Below the pieces are notes generated by a model. That model was not told where the DNA came from. It worked only from the letters and a program-made list of their open reading frames with translations, and made no database searches. A program made the position numbers and the translations under genes. Shown here in pieces: positions 1 to 64,000 of a stretch of 64,000 nt of DNA (within the stretch, counting starts at the first letter, position 1; the number at the start of each line of letters is the position of its first letter). The DNA is from a virus. The DNA lies in IMG/VR virus record IMGVR_UViG_3300036816_000007, positions 1,839 to 65,838 of that record; one strand, given 5' to 3'.

Positions 1-169
1 GTGGTCTTCTATGGCTCCGCAGGCGGGCGTAATAATGCGGAAGTATCTAGGGTTGAACACGGATAAGTACGTGGACCCGACGTTGCCGGAACGGATGCGG
101 AATCTATAGTTGTCGGAATTACGCGTCCAAGGTATAATTGGGTATATTTACCTAAGCGGAGGTGTGCGG

Positions 170-739
170 TTGAATAAGAAATTATTAATACTGTTTGGTC
201 TAGTTTTTGTTATTATTTCCGGATGTAGCGGCACGTCAAAATTTGATGAACTGAAAGCCCAAGCCGAGACTCACTATGCAAACGGAGACTACATATCGGC
301 GCTTGCCGTTTATGATAAGGCACTCGACGAAAAAGAGGACGCGGAGGTTAGAACCGAGGCAACCCGCATCAAAGGCGAGGTCGACCGTATTAAGGAAGTT
401 ACGCGAATGTACAACGGAATCAAGGACGCGGGCACTTCCGCCAAGAACATTTATACTCCAGCAGAAGCAGTTGAGTATGCGCAGACTATTAATAAGATAC
501 TAGCTGAGATGGAAGCCTTCGATGTCTCCTCAAACGATAATCCAGGATTCTATATAAGTCAGCTCGTTAAATCCAGCGACTTCACGAATGCAAAGATTAA
601 TACGGGGCTCCTTGAAGTAAACCAATCGCTAGGTATATCCGATAAGAACGCGTACGAAGCAACGCAGGAATTAATAACGGAAATGGACGCGCTATTAAAT
701 AAGTACGAATTACACAAAGGATTCGCAGCGGTCCAATAA
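170..739 (+). CDS. putative lipoprotein (moron or flanking gene)
   Basis: Part of track ORF 110..739. GGAGG lies 7 nt upstream of TTG at 170. The N-terminus LNKKLLILFGLVFVIISGC has a signal peptide and an ISGC lipobox. The gene is on the opposite strand to the phage genes. Confidence 0.6.
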   Translation: MNKKLLILFGLVFVIISGCSGTSKFDELKAQAETHYANGDYISALAVYDKALDEKEDAEVRTEATRIKGEVDRIKEVTRMYNGIKDAGTSAKNIYTPAEAVEYAQTINKILAEMEAFDVSSNDNPGFYISQLVKSSDFTNAKINTGLLEVNQSLGISDKNAYEATQELITEMDALLNKYELHKGFAAVQ

Positions 740-743
740 ACGC

Positions 744-790
744 AAAAATGGCGCAGCCCTCTACGGAATCACTCCCGCGAGAACTGCGCC
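744..790. terminator. stem-loop between the convergent lipoprotein and holin genes
   Basis: The 7-bp stem GGCGCAG (750-756) pairs with CTGCGCC (784-790). Read on the minus strand it is followed by ATTTTTG; read on the plus strand, by TCCTTTCATT. The loop is large (27 nt). Confidence 0.45.
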
Positions 791-805
791 TCCTTTCATT
801 ACGTA

Positions 806-982
806 CTATTCCGTTTTCTTAAACGTAGAGTATACGCCACTGCCGATCAATGCGTATGTTACGAGATCAACTCCGATTTGCCACGTACCGAAGTCGGGCG
901 CGACGTTATACTTTTCGAGCACTTGATACGCAAGCCCTACTGCTGCCGCGATGAACAGCGGATTAGTTAATCGTTTCTTCAT
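806..982 (-). CDS. holin, phi-LC3 / Phage_holin_1-like (58 aa, below the ORF-track cutoff)
   Basis: Hand translation gives MKKRLTNPLFIAAAVGLAYQVLEKYNVAPDFGTWQIGVDLVTYALIGSGVYSTFKKTE. It has two hydrophobic segments. The ATG lies 1 nt after the endolysin stop, and the SD AAGGAGGG sits inside the endolysin 3' end. Confidence 0.55.
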   Translation of the reverse strand: MKKRLTNPLFIAAAVGLAYQVLEKYNVAPDFGTWQIGVDLVTYALIGSGVYSTFKKTE

Positions 983-983
983 A

Positions 984-1622
984 TTATACGCCCTCCTTCG
1001 TAATCGTCACCGTTTTAGTTTTCGAATCCCACATTACCTTCGCGCCTAGTGCTTCCGCTACTGCGCGTACAGGTACGTAGGTAACGCCCTCTTCAACGTA
1101 ACCCTCTCCGACTTTCTTTCCGCCAACATTGACGGTTGCTTTTACGTCCTTCTTCACTTCCGCATCTCCCTTCGCTTCATTCCCGTAATAAGTACGCAAG
1201 TACTCAGTAGGCTCGACAACTCCGGACTCTGTTGCGGTATACCCATATTGAGGCGTGCAGGCTTTCCGTACTTCGTAATGAAGGTGTGGTCCCGTCGAAA
1301 CTCCCGTACTTCCTTGCTTGCCGACTTCCTGTCCACGTTTAACTCGCTGGCCGACCGTAACTGCAGCCGATGATAAATGCGCGTATACGTGTAGGAATCC
1401 TTTGTCGTCTTTGACCGCGACTGTGATCCCGTAGCCTCCAAAGCCTGATCCGGTAGCGCCCATCTTCGCGTGGAGGACTTCCCCCGCAACAAACGCATAA
1501 ATCGGCCCCGTTGCCGGACTGACTACGAGGTCTACCCCTCTGTGAAACTTCTTCGTCTTATGAACCGGATGAATACGGTATCCGAACGGACTTGTCAACC
1601 GATAACTTTCGAATGGATTCAT
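984..1622 (-). CDS. endolysin: M23 metallopeptidase with a C-terminal Cu-amine-oxidase-N1-like wall-binding domain
   Basis: M23 motifs HRGVDL and HLHYEV are present. The C-terminus VNVGGKKVGEGYVEEGVTYVPVRAVAEALGAKVMWDSKTKTVTITK matches the Cu_amine_oxidN1 pattern. Confidence 0.85.
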   Translation of the reverse strand: MNPFESYRLTSPFGYRIHPVHKTKKFHRGVDLVVSPATGPIYAFVAGEVLHAKMGATGSGFGGYGITVAVKDDKGFLHVYAHLSSAAVTVGQRVKRGQEVGKQGSTGVSTGPHLHYEVRKACTPQYGYTATESGVVEPTEYLRTYYGNEAKGDAEVKKDVKATVNVGGKKVGEGYVEEGVTYVPVRAVAEALGAKVMWDSKTKTVTITKEGV

Positions 1623-1623
1623 A

Positions 1624-1932
1624 TTAACGCTCCCCTTTCATTACGGATTTGATTTCCGTTACATCCAGCGACAGACCTTCGTACTGAGACGCCAACGTTT
1701 CGAACCTTCCCGTTAGATCCTCGGCCAATCGCATAAGACGTTCCTCTCTCCGCAGCGCGTCCGAATACATCTGATCCTCGCGCTCTTTGGCGGCGGCCAA
1801 CATACGGTCTTCCCGCGCCTTACCGTCGTCCTGTATACGCGCCATCTGACGCCAAAGTAAGAATCCGACAACGACGAATAGGACCGCAAATAGGCCCTCC
1901 TTAATCGCGCTATTAAATACCGCTTGCTCCAT
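1624..1932 (-). CDS. BhlA/UviB-like holin-family protein
   Basis: Internal start MEQAVFNSAIKEGLFAVLFVVVGFLLW is preceded by GGAGG. The protein has one N-terminal TM segment followed by a charged coiled coil, as in BhlA. Confidence 0.65.
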   Translation of the reverse strand: MEQAVFNSAIKEGLFAVLFVVVGFLLWRQMARIQDDGKAREDRMLAAAKEREDQMYSDALRREERLMRLAEDLTGRFETLASQYEGLSLDVTEIKSVMKGER

Positions 1933-2113
1933 CGGCCGCCTCCGTTTCCGCCTCAATCTGCGCTAGTGCCGTTCCGATTTCGTGATCTATTGCGCGGAGT
2001 ATATCCGCTTGACTGTCCGGATGGTATGCGAGGATTGCGGAGATGACTGCGGACAATTCCGGAACAGGTTGCGCCAGGTCTATCGTACATTCGAGTAACG
2101 TGCGTGATTTCAT
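1913..2113 (-). CDS. hypothetical protein, first gene of the lysis cassette
   Basis: Track ORF with an AGGAGG SD. Its end overlaps the BhlA-like start. Confidence 0.5.
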   Translation of the reverse strand: MKSRTLLECTIDLAQPVPELSAVISAILAYHPDSQADILRAIDHEIGTALAQIEAETEAADGASGI

Positions 2114-2169
2114 TTACTGCGCCTCCTATCGTGTGGTAAATTTATCTAAAAACTACGAGGTGTACCCGC

Positions 2170-2499
2170 TTGAAAACGTCTGACAAAATACTCCGCCATC
2201 TCAGCGCGAATGGCCGTACGTCCCATAAAACGTTATGTGACGAATTATTTAGCGGAGATGAAACGAAGTTCCGCGAATCACTTGCGTATCTGGAATCGAA
2301 AGGCTTCGTCAAATCGCGCCTATCAGATCAACGCACGTTACATACGTGTTTCTCTACGATTACTGATGCCGGCCTTGCGCAGCCCCTCGTAGAGAAAGAT
2401 GAGAAGTCCGCATCCAGACGGCAGTTCATCCGAGAAGTGACGATCGCCCTAATAAGCGCGGTTGCCGGAGCAGTCGTCGGTTACTTTTTAGGCTCCTAA
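2170..2499 (+). CDS. membrane-anchored winged-helix DNA-binding protein (moron)
   Basis: TTG start lies 7 nt after GAGGTG. The N-terminus is MarR-like wHTH (KILRHLSANGRTSHKTLCDEL...LAYLESKGFV). The C-terminal segment IALISAVAGAVVGYFLG is hydrophobic. It is a plus-strand gene between the tail and lysis genes. Confidence 0.55.
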   Translation: MKTSDKILRHLSANGRTSHKTLCDELFSGDETKFRESLAYLESKGFVKSRLSDQRTLHTCFSTITDAGLAQPLVEKDEKSASRRQFIREVTIALISAVAGAVVGYFLGS

Positions 2500-2588
2500 A
2501 ACAACGCCGTGAGGACGTAGGTAACAACAAGTGACGCGGAGAACGATATCCCGGCAATCGTAAGCTCGCGGCGAAATCTTTTATCCAT
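2496..2588 (-). CDS. possible 30-aa membrane peptide
   Basis: GGAGGAAAACGT precedes the ATG. The peptide MDKRFRRELTIAGISFSASLVVTYVLTALF has one TM segment. It overlaps the 3' end of the plus-strand gene by 4 nt. Confidence 0.3.
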   Translation of the reverse strand: MDKRFRRELTIAGISFSASLVVTYVLTALF

Positions 2589-2614
2589 ACGTTTTCCTCC
2601 GTTTCTACACAACG

Positions 2615-2643
2615 CAAATAAGGCCCCACCGATTGGCGAGACC
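2615..2643 (-). terminator. rho-independent terminator candidate after 2661..3221
   Basis: The minus strand reads GGTCTCGCCAATCGGTGGGGCC, a 9-bp stem with G-U pairs, followed by TTATTTG. Confidence 0.45.
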
Positions 2644-2660
2644 CTAGCGTAATTACTCGT

Positions 2661-3221
2661 TTATTTAAGCGCGGCGAGTGCGGCTTCTGCTTGCGCGATA
2701 TCTGCGTTGGCTTTCGCAATAGCCTCTTCATACTCATTGAGCGCGTCTGTTCGATCCGAATATGTCGAAGGTTCCATACCCATGGACTTATAATTCTCGA
2801 TCTCAGCAGCGATCCGATCCCGACCTTCTGTTCGAGGTTTGAGTATGTTACTCTCAATAACGCTTATCGTTTCTTGCAGCCTTTCCTTCGACCATCCCGT
2901 GTACTTAGTATCGGAAGTCTCCGTACTTACTTCTGCCTGTTTGGTTGAGTCCTCTACGTCGCTTGTCGTAACTGTAATAGTTTTTCCGCTCACTTTGATA
3001 TCCGCCCCTAACGCCTCAGATATTCCGCGAACAGGTACGTTAGCTTTCCCGTCGATAACCGCGCCTTTATCCGCGAGCTTTTTACCGTCAACAATAACGG
3101 TATATTCTCCAGTTACCTTTTTACCGACGAGTGACTTAACGCTGTCCGCAAATGCACCGGCAGTTGTCGAAAGAACGAATCCGATCAATATACCGCCGGC
3201 AATGTATGCTACTTTTTTCAT
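2661..3221 (-). CDS. secreted protein with a Cu-amine-oxidase-N1-like domain and a coiled-coil C-terminus
   Basis: Signal peptide MKKVAYIAGGILIGFVLSTTAGAFA. The domain VIVDGKKLADKGAVIDGKANVPVRGISEALGADIKVSGKTITV is paralogous to the endolysin C-terminus. Confidence 0.7.
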   Translation of the reverse strand: MKKVAYIAGGILIGFVLSTTAGAFADSVKSLVGKKVTGEYTVIVDGKKLADKGAVIDGKANVPVRGISEALGADIKVSGKTITVTTSDVEDSTKQAEVSTETSDTKYTGWSKERLQETISVIESNILKPRTEGRDRIAAEIENYKSMGMEPSTYSDRTDALNEYEEAIAKANADIAQAEAALAALK

Positions 3222-3271
3222 GCTTAACCCCTCCGCGAATTGGTGTATGGTTCATATTTCCTATACTACCA

Positions 3272-5422
3272 TTACGCGGAGGTTGTTGTGAAGGTTCCGC
3301 CACCCGTTCCTGGCTGGTTCTGGGCATTTCCGTGATTATGGTGCGCGGTGGTGACTTGGTGAGTGTGTCCTGCTGGAGATTTTGAGTTGACTGCACTCCA
3401 TAGAGAGTCGATCTGTGCCTGTAATCCATTAATCTGGTCAATCTGCAACCTATTCGTAAAGCTGACAGTTCCCTGCAACGTTATGGACCCACTCAACGCA
3501 CCTAAACGCAAATTGCTCGTACCCATCACGTGTAATTCGTTAGACACCGCATATATCAAGCCCTGCGATTGGCTTGACGTGTTATAGTACGTATGTCCGC
3601 TAATATTCGCGGAAGGGTTCGTGCCTAACGTAACGCGGCGCGCTCCTAACGAATCGTAGAATACGAAACCGTCCGGATCGAGCTCGATACGCTCACCGCT
3701 TGTTGCCGTTCGAATACGCGCACCTGTAATCGTACTGCCCGACGTAATATCCCCGCGAAACTCACCGCTCTGTGCCACCATGTGACCGCTGGAATTGACG
3801 GTAAATACACCGTTGCCGACGTTAATCGACGCGCCGACGATCGCGCCATTCGTAAAGTTAGACGAAAAGATATTCGCAGAGTTAGCGGTCAAGCGGTTCG
3901 CCGTAACGTTGCCCGCCATATCTACGCGGAACGGTGCGGAGTTAAACACCGCGTGTCCTGCCGCGATCCCGTTCGTATTTATCTGCGTGACGTTGTTGCC
4001 TGCGCCGATGAGCAACGATACGAAGCTACCGAGCTGGCCGACGATGGCAGGCGCCGCTATTCCGTTCGCATTAATCGCAGTCATTGCGGTAGCTCCGCCG
4101 TCCTTACTGAAAATGATCCCGTTGGACGTCATAATGACTTGATTGCGCGCGTCCGTCTTATCCTGGAGGACGATACCGCGCGTATCATATTTAATCTCCG
4201 TTTTCGAGTTGTGTACGTCATTGACCGCAGCCTTCGCAAACGCCTCGAATACTTCCGTCCGGATCGTCCCGTTACTAATCAGGTTGCTGACGATATTCTT
4301 CGCTTTCTCAAGGTCCGCGATAATGTCCGTCATGTCACGCAGCATCACGTTAGCAATCGTAACCTGCGAATGCTGTTCGTTACTGTACGGATACTCGATG
4401 AGCTCCGTAATACGCGCGGTTATTCCGTTCATGCCGAGCGCGGGGTCTACGCAAGTCACTGTATCGCCGAGGTCGGGCGCCGGCTCCGCGCTATCTAGCT
4501 TGTGTATGTCCGCAGCCGATACGGAGATTTCCAGCGCCGGTACTTCACTCTCGCGCAGGGCCTTACGCTGTGCTTCGAGTAAATCCGAGTACGTCGTAAT
4601 ATTCTGATCGATGAGCTCGCCGTCGTAGAACGCGTTAACGTCGGTCGCCCAATACTGCGCGTATGGCGATATCAAGTAGTTGACCGCGAGGTTTCCGTTA
4701 ACAATCGCGCCAGGAACGGAATTGAGTAGCGTCCTCTCATCCGCAGTCAGCATCGACGCAGGCTGTCCGATTAGTGTCCGGCCGTCTTTCATTTGCGCGT
4801 GCATCCGCGTAACTAACGTATTCGTATCGTCCTTAAACGAAGAGGATACGATGTTCTTGCGGATACGATACTGCAAGCCCTTGTCTACGCCGATCTTCTT
4901 ACGCAAATGGATCACGTAATTATCCGGCTCGACCTCCGCGCCATACATCGAAATTACGGCGTTCAGCGCTTCGAGTGCGTTGCCGCGTCCGAAGTCCTTA
5001 ACGTCGTGTAGCGGAAACGTATCGTCGATCGAGAACGTGTACTTACCGCCAGTGGCCGCGCTAATCGCCGTGGTAAGCTGCGAGATGTGGACGCCGTAAG
5101 CTTCGGAGATATACGACGCGTACGGATACTTATAGTCCGCGAGTTTGAACATAACGTGTGAGCACTCGATGCTTGCGGTCAACTTACGTCCATCACGCGT
5201 ACGGCTCCGGCTGTTAACGATGTAGTATTGGCCGCGCTCATCTTTAACGTGTCCTTTGAGTACGATCTTATCGAGATAGTCCGCAGACGACATCGGCACC
5301 AGGAAGGACAGCGAATAGTCCGAATTAATCCGCCTTGTCCGCTGAATATCGTATGCGTCAACGAGAATGCCGATACGCTTGCGATTCTTATCGTACGATT
5401 CGAGATATTTCTTTTGCGCCAA
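3272..5422 (-). CDS. tail-associated protein (Tal-like; phage minor structural protein / prophage-tail N-terminal region)
   Basis: 716 aa. The N-terminus YLESYDKNRKRIGILVDAYDIQRTRRINSDYSLSFLVPM is typical of the TIGR01665/Prophage_tail family. The gene sits at the end of the tail module. Confidence 0.75.
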   Translation of the reverse strand: MAQKKYLESYDKNRKRIGILVDAYDIQRTRRINSDYSLSFLVPMSSADYLDKIVLKGHVKDERGQYYIVNSRSRTRDGRKLTASIECSHVMFKLADYKYPYASYISEAYGVHISQLTTAISAATGGKYTFSIDDTFPLHDVKDFGRGNALEALNAVISMYGAEVEPDNYVIHLRKKIGVDKGLQYRIRKNIVSSSFKDDTNTLVTRMHAQMKDGRTLIGQPASMLTADERTLLNSVPGAIVNGNLAVNYLISPYAQYWATDVNAFYDGELIDQNITTYSDLLEAQRKALRESEVPALEISVSAADIHKLDSAEPAPDLGDTVTCVDPALGMNGITARITELIEYPYSNEQHSQVTIANVMLRDMTDIIADLEKAKNIVSNLISNGTIRTEVFEAFAKAAVNDVHNSKTEIKYDTRGIVLQDKTDARNQVIMTSNGIIFSKDGGATAMTAINANGIAAPAIVGQLGSFVSLLIGAGNNVTQINTNGIAAGHAVFNSAPFRVDMAGNVTANRLTANSANIFSSNFTNGAIVGASINVGNGVFTVNSSGHMVAQSGEFRGDITSGSTITGARIRTATSGERIELDPDGFVFYDSLGARRVTLGTNPSANISGHTYYNTSSQSQGLIYAVSNELHVMGTSNLRLGALSGSITLQGTVSFTNRLQIDQINGLQAQIDSLWSAVNSKSPAGHTHQVTTAHHNHGNAQNQPGTGGGTFTTTSA

Positions 5423-5442
5423 AGTTGCGCCTCCTTTCCGCG

Positions 5443-5964
5443 TTAGTAGAGATACTTGTCGCGATGCGTTACGCGAGTCCGGACAGTGCGCGCCGCTTCC
5501 GTATCACGGTACGTAATCTTATTCGCTCCATAGACGAGATCGAAGAAATCGCCGGTCATTAAGTGAAGCGCAGTATCTCCGTTAATCGTCACCGTTTGCC
5601 GCTTCGTATCAATTACGATAACGTCGCCGGGTTTGAAGTCGCCACTATACGCAATTTCGTTTACATGCGCGTGTGTTACGTTTACTACGAAATCCGTCGC
5701 CGTAGTTATAGACGCGCCAAATAACCGCTCGCGGACTAATTGCGCAAGCAGTTCGGTTGCTGTCGATATCTCCGCGTACATCGCCATCTCGCGGGTAAAT
5801 TCCGCAGATAGGTCCGTCGCGCTTTCGAACGTAACCGTAACGGGAAAGTCCACGCTGATTCGCGTAGACAAGTCCGTTGCTGATTCGACAGTTACTGTAA
5901 AGAGCGCCTCGAACGAGAGTGTCCGGTTAAAAGGAGCCCGGTTAAATGGCGCTCGATTAAACAT
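5443..5964 (-). CDS. tail protein carrying the C-terminal signature of siphovirus distal tail (Dit) proteins
   Basis: The C-terminus GDFKPGDVIVIDTKRQTVTINGDTALHLMTGDFFDLVYGANKITYRD...THRDKYLY matches the Sipho_tail C-terminal pattern. The N-terminus has an FNRAP tandem repeat. The start overlaps the upstream stop (ATGTTTAA). Confidence 0.6.
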   Translation of the reverse strand: MFNRAPFNRAPFNRTLSFEALFTVTVESATDLSTRISVDFPVTVTFESATDLSAEFTREMAMYAEISTATELLAQLVRERLFGASITTATDFVVNVTHAHVNEIAYSGDFKPGDVIVIDTKRQTVTINGDTALHLMTGDFFDLVYGANKITYRDTEAARTVRTRVTHRDKYLY

Positions 5965-6187
5965 CGGACTTGCCGCCCGCCGTCTCCGCGTATTCCTCTT
6001 CCGTGATCCAACCGTTAGTGAGAGCGCGGTCGAGGTCCACCTTGTTGTACGTGGTGGATGCGTACTCTTTAACCGGCGCGATGTAGGCGGGTATGATGTC
6101 CGGAAATGACTTCGTACCGTGGCGGAAGATTGCGGTTGAGTACGCGACTTTAAGCGAATTGATTATCGTTGCTGACGCTGTTCCCAT
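5957..6187 (-). CDS. XkdX-family-like small protein
   Basis: The motif LDRALTNGWITEEEYAETAGG resembles the XkdX signature. The gene is located after the fibre genes. Confidence 0.55.
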   Translation of the reverse strand: MGTASATIINSLKVAYSTAIFRHGTKSFPDIIPAYIAPVKEYASTTYNKVDLDRALTNGWITEEEYAETAGGKSDV

Positions 6188-6493
6188 TTACGCAGCACCT
6201 CCGTTAGCTAACGTTTCCCACAAGTCGATGACAGCGAGATTAAGCGCGGCTGTTTCCGCTTCGGCTGCGGATAGGCGCGCTTTAATCTCCGTTAATCCTT
6301 CGGCTGGCGTACCTTGCTCTGAATCAGATTTCAACGATTCGTCCAACACCGCTTTCCCGTCTTGCCAACGATAATAACCAGCATTGATTCCAATGGGAAG
6401 GGGTGTAGGAATGTCCACTTCTTGGTATCCATTGTATTCATACTCAATAATGTCCCGGATGATGTTTCCGTCCGATTTGATATAAAATTTCAC
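6188..6493 (-). CDS. hypothetical fibre-associated protein (XkdW-like position)
   Basis: 101 aa. It lies directly between the fibre gene and the XkdX-like gene. Its C-terminal helix is LSAAEAETAALNLAVIDLWE. Confidence 0.45.
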   Translation of the reverse strand: MKFYIKSDGNIIRDIIEYEYNGYQEVDIPTPLPIGINAGYYRWQDGKAVLDESLKSDSEQGTPAEGLTEIKARLSAAEAETAALNLAVIDLWETLANGGAA

Positions 6494-6503
6494 AGGGCAC
6501 CTC

Positions 6504-8357
6504 CTATTGAATTAGAGCGATAATCTTGCGGCTATCTCCGGCCGATCCTCCCTCTTTTGCGTAACCAATGACCCCAACATCTGTCTCTAACATAAGAGCA
6601 ACAATGTTACCTACCTTTGCGACTTTTTCGCTGGGTATTTTGAATACATTTACAAATGGAGCGCTATTAGAAGCAAGCGCCAAGTAACTTCCGTCAGGAG
6701 TTATCGCTAATCGGTTTGCAGATTGGCTCTTTGCATCTCTTGAATCAGTAGCCCGGTACATCTGATCTCCTCGTTGGCTATATGTTAGAATGTCTGGACT
6801 GTTGTTAGACTGGACTAAAAATAATTTCATTTTGCTTGGATGATACACAGCATCCGATGATTGAACAGGAGTTTTAGTCTGAGTATCAGGAACTTTATTA
6901 AAAACGTCTCCAGCACGCTTATATGTTGTTAAAGTAGCTCCGCCGAAATGCGTAACCGTTAGATAATTTTCGTCATATGAGAAATCAAGACCTCCACCTA
7001 GTCCAGGAGGAACTATAGAAGGGTCTGTAATCTTTGACAATACGTCACCTGAACGTTTGTAAATCAAGATATACGGGGCTACTGTGTAAGAAATTGCTAT
7101 GAATACACCCGAAGGTGAGATCGCAATATTTCTAGGTGCGCTAGAGAGCGGATTAACACTTGGGTCAGCCAGTTTTGTGAACGTATCACCAGTGCGCTTG
7201 TACACCATGAAGTAAGGTGCGACACTGAGTATCATGTAGATGTACGTCCCATCGTTAGCAGCGCGGAGGTATGCAATTGATCCGCCGGGTAACACTGTTG
7301 GGTCAGGTAACTTGGTAAACGTATCACCCGAACGCTTATAGATCATAAGGTAAGGCGCAACACCAATCCCTACATAAAGGTAATCAGCGTTTGGAGAAAA
7401 TGCTAAGGCGTTGGGTAATCCTCCAGGCAGAACGCTTGGATTTGCCAATTTAGTGAACACGTCGCCTGAGCGCTTGTATATCAACAGAAACGGAGTAGCA
7501 TTCGATCCTACAACCATGTAATCGTTTGTCATAGCTATTCCGATGCTCGCCGCAGGAGGCGCTGTCGAGAGCGCGGGCAACAGTTCTATTGGCGGAGTAT
7601 ACATCCTCACCATATCCCCTTGTGCGATATCTTCACTGTAGGTGACGGTCACTTCCGTCTGACCAGGTATTTTCACCTCCCCGCCGCCGCTATCTGCTAA
7701 AAAATCCGATCCTACTTTACGGAAGGTGTAGGGCTTCCCAACCAGTAGATCACCAGCTGCGTAGAAACTACCGTCCTGTTTTTTAAGTGGTGACGCACCT
7801 AATCCATTGATATTAAGCGTCGCTCCAGCGGCATTTGTTACGTGTGGCACAATCGTGATTCCAAATCCGTCCGGTAGCGCTGTAGGCGCAGGACTTAGCG
7901 TAGCGACATATGCCGATGCAGTTCCCGTAGTAACCGCGTATCCTGGCTGACGTATATAATTCGCAGTAACAGCGCTAATCTTTTCGTCGGTGTACGTGTT
8001 AGCACCGCCTAAAGCGTCGTCCGCGTATCCCTGCGCCCTGACGAGAGCATCCGCAATATTAGCGCGTCCCGCCTCGTAGTCATACGCGGTATGATTCCGC
8101 GCCGCCTGCGTTCCTGCCGCCCACCCTTTCGCTGTACCTTCGAATCCACGCGTACATCCAGTGAGCGTATTGCCCGTTTTCCCCGTATAGCGGATTGTCT
8201 CCGCAGTCTCATCGCTTCCCACCGTCACGAGGTTCGGAGCGGCCGGAAGCTTAGACGCATCCAGTACGTCAATACTCGTTGCGGATGCGTTAATATCTGC
8301 GGCGAGCTCCGTTCCCGGGGAATTAATCATCGCAGCGTACATCGGTAATTGCGCCAT
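6504..8357 (-). CDS. tail fibre / receptor-binding protein with a C-terminal beta-propeller
   Basis: The N-terminus IDVLDASKLPAAPNLVTVGSDETAETIRYTGKTGNTLTGCTRGFEGT is typical of Bacillales phage fibre N-termini. The C-terminal half has seven ~46-aa repeats. Confidence 0.75.
   Translation of the reverse strand: MAQLPMYAAMINSPGTELAADINASATSIDVLDASKLPAAPNLVTVGSDETAETIRYTGKTGNTLTGCTRGFEGTAKGWAAGTQAARNHTAYDYEAGRANIADALVRAQGYADDALGGANTYTDEKISAVTANYIRQPGYAVTTGTASAYVATLSPAPTALPDGFGITIVPHVTNAAGATLNINGLGASPLKKQDGSFYAAGDLLVGKPYTFRKVGSDFLADSGGGEVKIPGQTEVTVTYSEDIAQGDMVRMYTPPIELLPALSTAPPAASIGIAMTNDYMVVGSNATPFLLIYKRSGDVFTKLANPSVLPGGLPNALAFSPNADYLYVGIGVAPYLMIYKRSGDTFTKLPDPTVLPGGSIAYLRAANDGTYIYMILSVAPYFMVYKRTGDTFTKLADPSVNPLSSAPRNIAISPSGVFIAISYTVAPYILIYKRSGDVLSKITDPSIVPPGLGGGLDFSYDENYLTVTHFGGATLTTYKRAGDVFNKVPDTQTKTPVQSSDAVYHPSKMKLFLVQSNNSPDILTYSQRGDQMYRATDSRDAKSQSANRLAITPDGSYLALASNSAPFVNVFKIPSEKVAKVGNIVALMLETDVGVIGYAKEGGSAGDSRKIIALIQ
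6587..7565 (-). repeat. seven tandem ~46-aa blade-like repeats inside the fibre gene (approximate limits)
   Basis: A recurring motif appears seven times with decay: APY(L/F/I)(M/L)(I/V)YKR(S/T)GD(T/V)FTKL.DP(S/T)V.P. Confidence 0.7.
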
Positions 8358-8369
8358 CTAATCGCCTCC

Positions 8370-8768
8370 TTAGTTCGTAAACTTAACGGATGTTCCGTCC
8401 TTGAGAAACCGCGGCTTATCGCCAGTTTGGATCGTACGCGGATTGTCTACCGCTTTGGACCATAAAAGATCCCCGCCAGTCAACGCGCTTCTTAGCCCGA
8501 TATGTGTAACGAGGCCCCAATCCGCAGTCGCCGTGGGAAACTCGATATCCGCCGCGTTTTTAACCGTTTGATTGCCGCCTTCAAGCGTAGGGGCCGCGAA
8601 AGTAATCGGAATCCGTACGTAGCTGCCTCCGGTTACTTCCGAGCCTGTATCCGCCGGAGTGGGATCGGATTTATATAACGCGAGGTAAATCGTGGTGGGC
8701 GCGGTATATGGTACATTGCGCAACACATGGTTAAAGATAGCTGCCGATAGCTTATTCGAAATGTTCAA
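8370..8768 (-). CDS. conserved phage protein of the fibre cassette (function unknown)
   Basis: 132 aa. The pattern GGSYVRIPITFAAP...NAADIEFPTATADWGLVTHIGLRSALTGGDLL recalls a family that I remember as being found next to phage fibre genes. Confidence 0.5.
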   Translation of the reverse strand: MNISNKLSAAIFNHVLRNVPYTAPTTIYLALYKSDPTPADTGSEVTGGSYVRIPITFAAPTLEGGNQTVKNAADIEFPTATADWGLVTHIGLRSALTGGDLLWSKAVDNPRTIQTGDKPRFLKDGTSVKFTN

Positions 8769-8779
8769 ACTAACGCCTC

Positions 8780-9322
8780 CTAAAGTGTGTATTCGTTCGT
8801 AATGCGGAACCCGCGAATCGTTGTCGTGCCCGTATTCGTCAGCGTAATAACCGGCTGTGCGTTAACATCGGCCGCCGAGTCAACCGTTATCGTTTCGGGC
8901 GATTTCGTAATCTCAACTTCCGTCACCTTTTCCGCGCCAGTCGGCCACGGATCGTTCATCTTGAGCGCGATATTAACTTCGCGACTACCGACAGCTCCGA
9001 GCGCAAGCGTCCCGTTATAAACCGCGCGGTAATACTTGCCGGGCATATCCGCAAACTCCAGCGTCAGCTCTCCGCGCTTGGCGTTAAATATCTGCGCGAG
9101 TTTCGCAAGTGTGGCGTGGAATTGCGCGCCTGGCGTCGTAATAAACAGCGTCATATCAATCGTGCGAGCTCCGTATGTGCTGCCGAAATCGAGCAATCCG
9201 TCCGTATCCGCGAGCTTCACGGTGTACTCGTCAGACTCCGGTAAAACAGGAAGACGCCGCTCAAGGAGAGCAGCGCCTATTGACGAAAGCCATACGTTAT
9301 TCACTTTTACATCGTAGTTCAA
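8780..9322 (-). CDS. distal tail protein, N-terminal-domain type (phage tail family protein)
   Basis: It lies immediately after the tape measure and overlaps it by 4 nt. The sequence NNVWLSSIGAALLERRLPVLPESDEYTVKL...ELTLEFADMPGKYYRAVY fits the phage tail component N-terminal domain. It ends at ...IRGFRITNEYTL. Confidence 0.7.
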   Translation of the reverse strand: MNYDVKVNNVWLSSIGAALLERRLPVLPESDEYTVKLADTDGLLDFGSTYGARTIDMTLFITTPGAQFHATLAKLAQIFNAKRGELTLEFADMPGKYYRAVYNGTLALGAVGSREVNIALKMNDPWPTGAEKVTEVEITKSPETITVDSAADVNAQPVITLTNTGTTTIRGFRITNEYTL

Positions 9323-12300
9323 CGCGTTTTCACCCCCTGCGTTTGGAGACGTTGGGCAACGCGGGCACGCTCGTCATACATAGTCGCAACGTCCGCTTTA
9401 TCCGCGAGTGTGACGTCGCTGACGGACATATCGAACTGGTTTATGACTTGCGTTGGTGCCGCCGCAGTTGTTTCGGAAGGACCGGTCGCAATCATCCGGA
9501 AGAGGTTGCCGATTTGCGCGTCATTCAGAATCATTTCACCAGCGTGCGCGATTACCGGTACAGCGGAACCCGGCGCGCCTTGAACAACTCCGCCGACTTT
9601 AAACTGCTGTAGCTTGCCGGTATCCTTGTCGATTCCGTAGAGATTACGCAATTCCTCGTTACGGGCCGTCAGTCGCGCCATCTCTGCTGTATCGCCCGAA
9701 GCCTTAGCCGCTGCCCATGCGTCTTTGTTCGCGTTGTACTCCGTTAAGTCTCCGTTTGTACCAGCCGAAGGAACTCCGGTACTTAGCGTAGCCATCTTCG
9801 CGTTGTATTGCGTGACGAACGAGTCCAGTGACGCGAGGATCGTAGCGTTAGCTTCCGCGTTGGCATTCGTACGGAACTCCGAGATTGCCGCTTCGATAAA
9901 CTTGACGTCGTCCGCGTGGTTATCGAACGCATCTTTCAGCGCATCGTACTGGCGCTGCGTCTCCGTTTTCTCATCGTCAAAGGCGGACAAACGCGTATCC
10001 TTCTCGTCCTGTAGCGCGGCCTTCTGCGATTCGAGATCCCGTTTGCGGAGTTCGCGGTCGTGCTCGAGCTCCATGCGCGCTACTTCTTTGATCAGGTCTT
10101 CGCGCTCCTGGATACCGTCCGGACCTACCGCGGAAGCCAGTAAGTCGATACGCGCCAGCTTCTCGGAACGTTGCGTCTCCCAATCCGCGTCGGAATTGAA
10201 CTCGGCTTCCTTCGCAAGCAGTGCGTCAAGCGCCGCAATCTTCTCATCCTGCGCGGAGACATACGCCTTCTTGCGCTCCTCAATCGCAGCGAGATCGGCC
10301 TTTAGCGCGGCGTCTACGTTGGACTTCTCCGTCTTCAGGAGATTATCCGCGAGCTTCTGCGTTTCGGTAACGAGTTTCTTGCGCAGGTTATACAGTTGAT
10401 CCTCCGCCTTCTCGTAATAGTCCGAATCCTTTTCGTGGCGATCACGAACACGCGTCCATGCGTCGATCTTCATCTGCGTGATTTCGAGTTCGGATTTGCC
10501 GGCGGTTTCCATACGGCGCTCTTCCTTACTGATCCACTTTTCGGAGGCAGAGTACGCGTCGGCTACCGCTTTCTCCTGCGCCTTGACGAGCTCTTTGCGC
10601 GCCTTGTAAAGCGACTCGTCCGCATCCTTATACTGATCGGAGTCCTTTTTATAGCGGTCACGTACGCGAGTGAGGGCGGCGATCTTCATTTCGGCGACGG
10701 CAACTTCGGATTTACCGGAATCTTGCATACGGCGCTCCTCTTTATCGATCCAGGTTACGGAAAAGTCATAGCGTGATTTAACGCTATCTTCCTGCAGGCG
10801 CTTGAGTTGCAAATTTAGTGTCCGCGCGTCTTCTACCGTTTCCTTGAGGTGCTGCGCGTGAGCTTTCCGCAACTTTTCGTATGCCTTAATCTGCTGATCC
10901 GCGGACCAATCGTACATGTCCGCTTGATAACGGATCGTGGCGAGGTCCGCGTTATACGCTTTTTCGCGGAGGTCTTTTGCGACTTCGGCTGCGGACTTCT
11001 CTTTCTTGGCTTTCGGGGTTTTCGCCTTCTTGCCTGCCGCTTTCTTCGTTTTGTCTTCCCGAAGGCTAATACCTGATCCGCTCTTTGCGGGAGCATAGGC
11101 AGCGCCAGAAGTTAGAGACTCTTTAGCACGCGCAATTTCCAACGCAGCTTGCTCCGCCTTAACCTGCTTCTCGTACGCCTGATTAAGTTGCTCCTCCGCG
11201 CCCCCATTTGCGAACTTCTCAAACGATTTGTTGACACTAACTCCACCAACAGCAGTGACGTTTTTCGCAAAGGGAGCCGACTGTACGCCAGCAACTGCGC
11301 TCATAGCTTTCGCTAGACTCTCCAGGTTACTGATCTGCGCGGCAATAGACGCTTTGTTTGCGTTTGCCATCGCCTGCAGATTGTCTATATAAGCGTTAGC
11401 TGCCGCGGCAGATTGATCGATAAATGAACGTTCAGCCGCAATATGCTCTCCGATAATATCAACGTTCTGAATGCGAATGCGGCCGGATTCATCCATTTTT
11501 GCGTTGAGATCCGGATATTGCTTACGTAACTGTTCCGTAGTATTAATGAGTTCTTGTTTCTGCGCGTCATCAAGTTTCTGCGCGGACGAGAGCTCGTTAT
11601 ACTTCGAAAGTAGCGCCTCCATCGATTCAACCTTACGGTACTTAGCAGCAAGGTCTGCGATCTCTGCCTCTTTCATTTGAAGTAGCGCCGGAGTAGATTC
11701 GTTTATCGCGTCGTTCATCATCGCTAACTTGCGGGTCGCATCCTCTACGCCGTCGTATCCCATCGTCCGAAGCTTATCGTCCATGTCCGCCAACTCTTCG
11801 TTGATGTCGATCATCTCGTCGAGTAAAGCTGGAGTCCCCAGCCCTTGCTCCTGTAACGATTCAATCTCGTTTAGGCGAGACTGTAACTCGGCCCTTTCCG
11901 CAAGAACTGTATTAAGCTCCGTCGTCTGCTCCTGTAACTCCTGAACCTGTGCAACCGTTCGGTCCATTGGCGATTGAGCCAGCGTATTGTTTAACTGGCG
12001 CTGTGCCTCGTCATGTTTGCGCACGGCATCCGCAGCTTCGTTATTGCTTGAAATAAGTGCAGTAACTCCCGCTGCTACTAAGCCGAGTACGACAGATAGC
12101 GTAAGCAAAATCGGATTCGTCACCGTCAACAATTTAAACGCGAGTGATATCGCGCCAATAGCTGCGGCCAATCCCAGTCCAACAGTGGTCGCAGTCGTGA
12201 ACGCTATGATTGCGTTCTGCAGGACCGGGTCCATATTGTTGAATCCGAGAAGTAGCGCGGAAACACCCTCCGCAACACTCCGGATAACCGGCGCAAATTT

Positions 12301-13602
12301 ATCACCTACCGTAATACCAACCGCCTCAAGCGCGGACTGTAACTCCTGAATCGCGCCGTTTAACGTATCCATTTGCGTGTCTGCAATCTGCGCTGCCGTT
12401 CCTCCCGCGTTGTTCAACTCTTCCGTAAACGATTCGAGATCGGATTGCCCCGCCTTTATGAGCGTCAGGAATCCGGAAGCAGCCTCTTGGCCGGCGACGA
12501 TGCTTGCGGCTTGGGCACGCTGCGCCTCCGTTAAGTTGCCGAACCCTTTTTCGAACTGTCCGATAATATTCGCAAACGGGAGGAAGTTGCCGGCCGCATC
12601 CGTCACGCTGACTCCGAGTTGCTTCATGACATACGCGACTTCGTTCGTTGGACTTGCGAGCCTCAACATGATTGCGCGGAGTTGAGTACCGGCCATCTCG
12701 CCTTGAATACCCGCGTCGGACAATTTCGCAACGGCTGCGGATGCCTCTTCGATGCTGACACCGAGGTTTGCCGCGATCGGAGCGATGTACTTCATTCCCA
12801 GGCCCAACTGCTCAATGTTTGTGTTGGAGTTCGTCATTGTTTTAGCCATAACGTCGACTACGCTACTTGTTTCGCTGGCATCCAACTGGAAGCCCGTAAG
12901 GATATTCGATGCAATATCCGCAGTACGCGCGAGTTCCATCTGCCCCGCTGCTGCGAGGTTCAGTACGCCGGGCATCGCGGCCATAATTTCGTTTGTCTTA
13001 AATCCCGCCATTGCGAGGAAGCTCTGAGCATCAGCTGCTTGCCCCGACGTAAATACCGTTGTAGCTCCGAGGTCAATCGACTGCTGCCGTAGCTTCTCGA
13101 ACTCTTCACCGGTCGCGCCTGTTATCGCCTTGACTTTCGCCATGGATTGCTCGAAAGTTGCCGCAGTTTGAACGGCCTTTGTGATAACAACAGCCATTGC
13201 TGCCCCAAGCGCACCGTACGCAAGTCCGAGCTGCTTAACTTCCGCGCTGACTCCGTTGGTTGCTTTCGCATTCCGCTCCATCTCGCCTGTTATCTTCGCA
13301 ATCTCCGTACTACTTGCGCCAAGACGTTTCATCTCCGCGGATACCGCTTCGAGTTGTTTCCGCAATAGCTCCGGATTAGCCCTACGCAAGCTAGCGTTGA
13401 TCTTCTCAATCTGCGCAGCGGAAGCGCCAACTTCGGATAGCCGCGTATTAAGCGCAGAAAAAGAAGAGGACGCCGATTTTCCGGCATCCCCGAGTTCCTT
13501 CGCTTTAGTTTTCGCGCGGTCAATCGCTTGATTATATCCGCTGACGTCCGCAGTAATCGTTGCGCGGATTCCTCCAACATCTACCGTACTAATCGCTATC
13601 AC
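9319..13602 (-). CDS. tail tape measure protein
   Basis: 1427 aa with a TP901-type core (AMAKVKAITGATGEEFEKLRQQSIDLGATTVFTSGQAADAQSFLAMAGF), TM segments and long coiled coils. It sits after the G/GT chaperone genes. Confidence 0.9.
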   Translation of the reverse strand: MIAISTVDVGGIRATITADVSGYNQAIDRAKTKAKELGDAGKSASSSFSALNTRLSEVGASAAQIEKINASLRRANPELLRKQLEAVSAEMKRLGASSTEIAKITGEMERNAKATNGVSAEVKQLGLAYGALGAAMAVVITKAVQTAATFEQSMAKVKAITGATGEEFEKLRQQSIDLGATTVFTSGQAADAQSFLAMAGFKTNEIMAAMPGVLNLAAAGQMELARTADIASNILTGFQLDASETSSVVDVMAKTMTNSNTNIEQLGLGMKYIAPIAANLGVSIEEASAAVAKLSDAGIQGEMAGTQLRAIMLRLASPTNEVAYVMKQLGVSVTDAAGNFLPFANIIGQFEKGFGNLTEAQRAQAASIVAGQEAASGFLTLIKAGQSDLESFTEELNNAGGTAAQIADTQMDTLNGAIQELQSALEAVGITVGDKFAPVIRSVAEGVSALLLGFNNMDPVLQNAIIAFTTATTVGLGLAAAIGAISLAFKLLTVTNPILLTLSVVLGLVAAGVTALISSNNEAADAVRKHDEAQRQLNNTLAQSPMDRTVAQVQELQEQTTELNTVLAERAELQSRLNEIESLQEQGLGTPALLDEMIDINEELADMDDKLRTMGYDGVEDATRKLAMMNDAINESTPALLQMKEAEIADLAAKYRKVESMEALLSKYNELSSAQKLDDAQKQELINTTEQLRKQYPDLNAKMDESGRIRIQNVDIIGEHIAAERSFIDQSAAAANAYIDNLQAMANANKASIAAQISNLESLAKAMSAVAGVQSAPFAKNVTAVGGVSVNKSFEKFANGGAEEQLNQAYEKQVKAEQAALEIARAKESLTSGAAYAPAKSGSGISLREDKTKKAAGKKAKTPKAKKEKSAAEVAKDLREKAYNADLATIRYQADMYDWSADQQIKAYEKLRKAHAQHLKETVEDARTLNLQLKRLQEDSVKSRYDFSVTWIDKEERRMQDSGKSEVAVAEMKIAALTRVRDRYKKDSDQYKDADESLYKARKELVKAQEKAVADAYSASEKWISKEERRMETAGKSELEITQMKIDAWTRVRDRHEKDSDYYEKAEDQLYNLRKKLVTETQKLADNLLKTEKSNVDAALKADLAAIEERKKAYVSAQDEKIAALDALLAKEAEFNSDADWETQRSEKLARIDLLASAVGPDGIQEREDLIKEVARMELEHDRELRKRDLESQKAALQDEKDTRLSAFDDEKTETQRQYDALKDAFDNHADDVKFIEAAISEFRTNANAEANATILASLDSFVTQYNAKMATLSTGVPSAGTNGDLTEYNANKDAWAAAKASGDTAEMARLTARNEELRNLYGIDKDTGKLQQFKVGGVVQGAPGSAVPVIAHAGEMILNDAQIGNLFRMIATGPSETTAAAPTQVINQFDMSVSDVTLADKADVATMYDERARVAQRLQTQGVKTR
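10396..10770 (-). repeat. internal tandem duplication (2 x ~207 nt / 69 aa) in the tape measure gene
   Basis: WIDKEERRMQDSGKSEVAVAEMKIAALTRVRDRYKKDSDQYKDADESLYKARKELV aligns with WISKEERRMETAGKSELEITQMKIDAWTRVRDRHEKDSDYYEKAEDQLYNLRKKLV. The Trp codons are 207 nt apart. Confidence 0.8.
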
Positions 13603-13608
13603 CTCTCC

Positions 13609-14291
13609 TTATCGTCCGTGCCGTAGCTGCCTCCGCATGGCTTCGAATCCTGATTCGTCAAACTCCGCTTTAGCTGCGGTATTAAAGCCGGCCCGTTCTC
13701 GCAAGCTGCCTACGAGTTTCTTCATGTCGTCGCCGGTCGAGTGCTGAACAGATAGTGACGTAAGCCAGTCCTCCGCATCGACTTTCCGCTTAGATTCGAG
13801 CGCGGTAAAAATGTCCATGACGAAATAGCCCGTTTCGAACTCAACTTGCGTCTTGCCGAGACGAACCGCGCACTCTATGAAAAACTCGTCAATTGTTACT
13901 CTGCGTTCGGCGCGTCCGGAGTCTGTTTCGCTACTACTCCCGCCAGGTTCAGGACGCCTCGCCCGTTTTTTAACAGTTCACCGAAGTTATTCTCTTTCGC
14001 CACCGCGCCGTAGAACGCAATCAATTCGTCAATGGACGCGTTCTTTTCGATGTGCTCCTCGTCAATGCCCGTCAGGACGGCCGTCACGCGCACGATATCG
14101 TCGAAGGATTCGCGGATTGCTGCAACGAAATAAGCCGCCTTGTCTCCGGGAGCAGCGGTCATTACACTCACGATGAGTTGCGGTACTGCGTGGATGCTAT
14201 CGAATAGGTCGCGCCATTGTGCAATCGTGATCTTGCGCGGAGTTACCGTCTTGCCACCGATCTTGTATTTGTTAGCGCCGATTAATCGCAA
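13609..14291 (-). CDS. tail assembly chaperone, -1 frameshift fusion product (GT-like)
   Basis: After a -1 slip at AAAAAAC, the reading frame runs without a stop into track ORF 13609..13818. I checked this by hand translation. Confidence 0.7.
13896..14291 (-). CDS. tail assembly chaperone (G-like)
   Basis: 131 aa, located between the major tail and tape measure genes. It contains the slippery heptamer near its 3' end. Confidence 0.75.
   Translation of the reverse strand: MRLIGANKYKIGGKTVTPRKITIAQWRDLFDSIHAVPQLIVSVMTAAPGDKAAYFVAAIRESFDDIVRVTAVLTGIDEEHIEKNASIDELIAFYGAVAKENNFGELLKNGRGVLNLAGVVAKQTPDAPNAE
13966..13972 (-). promoter_or_regulatory. programmed -1 ribosomal frameshift slippery heptamer A_AAA_AAC
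   Basis: The minus strand reads CTG TTA AAA AAC GGG. The heptamer is in the X_XXY_YYZ register of the G frame. Confidence 0.7.
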
Positions 14292-14356
14292 TATTATCGC
14301 CTCCGTTAAAGTAAAAAGACGACTCCGAAGAGCCGCCCCGTATATTTGTCGCGCTA

Positions 14357-14887
14357 TTAAGGTGTTGCCGTGATTGTTTCGTCGCCCAACACCGCAACTA
14401 CGCCGTCCTCGTCCGGAGTCGAACGCAGAGTAACGTTAGTGATCCGTTCGTTTTCGTTGTCATACGCGTAGCTCAGGTCCGTCTCGGAGTACGCGAGTGG
14501 CAGCGTAACCCAGAAGTTCGGATCGTTGAGCTTCGCAAGCGGTTTGATTACGGCTTTCTTCGCGGTATCGATCAAGTTCATGCCGACGCCCGTTTTAATC
14601 TCGATCTTCGAATCCGTACCGTCAGTTACGACAGAGGCGCCGGTCATGATCTTCGGAATAACGGTCAGCTCATACTCTGCGAACGGAATAGTAACGCTGC
14701 AGTTACGGCCCGTAATCCTTTTGCCGACGATTGTCTCGCCCGTTTGGTCCGTCAGTTGATCTCGGTAAGTCGTTTCGGTTGTGAACGATACACCACCGAT
14801 CGTAGTTTCAAACGTTACCTTACTGACTCCGTCGCCATATTCGACGATAGCTGGGCCGAGCTCAATCTTGGAAAAGTTTTGTGCCAT
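14357..14887 (-). CDS. major tail protein
   Basis: Internal start MAQNFSKIELGP follows GAGGAGGA. The protein is 176 aa and beta-rich, and lies upstream of the chaperones. The track ORF extends further 5' without an SD. Confidence 0.7.
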   Translation of the reverse strand: MAQNFSKIELGPAIVEYGDGVSKVTFETTIGGVSFTTETTYRDQLTDQTGETIVGKRITGRNCSVTIPFAEYELTVIPKIMTGASVVTDGTDSKIEIKTGVGMNLIDTAKKAVIKPLAKLNDPNFWVTLPLAYSETDLSYAYDNENERITNVTLRSTPDEDGVVAVLGDETITATP

Positions 14888-14914
14888 TAATAGAATCCTC
14901 CTCGTATTTGGACA

Positions 14915-14945
14915 ACAAAAAAGGCCGCCCACTAAGAGCTGCCTT
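14915..14945 (-). terminator. weak hairpin plus T-run upstream of the major tail gene
   Basis: The minus strand reads AAGGC(N15)GCCTT followed by TTTTTTG. The stem is only 5 bp. Confidence 0.3.
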
Positions 14946-15318
14946 AAATCGTTGTCAATGTGAAATTTAATGAATACATCGTGCGATCGTTCGCGTCCTT
15001 GCCGAGATATATCGGAGAGGACTGATTCGCGCGACATTTAACTACGCGGACAGTCCCGAAGTAAAACTCGCCCCTACTCGCCAGATCCTCGTATATCGCG
15101 TCAGCTATTTGCGTAGCCTTGGCCGATGATTTAGCGCGCACCAACACTTGAAACGCTGGCCTTCGCTTACTCGTCCACTCACTCGGTTCGTATCCGCCAC
15201 TCATACGTACATATGCGCAGTCGTCCGGATTGCCTGACGCGAACTCGTTTGCAACGTAAGTAAACGGAACAGCTACGCGCAGATACGCAGTGATATCCGG
15301 CACTCCTAAAATCGCCAC
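14944..15318 (-). CDS. tail terminator / tail completion protein
   Basis: 124 aa, located directly upstream of the major tail gene in the neck cluster. Confidence 0.55.
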   Translation of the reverse strand: MAILGVPDITAYLRVAVPFTYVANEFASGNPDDCAYVRMSGGYEPSEWTSKRRPAFQVLVRAKSSAKATQIADAIYEDLASRGEFYFGTVRVVKCRANQSSPIYLGKDANDRTMYSLNFTLTTI

Positions 15319-15722
15319 TATTCCGCCATCCCCTTCCGTATCGCATCCGCAATCATGCGTTGATACTGCGCGGCATGCTGCGTTAACGGATCTTCGAGGT
15401 ACTTCGGCTTGGTTCCGGGCGTAGTCGGATTCTTGAACGTATCCATTTCGTGGACTATTAACGCATAGTTAACGCGATCCCCACTACTCCCCCGCTCAGT
15501 TGCGTTAAAGTAAACTTCGCCAGTTACTCCGGTCGGGCTTACGGTCACGCGCTTACCTGACGTCTCACGAAGCGTACCCTTGTCAAGCGGAGCCTCTTCG
15601 CGTGAAATACGCAATAATTCGTCGGTCGCGTCATGCATTCCGAGAACCGCAGCAGCCTGAACGTTATCTTTCGAAAAGTCCAGCGCTTTAAAGAATCCGC
15701 CCATATCGAACTCAAGCGACAT
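15318..15722 (-). CDS. HK97 gp10-family neck protein
   Basis: The sequence NVQAAAVLGMHDATDELLRISREEAPLDKGTLRETS...YALIVHE fits the gp10-family pattern. Its start/stop codons overlap those of both neighbouring genes. Confidence 0.6.
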   Translation of the reverse strand: MSLEFDMGGFFKALDFSKDNVQAAAVLGMHDATDELLRISREEAPLDKGTLRETSGKRVTVSPTGVTGEVYFNATERGSSGDRVNYALIVHEMDTFKNPTTPGTKPKYLEDPLTQHAAQYQRMIADAIRKGMAE

Positions 15723-16057
15723 TACACGTTCACCTCCGTTAATGCGGGCTTACCGCCGAACCACCGTTTTACGCTTATCGAAATGGGTGTGTACGTTATC
15801 GTCCGCATGTTTTCGTCGGTGTACGTAAGCCTGTCGGAGATATCAATGCGCGGAAGCTTATCGAACAGGAACGCGCCGACACTGGCGACTTCTTCTCCGC
15901 GGCTATTACGTACGAGTTTAACGCCTTCGGAAAAGCGGCATTTCGCTTCGTAATCGTCTCCGTAAATTGGTTCGTTGTAATCCGGATCATTGCCGAGAAA
16001 AGGCGATATAATGACGGTCTGACGCAGCGGAATAATCGCCATTACAGCGTCACCCAC
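15722..16057 (-). CDS. head closure / head-tail adaptor protein
   Basis: 111 aa. The call rests on its position between the connector and the gp10-like gene. Confidence 0.5.
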   Translation of the reverse strand: MGDAVMAIIPLRQTVIISPFLGNDPDYNEPIYGDDYEAKCRFSEGVKLVRNSRGEEVASVGAFLFDKLPRIDISDRLTYTDENMRTITYTPISISVKRWFGGKPALTEVNV

Positions 16058-16428
16058 TTCGACGTCTTGCGTCCGATCTTAACGCCATTTTCCGCGCCAA
16101 TAATATCGAGAGCTGCGTCAGGAATCCACGCTTCCTCTCCGTTTTTCGCCCAGTCCTTAAACGTAAAGTTAGCGACGCCGGTCACGCCGAACGACGCGAT
16201 GCCGTGTTGCTGCAACCGGTTCGTGTCGTTAAACGCCGTTGCCAGAGCGTTAGCAAATTCGTATACCGCTGCGTCAGGTATTGTATACTTCGGATATTTG
16301 TTCGTCAGCACGAACGATGCGCGCGTAACAATTCGTTGTTTTTTCGCGTCTTCTGCTTCCGCCCAGTCTTCGATATCGATACAATTCGCGTTGATATATT
16401 CGTCTGCGTCCGTTACTGTAATTGCCAT
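16042..16428 (-). CDS. head-tail connector protein (gp6-like)
   Basis: 128 aa. It is the first neck gene after the capsid block. Confidence 0.5.
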   Translation of the reverse strand: MAITVTDADEYINANCIDIEDWAEAEDAKKQRIVTRASFVLTNKYPKYTIPDAAVYEFANALATAFNDTNRLQQHGIASFGVTGVANFTFKDWAKNGEEAWIPDAALDIIGAENGVKIGRKTSKWVTL

Positions 16429-16443
16429 ACGTTACACCTCCGT

Positions 16444-16689
16444 TTATTTTGCGGAGGACGTAGCGCTAGCTTTGCGCGGTTTGGACGGAGCTTTAGCGGG
16501 CTTTTCTTCCGCGTCTACTTCGTTCACTTGCGCAGGTTCCTCCGGTTCATCTTCTCGCGTAATCCATAGCGGAGCCAACGAGTCTAATAGCGCGATTTTC
16601 TCCGCGTCTTCCGTTTCATACGTTCCAAATGCCGTAAATTCAATGCCGCCGGAAATTACGTAATGCGGCGCGGCTGTATACTTCGCCAC
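16444..16689 (-). CDS. hypothetical head-module protein
   Basis: GTG start after GGAGGTG. The protein has an acidic/Lys-Pro-rich tail. Confidence 0.5.
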   Translation of the reverse strand: MAKYTAAPHYVISGGIEFTAFGTYETEDAEKIALLDSLAPLWITREDEPEEPAQVNEVDAEEKPAKAPSKPRKASATSSAK

Positions 16690-16713
16690 TTTGCGATCAC
16701 CTCCGTTTATTAA

Positions 16714-16731
16714 GGGCGACCGAAGCCGCCC
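16714..16731 (-). terminator. stable UUCG-tetraloop hairpin just after the major capsid gene
   Basis: The minus strand reads GGGCGGC-UUCG-GUCGCCC. It is followed by UUAAUAAA, so there is no strong U-run. It could be an attenuator or an mRNA stabiliser. Confidence 0.45.
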
Positions 16732-16745
16732 ACGTTCTATTGCGA

Positions 16746-17864
16746 TTAGGATACGGTTGTGCTGATGTTTTCGAGGATCGCGATTTTCTCGCCGGCATTC
16801 TTAACGGTAACCCCGTACTCACCACGGATTTGACGAGCCACGAAGTCAGCGCCCGCAATGGAGGCGTCCATATCGTGTACCGCACGGCCATTCAGCGGGT
16901 CGATCGACAGGATGCTGCGGTCGAACATCGCGATTTTGTTTTTCGGGAAGTTTGGATCAACGATGACTGTCGCGACAGAACCGCCTACGATATCAGACAC
17001 GAACGTTTGGATCTTGTGACCAGTAGTCGTATCAGTGCGCTCGGTACGGATTGTGTCGCTAGCGAATTTCGAGATTTGACGCGCACCAGCGGTATTTGTC
17101 AAGATTGTATTTACGGAGCCTCCGCGTTGATACACTTTCTCCGCTAGGTTGTTCAGGAGAGTTGGCGTAATTTCTCCGCCTGCTGCGTTCTCTTTAGCCG
17201 CGCCTTTCTTATCAGCGAAGTACAACAGACCGCCTGTCATGCGCGGAGTTCCAGGCGCGCCATCGATACGGCGGCCGTAGATCAACCAGTCGTTAAGCTC
17301 GCGTTGCAGCTCTTTCAGACGCAATTGAACTTGATAGTTCAACTCGTCATCAACGTTGTAGGTGCGGACAGCTTGTTGCGTTTTGGAAACTGCTGCATAG
17401 CGCTCGATGATTTGTGTAACGTTGTAATCCACGTAACGGTCGTGACCTTCGTCTACGCCGGGTAGTGCCCCTTCCAGTTGCGGACGCGCTACGATACGGA
17501 TTTCGTCACCTGCGGCGATGTCCGCGGCAGTAGTTCCGTCGAATCCACGAACAACTGTGATAACGTCGCCCGCAACAGCGGTGACTTTCAAATACTCTTC
17601 ACCCGCAACAGCAACCGCATTAACGCGGAATTTCAAACCGTCCCCAATAGCGACAGTAATGGATGTGGCGGATGCGGAAGCCACTGCGGCAGCTACCGCA
17701 CGGTTAGAGTTTAGAGAGTCGGACATCCATTCAAACTTCGTTTGATAGAGCGGGGAACTTCCAAGCCCGATCAAACCGAGCAACGTCGGCTCATCATCGA
17801 TGATAAGAGAAATACCTGCTTCGAGCTGGCGTACTTGGTCCTGGAATGAGTAAGTTTTCAACAT
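16746..17864 (-). CDS. major capsid protein
   Basis: 372 aa, placed after the scaffold gene. The motif TKFEWMSDSL and the overall pattern resemble the DUF5309/SU10-type capsid family. Confidence 0.8.
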   Translation of the reverse strand: MLKTYSFQDQVRQLEAGISLIIDDEPTLLGLIGLGSSPLYQTKFEWMSDSLNSNRAVAAAVASASATSITVAIGDGLKFRVNAVAVAGEEYLKVTAVAGDVITVVRGFDGTTAADIAAGDEIRIVARPQLEGALPGVDEGHDRYVDYNVTQIIERYAAVSKTQQAVRTYNVDDELNYQVQLRLKELQRELNDWLIYGRRIDGAPGTPRMTGGLLYFADKKGAAKENAAGGEITPTLLNNLAEKVYQRGGSVNTILTNTAGARQISKFASDTIRTERTDTTTGHKIQTFVSDIVGGSVATVIVDPNFPKNKIAMFDRSILSIDPLNGRAVHDMDASIAGADFVARQIRGEYGVTVKNAGEKIAILENISTTVS

Positions 17865-17904
17865 GTGATTGTTTCCTCCTTAAATTTGGGAAAAGTGGGC
17901 ATAG

Positions 17905-17933
17905 AAAAAGGGCTTGGAATTTTTCCAAAGCCC
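17905..17933 (-). terminator. rho-independent terminator/attenuator between the scaffold and capsid genes
   Basis: The minus strand reads GGGCTTTGG-AAAAATT-CCAAGCCC followed by TTTTTC. Confidence 0.6.
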
Positions 17934-17937
17934 TGAG

Positions 17938-18609
17938 TTACTTGCTTAATTTGTTTGACAGTTCGATTACCTTCGCGAAATCCTTCGACTTCTTCGCGTC
18001 ACTCAATTGTTGCTCGATTGTTCTGCGTTCGTCATCCCCCGGATTATGCTTCGTATCACCGATTGAACTCGGCTTCTTCGGAACATCCGCGAGATACGGT
18101 TTATTCGTTAACAGCGCCTTAACTGCGTCCGCTACGCCAACAGGATTATCGTTATCGTCAACGCTGACTGACGTCAAGTTAGCGAGTATATACGCATCCT
18201 CTAGCGCATCGGCACGCACGTTCAATTCGCGAGCTACCACTTTGAACTCCGCTTTGATAAGGCGCTGGTTAGCGGCTGATAATGCGGCCTCTTTCGCCTG
18301 CTCTGCTTTCTGTGCGCGTTCTAGCGCTTCGGCCTTCTCGGCTTCGAGGCGTTCTGTGACAGACAACTCCGCTCTCTTTCGCTCCTCTTCGGCCTTCTCA
18401 TTTTCGGTAACTTTCGCCTTCAACTCTTCGTAATCCGCGTACTTACTTCGCTCTCTTTTCAGACGGTCCGCGATCAAACGGTCAACTTCGTCCTGGTTAA
18501 ACGCCTTTGGCTGCGGATCAGCCGGTGGATCTTGCGGAGTTGGTGCCGGATTCGGATCGTCTTCTTCTGCGAAAAGTTGCAAGTTCATCGGATACTTAAC
18601 GTTTGTCAT
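17938..18609 (-). CDS. capsid scaffolding protein
   Basis: It has the MNLQLFAEE motif (DUF4355-like) and Glu/Lys-rich coiled coils. It lies upstream of the capsid gene. Confidence 0.7.
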   Translation of the reverse strand: MTNVKYPMNLQLFAEEDDPNPAPTPQDPPADPQPKAFNQDEVDRLIADRLKRERSKYADYEELKAKVTENEKAEEERKRAELSVTERLEAEKAEALERAQKAEQAKEAALSAANQRLIKAEFKVVARELNVRADALEDAYILANLTSVSVDDNDNPVGVADAVKALLTNKPYLADVPKKPSSIGDTKHNPGDDERRTIEQQLSDAKKSKDFAKVIELSNKLSK

Positions 18610-18689
18610 ATCAGTTCCTCCCGCGTTTAAGCGCCGCGTAGCGCATAGTATCCGTCAGTTTAACGACGTATCGTAGGTCGTGCCCAACG

Positions 18690-20969
18690 TTACAGATTAA
18701 CGCGGACAGATTTGCGGAAAATTCCGTAGCCATACGAAAATTCGACCCAAGTGACGCCGTTTGGAGTGGCGTATTGCGCCGATAAGTAGTAATCATCGTT
18801 ACTCTTTTCCGTAACCGTTAGCTTTGCGAATGGGCCAGCGCTTGTCATGACGTCTACTTGGCCAGTTTCAGCTTTGGTAGGGTCGAAGTTTAAAGCCGCA
18901 CGCAAGGTTACCGTTATGGTCGATCCTGCATGTACTGCACTGATCTCTATCTCGTCGCCAGCATGATATGCGAGAGACGAGTTCCAGGCGGTGTTAAATG
19001 CAACCCAACCTTCCGTGTAACCTGCCGGAGCTTTCGGATTATACGGATAAGCGAACTCTTTCGGAGATCCGTCGATTACACCCACAACGTCCTGCAGAAC
19101 GCCTGAGCCGCCGACATAAAATGTAGGCCAACCCTTATCTACGCCTTCGATTTCTTTTGGCCCGTCGTAGCTAAAGTGCATTCCCATCGGATTCCGTCCG
19201 AATGCGTTATCCAGTTGCGCAATACCGATTTCCTTGATGCGTGCTTCTTTTGCCGGATTACTGATTACGCGAGCCGCAGCGTATGCCGCCGAAAGGAATC
19301 CCGTAAGGTTGCCCGGTTCGTTATAGCGGATCATTCCGCCGGTCCACTGATCGGCTTTATACTTCGTACCATCGTTCGGATCAGCGTATTTGCGCAGGTC
19401 CCAAAGGTTATTAGAGCGCGCAATCATAACGTCAACCCAACGGCTAATTTTCTCGCGAGTTCCATTCGGAGCTATTTCCGGATACTTTTCGAGCATATAC
19501 GCTAAGCCTTGAATGGTTACGTACTCGCTCATACGCTGACCTTTCGTCATCGCCGGATCGTCTAAGTCTACGGATTCGACCAACCACTTCGCGTTGTTTA
19601 CCGCCGCGTCCTTGTACTGTTGCGGATTAGCCAAGCCGTCACGTAGAGCCACCTCGTACATAAGCAGGTTCGGACGAATTGCGTAACCGGGCGGCTTTTC
19701 GCCTTTAATACCGCCTATGCTCGGTTGCACTTCGAGCAAGTTGTTATTTGTTGTCAACGTGTGAAATGCTGCTGTCTCGTACCAATGGTAGTTAGACTGT
19801 GGCTCTGCCCACACTTCCACCGCAAAGTCCCGTATCTTGGTGTAAAATGCCGCAGTGACATGCTGCTTAATATCCGGATATAGTGACAAGAAATACGGAA
19901 GCTGTGCCTTAATTAAAGCGTGGTGCTTCTTGCCTTGGTTCTTCCAAAGATCCCAATACCGCAGGACGCCAAATTTCATGAGCCAGATAATGTCGGGCTC
20001 GGTTTGCGTTCGCAGTTCTGTATATTGACTGGTCGCGAGGTTGCTGATCCCCTTTGTCATACGTTCGTACGCGCTCGGATTAGCTTGGTACTGTTGCGTC
20101 AAACTCTCCAATTCAAACGAGAATTGATGACTATCGCGCCAAGCAACGCCATTCTGTCCAACCAAAAACACATCGCTTCGAGACTGATCCATGAATCGGA
20201 GCGTTGGTCCTACGGAAATTCGCTGTGTCCAATACTTTCCGATGCTGAATATATACGACTTGATGCCTGCGCACTCCATATAAAAATCACCGGAGCTCTG
20301 AAATGGCGTAAAGTCGGCGATTTGTCCTTGGACAGTTCCGTTAAAAACGGAAGTATCGTCAGGTTTCGTTTTAATAGCGAAAGGCGTACCGTCTGGAACA
20401 TTCGTAACAGTAGCCCGCTTGGACTTGCGCGCATCGAATCCGGACTGATTCAGATAGATAGCTTGAGTCTCGGTATCCGTTATGCCTGCGCCCATCGGTT
20501 CCGGTCTGTCGCTAGGACTGAACTCGAACCTGATTTGTCCAGCTCTCGTATTGCCAACGTCCGCTTTTACAGCGACCGACATTACCGTACCCGCTTCGGC
20601 TGTTATCGTAGTGAGTTTGAACCATGTCCCACCGTTAATTCTCTGGTTTACAAACTTAACCCAAGTTCCGCCCAGTGATGTAATCGTATACTCTGCCTGC
20701 TCTGTATTTAAGTTACCAGACGGATACCAGGCGTAGACATTGTAAACACCAGTTTTGTCCGCGTAACGGCTCCACTCCGCTGTGTCCCCACGCGTAGATG
20801 AATAGGAAGTGCTTCCGGAATCAAATCCGGTCAAGCTACTCACTAGCCAATTTCCTGTTTCGCGATAGTTCGAGTCACTTCTGAAAATCTTGTAATCCCA
20901 ATTCAATTGTCTACCGCGCTTCATACTCCTTACCGGGACCAAGTGTCGTGATGGTTTAATTCTGCTCAT
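18690..20969 (-). CDS. GH9-like multidomain glycan-binding/hydrolase-like protein
   Basis: 759 aa with three recognisable parts: a golvesin-like N-terminal domain (NWLVSSLTGFDSGSTSYSS...VYNVYAWYPSG...GGTWFKL), a CelD_N-like Ig domain (IYLNQSGFDARKSKRATV) and a GH9-like barrel (FGRNPMGMHFSY; YTEGWVAFNTAWN). The DAGD motif position reads WRDSHQ. Confidence 0.6.
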   Translation of the reverse strand: MSRIKPSRHLVPVRSMKRGRQLNWDYKIFRSDSNYRETGNWLVSSLTGFDSGSTSYSSTRGDTAEWSRYADKTGVYNVYAWYPSGNLNTEQAEYTITSLGGTWVKFVNQRINGGTWFKLTTITAEAGTVMSVAVKADVGNTRAGQIRFEFSPSDRPEPMGAGITDTETQAIYLNQSGFDARKSKRATVTNVPDGTPFAIKTKPDDTSVFNGTVQGQIADFTPFQSSGDFYMECAGIKSYIFSIGKYWTQRISVGPTLRFMDQSRSDVFLVGQNGVAWRDSHQFSFELESLTQQYQANPSAYERMTKGISNLATSQYTELRTQTEPDIIWLMKFGVLRYWDLWKNQGKKHHALIKAQLPYFLSLYPDIKQHVTAAFYTKIRDFAVEVWAEPQSNYHWYETAAFHTLTTNNNLLEVQPSIGGIKGEKPPGYAIRPNLLMYEVALRDGLANPQQYKDAAVNNAKWLVESVDLDDPAMTKGQRMSEYVTIQGLAYMLEKYPEIAPNGTREKISRWVDVMIARSNNLWDLRKYADPNDGTKYKADQWTGGMIRYNEPGNLTGFLSAAYAAARVISNPAKEARIKEIGIAQLDNAFGRNPMGMHFSYDGPKEIEGVDKGWPTFYVGGSGVLQDVVGVIDGSPKEFAYPYNPKAPAGYTEGWVAFNTAWNSSLAYHAGDEIEISAVHAGSTITVTLRAALNFDPTKAETGQVDVMTSAGPFAKLTVTEKSNDDYYLSAQYATPNGVTWVEFSYGYGIFRKSVRVNL

Positions 20970-20983
20970 ACCTCACGCCCTCC

Positions 20984-21580
20984 TTAGCGTTTAACTCCGA
21001 TAAATCGTATGGTAATGCTTCCAGTCGTTGGCGCGGCAGATGCTTTATACGCGAGAGAAAAGGCGCCATCAATATTGAATCGAGTTTCAAAAAGATGATC
21101 AGGTGATTTCACTTTTTTAGTTCCTGCAGCGTTTGACTTCGGGGCCATCTCGTTCAGGAAGAATACGCCACTATTTGCGGCCGCCTTCTTAGGAACGACC
21201 CAACTATACGCATCATCTGTCGCTACCGTAGTGGAAAATATCCCGATCGTGTCGTCTTCAAATACAGCTGGAGCAGTGTTCCAAGGCACAACTCGCAAAT
21301 CCTGATCTAGTCCGTTGAAAACTTGGATCACGTAGCGTTTGTACTTAAGCAAACTAGGCAATGCAACTGTCTTGGCATTCCCGTCTCTAACTTGCTCGCT
21401 GGTTAGTAAAGTAATAATTTCGATCGGATCAGTCTCTGTGTTGGTGCCTGTACCTGTTGTTCCTCCTGCTTGTTTAACTGGAAGCATCTCTCCTGAGTTG
21501 ATAAAATCTGCGCCTTGAATATCGACGGGCACAACAACTGAGCTGCCGGCTAGGGTCACACCATTGTCTGTAATACGCAT
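20984..21580 (-). CDS. hypothetical beta-rich protein
   Basis: 198 aa with an AAGGAGG SD. It is part of the 3-gene block between the MuF-like and scaffold genes. Confidence 0.55.
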   Translation of the reverse strand: MRITDNGVTLAGSSVVVPVDIQGADFINSGEMLPVKQAGGTTGTGTNTETDPIEIITLLTSEQVRDGNAKTVALPSLLKYKRYVIQVFNGLDQDLRVVPWNTAPAVFEDDTIGIFSTTVATDDAYSWVVPKKAAANSGVFFLNEMAPKSNAAGTKKVKSPDHLFETRFNIDGAFSLAYKASAAPTTGSITIRFIGVKR

Positions 21581-21583
21581 CGA

Positions 21584-21847
21584 TTACCGCGCCTCCTTGC
21601 CGGCAACGATTTGGTAGAATCCAGATGCTACGATTTCAATCCGGTCAAAGGGGGCAAGCGACCATTCGATACTTTGTCCGTCTTTCATCACGAAATTACT
21701 TACGATGACATACCTTTGGTTTTTCACTGTAAACGTTAAATCTGCGCCACTCTTGTTGTTAAGGAACAGCGCCGTAGCTGTCGTACCCAATTCCACCGTC
21801 TTATTCGTAGTCGCCGTAGTTGCCTCTATCACGCGTTTCTCTGCCAC
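21584..21847 (-). CDS. hypothetical small beta-rich protein
   Basis: 87 aa with a GTG start after GGAGGAGG. Confidence 0.5.
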   Translation of the reverse strand: MAEKRVIEATTATTNKTVELGTTATALFLNNKSGADLTFTVKNQRYVIVSNFVMKDGQSIEWSLAPFDRIEIVASGFYQIVAGKEAR

Positions 21848-22690
21848 CTAAATACCTCCTCCGATATTTTCCGGACTTCTTACCGGAGACAGTACGTGAC
21901 GGCAACGTGGATGGAATATTTCGCGGCGAGGTAGGAAGCCAACGTACGGATACTCTCCAGGAGCGTCCGGAATTAATTTGACGATGCGCCCCTCCCATTG
22001 AGCACACGCATCGTTTGCGCCATGACTTGATATCCTGGCGTAAAAAGCGCCTCGTCCGATCGCTTCGTTCATCGTTGCGTCTCGGTGCGCGGCGTTAAGT
22101 TTCGTTCGTGTTACGGTATCGACGTATACTTCCGGCTTCCAGCGTCGTCCTGCTGCGTCTATAATGCCGGTGTCCGTCGCTTGGCCGAGTGTCTTACGGA
22201 TGCCCGCGAGTGTGTCCGCGTTTATCGTACGGCGACCGTTAATGCCTGACGCCATGTTAGCGCGGAAAGACTCTGCGGTAGCTTGGCGAACAGCCTGACG
22301 TACACGGCGGTCGATATTTTGCGTAACCGCAAGTAAATCCGCCTGCGTATCCGCGATTGCCGACGCTACGAGCTCGCGGTTGATCCGGTTAAATTTAACG
22401 ATCTTCTCCGCATCTGCCAACGTACTAGCGACGCCTAGTTCGACGATTGCCCGCGCTATTCCATCCGTTGCTGCTTTCGGTACATACTCCGCAACCCAGG
22501 CGGCCGACTCCGCGTTCAGATCACGCAAAATAGCCGCAATCTCAGCGAGAGCGGCCTTTGCATGTGCGCGTGATATGTCGGATACATCAAGGCGTGATAG
22601 TTCCGTGGCTATTGCCAGGATTCCGCGTTTATATGCGTTAACGAGACGGTTGATATCGCGGTCATAGTTCGGATCAGGAATCCGCGCCAT
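21848..22690 (-). CDS. minor head protein (Mu F / SPP1 gp7 family)
   Basis: The C-terminus FHPRCRHVLSPV and the position directly after the portal gene support the call. Confidence 0.75.
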   Translation of the reverse strand: MARIPDPNYDRDINRLVNAYKRGILAIATELSRLDVSDISRAHAKAALAEIAAILRDLNAESAAWVAEYVPKAATDGIARAIVELGVASTLADAEKIVKFNRINRELVASAIADTQADLLAVTQNIDRRVRQAVRQATAESFRANMASGINGRRTINADTLAGIRKTLGQATDTGIIDAAGRRWKPEVYVDTVTRTKLNAAHRDATMNEAIGRGAFYARISSHGANDACAQWEGRIVKLIPDAPGEYPYVGFLPRREIFHPRCRHVLSPVRSPENIGGGI

Positions 22691-24249
22691 TATACGATGA
22701 CCTCGTTAAATATTTCGCTATCGACCGTTCCGTTAACGCGTTTCTCATCGTCGTCAATACGGCGTAGCATTTCTTCCGCAAGCTTATCGTCAACTCCGTC
22801 GAGGTATTTAACCGCGTCGCTAACGGACATTGTCGGTTTGGCTCCGGTTCGGATGCTCGCAACCTCAGCGGCTTCTTTCTCATCACGCGGCAGTCCATCA
22901 CGCCAGTTAATCCGCGGATAAATCGGCTCGTACGGTTCGAAGTCCGGAACACCATCATTTGCGTAGTTTTCGAGCTGCATCGCGGTCCAAATCGCCTCAC
23001 GAAGCGCCTTATCAACATGTGCGCGTATCCGGTTGACTTTCGCCAGGATCGGCATGAACCGCGCTTTAATTGCACCGGAATCCGTATGTGAGGTACCGGT
23101 GCCCCCTTTATCCGCGGCAAGCGTAGTACCGAACAGCCATTGCGGCGTTTCGCTCATTTGATAGACGAGGCCGAGAAGGACATCGAGTTCCTTAAATGCG
23201 CCGTCAAGCTGCGAATTCCACGTCATATACCCCGGCACTACGTCGTCTTTGCTGACTTCGATGTACTTACCGCCAAAACGTACGGCATTCTCGTCGCTTT
23301 CATCAACTTCCGGTCCGTATGCAGTTGGGTCACTGTGCTTCCACAGAATGTAATCGATTTGTACGAGTCGGTCGTTAATCGCGGCCAGCACGCTCTCAAG
23401 CTTCTCTATGCCGCTGATTCCTTCCCATCGGTCATCCACGCTCTTATACGGAATGTGATGTACAAGTAAGCGGTCAGTTCCGGTCGGTACTACGTCTACA
23501 TCGCGTCCGGTATCTACGGCATCGCCAATCGTAAATGTCGCAATTGGAACGCCCCACTGGTCGTTAACGCCTTTATCTTCGAGTTTAAAACGCTCATACA
23601 GGATGTATCCCGGTACATGACGCTCGACCACGAGGTATGGCGTATAGCTTCGATCAATTCCCGAGATAAATCGTACGATGCGTCCGTTCGGCTCTTCCAC
23701 CCAATCGATCCATGCGATATTGAACGCTTTGAACTTCTTACGTGATCCGTTCGATAGCTCCGGGAAGACGATGTTCGCCGGTACCGCTTCAATAATTGGC
23801 TCAAGTTCCGTTTCTGGCGCAGGTAATCCGAGTGCTTCCGTCTCACTAACGTCTGCGCGCGTACCGAAATACGTCTTGAGATACGAGTCGCCGCGGTAAC
23901 CTCCGCCGATGACGAGCTCGTGTGTAGCTTGAACCAAATCGTTCTCCTCAACGATGGAATCAAGCCGTTCCTGCTCGCGGCTGCCTGCGCCTGTTCCGCT
24001 TTCAAACGTTGGCGGCTCACCGGTTAGTAGATCCGCGGGCTTCGTCAGCAAAATATCCATCAAGTTCACCGCGATAAATAACGTTTGGAGCTGCGGCGCG
24101 TGCGGAGTGTCTTGTAAAAGTGATGCCGCTCTGTCATAGATCTCAGGATGGCGACCGTCGAAGATGATGCGTCCACGTTTATATCGGGCCAGGCGTGGAA
24201 TATCCTCCTCCGGCGGGTACTGCGATCCTGTCGTAAATATTCGTGCCAT
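22690..24249 (-). CDS. portal protein
   Basis: ~519 aa. The call rests on its position and on the N-terminus YPPEEDIPRLARYKRGRIIFDGRH. The ATG at 24249 follows AGGAGGA. Confidence 0.8.
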   Translation of the reverse strand: MARIFTTGSQYPPEEDIPRLARYKRGRIIFDGRHPEIYDRAASLLQDTPHAPQLQTLFIAVNLMDILLTKPADLLTGEPPTFESGTGAGSREQERLDSIVEENDLVQATHELVIGGGYRGDSYLKTYFGTRADVSETEALGLPAPETELEPIIEAVPANIVFPELSNGSRKKFKAFNIAWIDWVEEPNGRIVRFISGIDRSYTPYLVVERHVPGYILYERFKLEDKGVNDQWGVPIATFTIGDAVDTGRDVDVVPTGTDRLLVHHIPYKSVDDRWEGISGIEKLESVLAAINDRLVQIDYILWKHSDPTAYGPEVDESDENAVRFGGKYIEVSKDDVVPGYMTWNSQLDGAFKELDVLLGLVYQMSETPQWLFGTTLAADKGGTGTSHTDSGAIKARFMPILAKVNRIRAHVDKALREAIWTAMQLENYANDGVPDFEPYEPIYPRINWRDGLPRDEKEAAEVASIRTGAKPTMSVSDAVKYLDGVDDKLAEEMLRRIDDDEKRVNGTVDSEIFNEVIV

Positions 24250-24532
24250 CAATGTCCTCCTCTCCGCTCAGTATTGCTCGAATTATTCCAACACGTTCCA
24301 ATCGTTTTGGATCGACTTCGCCACGCAAATGCGCAGCAAGCTCAGACCAGAACAAAAAGCCCAGCGCGACCATACGGTGTTGGCGAGAGCCTGCGTTTAA
24401 CGTTGCTAGATGCTCTCGTAAAGCCCGATTCTTCTGTGCTGAGAATGTTGCCCACTTGTCCGAGTCAGTTCGCTTCACCTGCGTCAGGTATTCGTTCTCT
24501 ATCGACATCCAGTAGCTGGTTAAGTCAAACAT
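24179..24532 (-). CDS. hypothetical protein between TerL and the portal
   Basis: Start MFDLTSYW lies 9 nt after GGGAGGAG. The 3' end overlaps the portal start out of frame by about 70 nt. Confidence 0.5.
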   Translation of the reverse strand: MFDLTSYWMSIENEYLTQVKRTDSDKWATFSAQKNRALREHLATLNAGSRQHRMVALGFLFWSELAAHLRGEVDPKRLERVGIIRAILSGEEDIDGTNIYDRIAVPAGGGYSTPGPI

Positions 24533-24549
24533 AGCAATCGCTCCTCCCG

Positions 24550-26250
24550 TTACATCCACTTCGGCTTATTCTTGACTCTATTCTTGCCCGTCTTTGCAAT
24601 ACTTACGGCTTGCTCAAGGGCATCCGGCAAGTCATCGTGCGAGCCTGTGCCGTAATATTCGAACTGTTCAAGCAAAAGCGTATGTTTCCGTGAAAATTGA
24701 ATAGCGCCACTCTCGATATCCGGGAGCAGCGCCTCTATACGGAGCTCTTTACGACTCCGTTGGTGTATTTCCTTAACGCGGGTACTAGCCGGATATCCTG
24801 CGGCTCTCAGCGCCTCTTTCAGCTTCTGTACGAAGAACTCCTGCGCCGCCTGAGCCTCCGCAGCGATTCCATTCGGCTGATAGCGCATAACCTTCTCGAC
24901 GATGACGCGAATAAACTCGTCAGGCTTAACGCGCTCACCGTACGCATCGATAACGTACTTCGTTCCGGTCTTCTTGTGGCGTGCGATCGTAACAATGGCG
25001 GAATAGTCTCCGCGCTGTTTACCCATCGCAAAGTCAACGCCCATGTATACGTCAAATACGTTAGCTGGCGGAGGATATTGCGTTAGGAGTTCACGAACAT
25101 CCGCGCTATCCCAATACGTAAATGACTCCGGATTGAATATCATCGATTCCTCATCGACCGGATTGTTCATGTACTCCGTATTGAACGCCTTCGCTCCGTT
25201 ATCCCATTTCCACGCCATCAACTTCCATATTGGCTGTGCTTCCGGCCATAGTACTACGGCTCCTCGGTCCATTTCCTTGCGATTAGCTTCGTAAAGGGCT
25301 CGTGCGTCCCTAGCGCGTTCATCTTTCGGTCTGTCCGGATCTTTATAGACGAGATGGCACGCTTCCCATAAGTCCATACGCGCGGGCCATTCGATAATCG
25401 CGCGGTAGACACGGCTCTTAAAATCCGAACGGTTGTATAAAACGTCAACAAGGAGCGCTTCGTGATGGACCGTTGTTCCCATGTAGATAAACGCGGTCTT
25501 CTTGCCGCGCGGATCTCCGAGAGGTACGACAGTCTGTGCGAACCAATCCTTGAGCTTCTTCCGTAGTTCCGGAGTCGCCGCGTTAGACTTGATATCTTCC
25601 AAGTCGTCACATACGATCAAATCCGGCCGCACACCGTTCCAGTTACGTCCACGGAGCGCCTGGCCCGTTGAGGCAGCCTCTACCTTCGTAAGCAGCCGTT
25701 TCGTACCATCTTCGCGCGGTTCCCATGCGATAAACTCCGATGAGTTATCTTTCGGATTCTCTTGTTGCTTCGGACTCAGTAACGGACCGAAGTCCGCACG
25801 TAACTTCGCGTTACTCTTGAGCTGCATCGCAATCCAATCGAGGTTGGCGGATGATACCGCAGGCGTCTCCGATATGATGATCTCGTATTTACGCTTTCGA
25901 TACGTAATCTCCCGTATCGGCATCGCCTTGGATAAATACGTTGATTTAGCGTGAGATCGGGGCGCCGCCTCCGCTACCTTATCGTTTGTATGAACGTTGC
26001 TTACATCGTCCATAAGCGCGCAGATTTCACGGTGAAAATCAGGAGCTTCGTCGTACTCCGTAATATCAAACCCGTCCCAGTTTCCGTCGTTGCCGGGATT
26101 CCGCGCATCTGAGAAGTATTCTAGCGCAAATTCGATAAGATTCGTTTCGCAGCGGTGTACCCGTTCTAGGCGCTCATATTCCGCAAGCTGTGCGTCAATA
26201 TCCGCCGCGTCATCCGCTGAAAGGTCGGCGATATCTACGCCTTCAAGCAC
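24550..26250 (-). CDS. terL: terminase large subunit
   Basis: Walker-A-like AAPRSHAKSTYLS, Walker-B-like LIVCDDLED and a C-terminal nuclease region. The 5' end is uncertain (see findings). Confidence 0.85.
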   Translation of the reverse strand: MLEGVDIADLSADDAADIDAQLAEYERLERVHRCETNLIEFALEYFSDARNPGNDGNWDGFDITEYDEAPDFHREICALMDDVSNVHTNDKVAEAAPRSHAKSTYLSKAMPIREITYRKRKYEIIISETPAVSSANLDWIAMQLKSNAKLRADFGPLLSPKQQENPKDNSSEFIAWEPREDGTKRLLTKVEAASTGQALRGRNWNGVRPDLIVCDDLEDIKSNAATPELRKKLKDWFAQTVVPLGDPRGKKTAFIYMGTTVHHEALLVDVLYNRSDFKSRVYRAIIEWPARMDLWEACHLVYKDPDRPKDERARDARALYEANRKEMDRGAVVLWPEAQPIWKLMAWKWDNGAKAFNTEYMNNPVDEESMIFNPESFTYWDSADVRELLTQYPPPANVFDVYMGVDFAMGKQRGDYSAIVTIARHKKTGTKYVIDAYGERVKPDEFIRVIVEKVMRYQPNGIAAEAQAAQEFFVQKLKEALRAAGYPASTRVKEIHQRSRKELRIEALLPDIESGAIQFSRKHTLLLEQFEYYGTGSHDDLPDALEQAVSIAKTGKNRVKNKPKWM

Positions 26251-26441
26251 GTCAAGTAGCGCGGAAAGCTCGTTAAGCCTTGCCGCGCGTTCGTCTCTTC
26301 CGATCCATTTACCGTTAGTCCATGCGATAGATACCGCCCCCCTTCGTAGTTACGTTGAAATTGCGTAGATTTAGCGTGTTTAGGCGCTGACCCTAACGGA
26401 TACACTCCGAACGGGTGAAACGCGCTAATTACACGGTGATT

Positions 26442-26543
26442 TTACGTGATTAGATAGCGTATTAACTTTCCGATAGCCACCGCGCACGTCAATATCGCCA
26501 GTACGACGCCTAAATCCGTGATCTCGCGTTTGAATCGAGCCAT
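26442..26543 (-). CDS. possible 33-aa membrane peptide
   Basis: GGAGG lies 9 nt upstream of the ATG. The peptide MARFKREITDLGVVLAILTCAVAIGKLIRYLIT has one TM segment. Confidence 0.35.
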   Translation of the reverse strand: MARFKREITDLGVVLAILTCAVAIGKLIRYLIT

Positions 26544-26617
26544 GCCGCATCGCCTCCGTAAAGTCCAAAGTTAAAATTTGATACGCGGATTGTAAATGTA
26601 CCAGATGCGGCGGCCGA

Positions 26618-26665
26618 CGAAGGGGGCCTTGGGGGGGGTCACGCCAGCACCGCCGCCCCTCTTCG
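26618..26665. other. GC-rich imperfect inverted repeat with a G8 run
   Basis: CGAAGGGGGC (26618-26627) pairs with GCCCC-T-CTTCG (26655-26665). An alternative pairing is GCGGCGG with CCGCCGC. Confidence 0.5.
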
Positions 26666-26684
26666 CAACCACTCCGTTTATTCA

Positions 26685-26985
26685 TCCGCAATGCATAATC
26701 GTAACGATCCCGTTTAATCACGGATATGCACGGACATGTGCACAAAATCCCGTATACGGTGCAATAGTCCGCTCCGCAAACCCGCGCCACGCCTACGTTT
26801 ATTTACGCTGCATAAACGCGCCTTATACATCGCATATGCATTTCCAGTTATTAACGCGTACAACCCGCGCCGTTATGCGGATTATGCCCGTTAGTAGCTG
26901 GAAGGTTATACGGTCATTTCCCGTACCCTTCCGCGCTGTTTATAATGCCGATATACAGCCGAAAATAGGCGTTATGCATAAACCG
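26685..26985. repeat. dispersed TATGC(A)-type motif cluster in the TerS-TerL gap
   Basis: Instances: AATGCATAA, ATATGCAC, CTGCATAAAC, ATATGCAT, TTATGCGG, TTATGCCC and TTATGCATAAAC. There is no credible ORF in this region. Confidence 0.5.
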
Positions 26986-27125
26986 TCGCACTATAACGTA
27001 GTGAAGCGTTGAGGTGGCGGAAAGTTTCGGGGAGGGTGCGCGGGACGGGCGCGTTGTAGATAAAACGGAGGCTCAGTCGGACTCGGTCGCCTACCCTCGC
27101 GCATCTCCCTTCATATAATGGCGCA

Positions 27126-27518
27126 CTAATCCGCCTCGTCCGACTTCACCCGTTTTATCGTACTAATCCGCTGCATCAACGCATCCAGATCGGTTGCTCC
27201 ATTATCCTTCGTTTCCACTTCGACCTTATCCGTAAGCAATCCGTTAATCTGTAGCGCAAGCTTTGCCATAGCTGCGTTACCATCCCGCATAGCAATCGTA
27301 GATAGCGAGTCGATAAGTTCCGGTAACTTGTCTTGGCTATTGCGAACCATCTGACGTTTTAACTCCGCTTCGAATACGGGGTTCTTCTTCCACTCGAATA
27401 GCGTTGATCGGTGTACTCCGATAATCTCCGCAAGCTCATCGTATGTCTTACCACCACGCTTAGGTTGCGCCATCCACGCTATTGCATCGTGTTGTTCCTG
27501 CGTTAATTGCTTCGCCAT
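27126..27518 (-). CDS. terS: terminase small subunit (HTH type)
   Basis: The N-terminal HTH KTYDELAEIIGVHRSTLFEWKKNP and the position at the head of the packaging genes support the call. Confidence 0.6.
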   Translation of the reverse strand: MAKQLTQEQHDAIAWMAQPKRGGKTYDELAEIIGVHRSTLFEWKKNPVFEAELKRQMVRNSQDKLPELIDSLSTIAMRDGNAAMAKLALQINGLLTDKVEVETKDNGATDLDALMQRISTIKRVKSDEAD

Positions 27519-27600
27519 TACTACGTTCTCCTTCCGTTAAATAAGCGCTAATAACGCGCCTTCCTACGCTCAGGCAAGGCGTAAGATAGACGCGCTAATA

Positions 27601-27771
27601 TTACGTTGATTCTGCGTATTCAGCGAGTGGGTATTGAATGAGAGTGGCGCTCCCGTTACTTCCGCCCCTAACGCAGTACCAGAAAATACCGTTGTTATAT
27701 TCGATGTTATCTACGTTAAGTTTACGCTCCTTTGCGATCTTCTTTCGTAGATCGTCCGTATTAAGCGCCAC
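27601..27771 (-). CDS. hypothetical 56-aa protein (below the track cutoff)
   Basis: The GTG start overlaps the upstream TAG (TAGTG). Hand translation gives VALNTDDLRKKIAKERKLNVDNIEYNNGIFWYCVRGGSNGSATLIQYPLAEYAEST. Confidence 0.45.
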   Translation of the reverse strand: MALNTDDLRKKIAKERKLNVDNIEYNNGIFWYCVRGGSNGSATLIQYPLAEYAEST

Positions 27772-27980
27772 TACTTACGCCTCCAATCGTTAATATCATC
27801 GATCCACATTACGATAATAAACAGCGCGTACACATACGGATTAAGCGCAGTAACCGCCAAGTCTTTCGTTACAGTTACGAGGTCATTGCGTTCTCTAATT
27901 GCAATCGGAATATAGTACGCTAATACTAGGAGCACCAACGCAATATGAACGCCTAAGATAACGAATAGTACGGTTAACAT
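27771..27980 (-). CDS. small membrane protein (2 TM)
   Basis: The sequence MLTVLFVILGVHIALVLLVLAYYIPIAI...YVYALFIIVMWI shows two hydrophobic segments. Confidence 0.6.
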   Translation of the reverse strand: MLTVLFVILGVHIALVLLVLAYYIPIAIRERNDLVTVTKDLAVTALNPYVYALFIIVMWIDDINDWRRK

Positions 27981-28231
27981 ACGCTCACTCTCTCACGTTC
28001 CATAAGCGCCATTAAACCGTTGTGTAGCGAAGCAATATCGTCTACTCGCGCTACAACTTCTCCGTTCTCATATACGATGAAGATGCGGTAACCTTCGTCT
28101 CTGAGCGATGTGATTGCGCCGTGGATAGCGATTCGTGATGCGAATCCAGTTACGTCAAGTCCGTGTGCATAATCGAAACCTTCGTACTTACCGCATACTA
28201 AACGATACATATACGTTCTCCCTCCGCTCAC
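27974..28231 (-). CDS. hypothetical protein, first gene after non-coding element A
   Basis: 85 aa with a GGAGGGAG SD. Confidence 0.55.
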   Translation of the reverse strand: MSGGRTYMYRLVCGKYEGFDYAHGLDVTGFASRIAIHGAITSLRDEGYRIFIVYENGEVVARVDDIASLHNGLMALMERERVSVC

Positions 28232-28348
28232 TTAGCGTTCGCTTAACGTAAGTGAACCGCGTTATTTAATCTTTGACTACATGAGGTACTTCGAAGAGTA
28301 TGCTTCATGTTTCTTGCAGACAAGGGTTTTAGCTCAAAGAATGCTTCG

Positions 28349-28460
28349 TCACTGCGTTCCTAGCTCCATCGCCTGGCGGCTCTGGAACATATAATTGATT
28401 ACGCGTTATACCTTTACCTTAATGATCCCGCGAGGTTTAGTTTGCGAAGCAAAATCAACC
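28349..28460 (-). promoter_or_regulatory. conserved non-coding element, copy A (candidate structured leader RNA or regulatory site)
   Basis: It shares three blocks at identical spacing with 61990..62101. The core is a 34-nt block with one mismatch (28426-28459), which forms a hairpin with a compensatory base change. Confidence 0.6.
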
Positions 28461-28576
28461 GAAGCGGTGGACCTCGTTCTTTTCCGTTTCTTGTTACGTA
28501 GTTATACAAGATAAAGAGTTGTTCAAGCCCTAAAACGGCGGAATCCCGCGTCGCTCTAAGGCCGAAGCCACTTTTG

Positions 28577-28627
28577 AACTATGCAATATTTGATAGGTAA
28601 AACGCTCTAACTATGCAATATTTGATA
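28577..28627. repeat. two perfect 19-bp direct repeats AACTATGCAATATTTGATA, 32 bp apart (iteron/operator-like)
   Basis: The copies are at 28577-28595 and 28609-28627, starting 6 nt past the stop of 28634..29512. Confidence 0.8.
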
Positions 28628-28633
28628 CCCCCT

Positions 28634-29512
28634 CTAGAAGGGAAGATCCGTATCGTCCAGCCCGTGACCACTTTCGGAAGCCTTACGGTGCTGTTCGAAG
28701 TCATAACGCAAAGCCTGCGTATACTCATCGTCATCGAATTTCTGACGGTACATCACGTCTGGATTCACCTTGATTACGGTAACTCCCAACGATTCAGAAC
28801 GCATAATAAAGCCGTTCTTACTCAGCTCCCGTAACCCTCTCCGCACGGTCTGGTCATCTACGCCTAGAAAGCGCGCGAGTGACGCCTGCGTGATAACGTC
28901 GAGTTTGTCCGCTTTCCGCTCGTCTGGATTCGTACATAAGTAACAAAGCCGATAGTGGAAAAACGGAATCATGCAATATAAAAGGCCCGCCGCTTGAATC
29001 GAAAGATTCTTAACGTCAGACCTCGTTTTCATTTGATATATCTTTGTAAATGACTCGCCCTGTTTAAGTGCGCGTCCGATCGTGTGATATTCCGGATGGA
29101 TTGCGTATACCTTGCGCCGTCCCTCTTTATCTTCCGTAAGGATTCCGTATTTGACCAACGAAGAAACAATCGTAGCTGTCATACGCGCTGCCTTTCCGAT
29201 AACCTTCGAAATCTCTGCGGTGCCCATGCGCTTTCCGTTAAGGTAAAGGTCACCCGCGTTATCCATGTGCATATACGGAATTAGCTTCATGACCGCGCCC
29301 AACTCGTTAAGCGAAAGCAGCGTTGTCAGGCTGCGCACAGGTTCGTGATAGGACGTAACGTAGTACTTTGTATTACGTTTGCGTGCGTCTTCTCTTGCAG
29401 CGTACTCCCGTTTCCTGGCGATGTCCTCTTCGGAGATAACGTGGAATCCTTCGAGTGGAACCTCGCTAATCCACGTACCATCTGCGTTTTTGCGCGTAAC
29501 AAATTCGCTCAT
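28634..29512 (-). CDS. double winged-helix DNA-binding protein with an SSB-like C-terminal tip (initiator- or regulator-like)
   Basis: Two wHTH-like segments (TAEISKVIGKAARMTATIVSSLVKYGIL and QASLARFLGVDDQTVRRGLRELSKNGFI). The C-terminus is GLDDTDLPF. Confidence 0.55.
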   Translation of the reverse strand: MSEFVTRKNADGTWISEVPLEGFHVISEEDIARKREYAAREDARKRNTKYYVTSYHEPVRSLTTLLSLNELGAVMKLIPYMHMDNAGDLYLNGKRMGTAEISKVIGKAARMTATIVSSLVKYGILTEDKEGRRKVYAIHPEYHTIGRALKQGESFTKIYQMKTRSDVKNLSIQAAGLLYCMIPFFHYRLCYLCTNPDERKADKLDVITQASLARFLGVDDQTVRRGLRELSKNGFIMRSESLGVTVIKVNPDVMYRQKFDDDEYTQALRYDFEQHRKASESGHGLDDTDLPF

Positions 29513-30096
29513 TAGGAAGCACCTCCGGACACCGATAGCCTACGTCTATAAAGAGCTCGCCGGCCCTCTACTCGCTGTAAATTTCGGTCGAGTTCTCGCA
29601 GCCTTCTCGTCAACTCTAGCCACTCCAACATAACGACCTGCTCATCGTATTCGTCTTCCTTGAACCTCTCAAAATCCTCTATTTCTAATATCAGCCAACG
29701 TCTCTCCTCTTCTAGCTGATGCGCAGCTTCCTCTAATTTATCGAGAGTATCGGACACTGCACTTGTGTGTTCTTCAAAATACATCTTATCTCGGTTAAAC
29801 TTCGGTCGTAACTCATTGATAAGGTACGTTTCGTAAACATCCACGTAGAACATGTTACCTGAGCAGTATAACGAAATGCTTGCAATATCCTTGTAAAAAC
29901 GGATGGAGTCTTTCTTACCACTCAGATGCTCGAGCAGCCTACGACCCAGTGAAGAACTTTTACCAACATAAAGACACAGGCCCTCGCTGTTACGTAGTAC
30001 GTACACGCCGGAGATGCCTAGAAAACTTTCACGTCTATTTAAAAATTCCTCTTTGGAAAATTCTTCGCTTTTAGGTAACGTTACAATTACTCCCAT
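29512..30096 (-). CDS. GIY-YIG domain nuclease with a coiled-coil C-terminus
   Basis: GIY-YIG-type motifs GVYVLRNSEGLCLYVGKSSSLGRRLLEH and YETYLINELRPKFN. By eye the segment is AT-rich. Confidence 0.7.
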   Translation of the reverse strand: MGVIVTLPKSEEFSKEEFLNRRESFLGISGVYVLRNSEGLCLYVGKSSSLGRRLLEHLSGKKDSIRFYKDIASISLYCSGNMFYVDVYETYLINELRPKFNRDKMYFEEHTSAVSDTLDKLEEAAHQLEEERRWLILEIEDFERFKEDEYDEQVVMLEWLELTRRLRELDRNLQRVEGRRALYRRRLSVSGGAS

Positions 30097-30214
30097 ACTA
30101 TCGCTCTCCTCTGCGTAATTTCCGACGTCCAGTGAAGTCAGGGAAAGCGAGTGTCGGAGTATCTCGCGTTCGGCCCGTCAGCCTATTCCCATTTACCTTA
30201 TCACCGGTATATCT

Positions 30215-30243
30215 ATATAACCTTGAGATAGCGTAAAATGTAA
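30215..30243 (-). promoter_or_regulatory. sigma-A-type promoter candidate (TTACAT-N17-TTATAT)
   Basis: The minus strand reads TTACATTTTACGCTATCTCAAGGTTATAT. It lies ~120 nt upstream of the GIY-YIG start and just after a terminator. Confidence 0.5.
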
Positions 30244-30288
30244 GGTACTTTGCAGGAATTTCCGCCATTTTATCGAATTTATTTTCGT

Positions 30289-30468
30289 ATGAAAACGTTA
30301 ATTACAGACACCGAATTGCTGGCGGCCGCCCTCGCACAAGTCCGCGTTACTATCTTCGAACCCGGCGGCCACACGATCGCAGATTACGGCGGAATCATCG
30401 AAAAGTACACGCCAGATTACGTTAAGATTGCCGACACGTATTTTAGGCGCGGCAATCTTCGTATTTAA
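30289..30468 (+). CDS. hypothetical 59-aa protein
   Basis: MKTLITDTELLAAALAQVRVTIFEPGGHTIADYGGIIEKYTPDYVKIADTYFRRGNLRI. The SD is poor. The gene converges on the terminator. Confidence 0.4.
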   Translation: MKTLITDTELLAAALAQVRVTIFEPGGHTIADYGGIIEKYTPDYVKIADTYFRRGNLRI

Positions 30469-30483
30469 GGCGCTGGAGACACG

Positions 30484-30507
30484 AAAAAGACCGGATTAGC
30501 TCCGGTC
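30484..30507 (-). terminator. rho-independent terminator ending the small-gene cassette
   Basis: The minus strand reads GACCGG-AGCTAAT-CCGGTC followed by TTTTTCG. Confidence 0.65.
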
Positions 30508-30597
30508 CCTCTTGAATATTATCCGCAATATCTCCCGCCAACTACGCCTAATGCCCGCCTGCCTGACGATCTTCCGCACATCAACGTGCTTTTTCAT
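30496..30597 (-). CDS. possible 33-aa basic peptide
   Basis: GAGGTAAAAACGG precedes the ATG. The peptide is MKKHVDVRKIVRQAGIRRSWREILRIIFKRDRS. The ORF ends in the terminator loop. Confidence 0.3.
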   Translation of the reverse strand: MKKHVDVRKIVRQAGIRRSWREILRIIFKRDRS

Positions 30598-30688
30598 CCG
30601 TTTTTACCTCGACCCACTCACCGCCCGCCGTCCGTACGTAATTCCGCCCACTCATCCGTTTTCCCACCGCAAATATCCGCTTATTCAT
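30581..30688 (-). CDS. possible 35-aa peptide
   Basis: The ATGAATAA start overlaps the upstream stop, and GGAGG lies 9 nt upstream. The peptide is MNKRIFAVGKRMSGRNYVRTAGGEWVEVKTDEKAR. Confidence 0.35.
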   Translation of the reverse strand: MNKRIFAVGKRMSGRNYVRTAGGEWVEVKTDEKAR

Positions 30689-30884
30689 CCGCTAATACCT
30701 CCTTACGCGCTGTATTAAGATTACGTATCTTCGCTATTTTCTGCGCGGGTGTGTAGTCCGCCTGGTTAACGATCGACTCGACTATGCCTACGAATGTTGC
30801 GTGGATCAGCGCCCGGCGTTGGTCAGGCGCATCAGCCTCCGTATAACTGTTGCGTAATAACGACGCATATGTCTCCGTACTCAT
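30681..30884 (-). CDS. hypothetical protein
   Basis: 67 aa. Its start overlaps the stop of 30881..31147 by 4 nt. Confidence 0.55.
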   Translation of the reverse strand: MSTETYASLLRNSYTEADAPDQRRALIHATFVGIVESIVNQADYTPAQKIAKIRNLNTARKEVLADE

Positions 30885-31147
30885 CTACGAGGCACCTCCC
30901 GAAAGTATTCGTTAATCTGGCGCTCGAGTAACGTATGGCCGCGGATAATCCAACGTGGCTCGCCCGTATAAGCGGCCGGCGTTGTCATGCGCGCGATTGC
31001 GAAGTCACGGCGATTAAATCCGAACTTGGCGAAATGCTTGACGCAGATTACGCGTTTGGTAGGCGTATTAGCGTTGCCCGTGCCGGCGCATCCGTAGCAA
31101 GTGTACACGTCGTTATAGCGGCCAGATCCGCCGCAGCGTTCGCACAT
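30881..31147 (-). CDS. DnaJ-type zinc-finger (2 x CxxCxGxG) protein
   Basis: The N-terminus carries CERCGGSG and CYGCAGTG. Confidence 0.6.
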   Translation of the reverse strand: MCERCGGSGRYNDVYTCYGCAGTGNANTPTKRVICVKHFAKFGFNRRDFAIARMTTPAAYTGEPRWIIRGHTLLERQINEYFREVPRR

Positions 31148-31162
31148 AATACTTCCTCCTTG

Positions 31163-31330
31163 TTAACCGAGTACGTTATTAATTTTTTCTTTCGCTTTTG
31201 CAATTGTCTCGTAATTTCCATCAAATAGAGAAGAAATGTAGGGAGCAAGGATTATCCACCCACCGTCAATTAAGTCGGACATTATTACGAAACCTCTGTG
31301 TCGATATAGTCTACTGCTTCGATTTTTCAA
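31163..31330 (-). CDS. hypothetical small protein, first gene of the cassette
   Basis: The track ORF start (GTG at 31375) lies upstream of the predicted -10. AAGGAG is followed 9 nt later by TTG at 31330. The exact start is uncertain. Confidence 0.4.
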   Translation of the reverse strand: MKNRSSRLYRHRGFVIMSDLIDGGWIILAPYISSLFDGNYETIAKAKEKINNVLG

Positions 31331-31346
31331 CTCAACCATCTCCTTT

Positions 31347-31427
31347 GTCCCGTTTAACGTACCACTTATAAACACAGTATATTATGTCCCGTTTAACGTG
31401 TCAATACATTTTGGCACTTTTAACGTG
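31347..31427. promoter_or_regulatory. three operator-like repeats (GTCCCGTTTAACGT x2 and CTTTTAACGTG)
   Basis: The copies are at 31347-31360, 31386-31399 and 31418-31427. The second lies in the spacer of the minus-strand promoter. The third lies over the -35 position of the XRE promoter. Confidence 0.65.
31376..31404 (-). promoter_or_regulatory. near-consensus sigma-A promoter TTGACA-N17-TATACT
   Basis: The minus strand reads TTGACACGTTAAACGGGACATAATATACT. Confidence 0.7.
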
Positions 31428-31468
31428 ACGAATTTTACGCTATACTAAACGTAGGAGGTGGCAATTCA

Positions 31469-31693
31469 ATGTCCACGTATAAAGTCCGCCTCAAGCTCGA
31501 TGAGTTATTGAAAGAGCGCAACATAGGCGATCGCGAATTCGGCCGCTTAACCGGAATACGCCGCACGTCTGTCGGAGAGATGCGCGCTAACAAGACGTTG
31601 CGGCTTCCGCTTGACAATCTCGCTAAAATATGCGAAGTCCTCAGCGTAGAGATAACGGATGTACTCGAGCTAGAAAAAGAGCCGCGCGATTAA
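31469..31693 (+). CDS. XRE-family HTH regulator
   Basis: The HTH pattern is LKERNIGDREFGRLTGIRRTSVGEMRANK. The SD is AGGAGGTG, and a TATACT -10 lies at 31441-31446. The gene is divergent from the cassette promoter. Confidence 0.75.
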   Translation: MSTYKVRLKLDELLKERNIGDREFGRLTGIRRTSVGEMRANKTLRLPLDNLAKICEVLSVEITDVLELEKEPRD

Positions 31694-32424
31694 GCTGCGG
31701 CCTTTTCTTCGTATAGGGGCGGAGTAACTTCCGTAACTACTTCGATTTCATTGACCGCACCCATCTCGTTAATCCAACGCTTGCCAATACCGACGCAGTT
31801 AACGAAAGGCTCCGTAAGTTCGCCGCCGTTTTCGTAGAGGTTATACGTTTTGACTGCGCTAGGCTCCGTATCACGTATATACTGCGCCTGTCGTGCCTCA
31901 TTGCGGATCTTAGCGCCTTGATCTACGCGCCAATGTTCGTAACTACTACGCTTACGTTTCGTCGGCCTACGGTAGTCCTTACCGTCCACTCCGGTTGATT
32001 GTGCGGCTGACTCAGACGTCTCACGGTCACGGCGGAGGCCTAGCTGCCGTTCGGACATAAACGGATATTCCGTATGTGACACTTTGTACGGATTCGGGTC
32101 CGTAATCTCTTCATATAGCGCGAGATCCGTTAAGCGATCCATTAGCGCGGAATCTGCAGGCGTCATGGCCGGACGATCACCGGGGCATCCTTTCGCTTCC
32201 CATTCGCTGATCTTACGATGGTTAAACTCGCCATGCTCCGCGTAATAATCGCGTTGAATCGCCGCAATGACGTACATACGCGTTTCTCTGTCGCGTAGGT
32301 CGTGCGTCTTGCCTCCGAAATCAAACGGAATAGGCGGCGCGCCTTCCGCCTTAAACTGCGTCTCCATCGCGCTCTCCAACGTAGTAACCAATTGCTCCGT
32401 AATCTCGCGGTAAGTTGTCGTCAT
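31690..32424 (-). CDS. hypothetical protein
   Basis: 244 aa. The start overlaps the stop of the sigma-r4-like gene (ATGA). Confidence 0.55.
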   Translation of the reverse strand: MTTTYREITEQLVTTLESAMETQFKAEGAPPIPFDFGGKTHDLRDRETRMYVIAAIQRDYYAEHGEFNHRKISEWEAKGCPGDRPAMTPADSALMDRLTDLALYEEITDPNPYKVSHTEYPFMSERQLGLRRDRETSESAAQSTGVDGKDYRRPTKRKRSSYEHWRVDQGAKIRNEARQAQYIRDTEPSAVKTYNLYENGGELTEPFVNCVGIGKRWINEMGAVNEIEVVTEVTPPLYEEKAAA

Positions 32425-32828
32425 TAAGCCGCCTCCAATTCGATATTTTCCGTATACTCAACGCTAACCTCTCCGTATTCCCAGCGCTTATAGACCTCCG
32501 CCATTTTCTCCGCTGCTGCTTCGATTAATTGCGTAACGGCTTCGCGAGATACGCCCATCTGACGCGCTGCCTCCGCCTGTGTAACGTCAAATCCGTATAC
32601 GAACGCAATGGCTTCCGTTTGCCTATCGGTGAGGGAGGCGGAGCTTATTGCGCTATGCAGATCAACGAGGATGTCACACGCGGCATAATCCCCGCGGAAT
32701 CGTGCCGAGCTAATCCGGTGGCGGTCGCGTAATAGCGCCTTAACTCCGGCCGCGTCATTGAGCGAGTATTTAACGGAATAGCTGCGCGAACCCTTTTCGA
32801 TATCCACTTTAACGTGTCCCATACGCAA
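32424..32828 (-). CDS. sigma-70 region-4-like transcription regulator (ArpU/RinA-like late activator candidate)
   Basis: The sequence LTDRQTEAIAFVYGFDVTQAEAARQMGVSREAVTQLIEAAAEKM fits a region-4 HTH. Confidence 0.55.
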   Translation of the reverse strand: MRMGHVKVDIEKGSRSYSVKYSLNDAAGVKALLRDRHRISSARFRGDYAACDILVDLHSAISSASLTDRQTEAIAFVYGFDVTQAEAARQMGVSREAVTQLIEAAAEKMAEVYKRWEYGEVSVEYTENIELEAA

Positions 32829-32910
32829 ATCCGCTCCCTTTTACGATGAGAAGGCGCAGGCCCGAAAGCCCGCCGCTCCTCTATCGTGAATTTTTCAAAT
32901 ACTTACGTTT

Positions 32911-33108
32911 TCATACGGTGATGCGCGTAATCCCCAACTCGTTCTCTACGTACTGTTCCTCGCAAAATCCGCCGTGTGTCTTCGCACCGCTTGCGTAAGA
33001 TGTAACGGAATGCCCGCGTTCAATCGATTCGCCGCAATAGGCGCAATAACCGACGATATCCAAGCGTTCATCTGGCGGCTGGAAACGGTCAAAACTTGCG
33101 CTCATCAT
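32911..33108 (-). CDS. hypothetical Cys-containing small protein
   Basis: Internal start MMSASF lies 9 nt after GGGGAGG. The motif is CAYCGESIERGH...GGFCEE. Confidence 0.45.
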   Translation of the reverse strand: MMSASFDRFQPPDERLDIVGYCAYCGESIERGHSVTSYASGAKTHGGFCEEQYVENELGITRITV

Positions 33109-33262
33109 CCGCAGCCGCCTCCCCGCTGTCCTCCCACTTCTGCAGCGGAGTCCGATCGTCATATTTGCGTCCTTCTAACGTGTCAATCCGTCCAGCGTAA
33201 TAGCCGGCCTCGTAGCCTTTGCGCCACTCTTCCGCGATGTTAAGCGTAGTTTCCGTGCTCAT
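33089..33262 (-). CDS. hypothetical small protein
   Basis: The ATGA start overlaps the stop of the kinase gene. The protein begins MSTETTLNIAEEWRKGYEAGYYAG. Confidence 0.45.
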   Translation of the reverse strand: MSTETTLNIAEEWRKGYEAGYYAGRIDTLEGRKYDDRTPLQKWEDSGEAAADDERKF

Positions 33263-33840
33263 TCCGGCCAATCACCGCCTAGGAACGCCAGTATTTCGTC
33301 AATCTGGCGGTAGAGGTGCGGAAGGTCACCGTCGTTCGTAATCGTAAAGTCCGCGCTGTATCCGTCAAGCGCCGTCTCCGTGCCGTGCGTAAGGTCGCAG
33401 AGGTTAAAGCGGTCGCCGGACTTAATGGCGCGGTCAATGCGGAGGGCTTCCGGTGCTTCTACGCGGATGAGGACGTAGCCGGCCGCCTTTAGTGCGTCAT
33501 ATTCGTTAGGCTGGCGAACGTCAGTTATTACTGAACGAAAGGCCGCGTGAGGACCGTGCATGTAGAAATCTGCGACGTGCCACGAGGCCACTTCTCCGAC
33601 TCTATCGAGACATTTCCGCACCCAGACGTCAGGATCACGTTCGCGCATCGCCTGGCCGAACCACTGGTATCCTTCGCGCGGCTTCGCGTCAGTCTCGCCG
33701 AACAATTCGTGATAGTAGCGTTTGAGTTCGTCGCCGAATGCGAACGCGGTGTAGCCGTATTTTGACGCGAGATAACGGGCAACTTCGTCCTTGCCGGCGC
33801 GCAGCTTTCCGATCAATCCGATGTTAGGTAACGTAGTCAT
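33259..33840 (-). CDS. deoxynucleoside monophosphate kinase-like P-loop protein
   Basis: P-loop IGLIGKLRAGKDEVARYL. Size and context fit phage dNMP kinases. Confidence 0.55.
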   Translation of the reverse strand: MTTLPNIGLIGKLRAGKDEVARYLASKYGYTAFAFGDELKRYYHELFGETDAKPREGYQWFGQAMRERDPDVWVRKCLDRVGEVASWHVADFYMHGPHAAFRSVITDVRQPNEYDALKAAGYVLIRVEAPEALRIDRAIKSGDRFNLCDLTHGTETALDGYSADFTITNDGDLPHLYRQIDEILAFLGGDWPE

Positions 33841-34049
33841 TCCGCAGTCACCTCCGCCCAGTTATCGCTATCATCAACGTACCACGCGAGTTTGGCGCTT
33901 CTCTCTACGATACCGATTCCGTAAAGATGCGTTTGGCCGCGAAAGTGATATCGGACAGCGCTCTTTGCGTGGCGAACGTCCGTGTACGTCTTATCACGCA
34001 CAATCTCGCCCGTTTCGCGGTTAATAATTGCGTAGAGTGGTCCGACCAT
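33837..34049 (-). CDS. hypothetical protein
   Basis: Internal ATG lies 7 nt after AAGGAGGTG. The track ORF start further upstream overlaps the preceding gene. Confidence 0.5.
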   Translation of the reverse strand: MVGPLYAIINRETGEIVRDKTYTDVRHAKSAVRYHFRGQTHLYGIGIVERSAKLAWYVDDSDNWAEVTAE

Positions 34050-34050
34050 A

Positions 34051-35382
34051 TTACGCCACCTCCTTCCGCGGCTCTGCGCTGTCTGATTCGCGGGAATCAT
34101 CGCTGAGTGTCAGTTTACCGCCTATTAGCTTATTTACGTAGCCAATCGACAGTACGTCCGGGTCCGGTTCAACTTCGGGAACAACGGTGAAGTAAATTTC
34201 GTCATCATCTGTACTCTTAACGATATCTTCGACACGAACCTCCGTAGGACTCGGCGCTTCGAAATACTCCGCAGGAACCGCGAGCCCTAACGCACGTCTC
34301 AGCGCAATCGCGCGGCCAATATGCGAGTTGAATACGTCGCCTGGCGCACATACAGCGCGTCCTGTGAACTCCGGAGTCTTGCCATTGGATGCGTATCGTA
34401 AAAAGGCGAGGGCGGCTACCTTACGTTTCTGACGGTCAACCGCGAACTTAATCGTCACATGGCCGATATCCTCCAGCGCAGGAATCGACTCCCATGCGCC
34501 TGAATTGTCGCCGCGTGCATCCGCAATAAGCTTCGCCACGTCCTCCTTCGCACGCTTAACGATGTCATCACGCTTTCTCTGACGCGCTTCCTTCGCCCGT
34601 TGCGCCAGGTTGGCGGTAACTTCCGCAACTGTGACGGATGTCTTTTGCGCAACTTTAGCGAATGCGTCCGTAGCTACCTGCGCCGTAACGCCTAGGTCAG
34701 AGGAGCGCGGGTTAACAGGCGCAGTCTCCAACGCTGCCACACGTTTCTCAAGCGAAGCCACTCGCGTCGTCAACTTCGCGATAAGCTCGGCCGCTTGGTC
34801 AGACGCGGGCTTGGCGGAGAGAGGTTCGGATACTGGCGCCGGTTGTTGTGCGAATTCTATCGGTTCGAGTACGCGGAAGTCCACGTCATCAATGTACCAT
34901 TGTCCATCAGCGTAATAATCCGCGTTCTCCGTAAGATCAGCGAATACCGTGCGATTTTTAACTCGTTTTACTTTCGCAATATCTCCGGTTTTGTAATAGT
35001 AACCGTTAGAAGAATTGCGACCGTTCACACTTACGACAATCACGCGATCGCCCACCGCAGCTTTCCGATCGACCATACGGAACCTTTCGGCTTCTCCGTC
35101 GCCGTTAGGCGTTTTGATGCGGACGATATCGGTAGGTTCAAGAACATAACAGTTTGCGCGAACATGGTTCTGCCAGCGTCTGGTACCGTCGTTGTCAAAA
35201 AACTCAGCGCCGTCGAGATCGCCACCTCTTACGTTATAAGGTTTGCCTTCGGTAATACCCGGACGATCCGAGTCAAACACGATCCGATCACCAACGCGCG
35301 CCTTCCGCTTAACCTCGCGATATTCACGTTTGATTCCGCCCAAGCTTTCGTCTTTCAATACGGTAATGTTCGTCATATACAA
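34051..35382 (-). CDS. repeat-domain protein, paralog family member 1 (2 SH3-like repeats, coiled coil, C-terminal CAPxDVFN domain)
   Basis: The repeats are YREVKRKARVGDRIVF...CYVLEP and FRMVDRKAAVGDRVIV...FRVLEP. The C-terminus is GRAVCAPGDVFNSHIGRAIALRRALGL. Confidence 0.65.
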   Translation of the reverse strand: MYMTNITVLKDESLGGIKREYREVKRKARVGDRIVFDSDRPGITEGKPYNVRGGDLDGAEFFDNDGTRRWQNHVRANCYVLEPTDIVRIKTPNGDGEAERFRMVDRKAAVGDRVIVVSVNGRNSSNGYYYKTGDIAKVKRVKNRTVFADLTENADYYADGQWYIDDVDFRVLEPIEFAQQPAPVSEPLSAKPASDQAAELIAKLTTRVASLEKRVAALETAPVNPRSSDLGVTAQVATDAFAKVAQKTSVTVAEVTANLAQRAKEARQRKRDDIVKRAKEDVAKLIADARGDNSGAWESIPALEDIGHVTIKFAVDRQKRKVAALAFLRYASNGKTPEFTGRAVCAPGDVFNSHIGRAIALRRALGLAVPAEYFEAPSPTEVRVEDIVKSTDDDEIYFTVVPEVEPDPDVLSIGYVNKLIGGKLTLSDDSRESDSAEPRKEVA

Positions 35383-35399
35383 ATCCGCTCCCTTATCGT

Positions 35400-35819
35400 T
35401 TAGTTTTCGATTTTAACGCGTACTTTCTGGCGGCCGAACTGGCGCGCTTCTTTCTCTGACGCAACTAATACGTCAAGCTTGCGGCCTTTAATCAAACCTC
35501 CGGTGTCTTCCGCAATCGCTGCGATCTCCGTTCCGTCTGCCAAACGGATCGTGAGCGGAGTATGCAGCGGGATCACGCGCTTATCAACGGCCACAACGCG
35601 GCGCCCTTCGTGTGTGATCGTGTTGCGTACGTCGAGTTCCGTGTAAGTAAATCCGCTGCAACCTTCGGAACACATCGCGATATAAGCGGTAGCTTCGTAC
35701 GTTTGCCAAACGTGTTCCTTCGCAAGTTTGCCTGTTACCTGCGAAGTTTTAGCGGACGGTTGCGGCGGTTCTGGCTCGTTCGGTGGGACTCCGTTAACAG
35801 CGCTGATTCCGATAGACAT
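35400..35819 (-). CDS. 3D-domain (MltA/RlpA-like barrel) protein
   Basis: The sequence ATAYIAMCSEGCSGFTYTE...VAVDKRVIPLHTPLTIRL...AEDTGGLIKGRKLDVLVASEKEARQFG fits the 3D domain. An in-frame hydrophobic extension lies upstream without a canonical start. Confidence 0.6.
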   Translation of the reverse strand: MSIGISAVNGVPPNEPEPPQPSAKTSQVTGKLAKEHVWQTYEATAYIAMCSEGCSGFTYTELDVRNTITHEGRRVVAVDKRVIPLHTPLTIRLADGTEIAAIAEDTGGLIKGRKLDVLVASEKEARQFGRQKVRVKIEN

Positions 35820-35854
35820 TGCGATGATGATTTGCGCGATTATACTTAGCGAGA

Positions 35855-36445
35855 TTACTTCGCCTCCTGTCCGCCGAAATGTGCGTCAATTTTAGCGATG
35901 AGGGATGCTCGGGCTTCGGCTGGCGTGATTTTCGTTAACGCGGCTGGCGAGAACCATTCGTAGTCTTCCGACATGACACTTTCTCCTCGCAGACCGTAAA
36001 TATCACGCGAATCGTCGGCACGAGTAATGAGTACGATATCCCCTTCGTCGAAGTCATCGACTGACGTAATATCCGTAACCCGCGCATAATCTCCGACTTT
36101 CAGACGCGATTCCTCGGCGAGCTGCGCTTCGAGTTGCGCGATTTCAGCGGTGAGAATTGCGAGTTGGGTGCGTTTAAGAGCGATAAGCTCCTCCGGTAGC
36201 TTGACTTTGCGGAATAATGTGTCGTCATCGCTATCGTATTTCCAGTAGTCACCGTCGGTATCTTCGTACTCCAAATCCGCGTCTAAAATATCGTAAGTAC
36301 CAAGAGGAGTATACGAGTAACCGTGATCGTGACGAACAATATCTCCCGCAGACGCCGCAACACTCTCGTGCTGAGCTTCATAATACTCACCGTTGTACTC
36401 GATGAATCCTTCGCCTCTGTCTTTTACTCCGATTAATCGCGCCAT
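35855..36445 (-). CDS. repeat-domain protein, paralog family member (1 VGDYARV-type repeat)
   Basis: RLKVGDYARVTDITSVDDFDEGDIVLI matches repeats in 50145..51638. Confidence 0.55.
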   Translation of the reverse strand: MARLIGVKDRGEGFIEYNGEYYEAQHESVAASAGDIVRHDHGYSYTPLGTYDILDADLEYEDTDGDYWKYDSDDDTLFRKVKLPEELIALKRTQLAILTAEIAQLEAQLAEESRLKVGDYARVTDITSVDDFDEGDIVLITRADDSRDIYGLRGESVMSEDYEWFSPAALTKITPAEARASLIAKIDAHFGGQEAK

Positions 36446-36477
36446 CTAATCCGCTCCCTTATCGTTAATTTTCGTTG

Positions 36478-36765
36478 TTAAACGTCGTATTCGTAAAAGT
36501 TAGCTATCCGCAACTCCTCGATCAATAACGTAGCCTCGCGAAGATTAACGCCAGCGCTTTCCGCCATGATTTCGCCGGTCAATACGTCATCCTCCGTTTT
36601 GGCCGCGATGATAACGCCGGTAACTTCGCCAGCTCGCGCCAGTTCCGCATAGCGTTCGAGCAATGCGATGACGGCGGCCTGCGCCTCTTGTTCCGGAGTT
36701 GGGCGCGGTACGAACGGGAGGACTTCGGCGAGCTTGCGTTGGTCATCCGTTTTGACTTCGCTCAT
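36478..36765 (-). CDS. hypothetical protein
   Basis: 95 aa track ORF. Confidence 0.5.
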   Translation of the reverse strand: MSEVKTDDQRKLAEVLPFVPRPTPEQEAQAAVIALLERYAELARAGEVTGVIIAAKTEDDVLTGEIMAESAGVNLREATLLIEELRIANFYEYDV

Positions 36766-36910
36766 CTGCGATCACCTCCGCCGCAATTTGTTTCGCGAGA
36801 ATCCATCCGAGAGTATACGCGATAAATCCCTCAGCCGGCGTCGCGTCAAACATGTGTAGCGCTAGCTGTTGCGCAATTAGTCCGCCAATCAACTCTCCGA
36901 TCAGTCTCAT
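36743..36910 (-). CDS. possible 55-aa membrane protein
   Basis: The ATGA start overlaps the upstream stop. Hand translation gives MRLIGELIGGLIAQQLALHMFDATPAEGFIAYTLGWILAKQIAAEVIADERSQNG. Confidence 0.45.
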   Translation of the reverse strand: MRLIGELIGGLIAQQLALHMFDATPAEGFIAYTLGWILAKQIAAEVIADERSQNG

Positions 36911-37092
36911 TCGGCGCCCTCCTCTTCGGTAACTTCTGTATCACTTACCGCGGTAAATTCCCATTCGACCGGAAAGTCTTCGTTAAACAGCAGGCTCTCA
37001 ATGCGGCAGCACACTTCCATTCCTCCGATATCCGGATTGCGTACTTCGTTCGGGTCATATACGACATAGCCGCGGATTTCAACTCGTTTCAT
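36907..37092 (-). CDS. hypothetical protein
   Basis: 61 aa. It starts directly after the thyX stop. Confidence 0.5.
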   Translation of the reverse strand: MKRVEIRGYVVYDPNEVRNPDIGGMEVCCRIESLLFNEDFPVEWEFTAVSDTEVTEEEGAE

Positions 37093-37869
37093 TTACGCAC
37101 TCTCCTTCGTATCAAAATACGGAGCCAGCCACGGATCAACCTTTACGATCTCATCGCGCAATCTCACAGTTAAATCCGCGATCTCCCATTGAGCACCTCG
37201 CCCCGGCCGTCTCTTCGCGTAGAAATCGAGCAGCGTGCGCAAGTTTCCGGTCATTACTAGATTGCACGCGGCAGCATTCGGTAGGACCATGCGTGCGTCT
37301 TCCGGCGGGACTCCGGCTTCGCGCAGACAGTCGTATGCGCCCTGAGCGTCGGCCATAGCTTGCGTGAAGATAGAAAGCGCGTCGTCTTCGAAAAGAGTTC
37401 CTACATCCGTTTTCTTGTCCGCGGTTACTTTCGGAGGCGTTACGAAACTAAAACCGCCAATCTTATCCGCGGTACCCATCCGGACATAACGTTGACTCTG
37501 CACGCTGAACGATAAGTGACGGTGGCGCGTGAGCTGTGCGAGGAGTGCGCGGCTTACGCCTTCGATCGCGAATGTATACGTGATGTGCTCCAGCGTGGAT
37601 TGGTGTCCGCTTCGTGTTATGTGACGGAACAAACGGTCAGCCTCCGTGCCGCCTTCGCCATCTGACGCCGCGTTTCCGAAGTACTTTTCGCCTTCCTGCG
37701 CGACAATCTCCGTAGGCTTGAGCGGTGAGTAACACGTGCGGATTGCGGTAAGTGCGACTGCGCCACGCTCGTTATATCCGTCGAGATCGTTGACGACAAT
37801 ACCAGCGCCAAGCAACTCCGATTCATACGCAGAATTAATACGTGTATGTGCGATTAATTTAACGTTCAA
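37093..37869 (-). CDS. thyX: FAD-dependent thymidylate synthase
   Basis: The ThyX motif RHRHLSFSVQSQRY is present. Confidence 0.9.
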   Translation of the reverse strand: MNVKLIAHTRINSAYESELLGAGIVVNDLDGYNERGAVALTAIRTCYSPLKPTEIVAQEGEKYFGNAASDGEGGTEADRLFRHITRSGHQSTLEHITYTFAIEGVSRALLAQLTRHRHLSFSVQSQRYVRMGTADKIGGFSFVTPPKVTADKKTDVGTLFEDDALSIFTQAMADAQGAYDCLREAGVPPEDARMVLPNAAACNLVMTGNLRTLLDFYAKRRPGRGAQWEIADLTVRLRDEIVKVDPWLAPYFDTKESA

Positions 37870-37991
37870 TTAGCGTCATCCTTTCGGTCGTAATGTTTGT
37901 GAATTGTAACGAAATTAAATCCGTAACAAGCAAGCGCAATAGCGATACCGAACGAGATAACAAGCGCAGGAAGCGCTAAAAATGGGCTCAT
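37866..37991 (-). CDS. possible 41-aa membrane peptide
   Basis: SD GGAG. The peptide is MSPFLALPALVISFGIAIALACYGFNFVTIHKHYDRKDDAN. Its stop overlaps the thyX TTG start. Confidence 0.45.
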   Translation of the reverse strand: MSPFLALPALVISFGIAIALACYGFNFVTIHKHYDRKDDAN

Positions 37992-38006
37992 ACTTACGTC
38001 AACTCC

Positions 38007-38093
38007 TTATCGTATAATCGTCCGGACTAAGAGCCCGATCCAAACCGTCGTACAGTATGCGGTGATGATTGCGTAGGTGTAGCGTTTAGTCAT
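38007..38093 (-). CDS. possible 28-aa membrane peptide
   Basis: The ATG lies inside AATGAC, overlapping the upstream stop. The peptide is MTKRYTYAIITAYCTTVWIGLLVRTIIR. Confidence 0.35.
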   Translation of the reverse strand: MTKRYTYAIITAYCTTVWIGLLVRTIIR

Positions 38094-38313
38094 TCGTCCA
38101 CTCCTTGCGTTTCGGCTTACCGTCGTGGACCATCCGCTGGAACATAAACTCGCGGAACAGTTCGCGCAATTTCTTGGCGGTGAGGTAACGTTCTAGGAAC
38201 CATACGTATAAATGTACGATCCCTGCGCCAGCGAGTAGTAATAGCGCGATTAATCCGGCGACGCCTAGTGCAATAATTGCGTGATATGCGAAGCCTTGAG
38301 TTAGTGGGTTCAT
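38086..38313 (-). CDS. small membrane protein
   Basis: TM segment AIIALGVAGLIALLLLAGAGIVHLYVWFL. Confidence 0.55.
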   Translation of the reverse strand: MNPLTQGFAYHAIIALGVAGLIALLLLAGAGIVHLYVWFLERYLTAKKLRELFREFMFQRMVHDGKPKRKEWTND

Positions 38314-38711
38314 CCCGCGGCCACCTCACACCTCTGACGTTCAATCTCCGCCTGCAGTAACGGTTCCGGACGGATGAACGTCGGCGGCTTAACGACCTTA
38401 TTCGTAATCGGATCGTAATGGACCGTACCGTCCGGCCATACTTTCGACATGTTCGCGTCATGTACGATATCGAATAGCGCAGCAGGTTTGACGCCGATTT
38501 CTACGAGAGTGCCGAGCGCCAGGTAAATAAGATCGATCATCGCGTCAGCCTGGTCGACGACCGTTTCCGCTTCGTCAAACTCGTTTAACTCTTCGGACAT
38601 GTATAGATAACGCTCCGTGCGGCGTTTCTCCGACATAACCGCGGGCCTATCCGCATGTGGTACGCCGAACTTATCGTGAAACTCGCGAACCATTTCGTAT
38701 TGCTCGTTCAA
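38310..38711 (-). CDS. MazG-like nucleotide pyrophosphohydrolase
   Basis: The sequence MVREFHDKFG...YMSEELNEFDEAETVVDQADAMIDLIYLALG fits the MazG-like EExxE/D pattern. Confidence 0.6.
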   Translation of the reverse strand: MNEQYEMVREFHDKFGVPHADRPAVMSEKRRTERYLYMSEELNEFDEAETVVDQADAMIDLIYLALGTLVEIGVKPAALFDIVHDANMSKVWPDGTVHYDPITNKVVKPPTFIRPEPLLQAEIERQRCEVAAG

Positions 38712-38717
38712 ATACGA

Positions 38718-38849
38718 TCACTCCTTCGTTAATTTCTTCGCGAGCCAATCCGCTACTTTATCGAGCTTGAGCGAATGGGCGAACGCTAGTATAAACGTCT
38801 TCCACGCGGCATTTAATTCAGCGGCAGCTTCCTCGAATGTCTGTTTCAT
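38718..38849 (-). CDS. hypothetical 43-aa protein
   Basis: Internal start MKQTFEE overlaps the upstream stop (ATGA). Confidence 0.4.
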   Translation of the reverse strand: MKQTFEEAAAELNAAWKTFILAFAHSLKLDKVADWLAKKLTKE

Positions 38850-38992
38850 ATCAGCGTCCACACTGCGACCAGCCCCGTAACCACTATCGCAATCGCCGTC
38901 CAATCACGCGCAGCCTGTTCGCGTTCGATACGTTCGGCTGGCGCGGTTCTGACGGTGAATCCGGTCGGCGTGCGTTCGAATTTATACGCCAT
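38846..38992 (-). CDS. possible 48-aa C-tail-anchored protein
   Basis: SD GGAGG. The protein is MAYKFERTPTGFTVRTAPAERIEREQAARDWTAIAIVVTGLVAVWTLI. Confidence 0.45.
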   Translation of the reverse strand: MAYKFERTPTGFTVRTAPAERIEREQAARDWTAIAIVVTGLVAVWTLI

Positions 38993-38997
38993 ACCGA

Positions 38998-39123
38998 TCA
39001 ACCTCCGTTATATTCGCACCAGCATTGCGGGCACATACCGTTTTCTTCCGCCCAGGTACCGACTTCAACTTCGACCCACTCGTAGCAGCCTTCGCATTCA
39101 AATTCGCGTACATCTTCGTCCAT
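38998..39123 (-). CDS. possible 41-aa zinc-ribbon peptide
   Basis: SD AAGGAGG. The peptide is MDEDVREFECEGCYEWVEVEVGTWAEENGMCPQCWCEYNGG. Confidence 0.5.
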   Translation of the reverse strand: MDEDVREFECEGCYEWVEVEVGTWAEENGMCPQCWCEYNGG

Positions 39124-39137
39124 GTTTTGCGCCTCCT

Positions 39138-39287
39138 TTAGCGGTCATATTCGTAGCAGATCGCTACTCTGTCTCCGGACATTACCGCGTATACATTTCG
39201 GTGAGATTCTCCGTCAACGTCTCTTACGCAAACCTCCGCGTCATCCGGAAAGCGTTCGATAAGTTCGATTAGCTCCGCTTTAGTCAC
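39138..39287 (-). CDS. hypothetical 49-aa protein
   Basis: GTG start after GAGGAG. Only the C-terminal part of track ORF 39138..39449 looks protein-like. Confidence 0.45.
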   Translation of the reverse strand: MTKAELIELIERFPDDAEVCVRDVDGESHRNVYAVMSGDRVAICYEYDR

Positions 39288-39397
39288 GCGCTCAGCTCCT
39301 CGATTACGATCTGCCCGCCAATCTCGCGTAGTTGTATATCCGTTGTTAAACGCTGTCCTTGCGGCCGCCATACGAGGATTTGCGCATCGCCAGGCAT
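39284..39397 (-). CDS. possible 37-aa peptide
   Basis: Its stop overlaps the downstream GTG start (GTGA). The SD is weak. Confidence 0.25.
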   Translation of the reverse strand: MPGDAQILVWRPQGQRLTTDIQLREIGGQIVIEELSA

Positions 39398-39420
39398 TTC
39401 TGAACGTATGAGTGCGGTAA

Positions 39421-40332
39421 CTAGTTCGTCTTTGGCCACGCGGCTTCACCGTCCTTAGCGCCTTCTTGCGCGTAGATTGCGTCAGTGTCGTCGATGATAC
39501 TGAAGGTACTTGCGAAGTCCCAACATCCGTTACTGAACCAATAACCCGCTGAGTCTGAGCGCTTCTTCGTGATCGTCCGGATACCGTTATCGTACGGATG
39601 CGATTTACGTTGAACTATCATTCCTACCGTCGGTTCTGCGGGCTTCGGCGCATTCACGAACGCATCCGTCAACGTCAAGCCGAGCGCACGTTCAGCCGCG
39701 ATTACTTTGCCGATGTCTGCGTTAAATACGTCGTCGGGCGCGCACTTTGCGATGCCTACTGCGTCGGGCTTATCCCCGCTCCGTCTCCGTCCCATACGAA
39801 CTAACGCTGTAACCATACGTTTATCGCGGTTAACGTGAAACTCTACGTTATAAAACTTCGTTTTGAACGGACCTTGCGGTAATTCCGCGTTAGGATTCGA
39901 TCCGATCCGCCCCAACTCCGTAACCCTTTCGCGAGCCATTTCGATAACCTTGGCGCGTGTTAACGGAGGTTCGCTAACGCTCTCCTCTACGGTAACCTCC
40001 GCGCTCTTAACCGGTTCGATCTCCGCCAAGTAGCTGCGTACGGCCGGCGCATTGTCGCGGATGAATTGCGCGAAGAGGTCCGGGAGGTTGGCGGTAGATG
40101 ACGCAGGAGTTGCGGTTGGTTCGAGAACTACGTATTCCGAGTGAAAGATGCCTGCGCGACCGTATGCGTTACCTTCCGGATGCTTAACGAATACTCCGTG
40201 AGTTATGTCCGCGCTTTCCACTACGAATTCATCTCCGTTTACATAGCGGCTGTCACAAGCGGCTACGATCTTAACGCGTTCACCTGCGTTGGCTTTGCGT
40301 TGGACTTCGCGGTACTGTTTTACGTTTGACAT
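39421..40332 (-). CDS. repeat-domain protein, paralog family member 2 (1 SH3-like repeat plus C-terminal CAPxDVFN domain)
   Basis: The repeat is YREVQRKANAGERVKIV...YVVLEP. The C-terminus is GIAKCAPDDVFNADIGKVIAAERALGL. Confidence 0.65.
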   Translation of the reverse strand: MSNVKQYREVQRKANAGERVKIVAACDSRYVNGDEFVVESADITHGVFVKHPEGNAYGRAGIFHSEYVVLEPTATPASSTANLPDLFAQFIRDNAPAVRSYLAEIEPVKSAEVTVEESVSEPPLTRAKVIEMARERVTELGRIGSNPNAELPQGPFKTKFYNVEFHVNRDKRMVTALVRMGRRRSGDKPDAVGIAKCAPDDVFNADIGKVIAAERALGLTLTDAFVNAPKPAEPTVGMIVQRKSHPYDNGIRTITKKRSDSAGYWFSNGCWDFASTFSIIDDTDAIYAQEGAKDGEAAWPKTN

Positions 40333-40354
40333 CGTATCATCTCCGTTTCGTTTA

Positions 40355-40387
40355 GTGGGCGGTGCGTGGGCGGTGCGTGGGCGCTGT
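40355..40387. repeat. three tandem 11-bp repeats GTGGGCGGTGC in the 5' leader of 39421..40332
   Basis: The plus strand reads gtgggcggtgc gtgggcggtgc gtgggcgctgt. Confidence 0.85.
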
Positions 40388-40415
40388 GATGCCTTAGTTA
40401 GCGTGTTGTTTGCGC

Positions 40416-40456
40416 CTTATACTTAGATTGACAATCTCCTACCTCCATTCGCACAC
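40416..40456 (-). promoter_or_regulatory. conserved 41-bp promoter-like element, copy 3
   Basis: The minus strand reads GTGTGCGAA-N12-GATTGTCAATCTAAGTATAAG. It lies between a terminator and the next gene. Confidence 0.6.
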
Positions 40457-40474
40457 TTTTCCGTAAATAAATTT

Positions 40475-40507
40475 AAAAAAAAACGGAGCAGCCCGCAGGC
40501 CCTCCGT
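40475..40507 (-). terminator. rho-independent terminator after nrdF
   Basis: The minus strand reads ACGGAGGGCCTGCGGGCTGCTCCGT followed by T9. Confidence 0.75.
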
Positions 40508-40518
40508 TAGTGTCCGTT

Positions 40519-41484
40519 TTATACCGCGAAATCCGCGTCAGTAAGCGGTACTATATTGACCGCCTTCTGATAACCGTTACCCTTTTTCGAAAAGAAATCA
40601 TGTATCTTCGTCGCGGTATTAATTCCGTTAAGTACGATTGGATTGATATCCTCGTCAGGAAAATGCGTAGGCCGTCCGAGGTTCATAAGCGCACGGTTAA
40701 AGTTGTAGCGCAGGAATGGCAACACGTCCTCCTCAAGTCCGATCGGAGCGTATAACTCAACGGTATAGCCCGCCTCATTATCGTAGAGTCTACGCAATAA
40801 CGACGCCACCTCACGGTCGAGCTCCGCTTGTGTTTCCGAAGGTAATTCCGCATATAGTTCGCGCGCCAACGTTCCGACGTACTGTCCGTGTACCGCCTCA
40901 TCGCGCATAATCAAGTCGATAATCTCGCCGCTGGCCGTCATCTTACCGCGTCCTGCGAGTAATAGCGGATAGTAAAAGCCGGAATAGAACAGCGCGGATT
41001 CCAAGAATACGGACGCAACCATCGCCATGTATAAGCGCTCGGGTGACGTGATTGAGCGGTAATATCCGCTGATGATTTCGCCTTTGCGTCGTAAGAACGG
41101 ATTAGATGCGGTCCACTCGAATACGCGGTCGGATTCTTCCGTTGATACGAGCGTTGCGAAGATTGCGCTATAGGACTTGGCGTGGATATGCTCCATCATA
41201 CCCATAAACGCGAGGACCGCCTTTTTCTGCGCGGATTCTACGTGTTGCATAATGAGCGGCATTCCTTCTGCTCCCTGCACTGTGTCTAGGAACGTAAGCC
41301 CTCCGAGCACCATCTTATATACGTCGCGCTCAACGTCGCTTAACGCCAACCACGCCATCTTATCGTCATCTAGCGGGATTTCATGTTCGCGCCAAATCTG
41401 CATAAAGTTTTGATCAAGGAACTCCTCGGAATAGTCATCATCTGGGCGGTTCCAGTTTACGGATTTAAGTACGGTTGTTGTCAT
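40519..41484 (-). CDS. nrdF: ribonucleotide reductase class Ib beta subunit
   Basis: 321 aa of the ferritin-like R2 type, located downstream of nrdE. Confidence 0.85.
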   Translation of the reverse strand: MTTTVLKSVNWNRPDDDYSEEFLDQNFMQIWREHEIPLDDDKMAWLALSDVERDVYKMVLGGLTFLDTVQGAEGMPLIMQHVESAQKKAVLAFMGMMEHIHAKSYSAIFATLVSTEESDRVFEWTASNPFLRRKGEIISGYYRSITSPERLYMAMVASVFLESALFYSGFYYPLLLAGRGKMTASGEIIDLIMRDEAVHGQYVGTLARELYAELPSETQAELDREVASLLRRLYDNEAGYTVELYAPIGLEEDVLPFLRYNFNRALMNLGRPTHFPDEDINPIVLNGINTATKIHDFFSKKGNGYQKAVNIVPLTDADFAV

Positions 41485-41503
41485 ATATTCGTCTCCCTTC
41501 GAT

Positions 41504-43600
41504 TTAGACAGCGCAAGATGTGCATTCGGCTACGGACAGCAGTTTGTTACGTGTATAGTACAGCGACTTTAGTCCGAGTTTGTGTGCGTACAGATAATGG
41601 CGGACAAGTTCGTTTGTTGGCGTTTTGCTGTCTACGTAAAGGATCGTCGATATCCCTTGGTCAACGTGGCGCTGAATTGTCGCAACCATTTCGAGAATCT
41701 TACGCTGATCCATATTGAACGCGCTGGTATACGAAATCATGTTATCACGCGCCAGGAACGGAGCCGGATAATACGTCGTAGAGTTTCCGTACGTGCGCGT
41801 CTCCATTACGTCAGAGATCGGAAGCACCGAGCTCGTTGCGTTCTGTACGTACGAAATGCTTTGCGTAGGTGCGATCGCAAGTCTATACGCGTGCCACAAT
41901 CCGTACTGTTTGACGGCTGCGGCCAAACGTTCCCAATCGTCAGGTCCCGGCAGTTCGATATCCGCGGCTGCGAACAAATCCGCTACCTTTTCGAATTTAG
42001 GACGGAAGTCATTTTCGATATATTGCGTAAAGTACGAGCCATCCGCGTAATCCGAACGGTCAAATCCGTAGAACGTGCCTCCGCGCTCCTGAGCGATCTG
42101 CATCGAACGCTCAATCGAGTAATAGTTAATCGCGGCGAAGAATGCGTCGGCAAACTCGCGGCCAACTTCGGACTGATACGATATGCGATTCTTCATCAGA
42201 TACCCGTGCAGGTTCATTGCGCCGAGTCCTACGCTATGCATCAAATCGTTAGCCTTACGGACGCCGGGCGCATTGGCAATCGCTGTCATATCGGAAACGG
42301 CGGTAAGCGAATCCATTGCGGAATGAACGGCGCGGCGAAGGTCTCCGGATTCCATTGCGGTAACGATGTTGAGTGATGCGAGATTACACGAGATATCGAG
42401 GCCGATTTCGTCCGGTTGTCCGTAGTCGTTGATAATATTAGTTTCCATCAACTGGAAAATTTCAGTGCAGAGGTTTGACATCTTCACCTGACCGACGCCT
42501 TTCAGCGCATGACCTTCGTTCGCGTTCTCCTTGAACATGAGATACGGATATCCCGATTCGAGCTGCGTTGTCGCAATCTTCGTCAGCATGTCACGCGCAC
42601 TTAACTCACGTTTCTTAACAGTCGGATTCGAGACCAACTCGTCATACATTACGCTAATATCCATATCGTCGAGGTGCGTTCCGTACGCTTTGTACACGGT
42701 GTATGGTGCGAATACGTAGTACGGTTCGTTAGTCTCCGCTAGCTCAATAAACTTCGCCGGTACGATAAGTCCGATCGATAACGTTTTGAGGCGCGACCGT
42801 TCATCCGCATTAATCTTCTTCGCGTCGAGTAGTTCCATCACATCCCATCCGAAGATGTTGTAATAGACAGCGCCGCTACCTTTCCGTTGCCCCATTTGAT
42901 CCGCGTATGAGAACGCCATTTCGAGTTGTTTGGCGACCGGAAGAATACCTTTCGCTACGCCTTCCTCTTCCTTAATCGCTTCGCCCCGTCCGCGCAGCTT
43001 CGATAAGTTCAGCGCAACGCCTCCGCCAATCTTCGAAAGCTGCATCGCGGTATTATGTGCGTGTCCGATCGCGTTAAGACTGTCGTCAAGCTCCGTTAGG
43101 AAGCACGATACCATTTCGCCGCGACGCGCTTTACCAGCGTTGAGAAACGTAGGCGTAGCAGGCTGAACTCCGTTAACATAGCCCCATAGTAGCTCGCGCG
43201 CCATCTCGTAATTACCCTGCGCCAGATATAACGCAGTGATTGCGTATCGCTCTTCCGGAGATTCCAGATACGTTTTCTTATCGCGAGTCTTAAGCGCATA
43301 GTCTGTATAGTATTTGAACGCGGCCATATACGAAGCGAATCGCAGGCCAGCATCGTTAGCCATTCGGTGGATCTCCGTTATCTGCTCCGGTGTATATTGC
43401 GCCAATACTTCCGGATAGTAATATCCGTTATCGACCATGTATTGAACGCGAGCCATTGCGGAGTCAAAACGCATCTTGTTATCGCGGATGAAGCGCATGA
43501 ACTCCTCGACGGCCTCCGTATCCTTTTCGAGCTGGTAGAATCCGTCCTTCATTACGGTAACTTCGTTATTGAGTTCGATGTAGTTATAAGTACTAGACAA
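41504..43600 (-). CDS. nrdE: ribonucleotide reductase class Ib alpha subunit
   Basis: 698 aa. It has the active-site motif NLCTEI and the C-terminal CTSCAV pair. No intein-sized insertion is present. Confidence 0.9.
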   Translation of the reverse strand: MSSTYNYIELNNEVTVMKDGFYQLEKDTEAVEEFMRFIRDNKMRFDSAMARVQYMVDNGYYYPEVLAQYTPEQITEIHRMANDAGLRFASYMAAFKYYTDYALKTRDKKTYLESPEERYAITALYLAQGNYEMARELLWGYVNGVQPATPTFLNAGKARRGEMVSCFLTELDDSLNAIGHAHNTAMQLSKIGGGVALNLSKLRGRGEAIKEEEGVAKGILPVAKQLEMAFSYADQMGQRKGSGAVYYNIFGWDVMELLDAKKINADERSRLKTLSIGLIVPAKFIELAETNEPYYVFAPYTVYKAYGTHLDDMDISVMYDELVSNPTVKKRELSARDMLTKIATTQLESGYPYLMFKENANEGHALKGVGQVKMSNLCTEIFQLMETNIINDYGQPDEIGLDISCNLASLNIVTAMESGDLRRAVHSAMDSLTAVSDMTAIANAPGVRKANDLMHSVGLGAMNLHGYLMKNRISYQSEVGREFADAFFAAINYYSIERSMQIAQERGGTFYGFDRSDYADGSYFTQYIENDFRPKFEKVADLFAAADIELPGPDDWERLAAAVKQYGLWHAYRLAIAPTQSISYVQNATSSVLPISDVMETRTYGNSTTYYPAPFLARDNMISYTSAFNMDQRKILEMVATIQRHVDQGISTILYVDSKTPTNELVRHYLYAHKLGLKSLYYTRNKLLSVAECTSCAV

Positions 43601-43946
43601 GCGCGTCCACTCCTTCGGTGAATTTTTGTATGTCGGTAGGCGTGCCCGCCAGTTCGAATTTGCAAACGATCGGCACTCCGTATTGATTCGCTATTTGATC
43701 CGCGGCGAGTGCATAAGCCGGACCGAAATTACGGTTGCCGGACGCAGCCACGCCACGTAAATATTCGTTGTTATGTGCGATAAAAGCGCGTGTCTTGGCC
43801 GGTACCTCTCCGATCTTATCCGTATATGTTACGAGGATAAACGGTTCAGTTACGCGTAGATCCTCCGTTAGCTTTTGCGTAGGATACGGGAGACGCCGCG
43901 CGAATAGGCCGACATTTCCCGTACGTGATGCGTAGACAATTAGCAT
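43593..43946 (-). CDS. nrdI: flavodoxin-like NrdI
   Basis: The N-terminus is MLIVYASRTGNV. The 3' end overlaps the nrdE start by 8 nt. Confidence 0.8.
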   Translation of the reverse strand: MLIVYASRTGNVGLFARRLPYPTQKLTEDLRVTEPFILVTYTDKIGEVPAKTRAFIAHNNEYLRGVAASGNRNFGPAYALAADQIANQYGVPIVCKFELAGTPTDIQKFTEGVDALV

Positions 43947-44098
43947 TATTCGCGCTCGCTCCTCTCGTATATTGCGCGTGCCTCGGCGAGTCTCCGCTCG
44001 TACTTATCCGCAAGCCCTCGGTAGATCACGACGGACCGTTCGAGAGCTGCGATTTCCTGGCGTTGGTGGGCGGCGAGGCGTGCGGCTAGTTCGCTCAT
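43946..44098 (-). CDS. hypothetical 50-aa coiled-coil protein
   Basis: Internal start MSELAARL overlaps the upstream stop (ATGA). Confidence 0.45.
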   Translation of the reverse strand: MSELAARLAAHQRQEIAALERSVVIYRGLADKYERRLAEARAIYERSERE

Positions 44099-44301
44099 TT
44101 CGTCGCTAGGGCGATTAACGTTATGATTGCGATAATCACGAGAAGGAGCGCAATTCCGCCCCAGAATGGCAACGTTACCCACCACCAGGACCACGCGATA
44201 ACTCCCGTCAGTTTCAGCGTTACAAACACTACGCCAAGCAATCCGAATATTCCGATACCACCGTTGTTATTTACGCTTCCGTTGTTGTTCGTCTTTCTCA
44301 T
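44095..44301 (-). CDS. small membrane protein
   Basis: Hydrophobic segments GIGIFGLLGVVFVTLKLTGVIAWSWWWVTLPFWGGIALLLVIIAIITLIAL. Confidence 0.6.
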   Translation of the reverse strand: MRKTNNNGSVNNNGGIGIFGLLGVVFVTLKLTGVIAWSWWWVTLPFWGGIALLLVIIAIITLIALATK

Positions 44302-44840
44302 GCCACATCAGCCTCCGTATCAATTAGATTTTCGCGTATCAAGTACGCCAGAATTACCGCACATGCATCCGCGTCGTCATAACCTGACCGCCATTTGTAC
44401 TCGGAAGGAAGGCGCAGATATTTCCGCACGCCCTCCGCTACGTCCTTCTTCTCCGCTTTCCCGTTGCCCGCTACGAGTTTCTTAACCGTCGTCGGCGCAA
44501 GTACCGGCTTGACTTCGTGGACTTTGTAACCGAACGAATGGAGTGCGCGATCAGCCGCCGCCCATGCGTTAAATATCGTTTGTGTAGCGCGTTTATTTCG
44601 GCCCGCCGTAAAGTCCTCGCGTAATATAATGTCGAACGGCCGATGTGCGTAAACTTGGTGCGCGATAAACGATTCGACGACGACCGAGCGCGTTGCATCG
44701 TTGATATCCGTATCCGTTGCGACTGAGCCTGCGTAAACGAGCGTTGGGATGCGTTCTTTAACGTCGATGACGGCGAGACCGGGCGATAACGACAAGTCGA
44801 GTCCGAGATACCGTTTAGTCTGCGCTTTTGGCTTCGCCAG
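44298..44840 (-). CDS. RuvC-like Holliday junction resolvase, probable non-canonical CTG start
   Basis: Motifs YLGLDLS, VVVESF and YDDADACAVILAY. The first catalytic Asp lies upstream of the track start. AAGGAGGTG lies 7 nt upstream of the in-frame CTG at 44840. Confidence 0.55.
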   Translation of the reverse strand: MAKPKAQTKRYLGLDLSLSPGLAVIDVKERIPTLVYAGSVATDTDINDATRSVVVESFIAHQVYAHRPFDIILREDFTAGRNKRATQTIFNAWAAADRALHSFGYKVHEVKPVLAPTTVKKLVAGNGKAEKKDVAEGVRKYLRLPSEYKWRSGYDDADACAVILAYLIRENLIDTEADVA

Positions 44841-45051
44841 GACTACGCACCTCCTTGAGTAACAAATCGAGATGAGCGCGGAGGATTACGCGCAAAGCAT
44901 CGTCCACTTCCTCGTCTGTATACCCGTCAAGCAACTCTACCGCAATGTCGCGTTCTTCTTCCGTCATGAAATCATCGTACGTATGGCCCGCCTCACTAAG
45001 CGCGGCAAATACCGAGGAGAATACGGTCACGTTCCGTAATTTACTATCCAT
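44815..45051 (-). CDS. hypothetical acidic protein
   Basis: 78 aa track ORF. Confidence 0.5.
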   Translation of the reverse strand: MDSKLRNVTVFSSVFAALSEAGHTYDDFMTEEERDIAVELLDGYTDEEVDDALRVILRAHLDLLLKEVRSPGEAKSAD

Positions 45052-46095
45052 CTACGCAGCCTCCTTCGTTTGGCTCTCCGCTTCCTCTTCTCTTATCCGT
45101 TCAATATCCGCAAGCGCCTCCGCCGGTCCACGCTTCTGCCACTCCGATAATCCAGACCGCTGAACCGCCGCCACTTTACGTCTGAGCGCGTCAATCTCTT
45201 CGTCAGATAAGGACAGCGCAATCGTCCGTTTAAAATCGTTGAATCGCCACTTACCGAGATCCGTCTCAGGCGGCTCGCCTTTGTCTGCGGCGTCTAAGAT
45301 TCCCGCAAAGTGTCCGAGCAAGTCTTCGCGCATCTCATCCGTAATGTACAAGCCGAACGCGGCGATATCCGGATTCTTTTCGAACTCTGCCGGCGTCATA
45401 TCCCACGCTTTCCGTGCGCCATTAACGTAGAGGATTACGTAGAAATCAACGTCGTACATAACTGAGTAGCTGACGCATTGTTTAACGTGGCCTTCTTCCG
45501 GACCATTTCGCATACTGTAGCCGGAGGTTTTAGCGTACGTAGTTTGTTTACTCTTAACTTCGAGACCGACGCGTACTTCACGTCCGAGCTCCGGAATCCA
45601 TACGCGCATAACTCCGTCTGAGGTTCCGAAGAGAGCGAACGTCCGACCCGCGTGCTCAACGATCTTAGACATCTTCGCGAAGTCCTCAAACATCGGCTCG
45701 CCGCGCTCATTGCGATCGAATACAAACGGAGGGTTTTCGCCAGCATACCGCGCATAATGTTTCTCCGCGAAGAGAATATCGCGTTGAATAATATCCCCGA
45801 TGGCCGTTCCTATCCGAGTCTGGCGCCCCTGATTCGGTTGCCGTCCGCGGGATTCCTTCTTAGCTCCGCGTGCCTTTTCGTAGAGACCACGTGGATCTGA
45901 ATCTGCGGCTGACGGAGAGAAATACGGAATGTTCCGCGGCGGCCATACCTTGCGCGATTTGTCCGTGAGGATGTCGCTGTACCAACGGTGAATCTGCGCA
46001 TCCAGCGCGTCGTCATACACTTCTGGCGCGGAATGCCACTCGTTGAGGAATACCGTTAATTGCTCCGCGATTCTATTTGCGATTGTCTGTGTCAA
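45052..46095 (-). CDS. PD-(D/E)XK RecB/Cas4-family nuclease
   Basis: Motifs FGTSDGVMRV, VGLEVKSKQ and QCVSY (D...ExK...QxxxY). Confidence 0.6.
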   Translation of the reverse strand: MTQTIANRIAEQLTVFLNEWHSAPEVYDDALDAQIHRWYSDILTDKSRKVWPPRNIPYFSPSAADSDPRGLYEKARGAKKESRGRQPNQGRQTRIGTAIGDIIQRDILFAEKHYARYAGENPPFVFDRNERGEPMFEDFAKMSKIVEHAGRTFALFGTSDGVMRVWIPELGREVRVGLEVKSKQTTYAKTSGYSMRNGPEEGHVKQCVSYSVMYDVDFYVILYVNGARKAWDMTPAEFEKNPDIAAFGLYITDEMREDLLGHFAGILDAADKGEPPETDLGKWRFNDFKRTIALSLSDEEIDALRRKVAAVQRSGLSEWQKRGPAEALADIERIREEEAESQTKEAA

Positions 46096-46289
46096 TTAAT
46101 CGTCCCCTCTACTCGAATAGTCTCAACCTTAGAAAGCTGCGTATAGAACATATGCCCATCGATTTCGTACGCTAACCATCCGTCATCAACATCCGTAACA
46201 CAGGCGTCTTCAAGTACCCGTTCGTCGTTGTCCCTACCAATCAAGAAAATAGTTACTATCTGTCCGACTAGCTCATCTAAAATATGCAT
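46092..46289 (-). CDS. hypothetical protein
   Basis: 65 aa track ORF. Confidence 0.5.
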   Translation of the reverse strand: MHILDELVGQIVTIFLIGRDNDERVLEDACVTDVDDGWLAYEIDGHMFYTQLSKVETIRVEGTIN

Positions 46290-46934
46290 CTACGCAACCT
46301 CCTTCGGTTGTTTCCGCTCAATCGTCCGCACAATTGCGCCAGGCGGCGTATAAGTCAGCGGCCTCTCCGCGCTATCAACGACGACATTGCGGTATGTGAT
46401 TCCTTTAATTATCGCTTTTGCCTTGAGTACCGCGTATAGCTGCAGCGTAGCCTCCACGTCATTCATAGCGCGATGATGTCCGTTAAGTGCGATTCCATAA
46501 CGTTCGCATGTAGGCGCAAGGCTTGCGTTCTCGTCCGGATCGATTAGGCGGGACATGGCGCGAGTGCAGGCGAACCAGCCCGAAGGAAGACCGTCATATA
46601 TCCGGTCGATAAACGCAAAGTCAAACGGGACATTGTGCGCAATCAGGTTCGAATCTCTGGCGAAGTCCATAACCGAGTCGACCGCGAACCAGTGCCTAGG
46701 AGCACCGCGTAAATCCTCCGTCTTAATTCCGGTCAGGTCCGTGATGAACTCCGGGATTTCGATAACTTCGCCGGCAATCGACGGCAACGCAACGTACGTC
46801 TGGAACCGCCCAATCTCGCGGATGTAACCGCCCGGCCCAACTTCCGCACGGATGGCGGCGATTTCCGTAATGTGGTCGGCGAGCGGATCAAGTCCGGTTG
46901 TTTCGATGTCAAGTACGGTGACGATTTCGTTCAT
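46290..46934 (-). CDS. DEDDh 3'-5' exonuclease (DnaQ/epsilon-like)
   Basis: ExoI LDIETTGLD, ExoII HNVPFDFAF and ExoIII HRAMNDVEAT. Confidence 0.8.
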   Translation of the reverse strand: MNEIVTVLDIETTGLDPLADHITEIAAIRAEVGPGGYIREIGRFQTYVALPSIAGEVIEIPEFITDLTGIKTEDLRGAPRHWFAVDSVMDFARDSNLIAHNVPFDFAFIDRIYDGLPSGWFACTRAMSRLIDPDENASLAPTCERYGIALNGHHRAMNDVEATLQLYAVLKAKAIIKGITYRNVVVDSAERPLTYTPPGAIVRTIERKQPKEVA

Positions 46935-46936
46935 AG

Positions 46937-47281
46937 TTACGCGCTCCTTCCGTAGACGTATTCGACTCTTACGACTTCCTTCGGCACAACTTCGTCAATG
47001 GTAACGGAGAAGTCCATGCCGTCCTGCATCTCAGTTGCGGGAACCTCGCGGCCGATTTGGAAATACGCAACTTCACCGCCATCTTGCGTAACGCGGTATA
47101 CGTCCGTTTTATAATTCGTCCAGCGACCACCGTCCTCAAACGTTGACTCTACGTTTTCTGACGTGTATCCCTTGCGTCTGATGTCCAGGAGCGCGTCAAC
47201 TTCTTCATGCGTCTCATCCCACGCTTCACCTTCGTAACCTTCTCCGATCAATTCGCGTAGCTTCTCAATAACGTTCTCCAT
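46937..47281 (-). CDS. hypothetical protein
   Basis: 114 aa track ORF. Confidence 0.5.
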   Translation of the reverse strand: MENVIEKLRELIGEGYEGEAWDETHEEVDALLDIRRKGYTSENVESTFEDGGRWTNYKTDVYRVTQDGGEVAYFQIGREVPATEMQDGMDFSVTIDEVVPKEVVRVEYVYGRSA

Positions 47282-50113
47282 TTACGCAGCCTCCTTCGAT
47301 TTTGGACGTCCGTTTTCGAAATCCCATGCATCCGGACGAATCTCTTCCATCCAGCGTGGTTCGATTACTGTATCGCAGTCAAGCGGGCAGGCAAACGTTG
47401 CGGTATTCGTCATGATATCGGTATACAACGCGACCGTCTCTTCCGTAATCTGATCGGTAGGAGCCGCGTGTTTCTGCTCATCGTGAAGGGTCAGCGTAAA
47501 TTCCCACCCGCGAGCTACTGTCAGTTCGTAATAGCTTCGGATCATACATAGCTTGAGTACGTTCGCGCCGCTACCTTGAATTTCGTGATTGAACGCTGCT
47601 CTTTCGTCGCGTCCTGTTAATCTGATGAGTTGCCAGAACTCGTCGCGCAATCTTTTTAACCTACCGGCTTTTTTAGCGAGATATGGGTCGTCCTTGCCCG
47701 TAATGCCCACAAGTTGCATCAACGATTTAAGACGCTGCCAGTTCTTGCGATATTCCGGAAACCTCCGTTTCTGTCCCCACAACGTCGCCGTCCATCCGTA
47801 CTTGCGGAGATGTTCGAATGACGCGTTGACCATCGTACTGAAACCCGGAAGGATCTCGTCGAATTTCCCGTACGCACTCTTCGCCTGTTCCGGCGTTACC
47901 CCGCGCTTGACCGCAGTCTTAACGAACTGATCCTCAGCTTGACCGTAACCTTTCGCAAGGAACATATCTTTCGTTAGCTTACGGTATGGAACCGCCGTCA
48001 ACCCGTTCTTATACGCCTTTTCGAAACATAGATCGCGGTCGACTTCGAACATGATTGACGCGAACTCTACGTAAGGGTCGAGTCCTCTACGGTACATGTC
48101 CGCGAATATCTCATCGCCATGTTCGACGGCCATTTTATGCGCTTGGAGGCGCGGCTCGATCGAGGATAAGTCGCTGCCGAGAAACGTATGTCCTGGCGGC
48201 GGCTTAAACGTCATACGGACACGTTCGCCTTCCTTTGTTCGAGCTGGTATATTTTGTAAGTTGGTCCCCTTTGCTACGGATTTCTCCGCGCATTCAACGA
48301 GCTTCCGCATCGTATCGAGATAGTTTTCGTCGGTTACCGGACCTGACCGGATGTCATTCGGCTTCCCGCTATATCCTTTCGAGGAGTAACGTCCGGTCGA
48401 AACCATATCGAGCTGCGTATGCAATCGCCCGTCTACGTCGAGAGCCTTCGGTATTTTGTCTACGTAAGTGTTCAGCAGCTTTTCGTACGCGGACACGTTT
48501 GCCAACGGTTTGAGCGCTTCCTCTTCCTCGTAGTAACGTTCGAGAACGTCCTTGGATACCGCGCGCTCTTTCTTCTTGTCCTTAACGATTTGCTTCGTAC
48601 GGTCTTCAATTCCGAGATGATCGTAAATTAAATACCGCAGATGATTATCGTTTGTGAACGAGAACTCCGTTACGTTTAATGGCGCGTGCTCATCGTCGGC
48701 TGGCGCTAAATCCTCCGCCTGTAGTTGCGCAAGTCTCTCGACGGCGCTCGTATATTTCTTGAGCGACGTTTTACCGGCGGATTCACATTCCGCGATTATT
48801 ACGCGTTGCTTTGCCTGCGCTTCTTCATTCCGCGCAATTCTACGGCGCTGTTTATCGATCCAATCCGTTACCTTCGCGGAGTATAATGCGCGGTCCATCT
48901 TGCGTAAGAACTCCGAATCAGTTACGCCATAAGCTTCGATAACATCCGCCTGGGCTTGCGCTAGTTTCGGACGGAGTTCATCGCCAAGCGCCTGCAGATC
49001 GTCGAGATCAATTACGAAGCCCGTGCGCTCGATATTAACGTTGACCTCCGATAAATATTGCGTAATCTCGAAGAAGGACATCGCCAAGTTATCCGTTGCG
49101 ACAATGTTATCGATCTGCCAGCGCGTCAACCACCAGCCTTTGAGTACGTCCCATATCGCGTAGATTCCGACGACTTCGATCGGATGAAGCATCGGTGACT
49201 CCTTCGAGAAAAGATCCTCAAAGGTTGTATCCGGAGCCTCTACGCCGATAATCGATTTATACTTCGTTATGAGCGGCTTCAAAGCGTAAGTGTCTTCGTT
49301 GTCATTAAGCGTTCTTTGCGCAGCTACGGAGTCATATCGAATACCCTGCGGCTCTAGCCCGTCATTAAGCAACATCGCTAAGTCAAACTCCGCGTTATGA
49401 AACGATTTAATTTGCGACGGCAACGACATGAACTTTGCGATAGCTCCGAGCGCCTTTGACCGCGTGCATTGCTTCTCGCCCGTCAGATGTCCGTATGCTA
49501 CGTAATATCCTTCGTTGAGTAGCGGAAGCCATACGGAGTAGCCGCCGGTCAAGTCGAGCATCTTGTCGAGTCCGGATGTTTCCGTATCCCATACGGTAAG
49601 TGATTCCGCGTCTGGAATATCGATACCACGTTCGGCTAGCTTCCGTTTAATCAACGTGTCATTGAAGAGCACGAAGACATTACGGAACCACTCGTCATCC
49701 TTCTGCAGACGCACTTCCTCACGTAATCTCGCGATCATCTTCGGTAACTCCGCGTCATCCGTAATAATGTGGAAGTTATCCGGCTTGGACCGCAGTGTCT
49801 CCGCTACCTTATCCGCGCGCTCATCCGTCTGCTTTTGCCGTTGTAGTTGTTCAGCAGCGCGGATTACGTCTTCCTTCGTTACTTGGCCGCCGGAGGTACG
49901 GAGATTCGGACGATTTCCTGTTTCGCCCGATAATCCTTCGACTAGCTCACGTTGCTTATCCGATAGCGACATCCGCAGTACGCGTTCGATCGCCTCTTCG
50001 TCCGTCTCCTGCGCAGCCTTCTTGCGTTTAGCCGCGTCTGCCACACGTTCCGCCGCTCCGTCATCCGCTGGCGGCCGCAAGTTTAACGTTAATTTTGGCG
50101 CGATATGCGTCAC
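47282..50113 (-). CDS. polA: family A DNA polymerase with a 3'-5' exonuclease domain
   Basis: Exo motif VWDTETSGL, motif A GSDLSSIEPRL, motif B-like RKLTKDMFLAKGYG and motif C LTLHDE. Confidence 0.85.
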   Translation of the reverse strand: MTHIAPKLTLNLRPPADDGAAERVADAAKRKKAAQETDEEAIERVLRMSLSDKQRELVEGLSGETGNRPNLRTSGGQVTKEDVIRAAEQLQRQKQTDERADKVAETLRSKPDNFHIITDDAELPKMIARLREEVRLQKDDEWFRNVFVLFNDTLIKRKLAERGIDIPDAESLTVWDTETSGLDKMLDLTGGYSVWLPLLNEGYYVAYGHLTGEKQCTRSKALGAIAKFMSLPSQIKSFHNAEFDLAMLLNDGLEPQGIRYDSVAAQRTLNDNEDTYALKPLITKYKSIIGVEAPDTTFEDLFSKESPMLHPIEVVGIYAIWDVLKGWWLTRWQIDNIVATDNLAMSFFEITQYLSEVNVNIERTGFVIDLDDLQALGDELRPKLAQAQADVIEAYGVTDSEFLRKMDRALYSAKVTDWIDKQRRRIARNEEAQAKQRVIIAECESAGKTSLKKYTSAVERLAQLQAEDLAPADDEHAPLNVTEFSFTNDNHLRYLIYDHLGIEDRTKQIVKDKKKERAVSKDVLERYYEEEEALKPLANVSAYEKLLNTYVDKIPKALDVDGRLHTQLDMVSTGRYSSKGYSGKPNDIRSGPVTDENYLDTMRKLVECAEKSVAKGTNLQNIPARTKEGERVRMTFKPPPGHTFLGSDLSSIEPRLQAHKMAVEHGDEIFADMYRRGLDPYVEFASIMFEVDRDLCFEKAYKNGLTAVPYRKLTKDMFLAKGYGQAEDQFVKTAVKRGVTPEQAKSAYGKFDEILPGFSTMVNASFEHLRKYGWTATLWGQKRRFPEYRKNWQRLKSLMQLVGITGKDDPYLAKKAGRLKRLRDEFWQLIRLTGRDERAAFNHEIQGSGANVLKLCMIRSYYELTVARGWEFTLTLHDEQKHAAPTDQITEETVALYTDIMTNTATFACPLDCDTVIEPRWMEEIRPDAWDFENGRPKSKEAA

Positions 50114-50144
50114 TCCCTTCGCTCAGTTTACGTGAAGCTTGCGG

Positions 50145-51638
50145 TTACGCGGCGTCCACCTCCTCTACAACATCGTCCGCAGATCGGTCGAAGCGTTGTT
50201 CTACTGGCACAACTAGTCGATGGCTCGTCGCACGGTCACTACATGCGTTCCATTGCGGTTTGCTCGGCCACTTAACGACAATCCGGTCGCCTTCTACGCT
50301 CGCAACTTCCGCGAATCCGAGGTGCTCGCTTCCGATGAACGACGTTAAGTCTCCGCGTTTATACTCATTCACCTTACGCCCGATCGCGGCCCATTTCGCT
50401 TCTTCCGCTTGCTTGCGTTCGATCTCCGCGATTTCGGCTGCGGTGAGTTTTACGATCTGTTCTGGTTGGGCATAACCTCGATGTCCGTTCTCGGTGCGCT
50501 TAATCCGAAAGTCCCCGTCAGAATCCACAGGCTCATCAACGGTGCATACATCTCCGTTACTGAATCCGTTGCGCAAATACTCGCCTGCTCCGCTAATAAG
50601 TTTTACGTAATCACCTACGCTGAATTGCGCGTTGAGAGCTGCGCGTTTAGCGGCAGCCACTTCTTCGTCAGTTGCGCGGACTACGTGTTGCGGCAGAGCT
50701 AAACGCAGGTCTCCGCTTTTAACGAACTTAATGCCATAAGGAGCTGCGAAGTCGTGTTCGTTAACTTCCGTAATCTCAACGATTTCTCCAGTCATTCCGT
50801 TGTTCATCGCAAACGTAACGTTAACGACTCGCGCATAATCCCCGACGGCCAGGCGCTCAGGTTTCGCAGGCTCCGCGGACTTCGTTACCGGTTCGAGTAC
50901 GACGTATTCGCGAACTCCTTCAAAGTCCGGCGAGATAAGCCCGTTAAATACTCGCTCATCTACTGACCAGATATCTCCGACCGAGTCTACCGTTTTCACC
51001 GTAAACTCTTCGCCGACGAAGACGCTACCCTTCTTTCTCGATTGCGGATGGATAGCGACAACTTTAATCCGCTCACCTACGTTAGCTTTCCGTTTAACCT
51101 CGCGATATTGTGGCGTTTTCTCCTCCGCAACCTTCTCGTAGACTTCGAAATCGTCTCCGCAAGTGTCATATTCCTCGCCAGCTTCGTCAAAAATCTGCGC
51201 GTCCCCGCTCGTATCGACTCTACTGACAATATACATCTCGCCCAATGTCGCATTTTCCGAGTATTCTTCGTCATCAAAGCGTGTAAACTTAATCGCATCA
51301 CCTTCGCGGGCATCGCGGTCGACTTTGCGCCAGGTTGCGCCTTCGAACGTGATAGTGTCGGACGCGTTTACGCTAACTTGTTCGGAGATGGGCGCGTAGA
51401 CTTCGAAATCATCTCCGGCGGTTCCGTATCTGTCTCCGTCTTCATCGGTAATGTACGGATAACCACCGTCGCTTACGCCTTCTACCACGTAGAACGCTCC
51501 ATCACGTACGTAGCTCGGAAGATGCGCGTCGTCGAACCGGATAATATCGCCTACCTGCGCCTTGCGGTCAACTTTGCGATAAGTTACGTCGCCCACCGTT
51601 ACTTCTACTGCCGGAATTACCACGTTAAGTTTCGCCAT
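50145..51638 (-). CDS. repeat-domain protein, paralog family member 3 (about 6 tandem SH3-like repeats)
   Basis: The repeats begin VTYRKVDRKAQVGDIIRF, ATWRKVDRDAREGDAIKF, PQYREVKRKANVGERIKV, RLAVGDYARVVNV and FSVGDYVKLIS. Confidence 0.65.
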   Translation of the reverse strand: MAKLNVVIPAVEVTVGDVTYRKVDRKAQVGDIIRFDDAHLPSYVRDGAFYVVEGVSDGGYPYITDEDGDRYGTAGDDFEVYAPISEQVSVNASDTITFEGATWRKVDRDAREGDAIKFTRFDDEEYSENATLGEMYIVSRVDTSGDAQIFDEAGEEYDTCGDDFEVYEKVAEEKTPQYREVKRKANVGERIKVVAIHPQSRKKGSVFVGEEFTVKTVDSVGDIWSVDERVFNGLISPDFEGVREYVVLEPVTKSAEPAKPERLAVGDYARVVNVTFAMNNGMTGEIVEITEVNEHDFAAPYGIKFVKSGDLRLALPQHVVRATDEEVAAAKRAALNAQFSVGDYVKLISGAGEYLRNGFSNGDVCTVDEPVDSDGDFRIKRTENGHRGYAQPEQIVKLTAAEIAEIERKQAEEAKWAAIGRKVNEYKRGDLTSFIGSEHLGFAEVASVEGDRIVVKWPSKPQWNACSDRATSHRLVVPVEQRFDRSADDVVEEVDAA

Positions 51639-51713
51639 TAATGAGTTTCCCCTTTTCGTGGGCTGTCCGTTGGGACCTCCGCCCGGTCTTGCGTAAACCT
51701 TCGCTCACTTACG

Positions 51714-52133
51714 TTATGCCGCCGCAACCAGTCCGCGATTCAACGCCAACGATAGCTCTACCCAGCGCTCACTAGCGGTTGCTTCCCGCGCCCAGTATTC
51801 GCCGAGCATGCGGTTCTCGAACATGAACACGCGCGGCATTTCGCCATCGACCGCCCAAACGCCAATTACGTAATCAGCATCGGATAAATCGTACGTTGTT
51901 CCGTTACCTTTCCGTGCATAGACTACGAGGTCGCCGCCGCGATCCATCCGTTGGCGCACCGTCTTCACCTGAATCTTAGCGTATTCTCCGTTAATCGGAT
52001 CACGCGCCAGGATATCGTAAGCTTCGTCCGTCTCCGCCTTGTGTACGGTCCATCCGTTAGCTAACAGCGCAAGACGCGCCGCCAGCTCCGAATACTTTCC
52101 GGTGATTTCCGTTACATGTGCGATATAAACCAC
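51714..52133 (-). CDS. small PD-(D/E)XK-like endonuclease
   Basis: The sequence SELAARLALLANGWTVHKAETDEAYDILARD...KIQVKT fits the E...D...(E/Q)xK pattern. Confidence 0.45.
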   Translation of the reverse strand: MVYIAHVTEITGKYSELAARLALLANGWTVHKAETDEAYDILARDPINGEYAKIQVKTVRQRMDRGGDLVVYARKGNGTTYDLSDADYVIGVWAVDGEMPRVFMFENRMLGEYWAREATASERWVELSLALNRGLVAAA

Positions 52134-52169
52134 TCCTCTTCGTTATTTTGCGGGCTTGTAAGTTGCGTT

Positions 52170-52958
52170 TTAGAACGGAAATTCTTCTTCGAGAATTTCA
52201 GGCGCGTCGCTATCCGAAGGAGCTGGCGCGGTGTTAGCGTTCGCGCCGATCGAGAGTCCGAGGCGTCCGATATCAAAGCCCGCGATTACGAGATTCTTAA
52301 CCTGTTCATCTTCCTTCGCGACATAGAGGCACGTTTCGAACGTTTCGAAATCGAACGGAGTCTCGCCAGCCTTATCGAAATTGGCGCGTTCTTTTTCCGT
52401 CAGGTCTTCGTCCATATCGAGGATCGGCGACAGGCTTACGACAGTGTTCGTAGATGATCCGGTCTTAGAAATCTCAAACGCGAGACGATCGAGTTTCTTC
52501 TCGTACTTCTTGATTGCCGCGAATACTCCGGCTGCCTGCTTCGGTGTCAAGTCGATAACAATATCCGCGCCATCTTCAAGGTTGCCGAAGGCCACGAGAT
52601 ACTTCGGTTTTCCTTTGTACAAGTACGCTTGCTTACGGATTTCCTCCGCTCCAGACTCATCTCCGCCATCCTTCGCTTTCTTCGCGTCGGCATACAAAAG
52701 GTCAGCCGCACGGTCCCATACGGAAGGATTCGCTGTTACGTAACCTTTGTCGTTACGAGTCGCGGGATTCTCCGGTACGAACGTATTGACCTTACCGAAC
52801 ATTCCGAAGCCGAAGTACTCAACGGAATCCTCAACGGATTTTACGCGGACTTTGTAAGTTGTGCCAGAAGTGAACGGTACAAGCGCGGAGCTTGGCGTAT
52901 CCTTATCGGCTTGAGCATTGGCAACAGCGGCGGCACCTTTTTTCGTAAACATCGACAT
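52170..52958 (-). CDS. putative ssDNA-binding protein (gp2.5-like, acidic tail ending in Phe)
   Basis: 262 aa with the C-terminus DSDAPEILEEEFPF, located in the replication module. Fold not verified. Confidence 0.45.
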   Translation of the reverse strand: MSMFTKKGAAAVANAQADKDTPSSALVPFTSGTTYKVRVKSVEDSVEYFGFGMFGKVNTFVPENPATRNDKGYVTANPSVWDRAADLLYADAKKAKDGGDESGAEEIRKQAYLYKGKPKYLVAFGNLEDGADIVIDLTPKQAAGVFAAIKKYEKKLDRLAFEISKTGSSTNTVVSLSPILDMDEDLTEKERANFDKAGETPFDFETFETCLYVAKEDEQVKNLVIAGFDIGRLGLSIGANANTAPAPSDSDAPEILEEEFPF

Positions 52959-53051
52959 TCGATCACGTTCCTTTTCGGTTTATTTTCGGGTCGCAATTCC
53001 TACGCCCGCTGCACGGCACTAACCGGATGTTTACACAGTTAATACCGCGCA

Positions 53052-53090
53052 GCCGACGAAGGTGTCGGCAATCATGCGCTATTTAAATAG
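53052..53090. promoter_or_regulatory. hairpin GCCGAC-N6-GTCGGC and the perfect 12-bp palindrome CTATTTAAATAG
   Basis: The hairpin is at 53052-53069 and the palindrome at 53079-53090, in the gap upstream of the SSB-like gene. Confidence 0.4.
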
Positions 53091-53103
53091 GAAATGATAC
53101 GGT

Positions 53104-53640
53104 TCAAATTACAGCGGCATAACTTTCGGCCGCCTTCAACACATCGCGTCTAACGCGGTTTATATCGCGTTCAACCTCTGTTATCCGCATAGTCAGCGCG
53201 TTAACTCTCGCATGGCACGCGTTACGCTTCGCCTCCGATCGCGCACCTAATGCCGATGCTCGTAATTCGCAGACTTCCGTTTCCATCCGCGTACGTAATT
53301 CGAGGAGCTTGCGTTCTTCCTGTAGGGCGCGCCGCTTGTGCTTGCGCAGCTCCTTATCCGCCAGCCTTTCGATGACCCCGCGCCACTCTTTTTGGACGCT
53401 CGCTTCCCGCACGGTGATTACCGCGTTATCCGCAATGGCTACGAAGATAACGACTTTGCCTGACGTATATGCGCGGCGCATCTTGCCGGAGTCATCCGGG
53501 ATACATCCGATAAATGACGCGGCATCGAGTTTCTGCGCAAGCCATTCGGTGATTTGTACGTCGCTGCCGCGGACATTAAACCGTTCACGGGCGCGCTTAA
53601 TTGCGTGCGAAGTTGCGGACCATCTCAGCGGAGTTTTCAC
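53104..53640 (-). CDS. hypothetical coiled-coil protein
   Basis: 178 aa track ORF. Confidence 0.55.
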   Translation of the reverse strand: MKTPLRWSATSHAIKRARERFNVRGSDVQITEWLAQKLDAASFIGCIPDDSGKMRRAYTSGKVVIFVAIADNAVITVREASVQKEWRGVIERLADKELRKHKRRALQEERKLLELRTRMETEVCELRASALGARSEAKRNACHARVNALTMRITEVERDINRVRRDVLKAAESYAAVI

Positions 53641-53831
53641 GCAATCACCCGTCCTCTCCGCAAAGTGCGCGCATCAATATAATCCGCGGAGTCTTCGTAC
53701 TCTGCGGCTGCACCGTTGTACCAAACGTCAGGGTAGCGGCGAGATTGCGGGAGAGAAATATTAAGAAAACGTGAAACTTCCGTGTTAGACGAACGTAAAT
53801 TATTAGCAAGGGCGCGTTTCAAGGCGGCCAC
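53637..53831 (-). CDS. hypothetical protein
   Basis: 64 aa with a TTG start after GGAGGTG. Confidence 0.45.
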   Translation of the reverse strand: MAALKRALANNLRSSNTEVSRFLNISLPQSRRYPDVWYNGAAAEYEDSADYIDARTLRRGRVIA

Positions 53832-53975
53832 CTCCGGGTATAATATAGTTAGATAGCGTTGACAAGCGTTATCAACCGTGGTAACATGCTAATTGTGAGT
53901 TATACAAGTTACCAATGATTTACAACATACATAATGTATCTGGATTGTTTAATTGTTAAGAAAGTATGATATACT

Positions 53976-54025
53976 CTTTTTGAGCAAAGGTCGGGCTTCA
54001 TGCCTGAAACTCCGACCGTGCTTTT
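53976..54025. terminator. bidirectional stem-loop after the sigma-like gene
   Basis: GGTCGG (53989-53994) pairs with CCGACC (54012-54017). It is flanked by TTTGCTC on the minus strand and GTGCTTTT on the plus strand. Confidence 0.5.
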
Positions 54026-54030
54026 AAAGG

Positions 54031-54657
54031 TTAAACAGCTAGGTATTCGTTAACATCTCCGAAACGATTAGCGTCGTATCCGCGAGATAATTTTCGAAGC
54101 TTGCGTTTAACAAACTCGTGATGCATTCCTAGCGCTTTAGCGAGCGCCGTGATGGAATCGTGTTGCGGAAACTGCGATACAATTAGCGTTGTATCGTTGT
54201 CGACCTTAGCTGGGTCAATCAGGGAGACGATCAGTTGGCGCTGGTCGTCTTCTTTTTTGCGTAATTGGCTTAAGACATCTTCTTCTAAGTTGTAGTTATC
54301 CACGACGTCGGATGTTGGCGCATCCTCGTCATGATTTGTAATATCTATAGTTAGCGCGTTCCTTTTCCGGTATGACTTAGCACTTTTTATAAAATTTATT
54401 GTGGCGTTTTTTAATGCAGTGGACATCGCTTTTGTGAAGTCCAGCACGTCGGGCTCCCTACTTAGCTTAAGTATGACTGCGTTGAAAACTCCATCCGCAT
54501 CACTCTCATCTCCCCAACCACTTCGGACTAACCTTCCCCGATTAACTTTGTCGAAGATGTGCTTTGCCTCGTGGTACAGTTCGCTGAAGGAATCATCACT
54601 GGGATTTAGTTTGTAAGCAATCGCCAGTCTATTTAGTTTCGTTATGTTCATTCTCAT
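54031..54657 (-). CDS. sigma-70-family-like factor (regions 2 and 4)
   Basis: Region-2-like FSELYHEAKHIFDKV...DADGVFNAVILKL and a C-terminal HTH ITALAKALGMHHEFVKRKLRKL. By eye the segment is AT-rich. Confidence 0.5.
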   Translation of the reverse strand: MRMNITKLNRLAIAYKLNPSDDSFSELYHEAKHIFDKVNRGRLVRSGWGDESDADGVFNAVILKLSREPDVLDFTKAMSTALKNATINFIKSAKSYRKRNALTIDITNHDEDAPTSDVVDNYNLEEDVLSQLRKKEDDQRQLIVSLIDPAKVDNDTTLIVSQFPQHDSITALAKALGMHHEFVKRKLRKLSRGYDANRFGDVNEYLAV

Positions 54658-54670
54658 TCTCCTCTCGGGC

Positions 54671-54711
54671 CTTATACTTAAATTGACAACCTGCTATCCT
54701 CGTTCGCACAC
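54671..54711 (-). promoter_or_regulatory. conserved 41-bp promoter-like element, copy 2
   Basis: The minus strand reads GTGTGCGAA-N12-GGTTGTCAATTTAAGTATAAG. It ends 13 nt before the sigma-like start codon region. Confidence 0.6.
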
Positions 54712-54727
54712 TTTTTGAAGAAAAATA

Positions 54728-54736
54728 TGTTAAAAT
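54728..54736 (+). promoter_or_regulatory. extended -10 (TGTTAAAAT) for the XRE gene at 54777
   Basis: A TGn plus TAAAAT element lies ~40 nt upstream of the ATG. Confidence 0.45.
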
Positions 54737-54776
54737 GTTTTTGTACCATCTGTAACACGTTGGAGGCATAGTAGTT

Positions 54777-55010
54777 ATGGGACTCTACCCCGGAGATTGC
54801 CGCCTCCAATACTTACTCGATCGTGCAGGTATGTCTCAAGCTGAACTGTCACGGCGTACAGGTCTTAGTCCTCAGTATATAAACGGACTAATTAATGAAC
54901 GCTGGAAAAAAGGAATAATGAAGTTAGACAAGGCCAGGCTTATTTGTGCTGTCCTAAAGATTGATAATCCCTTTGACCTTTATGAGTGGAGAGCTGAGAA
55001 GCCTGACTGA
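54777..55010 (+). CDS. XRE-family HTH regulator
   Basis: The HTH pattern is LLDRAGMSQAELSRRTGLSPQYINGLINE. The SD is GGAGG. The gene is divergent from the sigma-like gene. Confidence 0.75.
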   Translation: MGLYPGDCRLQYLLDRAGMSQAELSRRTGLSPQYINGLINERWKKGIMKLDKARLICAVLKIDNPFDLYEWRAEKPD

Positions 55011-55093
55011 TTGAGATTGTATTATGTAGCGGCGTACGTCGGACTAACCTCCGCGTACCCGCAAATATACGCACTATTGCGTACTTCCTGATA

Positions 55094-56095
55094 TTACATT
55101 ATTTGACGATACGTGTCGATACTATGTTGCGCCTTTACGAATATATTTCGTCTAACAGCGCCAGCAACCGTATTCCTCACCGACTCCTCATCGCCGACCT
55201 CGTTCGCATCCTTCGCGCCATTCGACCACCTCACGTCATACAACTCGCAGTATCCACGCATCTTAGCCGCAATCTCTTCGCGTAGCTTCTCGCCGGCCGC
55301 GTCATTATCCGTTCCCAGAACGAGCTCACTTACGGGAGACATCCGCAGCATCTCCGCCTGGTTATCCGTAAACGTAGATCCGCCGACCGCAACCGCAGGT
55401 ATTCCGCAGCTCCACAGATATAACGCGTCCGTTTCGGATTCAACGATAACAACTCGTTCGATTTTCCGCGCATAAACGAGGTGTATCCCGTATATCATGT
55501 TACGGACAGGTGCGCCGCCCTTCGCATACCAGAACGCCTTACTCCATGTCGCCCGCCACTTTGCGTTGATTATCGTACCGTCTGGCGCGTGCCATGGCAT
55601 TACTACCGCGTTCTTGTCGTTATCGTAACCGCAGTTAAATGCGCGCTGCACTTCCGGATCGATTCCGCGTCCAGTTAGATACGGGACCGCTACGGACTTA
55701 TACGCGCTCACATCGATCGGTTGCGGCTTAGGTGGCGGACCCGGCGGTACGAGTTTAATCCGGAGTTTAGGCGGACCATCTTCGCTCACATCGCCGGTCG
55801 TCAACTCTTCGCGCGCCTCTTCGTATGTTATGTTGCGAAGGAACGCGTAAAGCTTAACGGGACCTCCGCGAGCCCATTCCGGGTCATTAGCGCCCGAGTC
55901 ACGCCAGCAACCAAAGTCGGCCGAATCTGGATCGATAATTACGCTGAATGATGGCGTCTTATCTGCTCGGTTGCCAAACGGTGATGAAGCGTTTAACCGA
56001 CCGCGAGTATTCGGTTGGACATTGCGCCAGTCGTACGCGCCGATTGCGGCTAAGAACATGTCAACGTTTATAACATTAGTCAAGGTTCTGTTCAC
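55094..56095 (-). CDS. dnaG: DnaG-like primase (TOPRIM) with a degenerate zinc-binding motif
   Basis: TOPRIM motifs VVIVESETDAL and LGTDNDAAGEK. The N-terminal SSPFGNRADKTPSF...FGCWRDSG lacks most CHC2 ligands. Confidence 0.75.
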   Translation of the reverse strand: MNRTLTNVINVDMFLAAIGAYDWRNVQPNTRGRLNASSPFGNRADKTPSFSVIIDPDSADFGCWRDSGANDPEWARGGPVKLYAFLRNITYEEAREELTTGDVSEDGPPKLRIKLVPPGPPPKPQPIDVSAYKSVAVPYLTGRGIDPEVQRAFNCGYDNDKNAVVMPWHAPDGTIINAKWRATWSKAFWYAKGGAPVRNMIYGIHLVYARKIERVVIVESETDALYLWSCGIPAVAVGGSTFTDNQAEMLRMSPVSELVLGTDNDAAGEKLREEIAAKMRGYCELYDVRWSNGAKDANEVGDEESVRNTVAGAVRRNIFVKAQHSIDTYRQIM

Positions 56096-56147
56096 CCTTC
56101 CTATTGCTCACTTATGCAAAACGTGGTATAGTTCTATTTATCAACCA

Positions 56148-56200
56148 ATATTCAAAATGAATATCGGCCTGAAACCTATACTAATCTTCGATTTGAATAT
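56148..56200. promoter_or_regulatory. operator-like sites: palindrome ATATTCA-AAA-TGAATAT plus a third TGAATAT half-site
   Basis: The palindrome is at 56148-56164 and the half-site at 56194-56200, abutting the -35 of the primase promoter. Confidence 0.6.
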
Positions 56201-56206
56201 TGTCAA
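56178..56206 (-). promoter_or_regulatory. sigma-A promoter TTGACA-N17-TAGTAT for the primase operon
   Basis: The minus strand reads TTGACAATATTCAAATCGAAGATTAGTAT. A plus-strand TATACT overlaps the same bases. Confidence 0.65.
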
Positions 56207-56218
56207 GGAGGAAAAACG

Positions 56219-56434
56219 GTGACGTCAGAAATCATTTCTCAGCGAATTACATCCCTACTAGAGCGTGATAACATCCAACAAAAGCAGCTTGCTGAGTTCT
56301 TGGAAATGCATCCTGCAACACTGAATGGATACATGAAAGGTCGCCGCGATTTTCCTGTTACTGTTATACTTAACATCGCTAACTACTTCACGGTATCAAC
56401 TGACTACATATTGGGAAGAACTGACAAAGCATAA
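56219..56434 (+). CDS. XRE-family HTH regulator
   Basis: The HTH pattern is LLERDNIQQKQLAEFLEMHPATLNGYMKG. The GTG start follows AAGGAGG. Confidence 0.75.
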   Translation: MTSEIISQRITSLLERDNIQQKQLAEFLEMHPATLNGYMKGRRDFPVTVILNIANYFTVSTDYILGRTDKA

Positions 56435-56441
56435 GCGGTAA

Positions 56442-57800
56442 TCAAAAACCGCTCACGCTCGCAAACTGTTCCGCCTGCACCTGCGTATCCAACTCGCGCA
56501 CCACTCCGTAATTCGGCAGGTATACGATTTCAACGCGGGTGTCTTCGCCGCCATTACGTCCCTTCTTGATCCATACCGCTCCGCGCCCTTCCTTATTCAA
56601 CGTATCTACGCCGAGTAGGTTCGTAGCGTCTTCGAGTATGGCCTTCGTCTTCTTAACTTCCGCACGCTTAGGCGCAACTAATTCGCGCTCACCTTCCGCG
56701 TTCTCTTCGTCTTTAACCTCGTCCGCCTGCGTAACAACGTGTACAACGCTCTTTAACCGTCCGGCCATCCGCCGCAGCTTCTTCGATGTTTCCGCAACGT
56801 CACCGCCAGCAGTCCGCGAGGTGTTCGCTTCGAAATCCATCAAGTATATCGGATCGACTACGACAACGTCCGCATCCACTTCGATAATGTCCGATTCCAG
56901 ATTCGTTATGCCGCGGTTGATAAATCCTTCGCTATCTGTTGCGCGGAGTAGTATCTTGCCCGGAATGATTTCGTTAAGCGCCGCGACAAACTGTTCAAGT
57001 CCGCGTTCGTACGCGTCATCCAATTTCCCCATCAGCATCCGCTTGTTGTCGAATCCGACCGTATAATCCACGCCGTCAATTCGCTCAACTGTACCGCTGA
57101 CTCTCGCGGAGATAGACGAGTAAGCACGCGCCATCCATTCGAACGTGCTCATTTCGAGTATCCACAGTAGAACGACCGCGCCTTGGAACGCAGATTCAAG
57201 CGCCTCCTCCATTACGATAACGGATTTACCGCGGCCTGACCGCCCGTACCATGCGTACATGTTTCCGGAAAGGTAGCCGCCGATCGCTTCGTTAACAGTT
57301 TCGAATTTGCTCCGCCAAATCTTAAACGAGGTGCCGGACTTACGTGCGCGGTACTCTATAAGAAACTGTTCGCCCGATGTGGAAATATCCGTAATCTTCG
57401 GAACGCTTGTTCGTGTTTTAATCTTAATCTCATTGGTCCGCTCCGTCAACCTATTAATGAAAGATTCTGTCGACATTTCGCCGAATTCTCGTTCCAGGTC
57501 CGGACTATTTAATAATGCGGCCAATTCGCGCTTACCTGTTGCATCCTTTAGCTCGCCCGCTAAGTACTCGAACGAATCCGTAACCTCTGGTATATGTGTT
57601 ATGTTTCTCACGTTTGCGGAGAACGTTGCGTAAGATGGCGCAGCTCCGCCATTTTCTGACGCGTATTTAACAATGAAATCGTAAGCCTCGCGTTCGGCCG
57701 GCGTTGGGAAGTCCGATCGCTTTACGTTATACTTCGCGAGGGCCTGCGTTGAGCCTTCGTCAATTAACTTAGATAGCAACTGTTGACCTGTAACCGCCAT
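56442..57800 (-). CDS. dnaB: replicative DNA helicase (DnaB family)
   Basis: Walker A YGRSGRGKSV and Walker B VVVVDPIYLM. 452 aa, with no intein-sized insertion. Confidence 0.85.
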   Translation of the reverse strand: MAVTGQQLLSKLIDEGSTQALAKYNVKRSDFPTPAEREAYDFIVKYASENGGAAPSYATFSANVRNITHIPEVTDSFEYLAGELKDATGKRELAALLNSPDLEREFGEMSTESFINRLTERTNEIKIKTRTSVPKITDISTSGEQFLIEYRARKSGTSFKIWRSKFETVNEAIGGYLSGNMYAWYGRSGRGKSVIVMEEALESAFQGAVVLLWILEMSTFEWMARAYSSISARVSGTVERIDGVDYTVGFDNKRMLMGKLDDAYERGLEQFVAALNEIIPGKILLRATDSEGFINRGITNLESDIIEVDADVVVVDPIYLMDFEANTSRTAGGDVAETSKKLRRMAGRLKSVVHVVTQADEVKDEENAEGERELVAPKRAEVKKTKAILEDATNLLGVDTLNKEGRGAVWIKKGRNGGEDTRVEIVYLPNYGVVRELDTQVQAEQFASVSGF

Positions 57801-57907
57801 GTATATACACCTCCAGTTTTACACCGCCATGATAGATATCGTCAAATCCCGTTTTAGGACGATTTTCCCTCTTGACAAGGAAAATATAGTTCGACACCAA
57901 TTCCAAT

Positions 57908-58066
57908 TTACGTAATTAATTGGACAGATTTAGGTAAAAAGTGGTCCGAAATATGATTGTCAATCAGATTGTCAAGTCGCATTTTGTCGAAGTCCGTGTC
58001 GATTGCGTTAACAGCGTAATTGTCCAACTCCCGAATGCTCCCGTTTTCGCCGTTTTTCGTTTTCAC
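57908..58066 (-). CDS. hypothetical 52-aa protein with (L/I)DN repeats (below the track cutoff)
   Basis: The GTGA start overlaps the stop of the loader gene. Hand translation gives MKTKNGENGSIRELDNYAVNAIDTDFDKMRLDNLIDNHISDHFLPKSVQLIT. Confidence 0.5.
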   Translation of the reverse strand: MKTKNGENGSIRELDNYAVNAIDTDFDKMRLDNLIDNHISDHFLPKSVQLIT

Positions 58067-58839
58067 GCTCTTTTTAACCCGCGATGACTAATTCCGACAA
58101 ACTCTCGTTCGATACAGCGGTCCCGAATCCGGTCTATTAATCGCGGCGTAGTTTCGCGTAACACCGTGCCGAGGTCTTTCAGCTCGACGTTGCTCGTATA
58201 TACCGTAACTAAGTCATTTGTTACACGGTAATTAATAACGCTGTGTAAATCGCTGCGGAATCCCTCGGTATCGTCACGCACACCTATATCGTCAAGCACC
58301 GCAAATGGGGCGGATTTAGCGTGCTGCATTTGGGCGTAATATTGGCGCGCTGCTGGCTCCGCAATGTCGTCCGGTACTTTGGGTCGGTTGAACTCCGTAT
58401 AGAGCGTTTGCCACGCGTTTACATCGAGAAAATATGCTGGCCGATCCAACGCTTGCCTGTTGCGCTGGATTGATCCGATATAATGTCGCGTAATGTATTC
58501 GCCGATGAGTGCGGCCGCCGTCGTAGTCTTACCGGTGCCGGGCCCCGCGCTATAAAAGTACAGCGATTTGATCGGTTCCTCCGGATTATCTTCGAATTGG
58601 CGTGCGAATGTCTTGACGTACGCATCCAAAGCGCGGTATATCGACGCCTGGTCCGTCCGTGCGGGCGAATTGGCGAGTGTTAAGCCGAGATATCCCGACG
58701 GTAAGTTTGCCGCGCCTACACGTCCACCTGCGCCATTTAATCCGTGCGTTGCGATATACGATCCGCAGAGCTTCGTACATTGCGCGGAGTCGGCTAGCGA
58801 ACAGTGCTGCGCGAGTATGCAGTTTTTAGCGTTGGACAT
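58063..58839 (-). CDS. DnaC/DnaI-like helicase loader (AAA+)
   Basis: Walker A SAGPGTGKTT, Walker B FAVLDDIG and a Cys-rich N-terminus CILAQHCSLADSAQCTKLCGSY. Confidence 0.75.
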   Translation of the reverse strand: MSNAKNCILAQHCSLADSAQCTKLCGSYIATHGLNGAGGRVGAANLPSGYLGLTLANSPARTDQASIYRALDAYVKTFARQFEDNPEEPIKSLYFYSAGPGTGKTTTAAALIGEYITRHYIGSIQRNRQALDRPAYFLDVNAWQTLYTEFNRPKVPDDIAEPAARQYYAQMQHAKSAPFAVLDDIGVRDDTEGFRSDLHSVINYRVTNDLVTVYTSNVELKDLGTVLRETTPRLIDRIRDRCIEREFVGISHRGLKRA

Positions 58840-58933
58840 TTGCGTTCCTCCTAACTGTAGCGTATTTGAATCGGATTAACGCACACTCTACGCCTGATTT
58901 ACGGATGATTTTCGTACGTTTATAGTGGGCGCG

Positions 58934-59368
58934 TTAAAATAAATCGATAATCTCATCGTCTGTAAATACGTTGTTATCCGCACTATCACCGCAATACTCC
59001 GCCTGTTTCGATGCACGCGCCTGTTCCGCTAAAACTTGCGGCATTATACGTGGGAGAAGATACGCAATTAGAAATCCCGCCGTCAATTGCGGATACTGCG
59101 GCGTAGGTTTATACTCACGGAATGCTCGCGTTATTGTCTCGCGTAGGGCTGACGGACCATATTGCGTTAGTGCCCGCTTGATTACGCCTTGTTCGAATGC
59201 CCAGCCGCGCAATGGAATATACGTCTCCACTCCGAATTGCTCGCGGTTGATATCGGTAACCATTGCGTGGACAGTCGGCGTTTTCCATTCGTCTAGCGGA
59301 AGGTTGCGCCAGTCCTTGCGCATTTCGGACGTGATCTGCGGCTTCGGCGGTTTCTTAGCGCGTGGCAT
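58934..59368 (-). CDS. hypothetical replication-module protein with an acidic tail ending in Phe
   Basis: Internal start MPRAKKPPKP lies 8 nt after GGAGGTG. The C-terminus is TDDEIIDLF. Confidence 0.5.
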   Translation of the reverse strand: MPRAKKPPKPQITSEMRKDWRNLPLDEWKTPTVHAMVTDINREQFGVETYIPLRGWAFEQGVIKRALTQYGPSALRETITRAFREYKPTPQYPQLTAGFLIAYLLPRIMPQVLAEQARASKQAEYCGDSADNNVFTDDEIIDLF

Positions 59369-59831
59369 CGGCGGACACCTCCGTATTAAGTTTCCGTACA
59401 TGTTCCCGCGCTCCTTGGATAACGTAATCCGTCCCGCTAGACAGCCCCGTTTGTTGAATCCTTCCGTCATCCGGCGCGGAGACTAGCGCCCTGAGCCAGC
59501 GGTGAGACTCCGTTACGTCATCGTATACGGGCGGCGTCGAATCCAGCGCGTCCTTTGCCGTCTGTGCGCAAGTGGACCCACGCATGTCAATTCCGCCGTA
59601 TGTCGCGATCTGAGCGAGTACCGCGCGTAACCGTTCAACCTCCGCCTCAGCCGCGATCGCCCTGCGCAATGCTTCCGACCAACCCTCATCAGCCTCCTCG
59701 AAATAATGCCGCGGACATCCCTCGTCTGGATAATCTGCTCGATAACCTCCGCCCTCATCGTAGTACACTCCGCGGACAGATTCGCATAGCGCAAGATCCG
59801 CGTGTAAATCCCGCTTAATTTCCGTTGTCAT
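59355..59831 (-). CDS. hypothetical protein
   Basis: Internal start MTTEIKRDL lies 8 nt after GGAGGTG. Confidence 0.5.
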   Translation of the reverse strand: MTTEIKRDLHADLALCESVRGVYYDEGGGYRADYPDEGCPRHYFEEADEGWSEALRRAIAAEAEVERLRAVLAQIATYGGIDMRGSTCAQTAKDALDSTPPVYDDVTESHRWLRALVSAPDDGRIQQTGLSSGTDYVIQGAREHVRKLNTEVSADATR

Positions 59832-59988
59832 CTCGTTGACACCTCCGTAGTATAAGTGGACTAGCGTATTTTGGTAAAACGTCATATTCGGGCATATTCA
59901 ACCGTATCTGGTCCTATTCCGTCATTTCTTTTCCGGATCTGAGCATATGGACCTTAGTATTGCTCGATATTGCTCCGGATTCCGCATT

Positions 59989-60375
59989 TTAAGCGTTCAC
60001 TCCTTCGATTTTGACGCCGGCCATATCAAGCGCGTACTCAATCCCGTCAGCAAACGCGTCATCCTCCTCGTGGGTATTATAGTGTCCGATTCCGCCTCGA
60101 TGTTTGAGATAAGCGTCCGTAAGTTCCCGTTCCAACTCCGCCCGCTTCTCTTCCTCCGACATCTCCCGCGTATACCCGTTAACCAGCGCGGCCAGTAACG
60201 TGTCGAACGGAATGGAACATAGCGCCTTTACTGTCGGGTCCGTAGTTAGACCGTTACCAAGTAAGTCCAATATGTTCTCGTTCGTATATTTAAACGTATC
60301 ACTGCGCAACGCCTCGATCGCATCCGCAACCTCTGCGGGAATAGTCGGTCTCACTACGTTACTCATTCGCGTCAT
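59989..60375 (-). CDS. hypothetical protein
   Basis: Track ORF. The start is ambiguous between the two ATGs at 60375 and 60366. Confidence 0.5.
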   Translation of the reverse strand: MTRMSNVVRPTIPAEVADAIEALRSDTFKYTNENILDLLGNGLTTDPTVKALCSIPFDTLLAALVNGYTREMSEEEKRAELERELTDAYLKHRGGIGHYNTHEEDDAFADGIEYALDMAGVKIEGVNA

Positions 60376-60440
60376 CTCCTCCGTTTTGTTTGCGATAATA
60401 TTCGATGATATCGTCGATTGTTTCGAATGTTGGTGCGTTG

Positions 60441-60728
60441 TTAGATTGGTTCATTTGCGTTAATCCTCCGTGTTATATCGTTCCTTACGTCACCTACCGT
60501 AATTATTCCGCTTCTAATTAGATCGGTCCGACTCGAATACGATTGGAATCCGCATAGGTGCTGCGTTTCTTCCGATTCGATTGCGCGGATAATTTCGATG
60601 TCAGTATCGTTGAATCCGAGGCTGCGGAGATACTCGGTTTCCTCACGTTCGATCCTCGTGATGATATCCTGTGCGCGTTTAATTTCTTCCGGTGTCGGCG
60701 CGAATGCTTTGCGGAAATCTGCGAACAT
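60441..60728 (-). CDS. hypothetical protein
   Basis: 95 aa track ORF. Confidence 0.5.
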   Translation of the reverse strand: MFADFRKAFAPTPEEIKRAQDIITRIEREETEYLRSLGFNDTDIEIIRAIESEETQHLCGFQSYSSRTDLIRSGIITVGDVRNDITRRINANEPI

Positions 60729-60732
60729 GGCG

Positions 60733-61077
60733 TCACTCCTCCGTTGCTAATTTCGCGATGATGGCCGCGAGTCCGATCGCTTCTGGAAACGTAGATTTCT
60801 GTACTATTACGCGCGCGCTACCGTCAATTCCATTTATGCGAACACCGTACGTAGTCTTTCGCCCGGGGATACGCGCAACTTCAATGTAAGGATGGCGTTC
60901 GAATATAGGCCAAGCGTCGGGGATTACGGTCGTATAGTACGGTATCAAAACGCGCACTTCGTTAACCTCTCGAAAGTTGCCGAACGCAACTCCGCCAAAG
61001 ATTTCCCGCTCGATCCACGCGTCCCTCTCACGTGCTGACATTCCGTCCCACTTTGCGATGATTTCTTCTCGTTTCAT
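60733..61077 (-). CDS. hypothetical protein (phage ABA-sandwich-domain-like)
   Basis: The N-terminus RERDAWIEREIFG resembles the family motif. Confidence 0.4.
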   Translation of the reverse strand: MKREEIIAKWDGMSARERDAWIEREIFGGVAFGNFREVNEVRVLIPYYTTVIPDAWPIFERHPYIEVARIPGRKTTYGVRINGIDGSARVIVQKSTFPEAIGLAAIIAKLATEE

Positions 61078-61154
61078 ATAGCCATCCCTCCCGTAATTTA
61101 ACCGTGATATTAGCGCCTTTCCTCCGCACTCTACCGAATACCCTCCGCCTACCC

Positions 61155-61505
61155 CTACGCGCCTAATTTAACGGTAAACTCAGGCGATAAGCCAGCGTTA
61201 ACAGCCGTAAGTATCACCGCCGTCGTTTCGCGGATCGCTGCGCCAAGTTCCGTCAGGTTCGTTACGTCAAACTCCGCGGCCGTTCGTATCCTCACGCTAT
61301 CGATAAGCGCAGTCAGGCCGGCGGTTGTCAGCGGGTAATACCCGATCTCATCCCAACGTTCGCGTATCGGCGGGGGCTCCGCGCCTTCAACCGCTTTATA
61401 TCCGGGCGCCTTCGTAGGGTCTACTAGTTTGCGCTGCAGGACGATGAAGTTGTGCGCGTCCGTTTTGAGTGCGTAATTTTGCGTGATTTTAACGTTGTTT
61501 AACAT
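61155..61505 (-). CDS. hypothetical protein
   Basis: 116 aa track ORF. Confidence 0.5.
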   Translation of the reverse strand: MLNNVKITQNYALKTDAHNFIVLQRKLVDPTKAPGYKAVEGAEPPPIRERWDEIGYYPLTTAGLTALIDSVRIRTAAEFDVTNLTELGAAIRETTAVILTAVNAGLSPEFTVKLGA

Positions 61506-61632
61506 GTGGAAACACCTCCGGCATATTTGTGACGAGCGACGCGTAATCGACGTAAATCCACGCGATTATTACGGTGATAGCAAGGAGATAAGCGATGAGG
61601 ATTGCGGTGAGTCTGCGGTCTGAGCGCGTCAT
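61489..61632 (-). CDS. small membrane protein (47 aa)
   Basis: The ATGA start overlaps the upstream stop. TM segment LTAILIAYLLAITVIIAWIYV. Confidence 0.45.
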   Translation of the reverse strand: MTRSDRRLTAILIAYLLAITVIIAWIYVDYASLVTNMPEVFPHVKQR

Positions 61633-61943
61633 AGGCGACCGTCCCACGCTCGGAATGCGTCGATGGCGGCGGACTTGCGTTCTATCCGCGGCAGAATGTC
61701 GTTCGTATAGTCTCCGCACACTCTCCGCGAAATTGAGATGTAGTCCGGATTGTCGGCGTCATATACTCCGTAGCCATCGTAAAATTTACCGTAAGCTACC
61801 GAAGCAAATCCGAAAAGCCTACGTCGTACGAACAGTCTGACGAAAACGTGCTTACCGCCGTCCTCGCAACGTTTAATCATAACGCGATACCTCGTGCCGT
61901 CTTCGGCAATGACAGGAAATTTCGTGAGTTTGCGGTTTGACAT
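61629..61943 (-). CDS. hypothetical protein, first gene after non-coding element B
   Basis: 104 aa with a GGAGGAA SD. Confidence 0.55.
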   Translation of the reverse strand: MSNRKLTKFPVIAEDGTRYRVMIKRCEDGGKHVFVRLFVRRRLFGFASVAYGKFYDGYGVYDADNPDYISISRRVCGDYTNDILPRIERKSAAIDAFRAWDGRL

Positions 61944-61989
61944 AACGTGATTCCTCCGATTCTTTTATAAGTGCGTATATGCTCGCGAT

Positions 61990-62101
61990 TCACTTCGTTC
62001 ATACTCGCCGTCGCCTTTGGCTCCGTATCATCTACCGCGCGGATAAATATGTTCTTATCTAATTCGTCCCGCGAAGTTTAGTTTGCGAAGCAAAATCAAC
62101 T
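61990..62101 (-). promoter_or_regulatory. conserved non-coding element, copy B
   Basis: It has the same three blocks as 28349..28460 at identical spacing. The 34-nt core is at 62067-62100. Confidence 0.6.
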
Positions 62102-62243
62102 GAGTGGTAATGTTATATCTAGTTCTTAGTGGCTCTTGTTAAAGGTGGTTATAGTTAGTGTGACGTCTACCAAGTCGGGACCTACCGTGTTGAGGTTTGC
62201 AGACACGGTTGCCTTAGACGCATGTTCACGTTGAACGCCCGCC

Positions 62244-62663
62244 TTACCCACTCTCCAACGCCGCCGGCTCCGCATCAAATATCGCAAGCTGACTGATCGG
62301 CAGCACCGTATAGCGCGTATTCTGCCACGTCCCCTTCGGCGCTCTATCTTTTATTGCGCGGATAACTGGACGCCCATTCCAGCGGTACTCCGTAAGCCTG
62401 CGAACGTACTTATTCGCCGTCGTCCGGTTGACTCCGAGGAACCGCGCTATTTGCTCCTGCGTTGGATAACAGTTGCCGGCCGCATCCATAAACGAAGCGA
62501 TTACGCAAAGCGTCGTCCAGTTCTGTGCGCCCATGTCCGCAATGAGTCCGGCTTTGGCGGCGTCGACGTACATCTTAACGAAGATTCGCGTTTCAGTTGC
62601 GCCGGATGTGACGGAGTATTCCGTTTGGGATTCGACGCTGATGAGGCGTTGAGTTTCCGACAT
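62244..62663 (-). CDS. winged-helix DNA-binding protein (replication-organiser/regulator-like)
   Basis: The sequence CYPTQEQIARFLGVNRTTANKYVRRLTEYRW fits a wHTH. Confidence 0.55.
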   Translation of the reverse strand: MSETQRLISVESQTEYSVTSGATETRIFVKMYVDAAKAGLIADMGAQNWTTLCVIASFMDAAGNCYPTQEQIARFLGVNRTTANKYVRRLTEYRWNGRPVIRAIKDRAPKGTWQNTRYTVLPISQLAIFDAEPAALESG

Positions 62664-63571
62664 TATGCTGCGTCCTCCTTTCGTGGTTCCAGGGTAGATA
62701 TGAACGCCTCCATGTCTTCGATTAAATCGCGCCTTCCTACACGACTTAGCGCGTTGTATAACGTTGATACATGAAGTACTCTCGCAAACCTATGCGTAAA
62801 TGGGTCACGTTTGCCGAGCGCGTAGTACACGGTTAGACTGTCGGTGTGACTTGCGTATTTCTCTAACGTACGTGACCGCGTATCGTATATCGTCCATGCG
62901 CTAAGTTTAGCGTCGATCCACTGCGTTCCGTTGACGATAAAATCCGGTATACAGTCACCTATTTTTAAATGATACTTAACCTCGGTGTATAGACAAGGTA
63001 ACAGTTCCGCAAGCTTTCGCTCGAAGTCTAAGCCACTACCGATTGACCTCCTCCCACCGTAATTGCGATTGAGCGCGAATTCATACGACAACCGATACGC
63101 TTTTAGGTAAGCGCCGTAAGTTACGTAATGCTTCCGTATATAACCATATACTTGCGGAAATCTTCGTCGTAATACACCGTCAGGTAGGTGGTCAAAAGGA
63201 AACTGCTCTCGATAAAAATCATCTAGCGCGTCAATTTCCGTTTCCCTCCTGTGTTTTTCTGTTAATCTACGGAAGGCTAAGTCATCCAAGTCGTAAAGGG
63301 ACTTAATATGCTTGGCGTCGAATGTTTCTTTTACGATGTAGTTTTCCGCTATCTCAAAACAGCGGTACAACTCAACATCAAGGGGTCTTCCTGCGCAGCT
63401 TTCGATTCCGTACTCACGCAAAGCGTCCCAATATCCGCCGAACGCTCGTTTGCTTTGATGACGTAGAGCATCGTATTCCCGCGCAGGTAATTCCTTCGAA
63501 ATCCGTGCTACATTAACACCTGCATCAATCAGATCATCTATCTGGCTAAAGACTTTTTCCTTCGCGTTCAT
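62663..63571 (-). CDS. hypothetical early protein with a possible C-terminal PD-(D/E)XK motif
   Basis: The C-terminal pattern is GLDFERKLAELL...CIPDFIVNGTQWIDAKLS. It is the first gene after element copy 1. Confidence 0.4.
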   Translation of the reverse strand: MNAKEKVFSQIDDLIDAGVNVARISKELPAREYDALRHQSKRAFGGYWDALREYGIESCAGRPLDVELYRCFEIAENYIVKETFDAKHIKSLYDLDDLAFRRLTEKHRRETEIDALDDFYREQFPFDHLPDGVLRRRFPQVYGYIRKHYVTYGAYLKAYRLSYEFALNRNYGGRRSIGSGLDFERKLAELLPCLYTEVKYHLKIGDCIPDFIVNGTQWIDAKLSAWTIYDTRSRTLEKYASHTDSLTVYYALGKRDPFTHRFARVLHVSTLYNALSRVGRRDLIEDMEAFISTLEPRKEDAA

Positions 63572-63593
63572 GTATCGTCTCCTTTCTGATTCG

Positions 63594-63635
63594 CTTTATA
63601 ATAAGATTGACAACCTCAACCGGATGTTCGCACAA
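63594..63635 (-). promoter_or_regulatory. conserved promoter-like element, copy 1
   Basis: The minus strand reads TTGTGCGAA-N12-GGTTGTCAATCTTATTATAAAG. It lies between a terminator and the gene start at 63571. Confidence 0.6.
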
Positions 63636-63642
63636 TTTACGC

Positions 63643-63680
63643 AAAAAAAAATAACGCACGCCTCCGAAGAGACATGCGTT
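63643..63680 (-). terminator. rho-independent terminator upstream of the early operon
   Basis: The minus strand reads AACGCA-N16-TGCGTT followed by A-T9. Confidence 0.6.
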
Positions 63681-63725
63681 TGTGTTATTTCATTATATGC
63701 GCTATTATGTTTATCAGCTAAATGA

Positions 63726-63833
63726 CCGATAAGTTTACGTTAAAATTGCGCGGAGATTCGGACAGTTTACCGGAACAACGTCCGCATAGTTTATCGGAAT
63801 CTCGCGACCAACGGCCGATAAGTTTACGCGAAC
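63726..63833. repeat. four operator/iteron-like AGTTTA(C/T)(C/G)G repeats, including two perfect 14-mers CCGATAAGTTTACG
   Basis: The AGTTTA cores begin at 63732, 63764, 63788 and 63821. The 14-mers are at 63726-63739 and 63815-63828. Confidence 0.75.
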
Positions 63834-63876
63834 AATCGTTCTAGTCATCGTCTGAAAACGTTGATCCAGCGGGCTT

Positions 63877-64000
63877 TCAGGACACCTTATGCTCAATTCT
63901 CAGCTTGTCAGCAACCATCGCGATGAATTCCGAATTCGTCGGTTTCGATTTGCTGATGTTAATCGTATAGCCAAACAGGTGGCTGATGCTGTCGATGTTG
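63877..64000 (-). CDS. XRE-type HTH regulator, C-terminal part (5' end outside the window)
   Basis: The partial translation [40 protein letters not shown] fits an HTH_3 pattern. Confidence 0.4.

Follow-up and report, generated by a model that had tools for sequence, protein, structure and literature searches.

Phage- and plasmid-encoded alternative sigma factors with autoregulated promoters are already well known, with SPO1, PBSX Xpf and SigN as examples. The ECF (group 4) sigmas of Bacillus (sigma-W, sigma-M and sigma-X) use promoters of the TGAAAC-N16-CGTA type. Among Bacillus phages, the SPO1 products gp28 and gp33/34 and the PBSX protein Xpf are factors that replace the host sigma. The SPO1 factors serve the middle and late gene classes of a virulent phage, and Xpf serves the late operon of a defective prophage.

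A further example is SigN (ZpdN) of the B. subtilis plasmid pBS32, a weakly ECF-like factor on a mobile, prophage-like element (PMC6751061, PMC10601692). SigN activates its own promoter and is also transcribed from a sigma-A promoter; antisense promoters are present downstream of the sigma gene (PMC6751061, PMC10601692). Its regulon consists of the replication and nucleotide-metabolism genes of the element (PMC6751061, PMC10601692). The consensus was given as ATTTACGTTT-N12/13-AGATATAA, and many of the mapped promoters end with (T)AAG at the start site (PMC6751061, PMC10601692). ECF sigmas typically regulate their own expression, and so does SigN (PMC6751061).

The locus described here lies in a stretch of 64,000 nucleotides (the window) that represents most of a 65.8-kb Paenibacillus phage contig. 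It contains three copies of an element that, with a probability we put at roughly 0.68, is recognized as a promoter by a sigma factor of the phage itself. This factor, of the sigma-70 family (ECF-like), would be encoded at 54031-54657 and autoregulated by positive feedback. Like the Bacillus ECF sigmas, the predicted factor has two domains (sigma2 and sigma4) without region 3, and its putative promoter would be bipartite, with a spacer of 16-17 nt, a presumed GT(C)/CGT-type -10 element and a copy before the sigma gene. It differs from them in its presumed -35 element, which reads GTGTGCGRA and is not an AAC-containing motif, in an extra, universal TRTAAG block at the presumed start, and in having a sigma2 domain and a presumed -10 element that differ between phages, with sigma4 and the -35 element fixed. 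Also unlike the Bacillus factors, the window protein stays below the Pfam, NCBIfam and PHROGs thresholds.

The likeness to SigN lies in the combination of an element-borne sigma with its own promoter, a sigma-A promoter and an antisense promoter, and in putative targets that belong to replication and nucleotide metabolism. The (T)AAG ending of SigN start sites and the TRTAAG block found here should be regarded as a parallel and not as proof. However, the promoter motif does not match the SigN consensus, and the partner regulator is a divergent Cro/CI-type HTH protein. A tblastn search with two family members against a plasmid collection (not confirmed to include pBS32) did not yield a pBS32 match. 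As in SPO1 and PBSX, a phage product would redirect host RNA polymerase to phage promoters outside the sigma-A consensus, but the consensus is another one, and the targets would be early-left, replication and nucleotide-metabolism units. The present family belongs to temperate phages and phage-plasmids, and its sigma gene appears to be autoregulated.

Literature searches on the motif and on the Bacillus phage Mgbh1, which carries a homologue, did not find a published description of the sigma family or the motif; the papers returned for the motif were all unrelated, and the Mgbh1 genome paper mentions neither a promoter nor a sigma. What is unusual here is the universal start-site block, the putative exchangeable sigma2/-10 module on a fixed sigma4/-35 chassis and the occurrence, in some relatives, of tandem copies with foreign specificity.

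Three intergenic copies of the element

The element, AAAnTGTGCGAAY-N10-AGRTTGTCAATYTWAKTATAAR, is present in three gapless minus-strand copies (Table 1). All of them are intergenic and upstream of genes on the minus strand, which is the strand of nearly all genes in the window. Its core, TGTGCGAA-N13-TTGTCAAT, has three exact occurrences in the window, all on the minus strand (40427-40455, 54682-54710 and 63606-63634). A scan of the 64 kb found no other minus-strand core site within 3 mismatches; the number of chance matches expected even with 3 mismatches permitted is 0.53. The downstream 20-mer RTTGTCAATYTWAKTATAAR is confined to 40416-40435, 54671-54690 and 63595-63614 (0.05 expected), and the upstream sequence AAAKTGTGCGAAY is limited to the three copies except for one match with 1 mismatch at 38160-38172. 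There is no fourth full copy in the 64-kb window.

Two other candidates were rejected. A plus-strand match at 59563-59591 probably arose by chance, since it is located in coding sequence and contains 2 mismatches. The site at 26818-26828 has GTATAAGGCGC in common with copy 3; it lacks the other two blocks and was therefore not counted.

The initial annotation had already noticed the repeat, and the window scan confirms that it is real and has exactly three copies. Some of the details needed correction. The three copies align with no gap and therefore do not contain the 1-nt indel that had been reported, the third copy extends from 63595 to 63634 on re-alignment (63594-63635 had been given), and the distance between TGTGCGAA and TTGTCAAT is 13 nt instead of the 14 implied by "N12 + RR". 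Motif searches of the window and of relatives returned the three window copies and recurrent matches upstream of sigma orthologues.

Read from high to low coordinates along the minus strand, copy 1 is followed by the genes for a 302-aa protein and an HTH_36 protein, several small genes and the gene for a DnaB-type helicase (56442-57800). Next come a sigma-A-type promoter, the primase gene and, on the plus strand, the Cro/CI-type HTH gene. Copy 2 then precedes the sigma-like gene, which is followed by conserved small genes (53637-53831 and 53104-53640), the DNA polymerase gene (47282-50113), the ribonucleotide reductase (RNR) genes and a terminator. Downstream of copy 3 there are nucleotide-metabolism and small genes and lastly the packaging and structural genes. 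A look-up of the 302-aa protein returned only a 3.4-kb Logan contig.

Copies 1 and 3 stand directly behind terminator-like hairpins with T-runs, in agreement with the earlier remark that two copies follow a terminator. At copy 2, the upstream block is overlapped by the -35 region of the divergent HTH promoter. Of 19 relatives, 17 share the strong sigma-A-type promoter that points antisense into the sigma gene, its spacer often containing a palindrome, and an antisense terminator-like hairpin is found within the sigma reading frame of the window and of the relatives L011 and L008.

Table 1. Positions of the element copies and of neighbouring features in the window
Feature	Position	Strand	Remarks
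Putative promoter, copy 1	63595..63638	minus	AAATTGTGCGAAC-N10-AGGTTGTCAATCTTATTATAAA; upstream block 63627-63634, middle block 63606-63614, start block 63595-63600
Putative promoter, copy 2	54671..54714	minus	upstream block 54703-54710, middle block 54682-54690, start block 54671-54676
Putative promoter, copy 3	40416..40459	minus	upstream block 40448-40455, middle block 40427-40435, start block 40416-40421
302-aa protein gene	62663-63571	minus	first gene of leftmost operon, putatively served by copy 1
HTH_36 DNA-binding protein gene	62244-62663	minus	second gene of leftmost operon
Sigma-like gene, 208 aa	54031-54657	minus	13-nt leader from copy 2 to ATG at 54657
Ribonucleotide reductase genes	41504-43600 and 40519-41484 (small subunit)	minus	copy 3 directly follows, after terminator
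303-aa protein gene	39421-40332	minus	83-nt leader from copy 3
Intrinsic-terminator-like hairpin with T-run	63653..63680	minus	immediately upstream of copy 1
Intrinsic-terminator-like hairpin with T-run	40483..40496	minus	end of RNR operon, immediately upstream of copy 3
Extended -10 TGTTAAAAT	54728..54736	plus	divergent promoter of HTH gene; relatives keep TGnTAAAAT at fixed distance
Cro/CI-type HTH gene, 77 aa	54777..55010	plus	divergent; syntenic in all relatives
Canonical sigma-A-type promoter TTGACA-N17-TAGTAT	56178..56206	minus	upstream of primase gene 55094-56095
Sigma-A-type promoter TTGACA-N17-TAACAT with TG	53859..53887	plus	just downstream of sigma gene, antisense into gene

Conservation in related phages, prophages and a phage-plasmid

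Homologues of the sigma-like protein were found in Paenibacillus, Brevibacillus and Neobacillus genomes, on metagenome contigs of 56-68 kb, in Bacillus phages including Mgbh1 and on the complete 62.9-kb circular phage-plasmid NZ_CP062261 of Paenibacillus sp. JNUCC32; one of the prophages lies in P. amylolyticus Lu_Sv_028 (CP194938, at 5.97 Mb). Some 70 elements bear a homologue. The pair of element and sigma-like gene recurs in ~25 relatives, which comprise phages, prophages and one phage-plasmid, and the order helicase, primase, reverse HTH, sigma, SSB-like gene and DNA polymerase is kept across the relatives. A megablast search with 6 kb around the site against GenBank phages gave no match; the distant Bacillus phages were found by tblastn. 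An exact motif scan of IMG/VR produced six single matches, all unrelated, and a conserved 24-mer from the sigma/HTH intergenic region occurred in only one viral contig, which was already among those examined.

The sequence (A)AAGTGTGCGRA is located upstream of the sigma orthologue in 18 of 18 genome loci. In most of them it is followed by T(A/G)TAAG after a strict gap of 26 nt, with a deviation of one nucleotide in either direction in a few. A copy also precedes sigma in the other relatives for which upstream DNA was recovered, including Mgbh1 and NZ_CP062261. This recurrence supports the earlier proposal that the sigma gene is probably autoregulated. Several relatives have extra copies as well, at matching genomic places, with totals of three each in L021, L016, L024 and Mgbh1 and two in L019. 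In NZ_CP062261 one place is the beginning of the early region (28.2-28.4 kb), another is in front of sigma (37054) and the third follows RNR beta directly (51242); these are the same three places as in the window.

The pattern TGT[GA]C[GC]R-N26/27-TRTAA[GAC] matched 23 times on the sigma strand and never on the other across the loci (an estimated ~480 kb in total), with an estimated chance expectation of ~0.7 per strand. Such strict polarity with the genes argues against a site that is not a promoter at all, for example an iteron or origin, a partition or packaging site, a recombination linker or an RNA signal such as antitermination. The copies do lie at the boundaries of functional modules, and the element is long, with ~45-65 bp conserved and the downstream RCGAAAA somewhat conserved across phages. 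Nevertheless, a terminator or gene end always comes before it and a ribosome-binding site after it, two blocks at a fixed distance are a typical layout of sigma promoters, and neither dyad symmetry nor an iteron-like tandem array is seen in the window. An explanation at the RNA level is disfavoured because RNA structure at the three copies was not above that of shuffled controls (z-scores of +0.6, 0.0 and +1.3) and an Rfam search matched no family. We therefore regard this whole group of functions as very improbable. The placement upstream of minus-strand genes, together with the conservation in relatives, speaks for the minus-strand promoter-like signal that the initial annotation had proposed.

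A comparison of the relatives resolved three blocks. The upstream block (an A-tract plus GTGTGCGRA) is nearly universal, and so is the downstream block TRTAAG, which is often followed by RCGAAAA. The middle block (positions ~20-33) is 85% identical within a phage versus 34% between phages, and the spacer adjoining it is 51% identical within versus 30% between phages. The middle block reads RTTGTCAAT in the window, GGCAACGTA in L021 and L016, GTAGATAA in L019 and L025, CTTTCTATATAG in L024 and GTACGTCTAGGTAT in the plasmid NZ_CP062261.

This phage-specific block also bears on a plus-strand reading of the element. All three window copies contain a perfect TTGACA and then, after exactly 17 nt, GCACA, so that the arithmetic of the initial annotation was right. 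A sigma-A-like promoter TTGACA-N17-GCACAC could make antisense or divergent transcripts, for example of the HTH gene at 54777; copy 2 indeed faces a plus-strand gene, and a simple scan lists TTGACA-18-CACAAT at 63607-63636. However, the TTGACA is the reverse complement of the middle block (TTGTCAAT in the window) and is replaced in relatives by GGCAACGTA, TGTAGATAA, GTACGTCTAGGTAT and others, and GCACAC/A does not have any -10 determinants. At copies 1 and 3 there is no plus-strand gene that such a promoter could serve. Since TTGACA is absent from the relatives and the HTH gene is provided with a conserved extended -10 of its own, TGTTAAAAT, we reject the plus-strand sigma-A reading as extremely improbable.

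The sigma-like protein and its covariation with the DNA blocks

The 208-aa protein consists of an N-terminal sigma2-like domain (residues ~1-110), a linker of low confidence (~110-123) and a C-terminal sigma4-like HTH with the recognition helix HHEFVKRKLRK at residues 179-189. Its AlphaFold2 model shows two helical domains with a mean pLDDT of 82.5 (above 93 in the N-domain). Almost all Foldseek matches of this model in the PDB are sigma factors (sigma32, SigL, SigH, SigE, SigW, sigmaS), with probabilities of up to 1.0, a best E-value of 0.015 and TM-scores of 0.2-0.34. Low TM-scores are expected because the two domains are flexibly linked, and they are not conclusive. A profile of 48 homologues gave marginal matches to the sigma2 domains of the ECF factors SigH and SigW in the PDB (E = 0.18-0.7), and a GD..DA.E.FD motif is found at the position of ECF region 2.1/2.2. 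Pfam Sigma70_r2 was matched by 9 of the 48 homologues, namely those with a different N-domain. The window protein itself misses the gathering thresholds of Sigma70_r2 and Sigma70_r4; its only Pfam match was a sub-threshold one to HTH_50 (20.4 bits versus a cut-off of 27), and PHROGs and NCBIfam searches gave no match. The assignment as a divergent two-domain sigma-70/ECF-like factor is supported but not proven.

The C-terminal half of the protein hardly varies among the sigma orthologues, and the variable part is the N-terminal half. Twenty phages with the recognition helix G-x-HHE have TGTGCG in the upstream block, except that one of them, with a K-to-N exchange further along the helix, has TGTGCC. 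A changed recognition helix goes together with a changed upstream block in 5 of 5 phages. The NHTT helix of L016 and the QRNT helix of the plasmid are associated with TGTACGG (3 sites each), HPE helices with TGTGTGA in L036 and TGTGTCA in L033, and the DHKR helix of L034 with CACCCGAA (CACCCG). The last three relatives, L033, L034 and L036, had been chosen as a prospective test of this link. An NH variant, P0049, was left out of the comparison; it sits on a 1-kb contig that does not include the upstream block.

The N-terminal half behaves in a similar way. Four phages with a region-2.4-like helix of the type AL.[ILV].R (with a hydrophobic residue) have GG[CG]AAC[GA]TA in common, and phages with an AL[KR]NAR helix have middle blocks of the GTY.A type. 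Relatives in which the N-domain has been swapped for a canonical Sigma70_r2 domain keep the upstream block and have different middle blocks, including the ECF-type GTCGTA. The covariation counts are raw and not corrected for phylogeny, and the link between sigma2 and the middle block comes from few lineages. As the covariation is otherwise hard to explain, the upstream block is probably read by sigma4 and the middle block by sigma2. The covariation of the upstream block with the recognition helix also favours the phage sigma-like protein as the dedicated factor that the initial annotation had suspected.

These data also bear on a different division of labour, in which TATAAR would be the -10 box of a host sigma-A promoter that depends on an activator. 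The sigma-like protein, or another DNA-binding protein of the phage such as the HTH_36 protein, would then bind at GTGTGCGAA, centred near -42 (class II-type), and TTGTCAAT would be a phage-specific operator between the blocks. TATAAG indeed agrees with TATAAT at 5 of 6 positions in the window copies, GTGTGCGAA lies one helical turn upstream of a normal -35, which is the classic class II position, and a phage-specific block between universal ones resembles an immunity operator. However, this reading does not predict that the operator of a separate repressor should follow the sigma2-like helix and the N-domain, and the protein has the predicted two-domain fold of a sigma factor, which is more than an HTH. 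The last base of TATAAR is G/A in all copies and position 2 is a G in about half of the relatives. About half of them have TGTAAG, TGAAAG or CGTAAG, with G at -11 and -7 on this reading. G at these positions is disfavoured in sigma-A -10 recognition.

The ribosome-binding sites point in the same direction. A Shine-Dalgarno sequence follows the start block after 5-13 nt or overlaps it in L027, L024, L014, L023 and window copy 2, and in L027, L024, L014 and window copy 2 a transcript beginning 7 nt downstream would lack this sequence or begin right next to it. In L023 the ATG comes 7 nt after TATAAG, which would suit a leaderless transcript from an activated sigma-A promoter. The initial annotation had taken TATAAR as the -10 box. 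We consider this unlikely because of TGTAAG in half of the relatives, the G/A at the last base, the 26-nt gap and the proximity of the Shine-Dalgarno sequence, and an activator-dependent sigma-A promoter is unlikely as well. The description of the element in that annotation as non-canonical for sigma-A holds, since the hexamers 17 nt upstream of TATAAR (GGATAG, GGTAGG and GGTTGA) are not conserved and a consensus scan does not call the minus-strand sites.

A proposed sigma switch and its wider meaning

Recognition by the phage's own sigma would agree with the spacing of the blocks. TGTGCG-N17-GTCAAT is present in all three window copies, and most relatives have GTY or CGT motifs at the equivalent position. 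The GTC of GTCAAT follows TGTGCG after 17 nt, and another 11-12 nt downstream lie T34/R35 of TRTAAG, a pyrimidine-purine step. In its geometry, TG....-N16/17-(C)GT(C/A), the element matches B. subtilis ECF promoters such as that of sigma-W (TGAAAC-N16-CGTA).

We propose that host RNA polymerase core together with the phage sigma recognizes the three copies. The C-terminal sigma4-like HTH would read the upstream block (the A-tract plus GTGTGCGAA) as -35, the N-terminal sigma2-like domain would read the middle block RTTGTCAAT as -10 (GTCAAT), and transcription would start in or beside TATAAR, at T34/R35. Three units would depend on this sigma, namely the leftmost operon (from 63571), sigma with the replication genes (54657) and the operon after the RNR genes (40332). 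Because one copy drives the sigma gene itself, its expression would be self-amplifying and could act as a positive-feedback switch. The first sigma molecules may come from read-through of the sigma-A-type promoter at 56206, which is a probable source since no minus-strand terminator was detected between this promoter and the sigma gene. The divergent HTH gene, a candidate repressor partner, and the antisense sigma-A promoter at 53859-53887 might restrain the switch. We infer the choice of the -10 block, the start position, the dependence on the phage sigma and the feedback logic from sequence comparison.

Two observations go beyond this model. The conserved TRTAAG block would fall at the start site, and the model does not account for its universality; the sequence around the start is normally not conserved in sigma-dependent promoters. 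Furthermore, some relatives contain tandem copies with a middle block unlike that expected for their own sigma (plasmid sites 28335 and 51305, and site 1966 in L014), which a simple sigma model does not explain. NZ_CP062261 carries L014-type promoters without an L014-type sigma. When the window and nine relatives were searched with an HMM of the sigma family, no paralogue came up, and a second sigma of the family therefore cannot explain the tandem heterologous sites.

It is conceivable, though doubtful, that the promoter is tripartite, with TRTAAG and the A-rich RCGAAAA as a third signal, and that the tandem foreign copies allow cross-activation or eavesdropping. TRTAAG would then be read by a conserved part of sigma or by core polymerase, or would act as the transcript's 5' end, and copies of foreign specificity would answer the sigma of a co-resident related phage, for example in NZ_CP062261.

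If the element is the cognate promoter, a function can be assigned to a gene that is widespread in temperate Paenibacillus and Bacillus phages, in prophages and in phage-plasmids and is mostly annotated as 'hypothetical', and a signal is defined for its regulon. On this view, a phage sigma switch that amplifies itself would run the lytic programme of such elements, with a logic like that of SigN. The natural variants provide ready pairs of sigma4 helix and -35 block and of sigma2 helix and -10 block, so that the recognition code would be directly testable, and such pairs could be used as orthogonal sigma/promoter parts in Gram-positive hosts. The motif is also of use for annotating transcription units and finding related prophages.

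A separate 134-aa Sigma70_r4 protein is encoded at 32424-32828. Another regulator, perhaps this protein, probably serves the late genes, as there are only three copies of the element in the window.

Antisense signals and the stretch between the sigma and HTH genes

The gene for the phage's 208-aa sigma-like protein is bordered on its 3' side by a strong sigma-A-type promoter directed antisense into the sigma gene and onward in the direction of the plus-strand HTH gene. An equivalent antisense promoter with a perfect TTGACA was found in 17 of 19 relatives, where its spacer often carries a palindrome. The arrangement resembles that of the B. subtilis plasmid pBS32, which has antisense promoters 3' of sigN. 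The window also shares an antisense terminator-like hairpin within the sigma ORF with two loci bearing a sigma orthologue, L011 and L008.

The intergenic stretch on the other side of the sigma gene, AACATTTTAACATATTTTTCTTCAAAAAG, is near-identical in those relatives whose sigma proteins share only 53-65% identity. Besides the extended -10 of the HTH gene, it probably also holds an operator.

Positions of the regulatory features in the window and, in the last row, in loci of relatives
Feature	Position	Strand	Remarks
34-nt intergenic element GTTGATTTTGCTTCGCAAACTAAACYTCGCGGGA	28426-28459 and 62067-62100	-	second repeated intergenic element in the window; two distant sites
Direct repeat TATCAAATATTGCATAGTT, two copies	28577-28595 and 28609-28627	-	32 nt apart
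Canonical sigma-A promoter	31346-31404	-	TTGACA-N17-TATACT, two ACGTTAAACGGGACA boxes
XRE-type HTH gene	31469-31693	+	divergent from promoter 31346-31404 (-)
Second sigma-type gene, 134 aa	32424-32828	-	Pfam Sigma70_r4, E = 1.7e-9, above threshold
11-nt tandem repeat CGCCCACGCAC, ~2.6 units	40355-40383	-	83-nt leader 3' of promoter copy 3
Antisense sigma-A-type promoter	53859-53887	+	TTGACA-N17-TAACAT with TG; just 3' of sigma gene
Antisense terminator-like hairpin	54221-54254	+	within sigma ORF
38-nt stretch AACATTTTAACATATTTTTCTTCAAAAAG	54711-54745	-	between sigma and HTH genes
Extended -10 of HTH gene, TGTTAAAAT	54728-54736	+	inside AACATTTTAACATATTTTTCTTCAAAAAG
Mismatched tandem promoter copies	L030/L031 (NZ_CP062261) 28335 and 51305; L014 1966; L024 790

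Foreign-type promoter copies and further sigma-type genes

Certain relatives have tandem copies of the promoter in which the upstream or middle block fits the sigma type of another phage. For example, the phage-plasmid NZ_CP062261 contains TGTGCGR...GGGAACATAT, the type seen upstream of the L014 sigma gene; a second sigma of the 208-aa family was not found in this plasmid. Such copies may reflect cross-talk among co-resident elements.

The window itself encodes a second sigma-type protein, which could act as the late-gene activator and has a syntenic counterpart in NZ_CP062261, a 'sigma factor-like HTH' gene. About 10 kb upstream of its sigma orthologue, L008 encodes an extra 221-aa protein (1-222) with weak Sigma70_r2/r4 matches, for which we found no counterpart in the window.

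Other repeats and regulatory modules

The two copies of GTTGATTTTGCTTCGCAAACTAAACYTCGCGGGA differ at a single position over 34 nt. The TATCAAATATTGCATAGTT pair, a possible operator or iteron pair, lies in a 400-nt gap upstream of the gene for a 292-aa winged-helix protein. Modules consisting of a plus-strand HTH gene and a divergent minus-strand promoter occur three times in the window (54.7 kb, 56.2 kb and 31346-31693).

A further occurrence of GTATAAGGCGC, an 11-mer from promoter copy 3, lies at 26818-26828 (-) in the gap that precedes the packaging genes. The upstream and middle promoter blocks are absent at this site, and a weak TGTACGCG is off register by one base. This recurrence may be a signal at the transcription start of promoters of a different class, or it may be due to chance.
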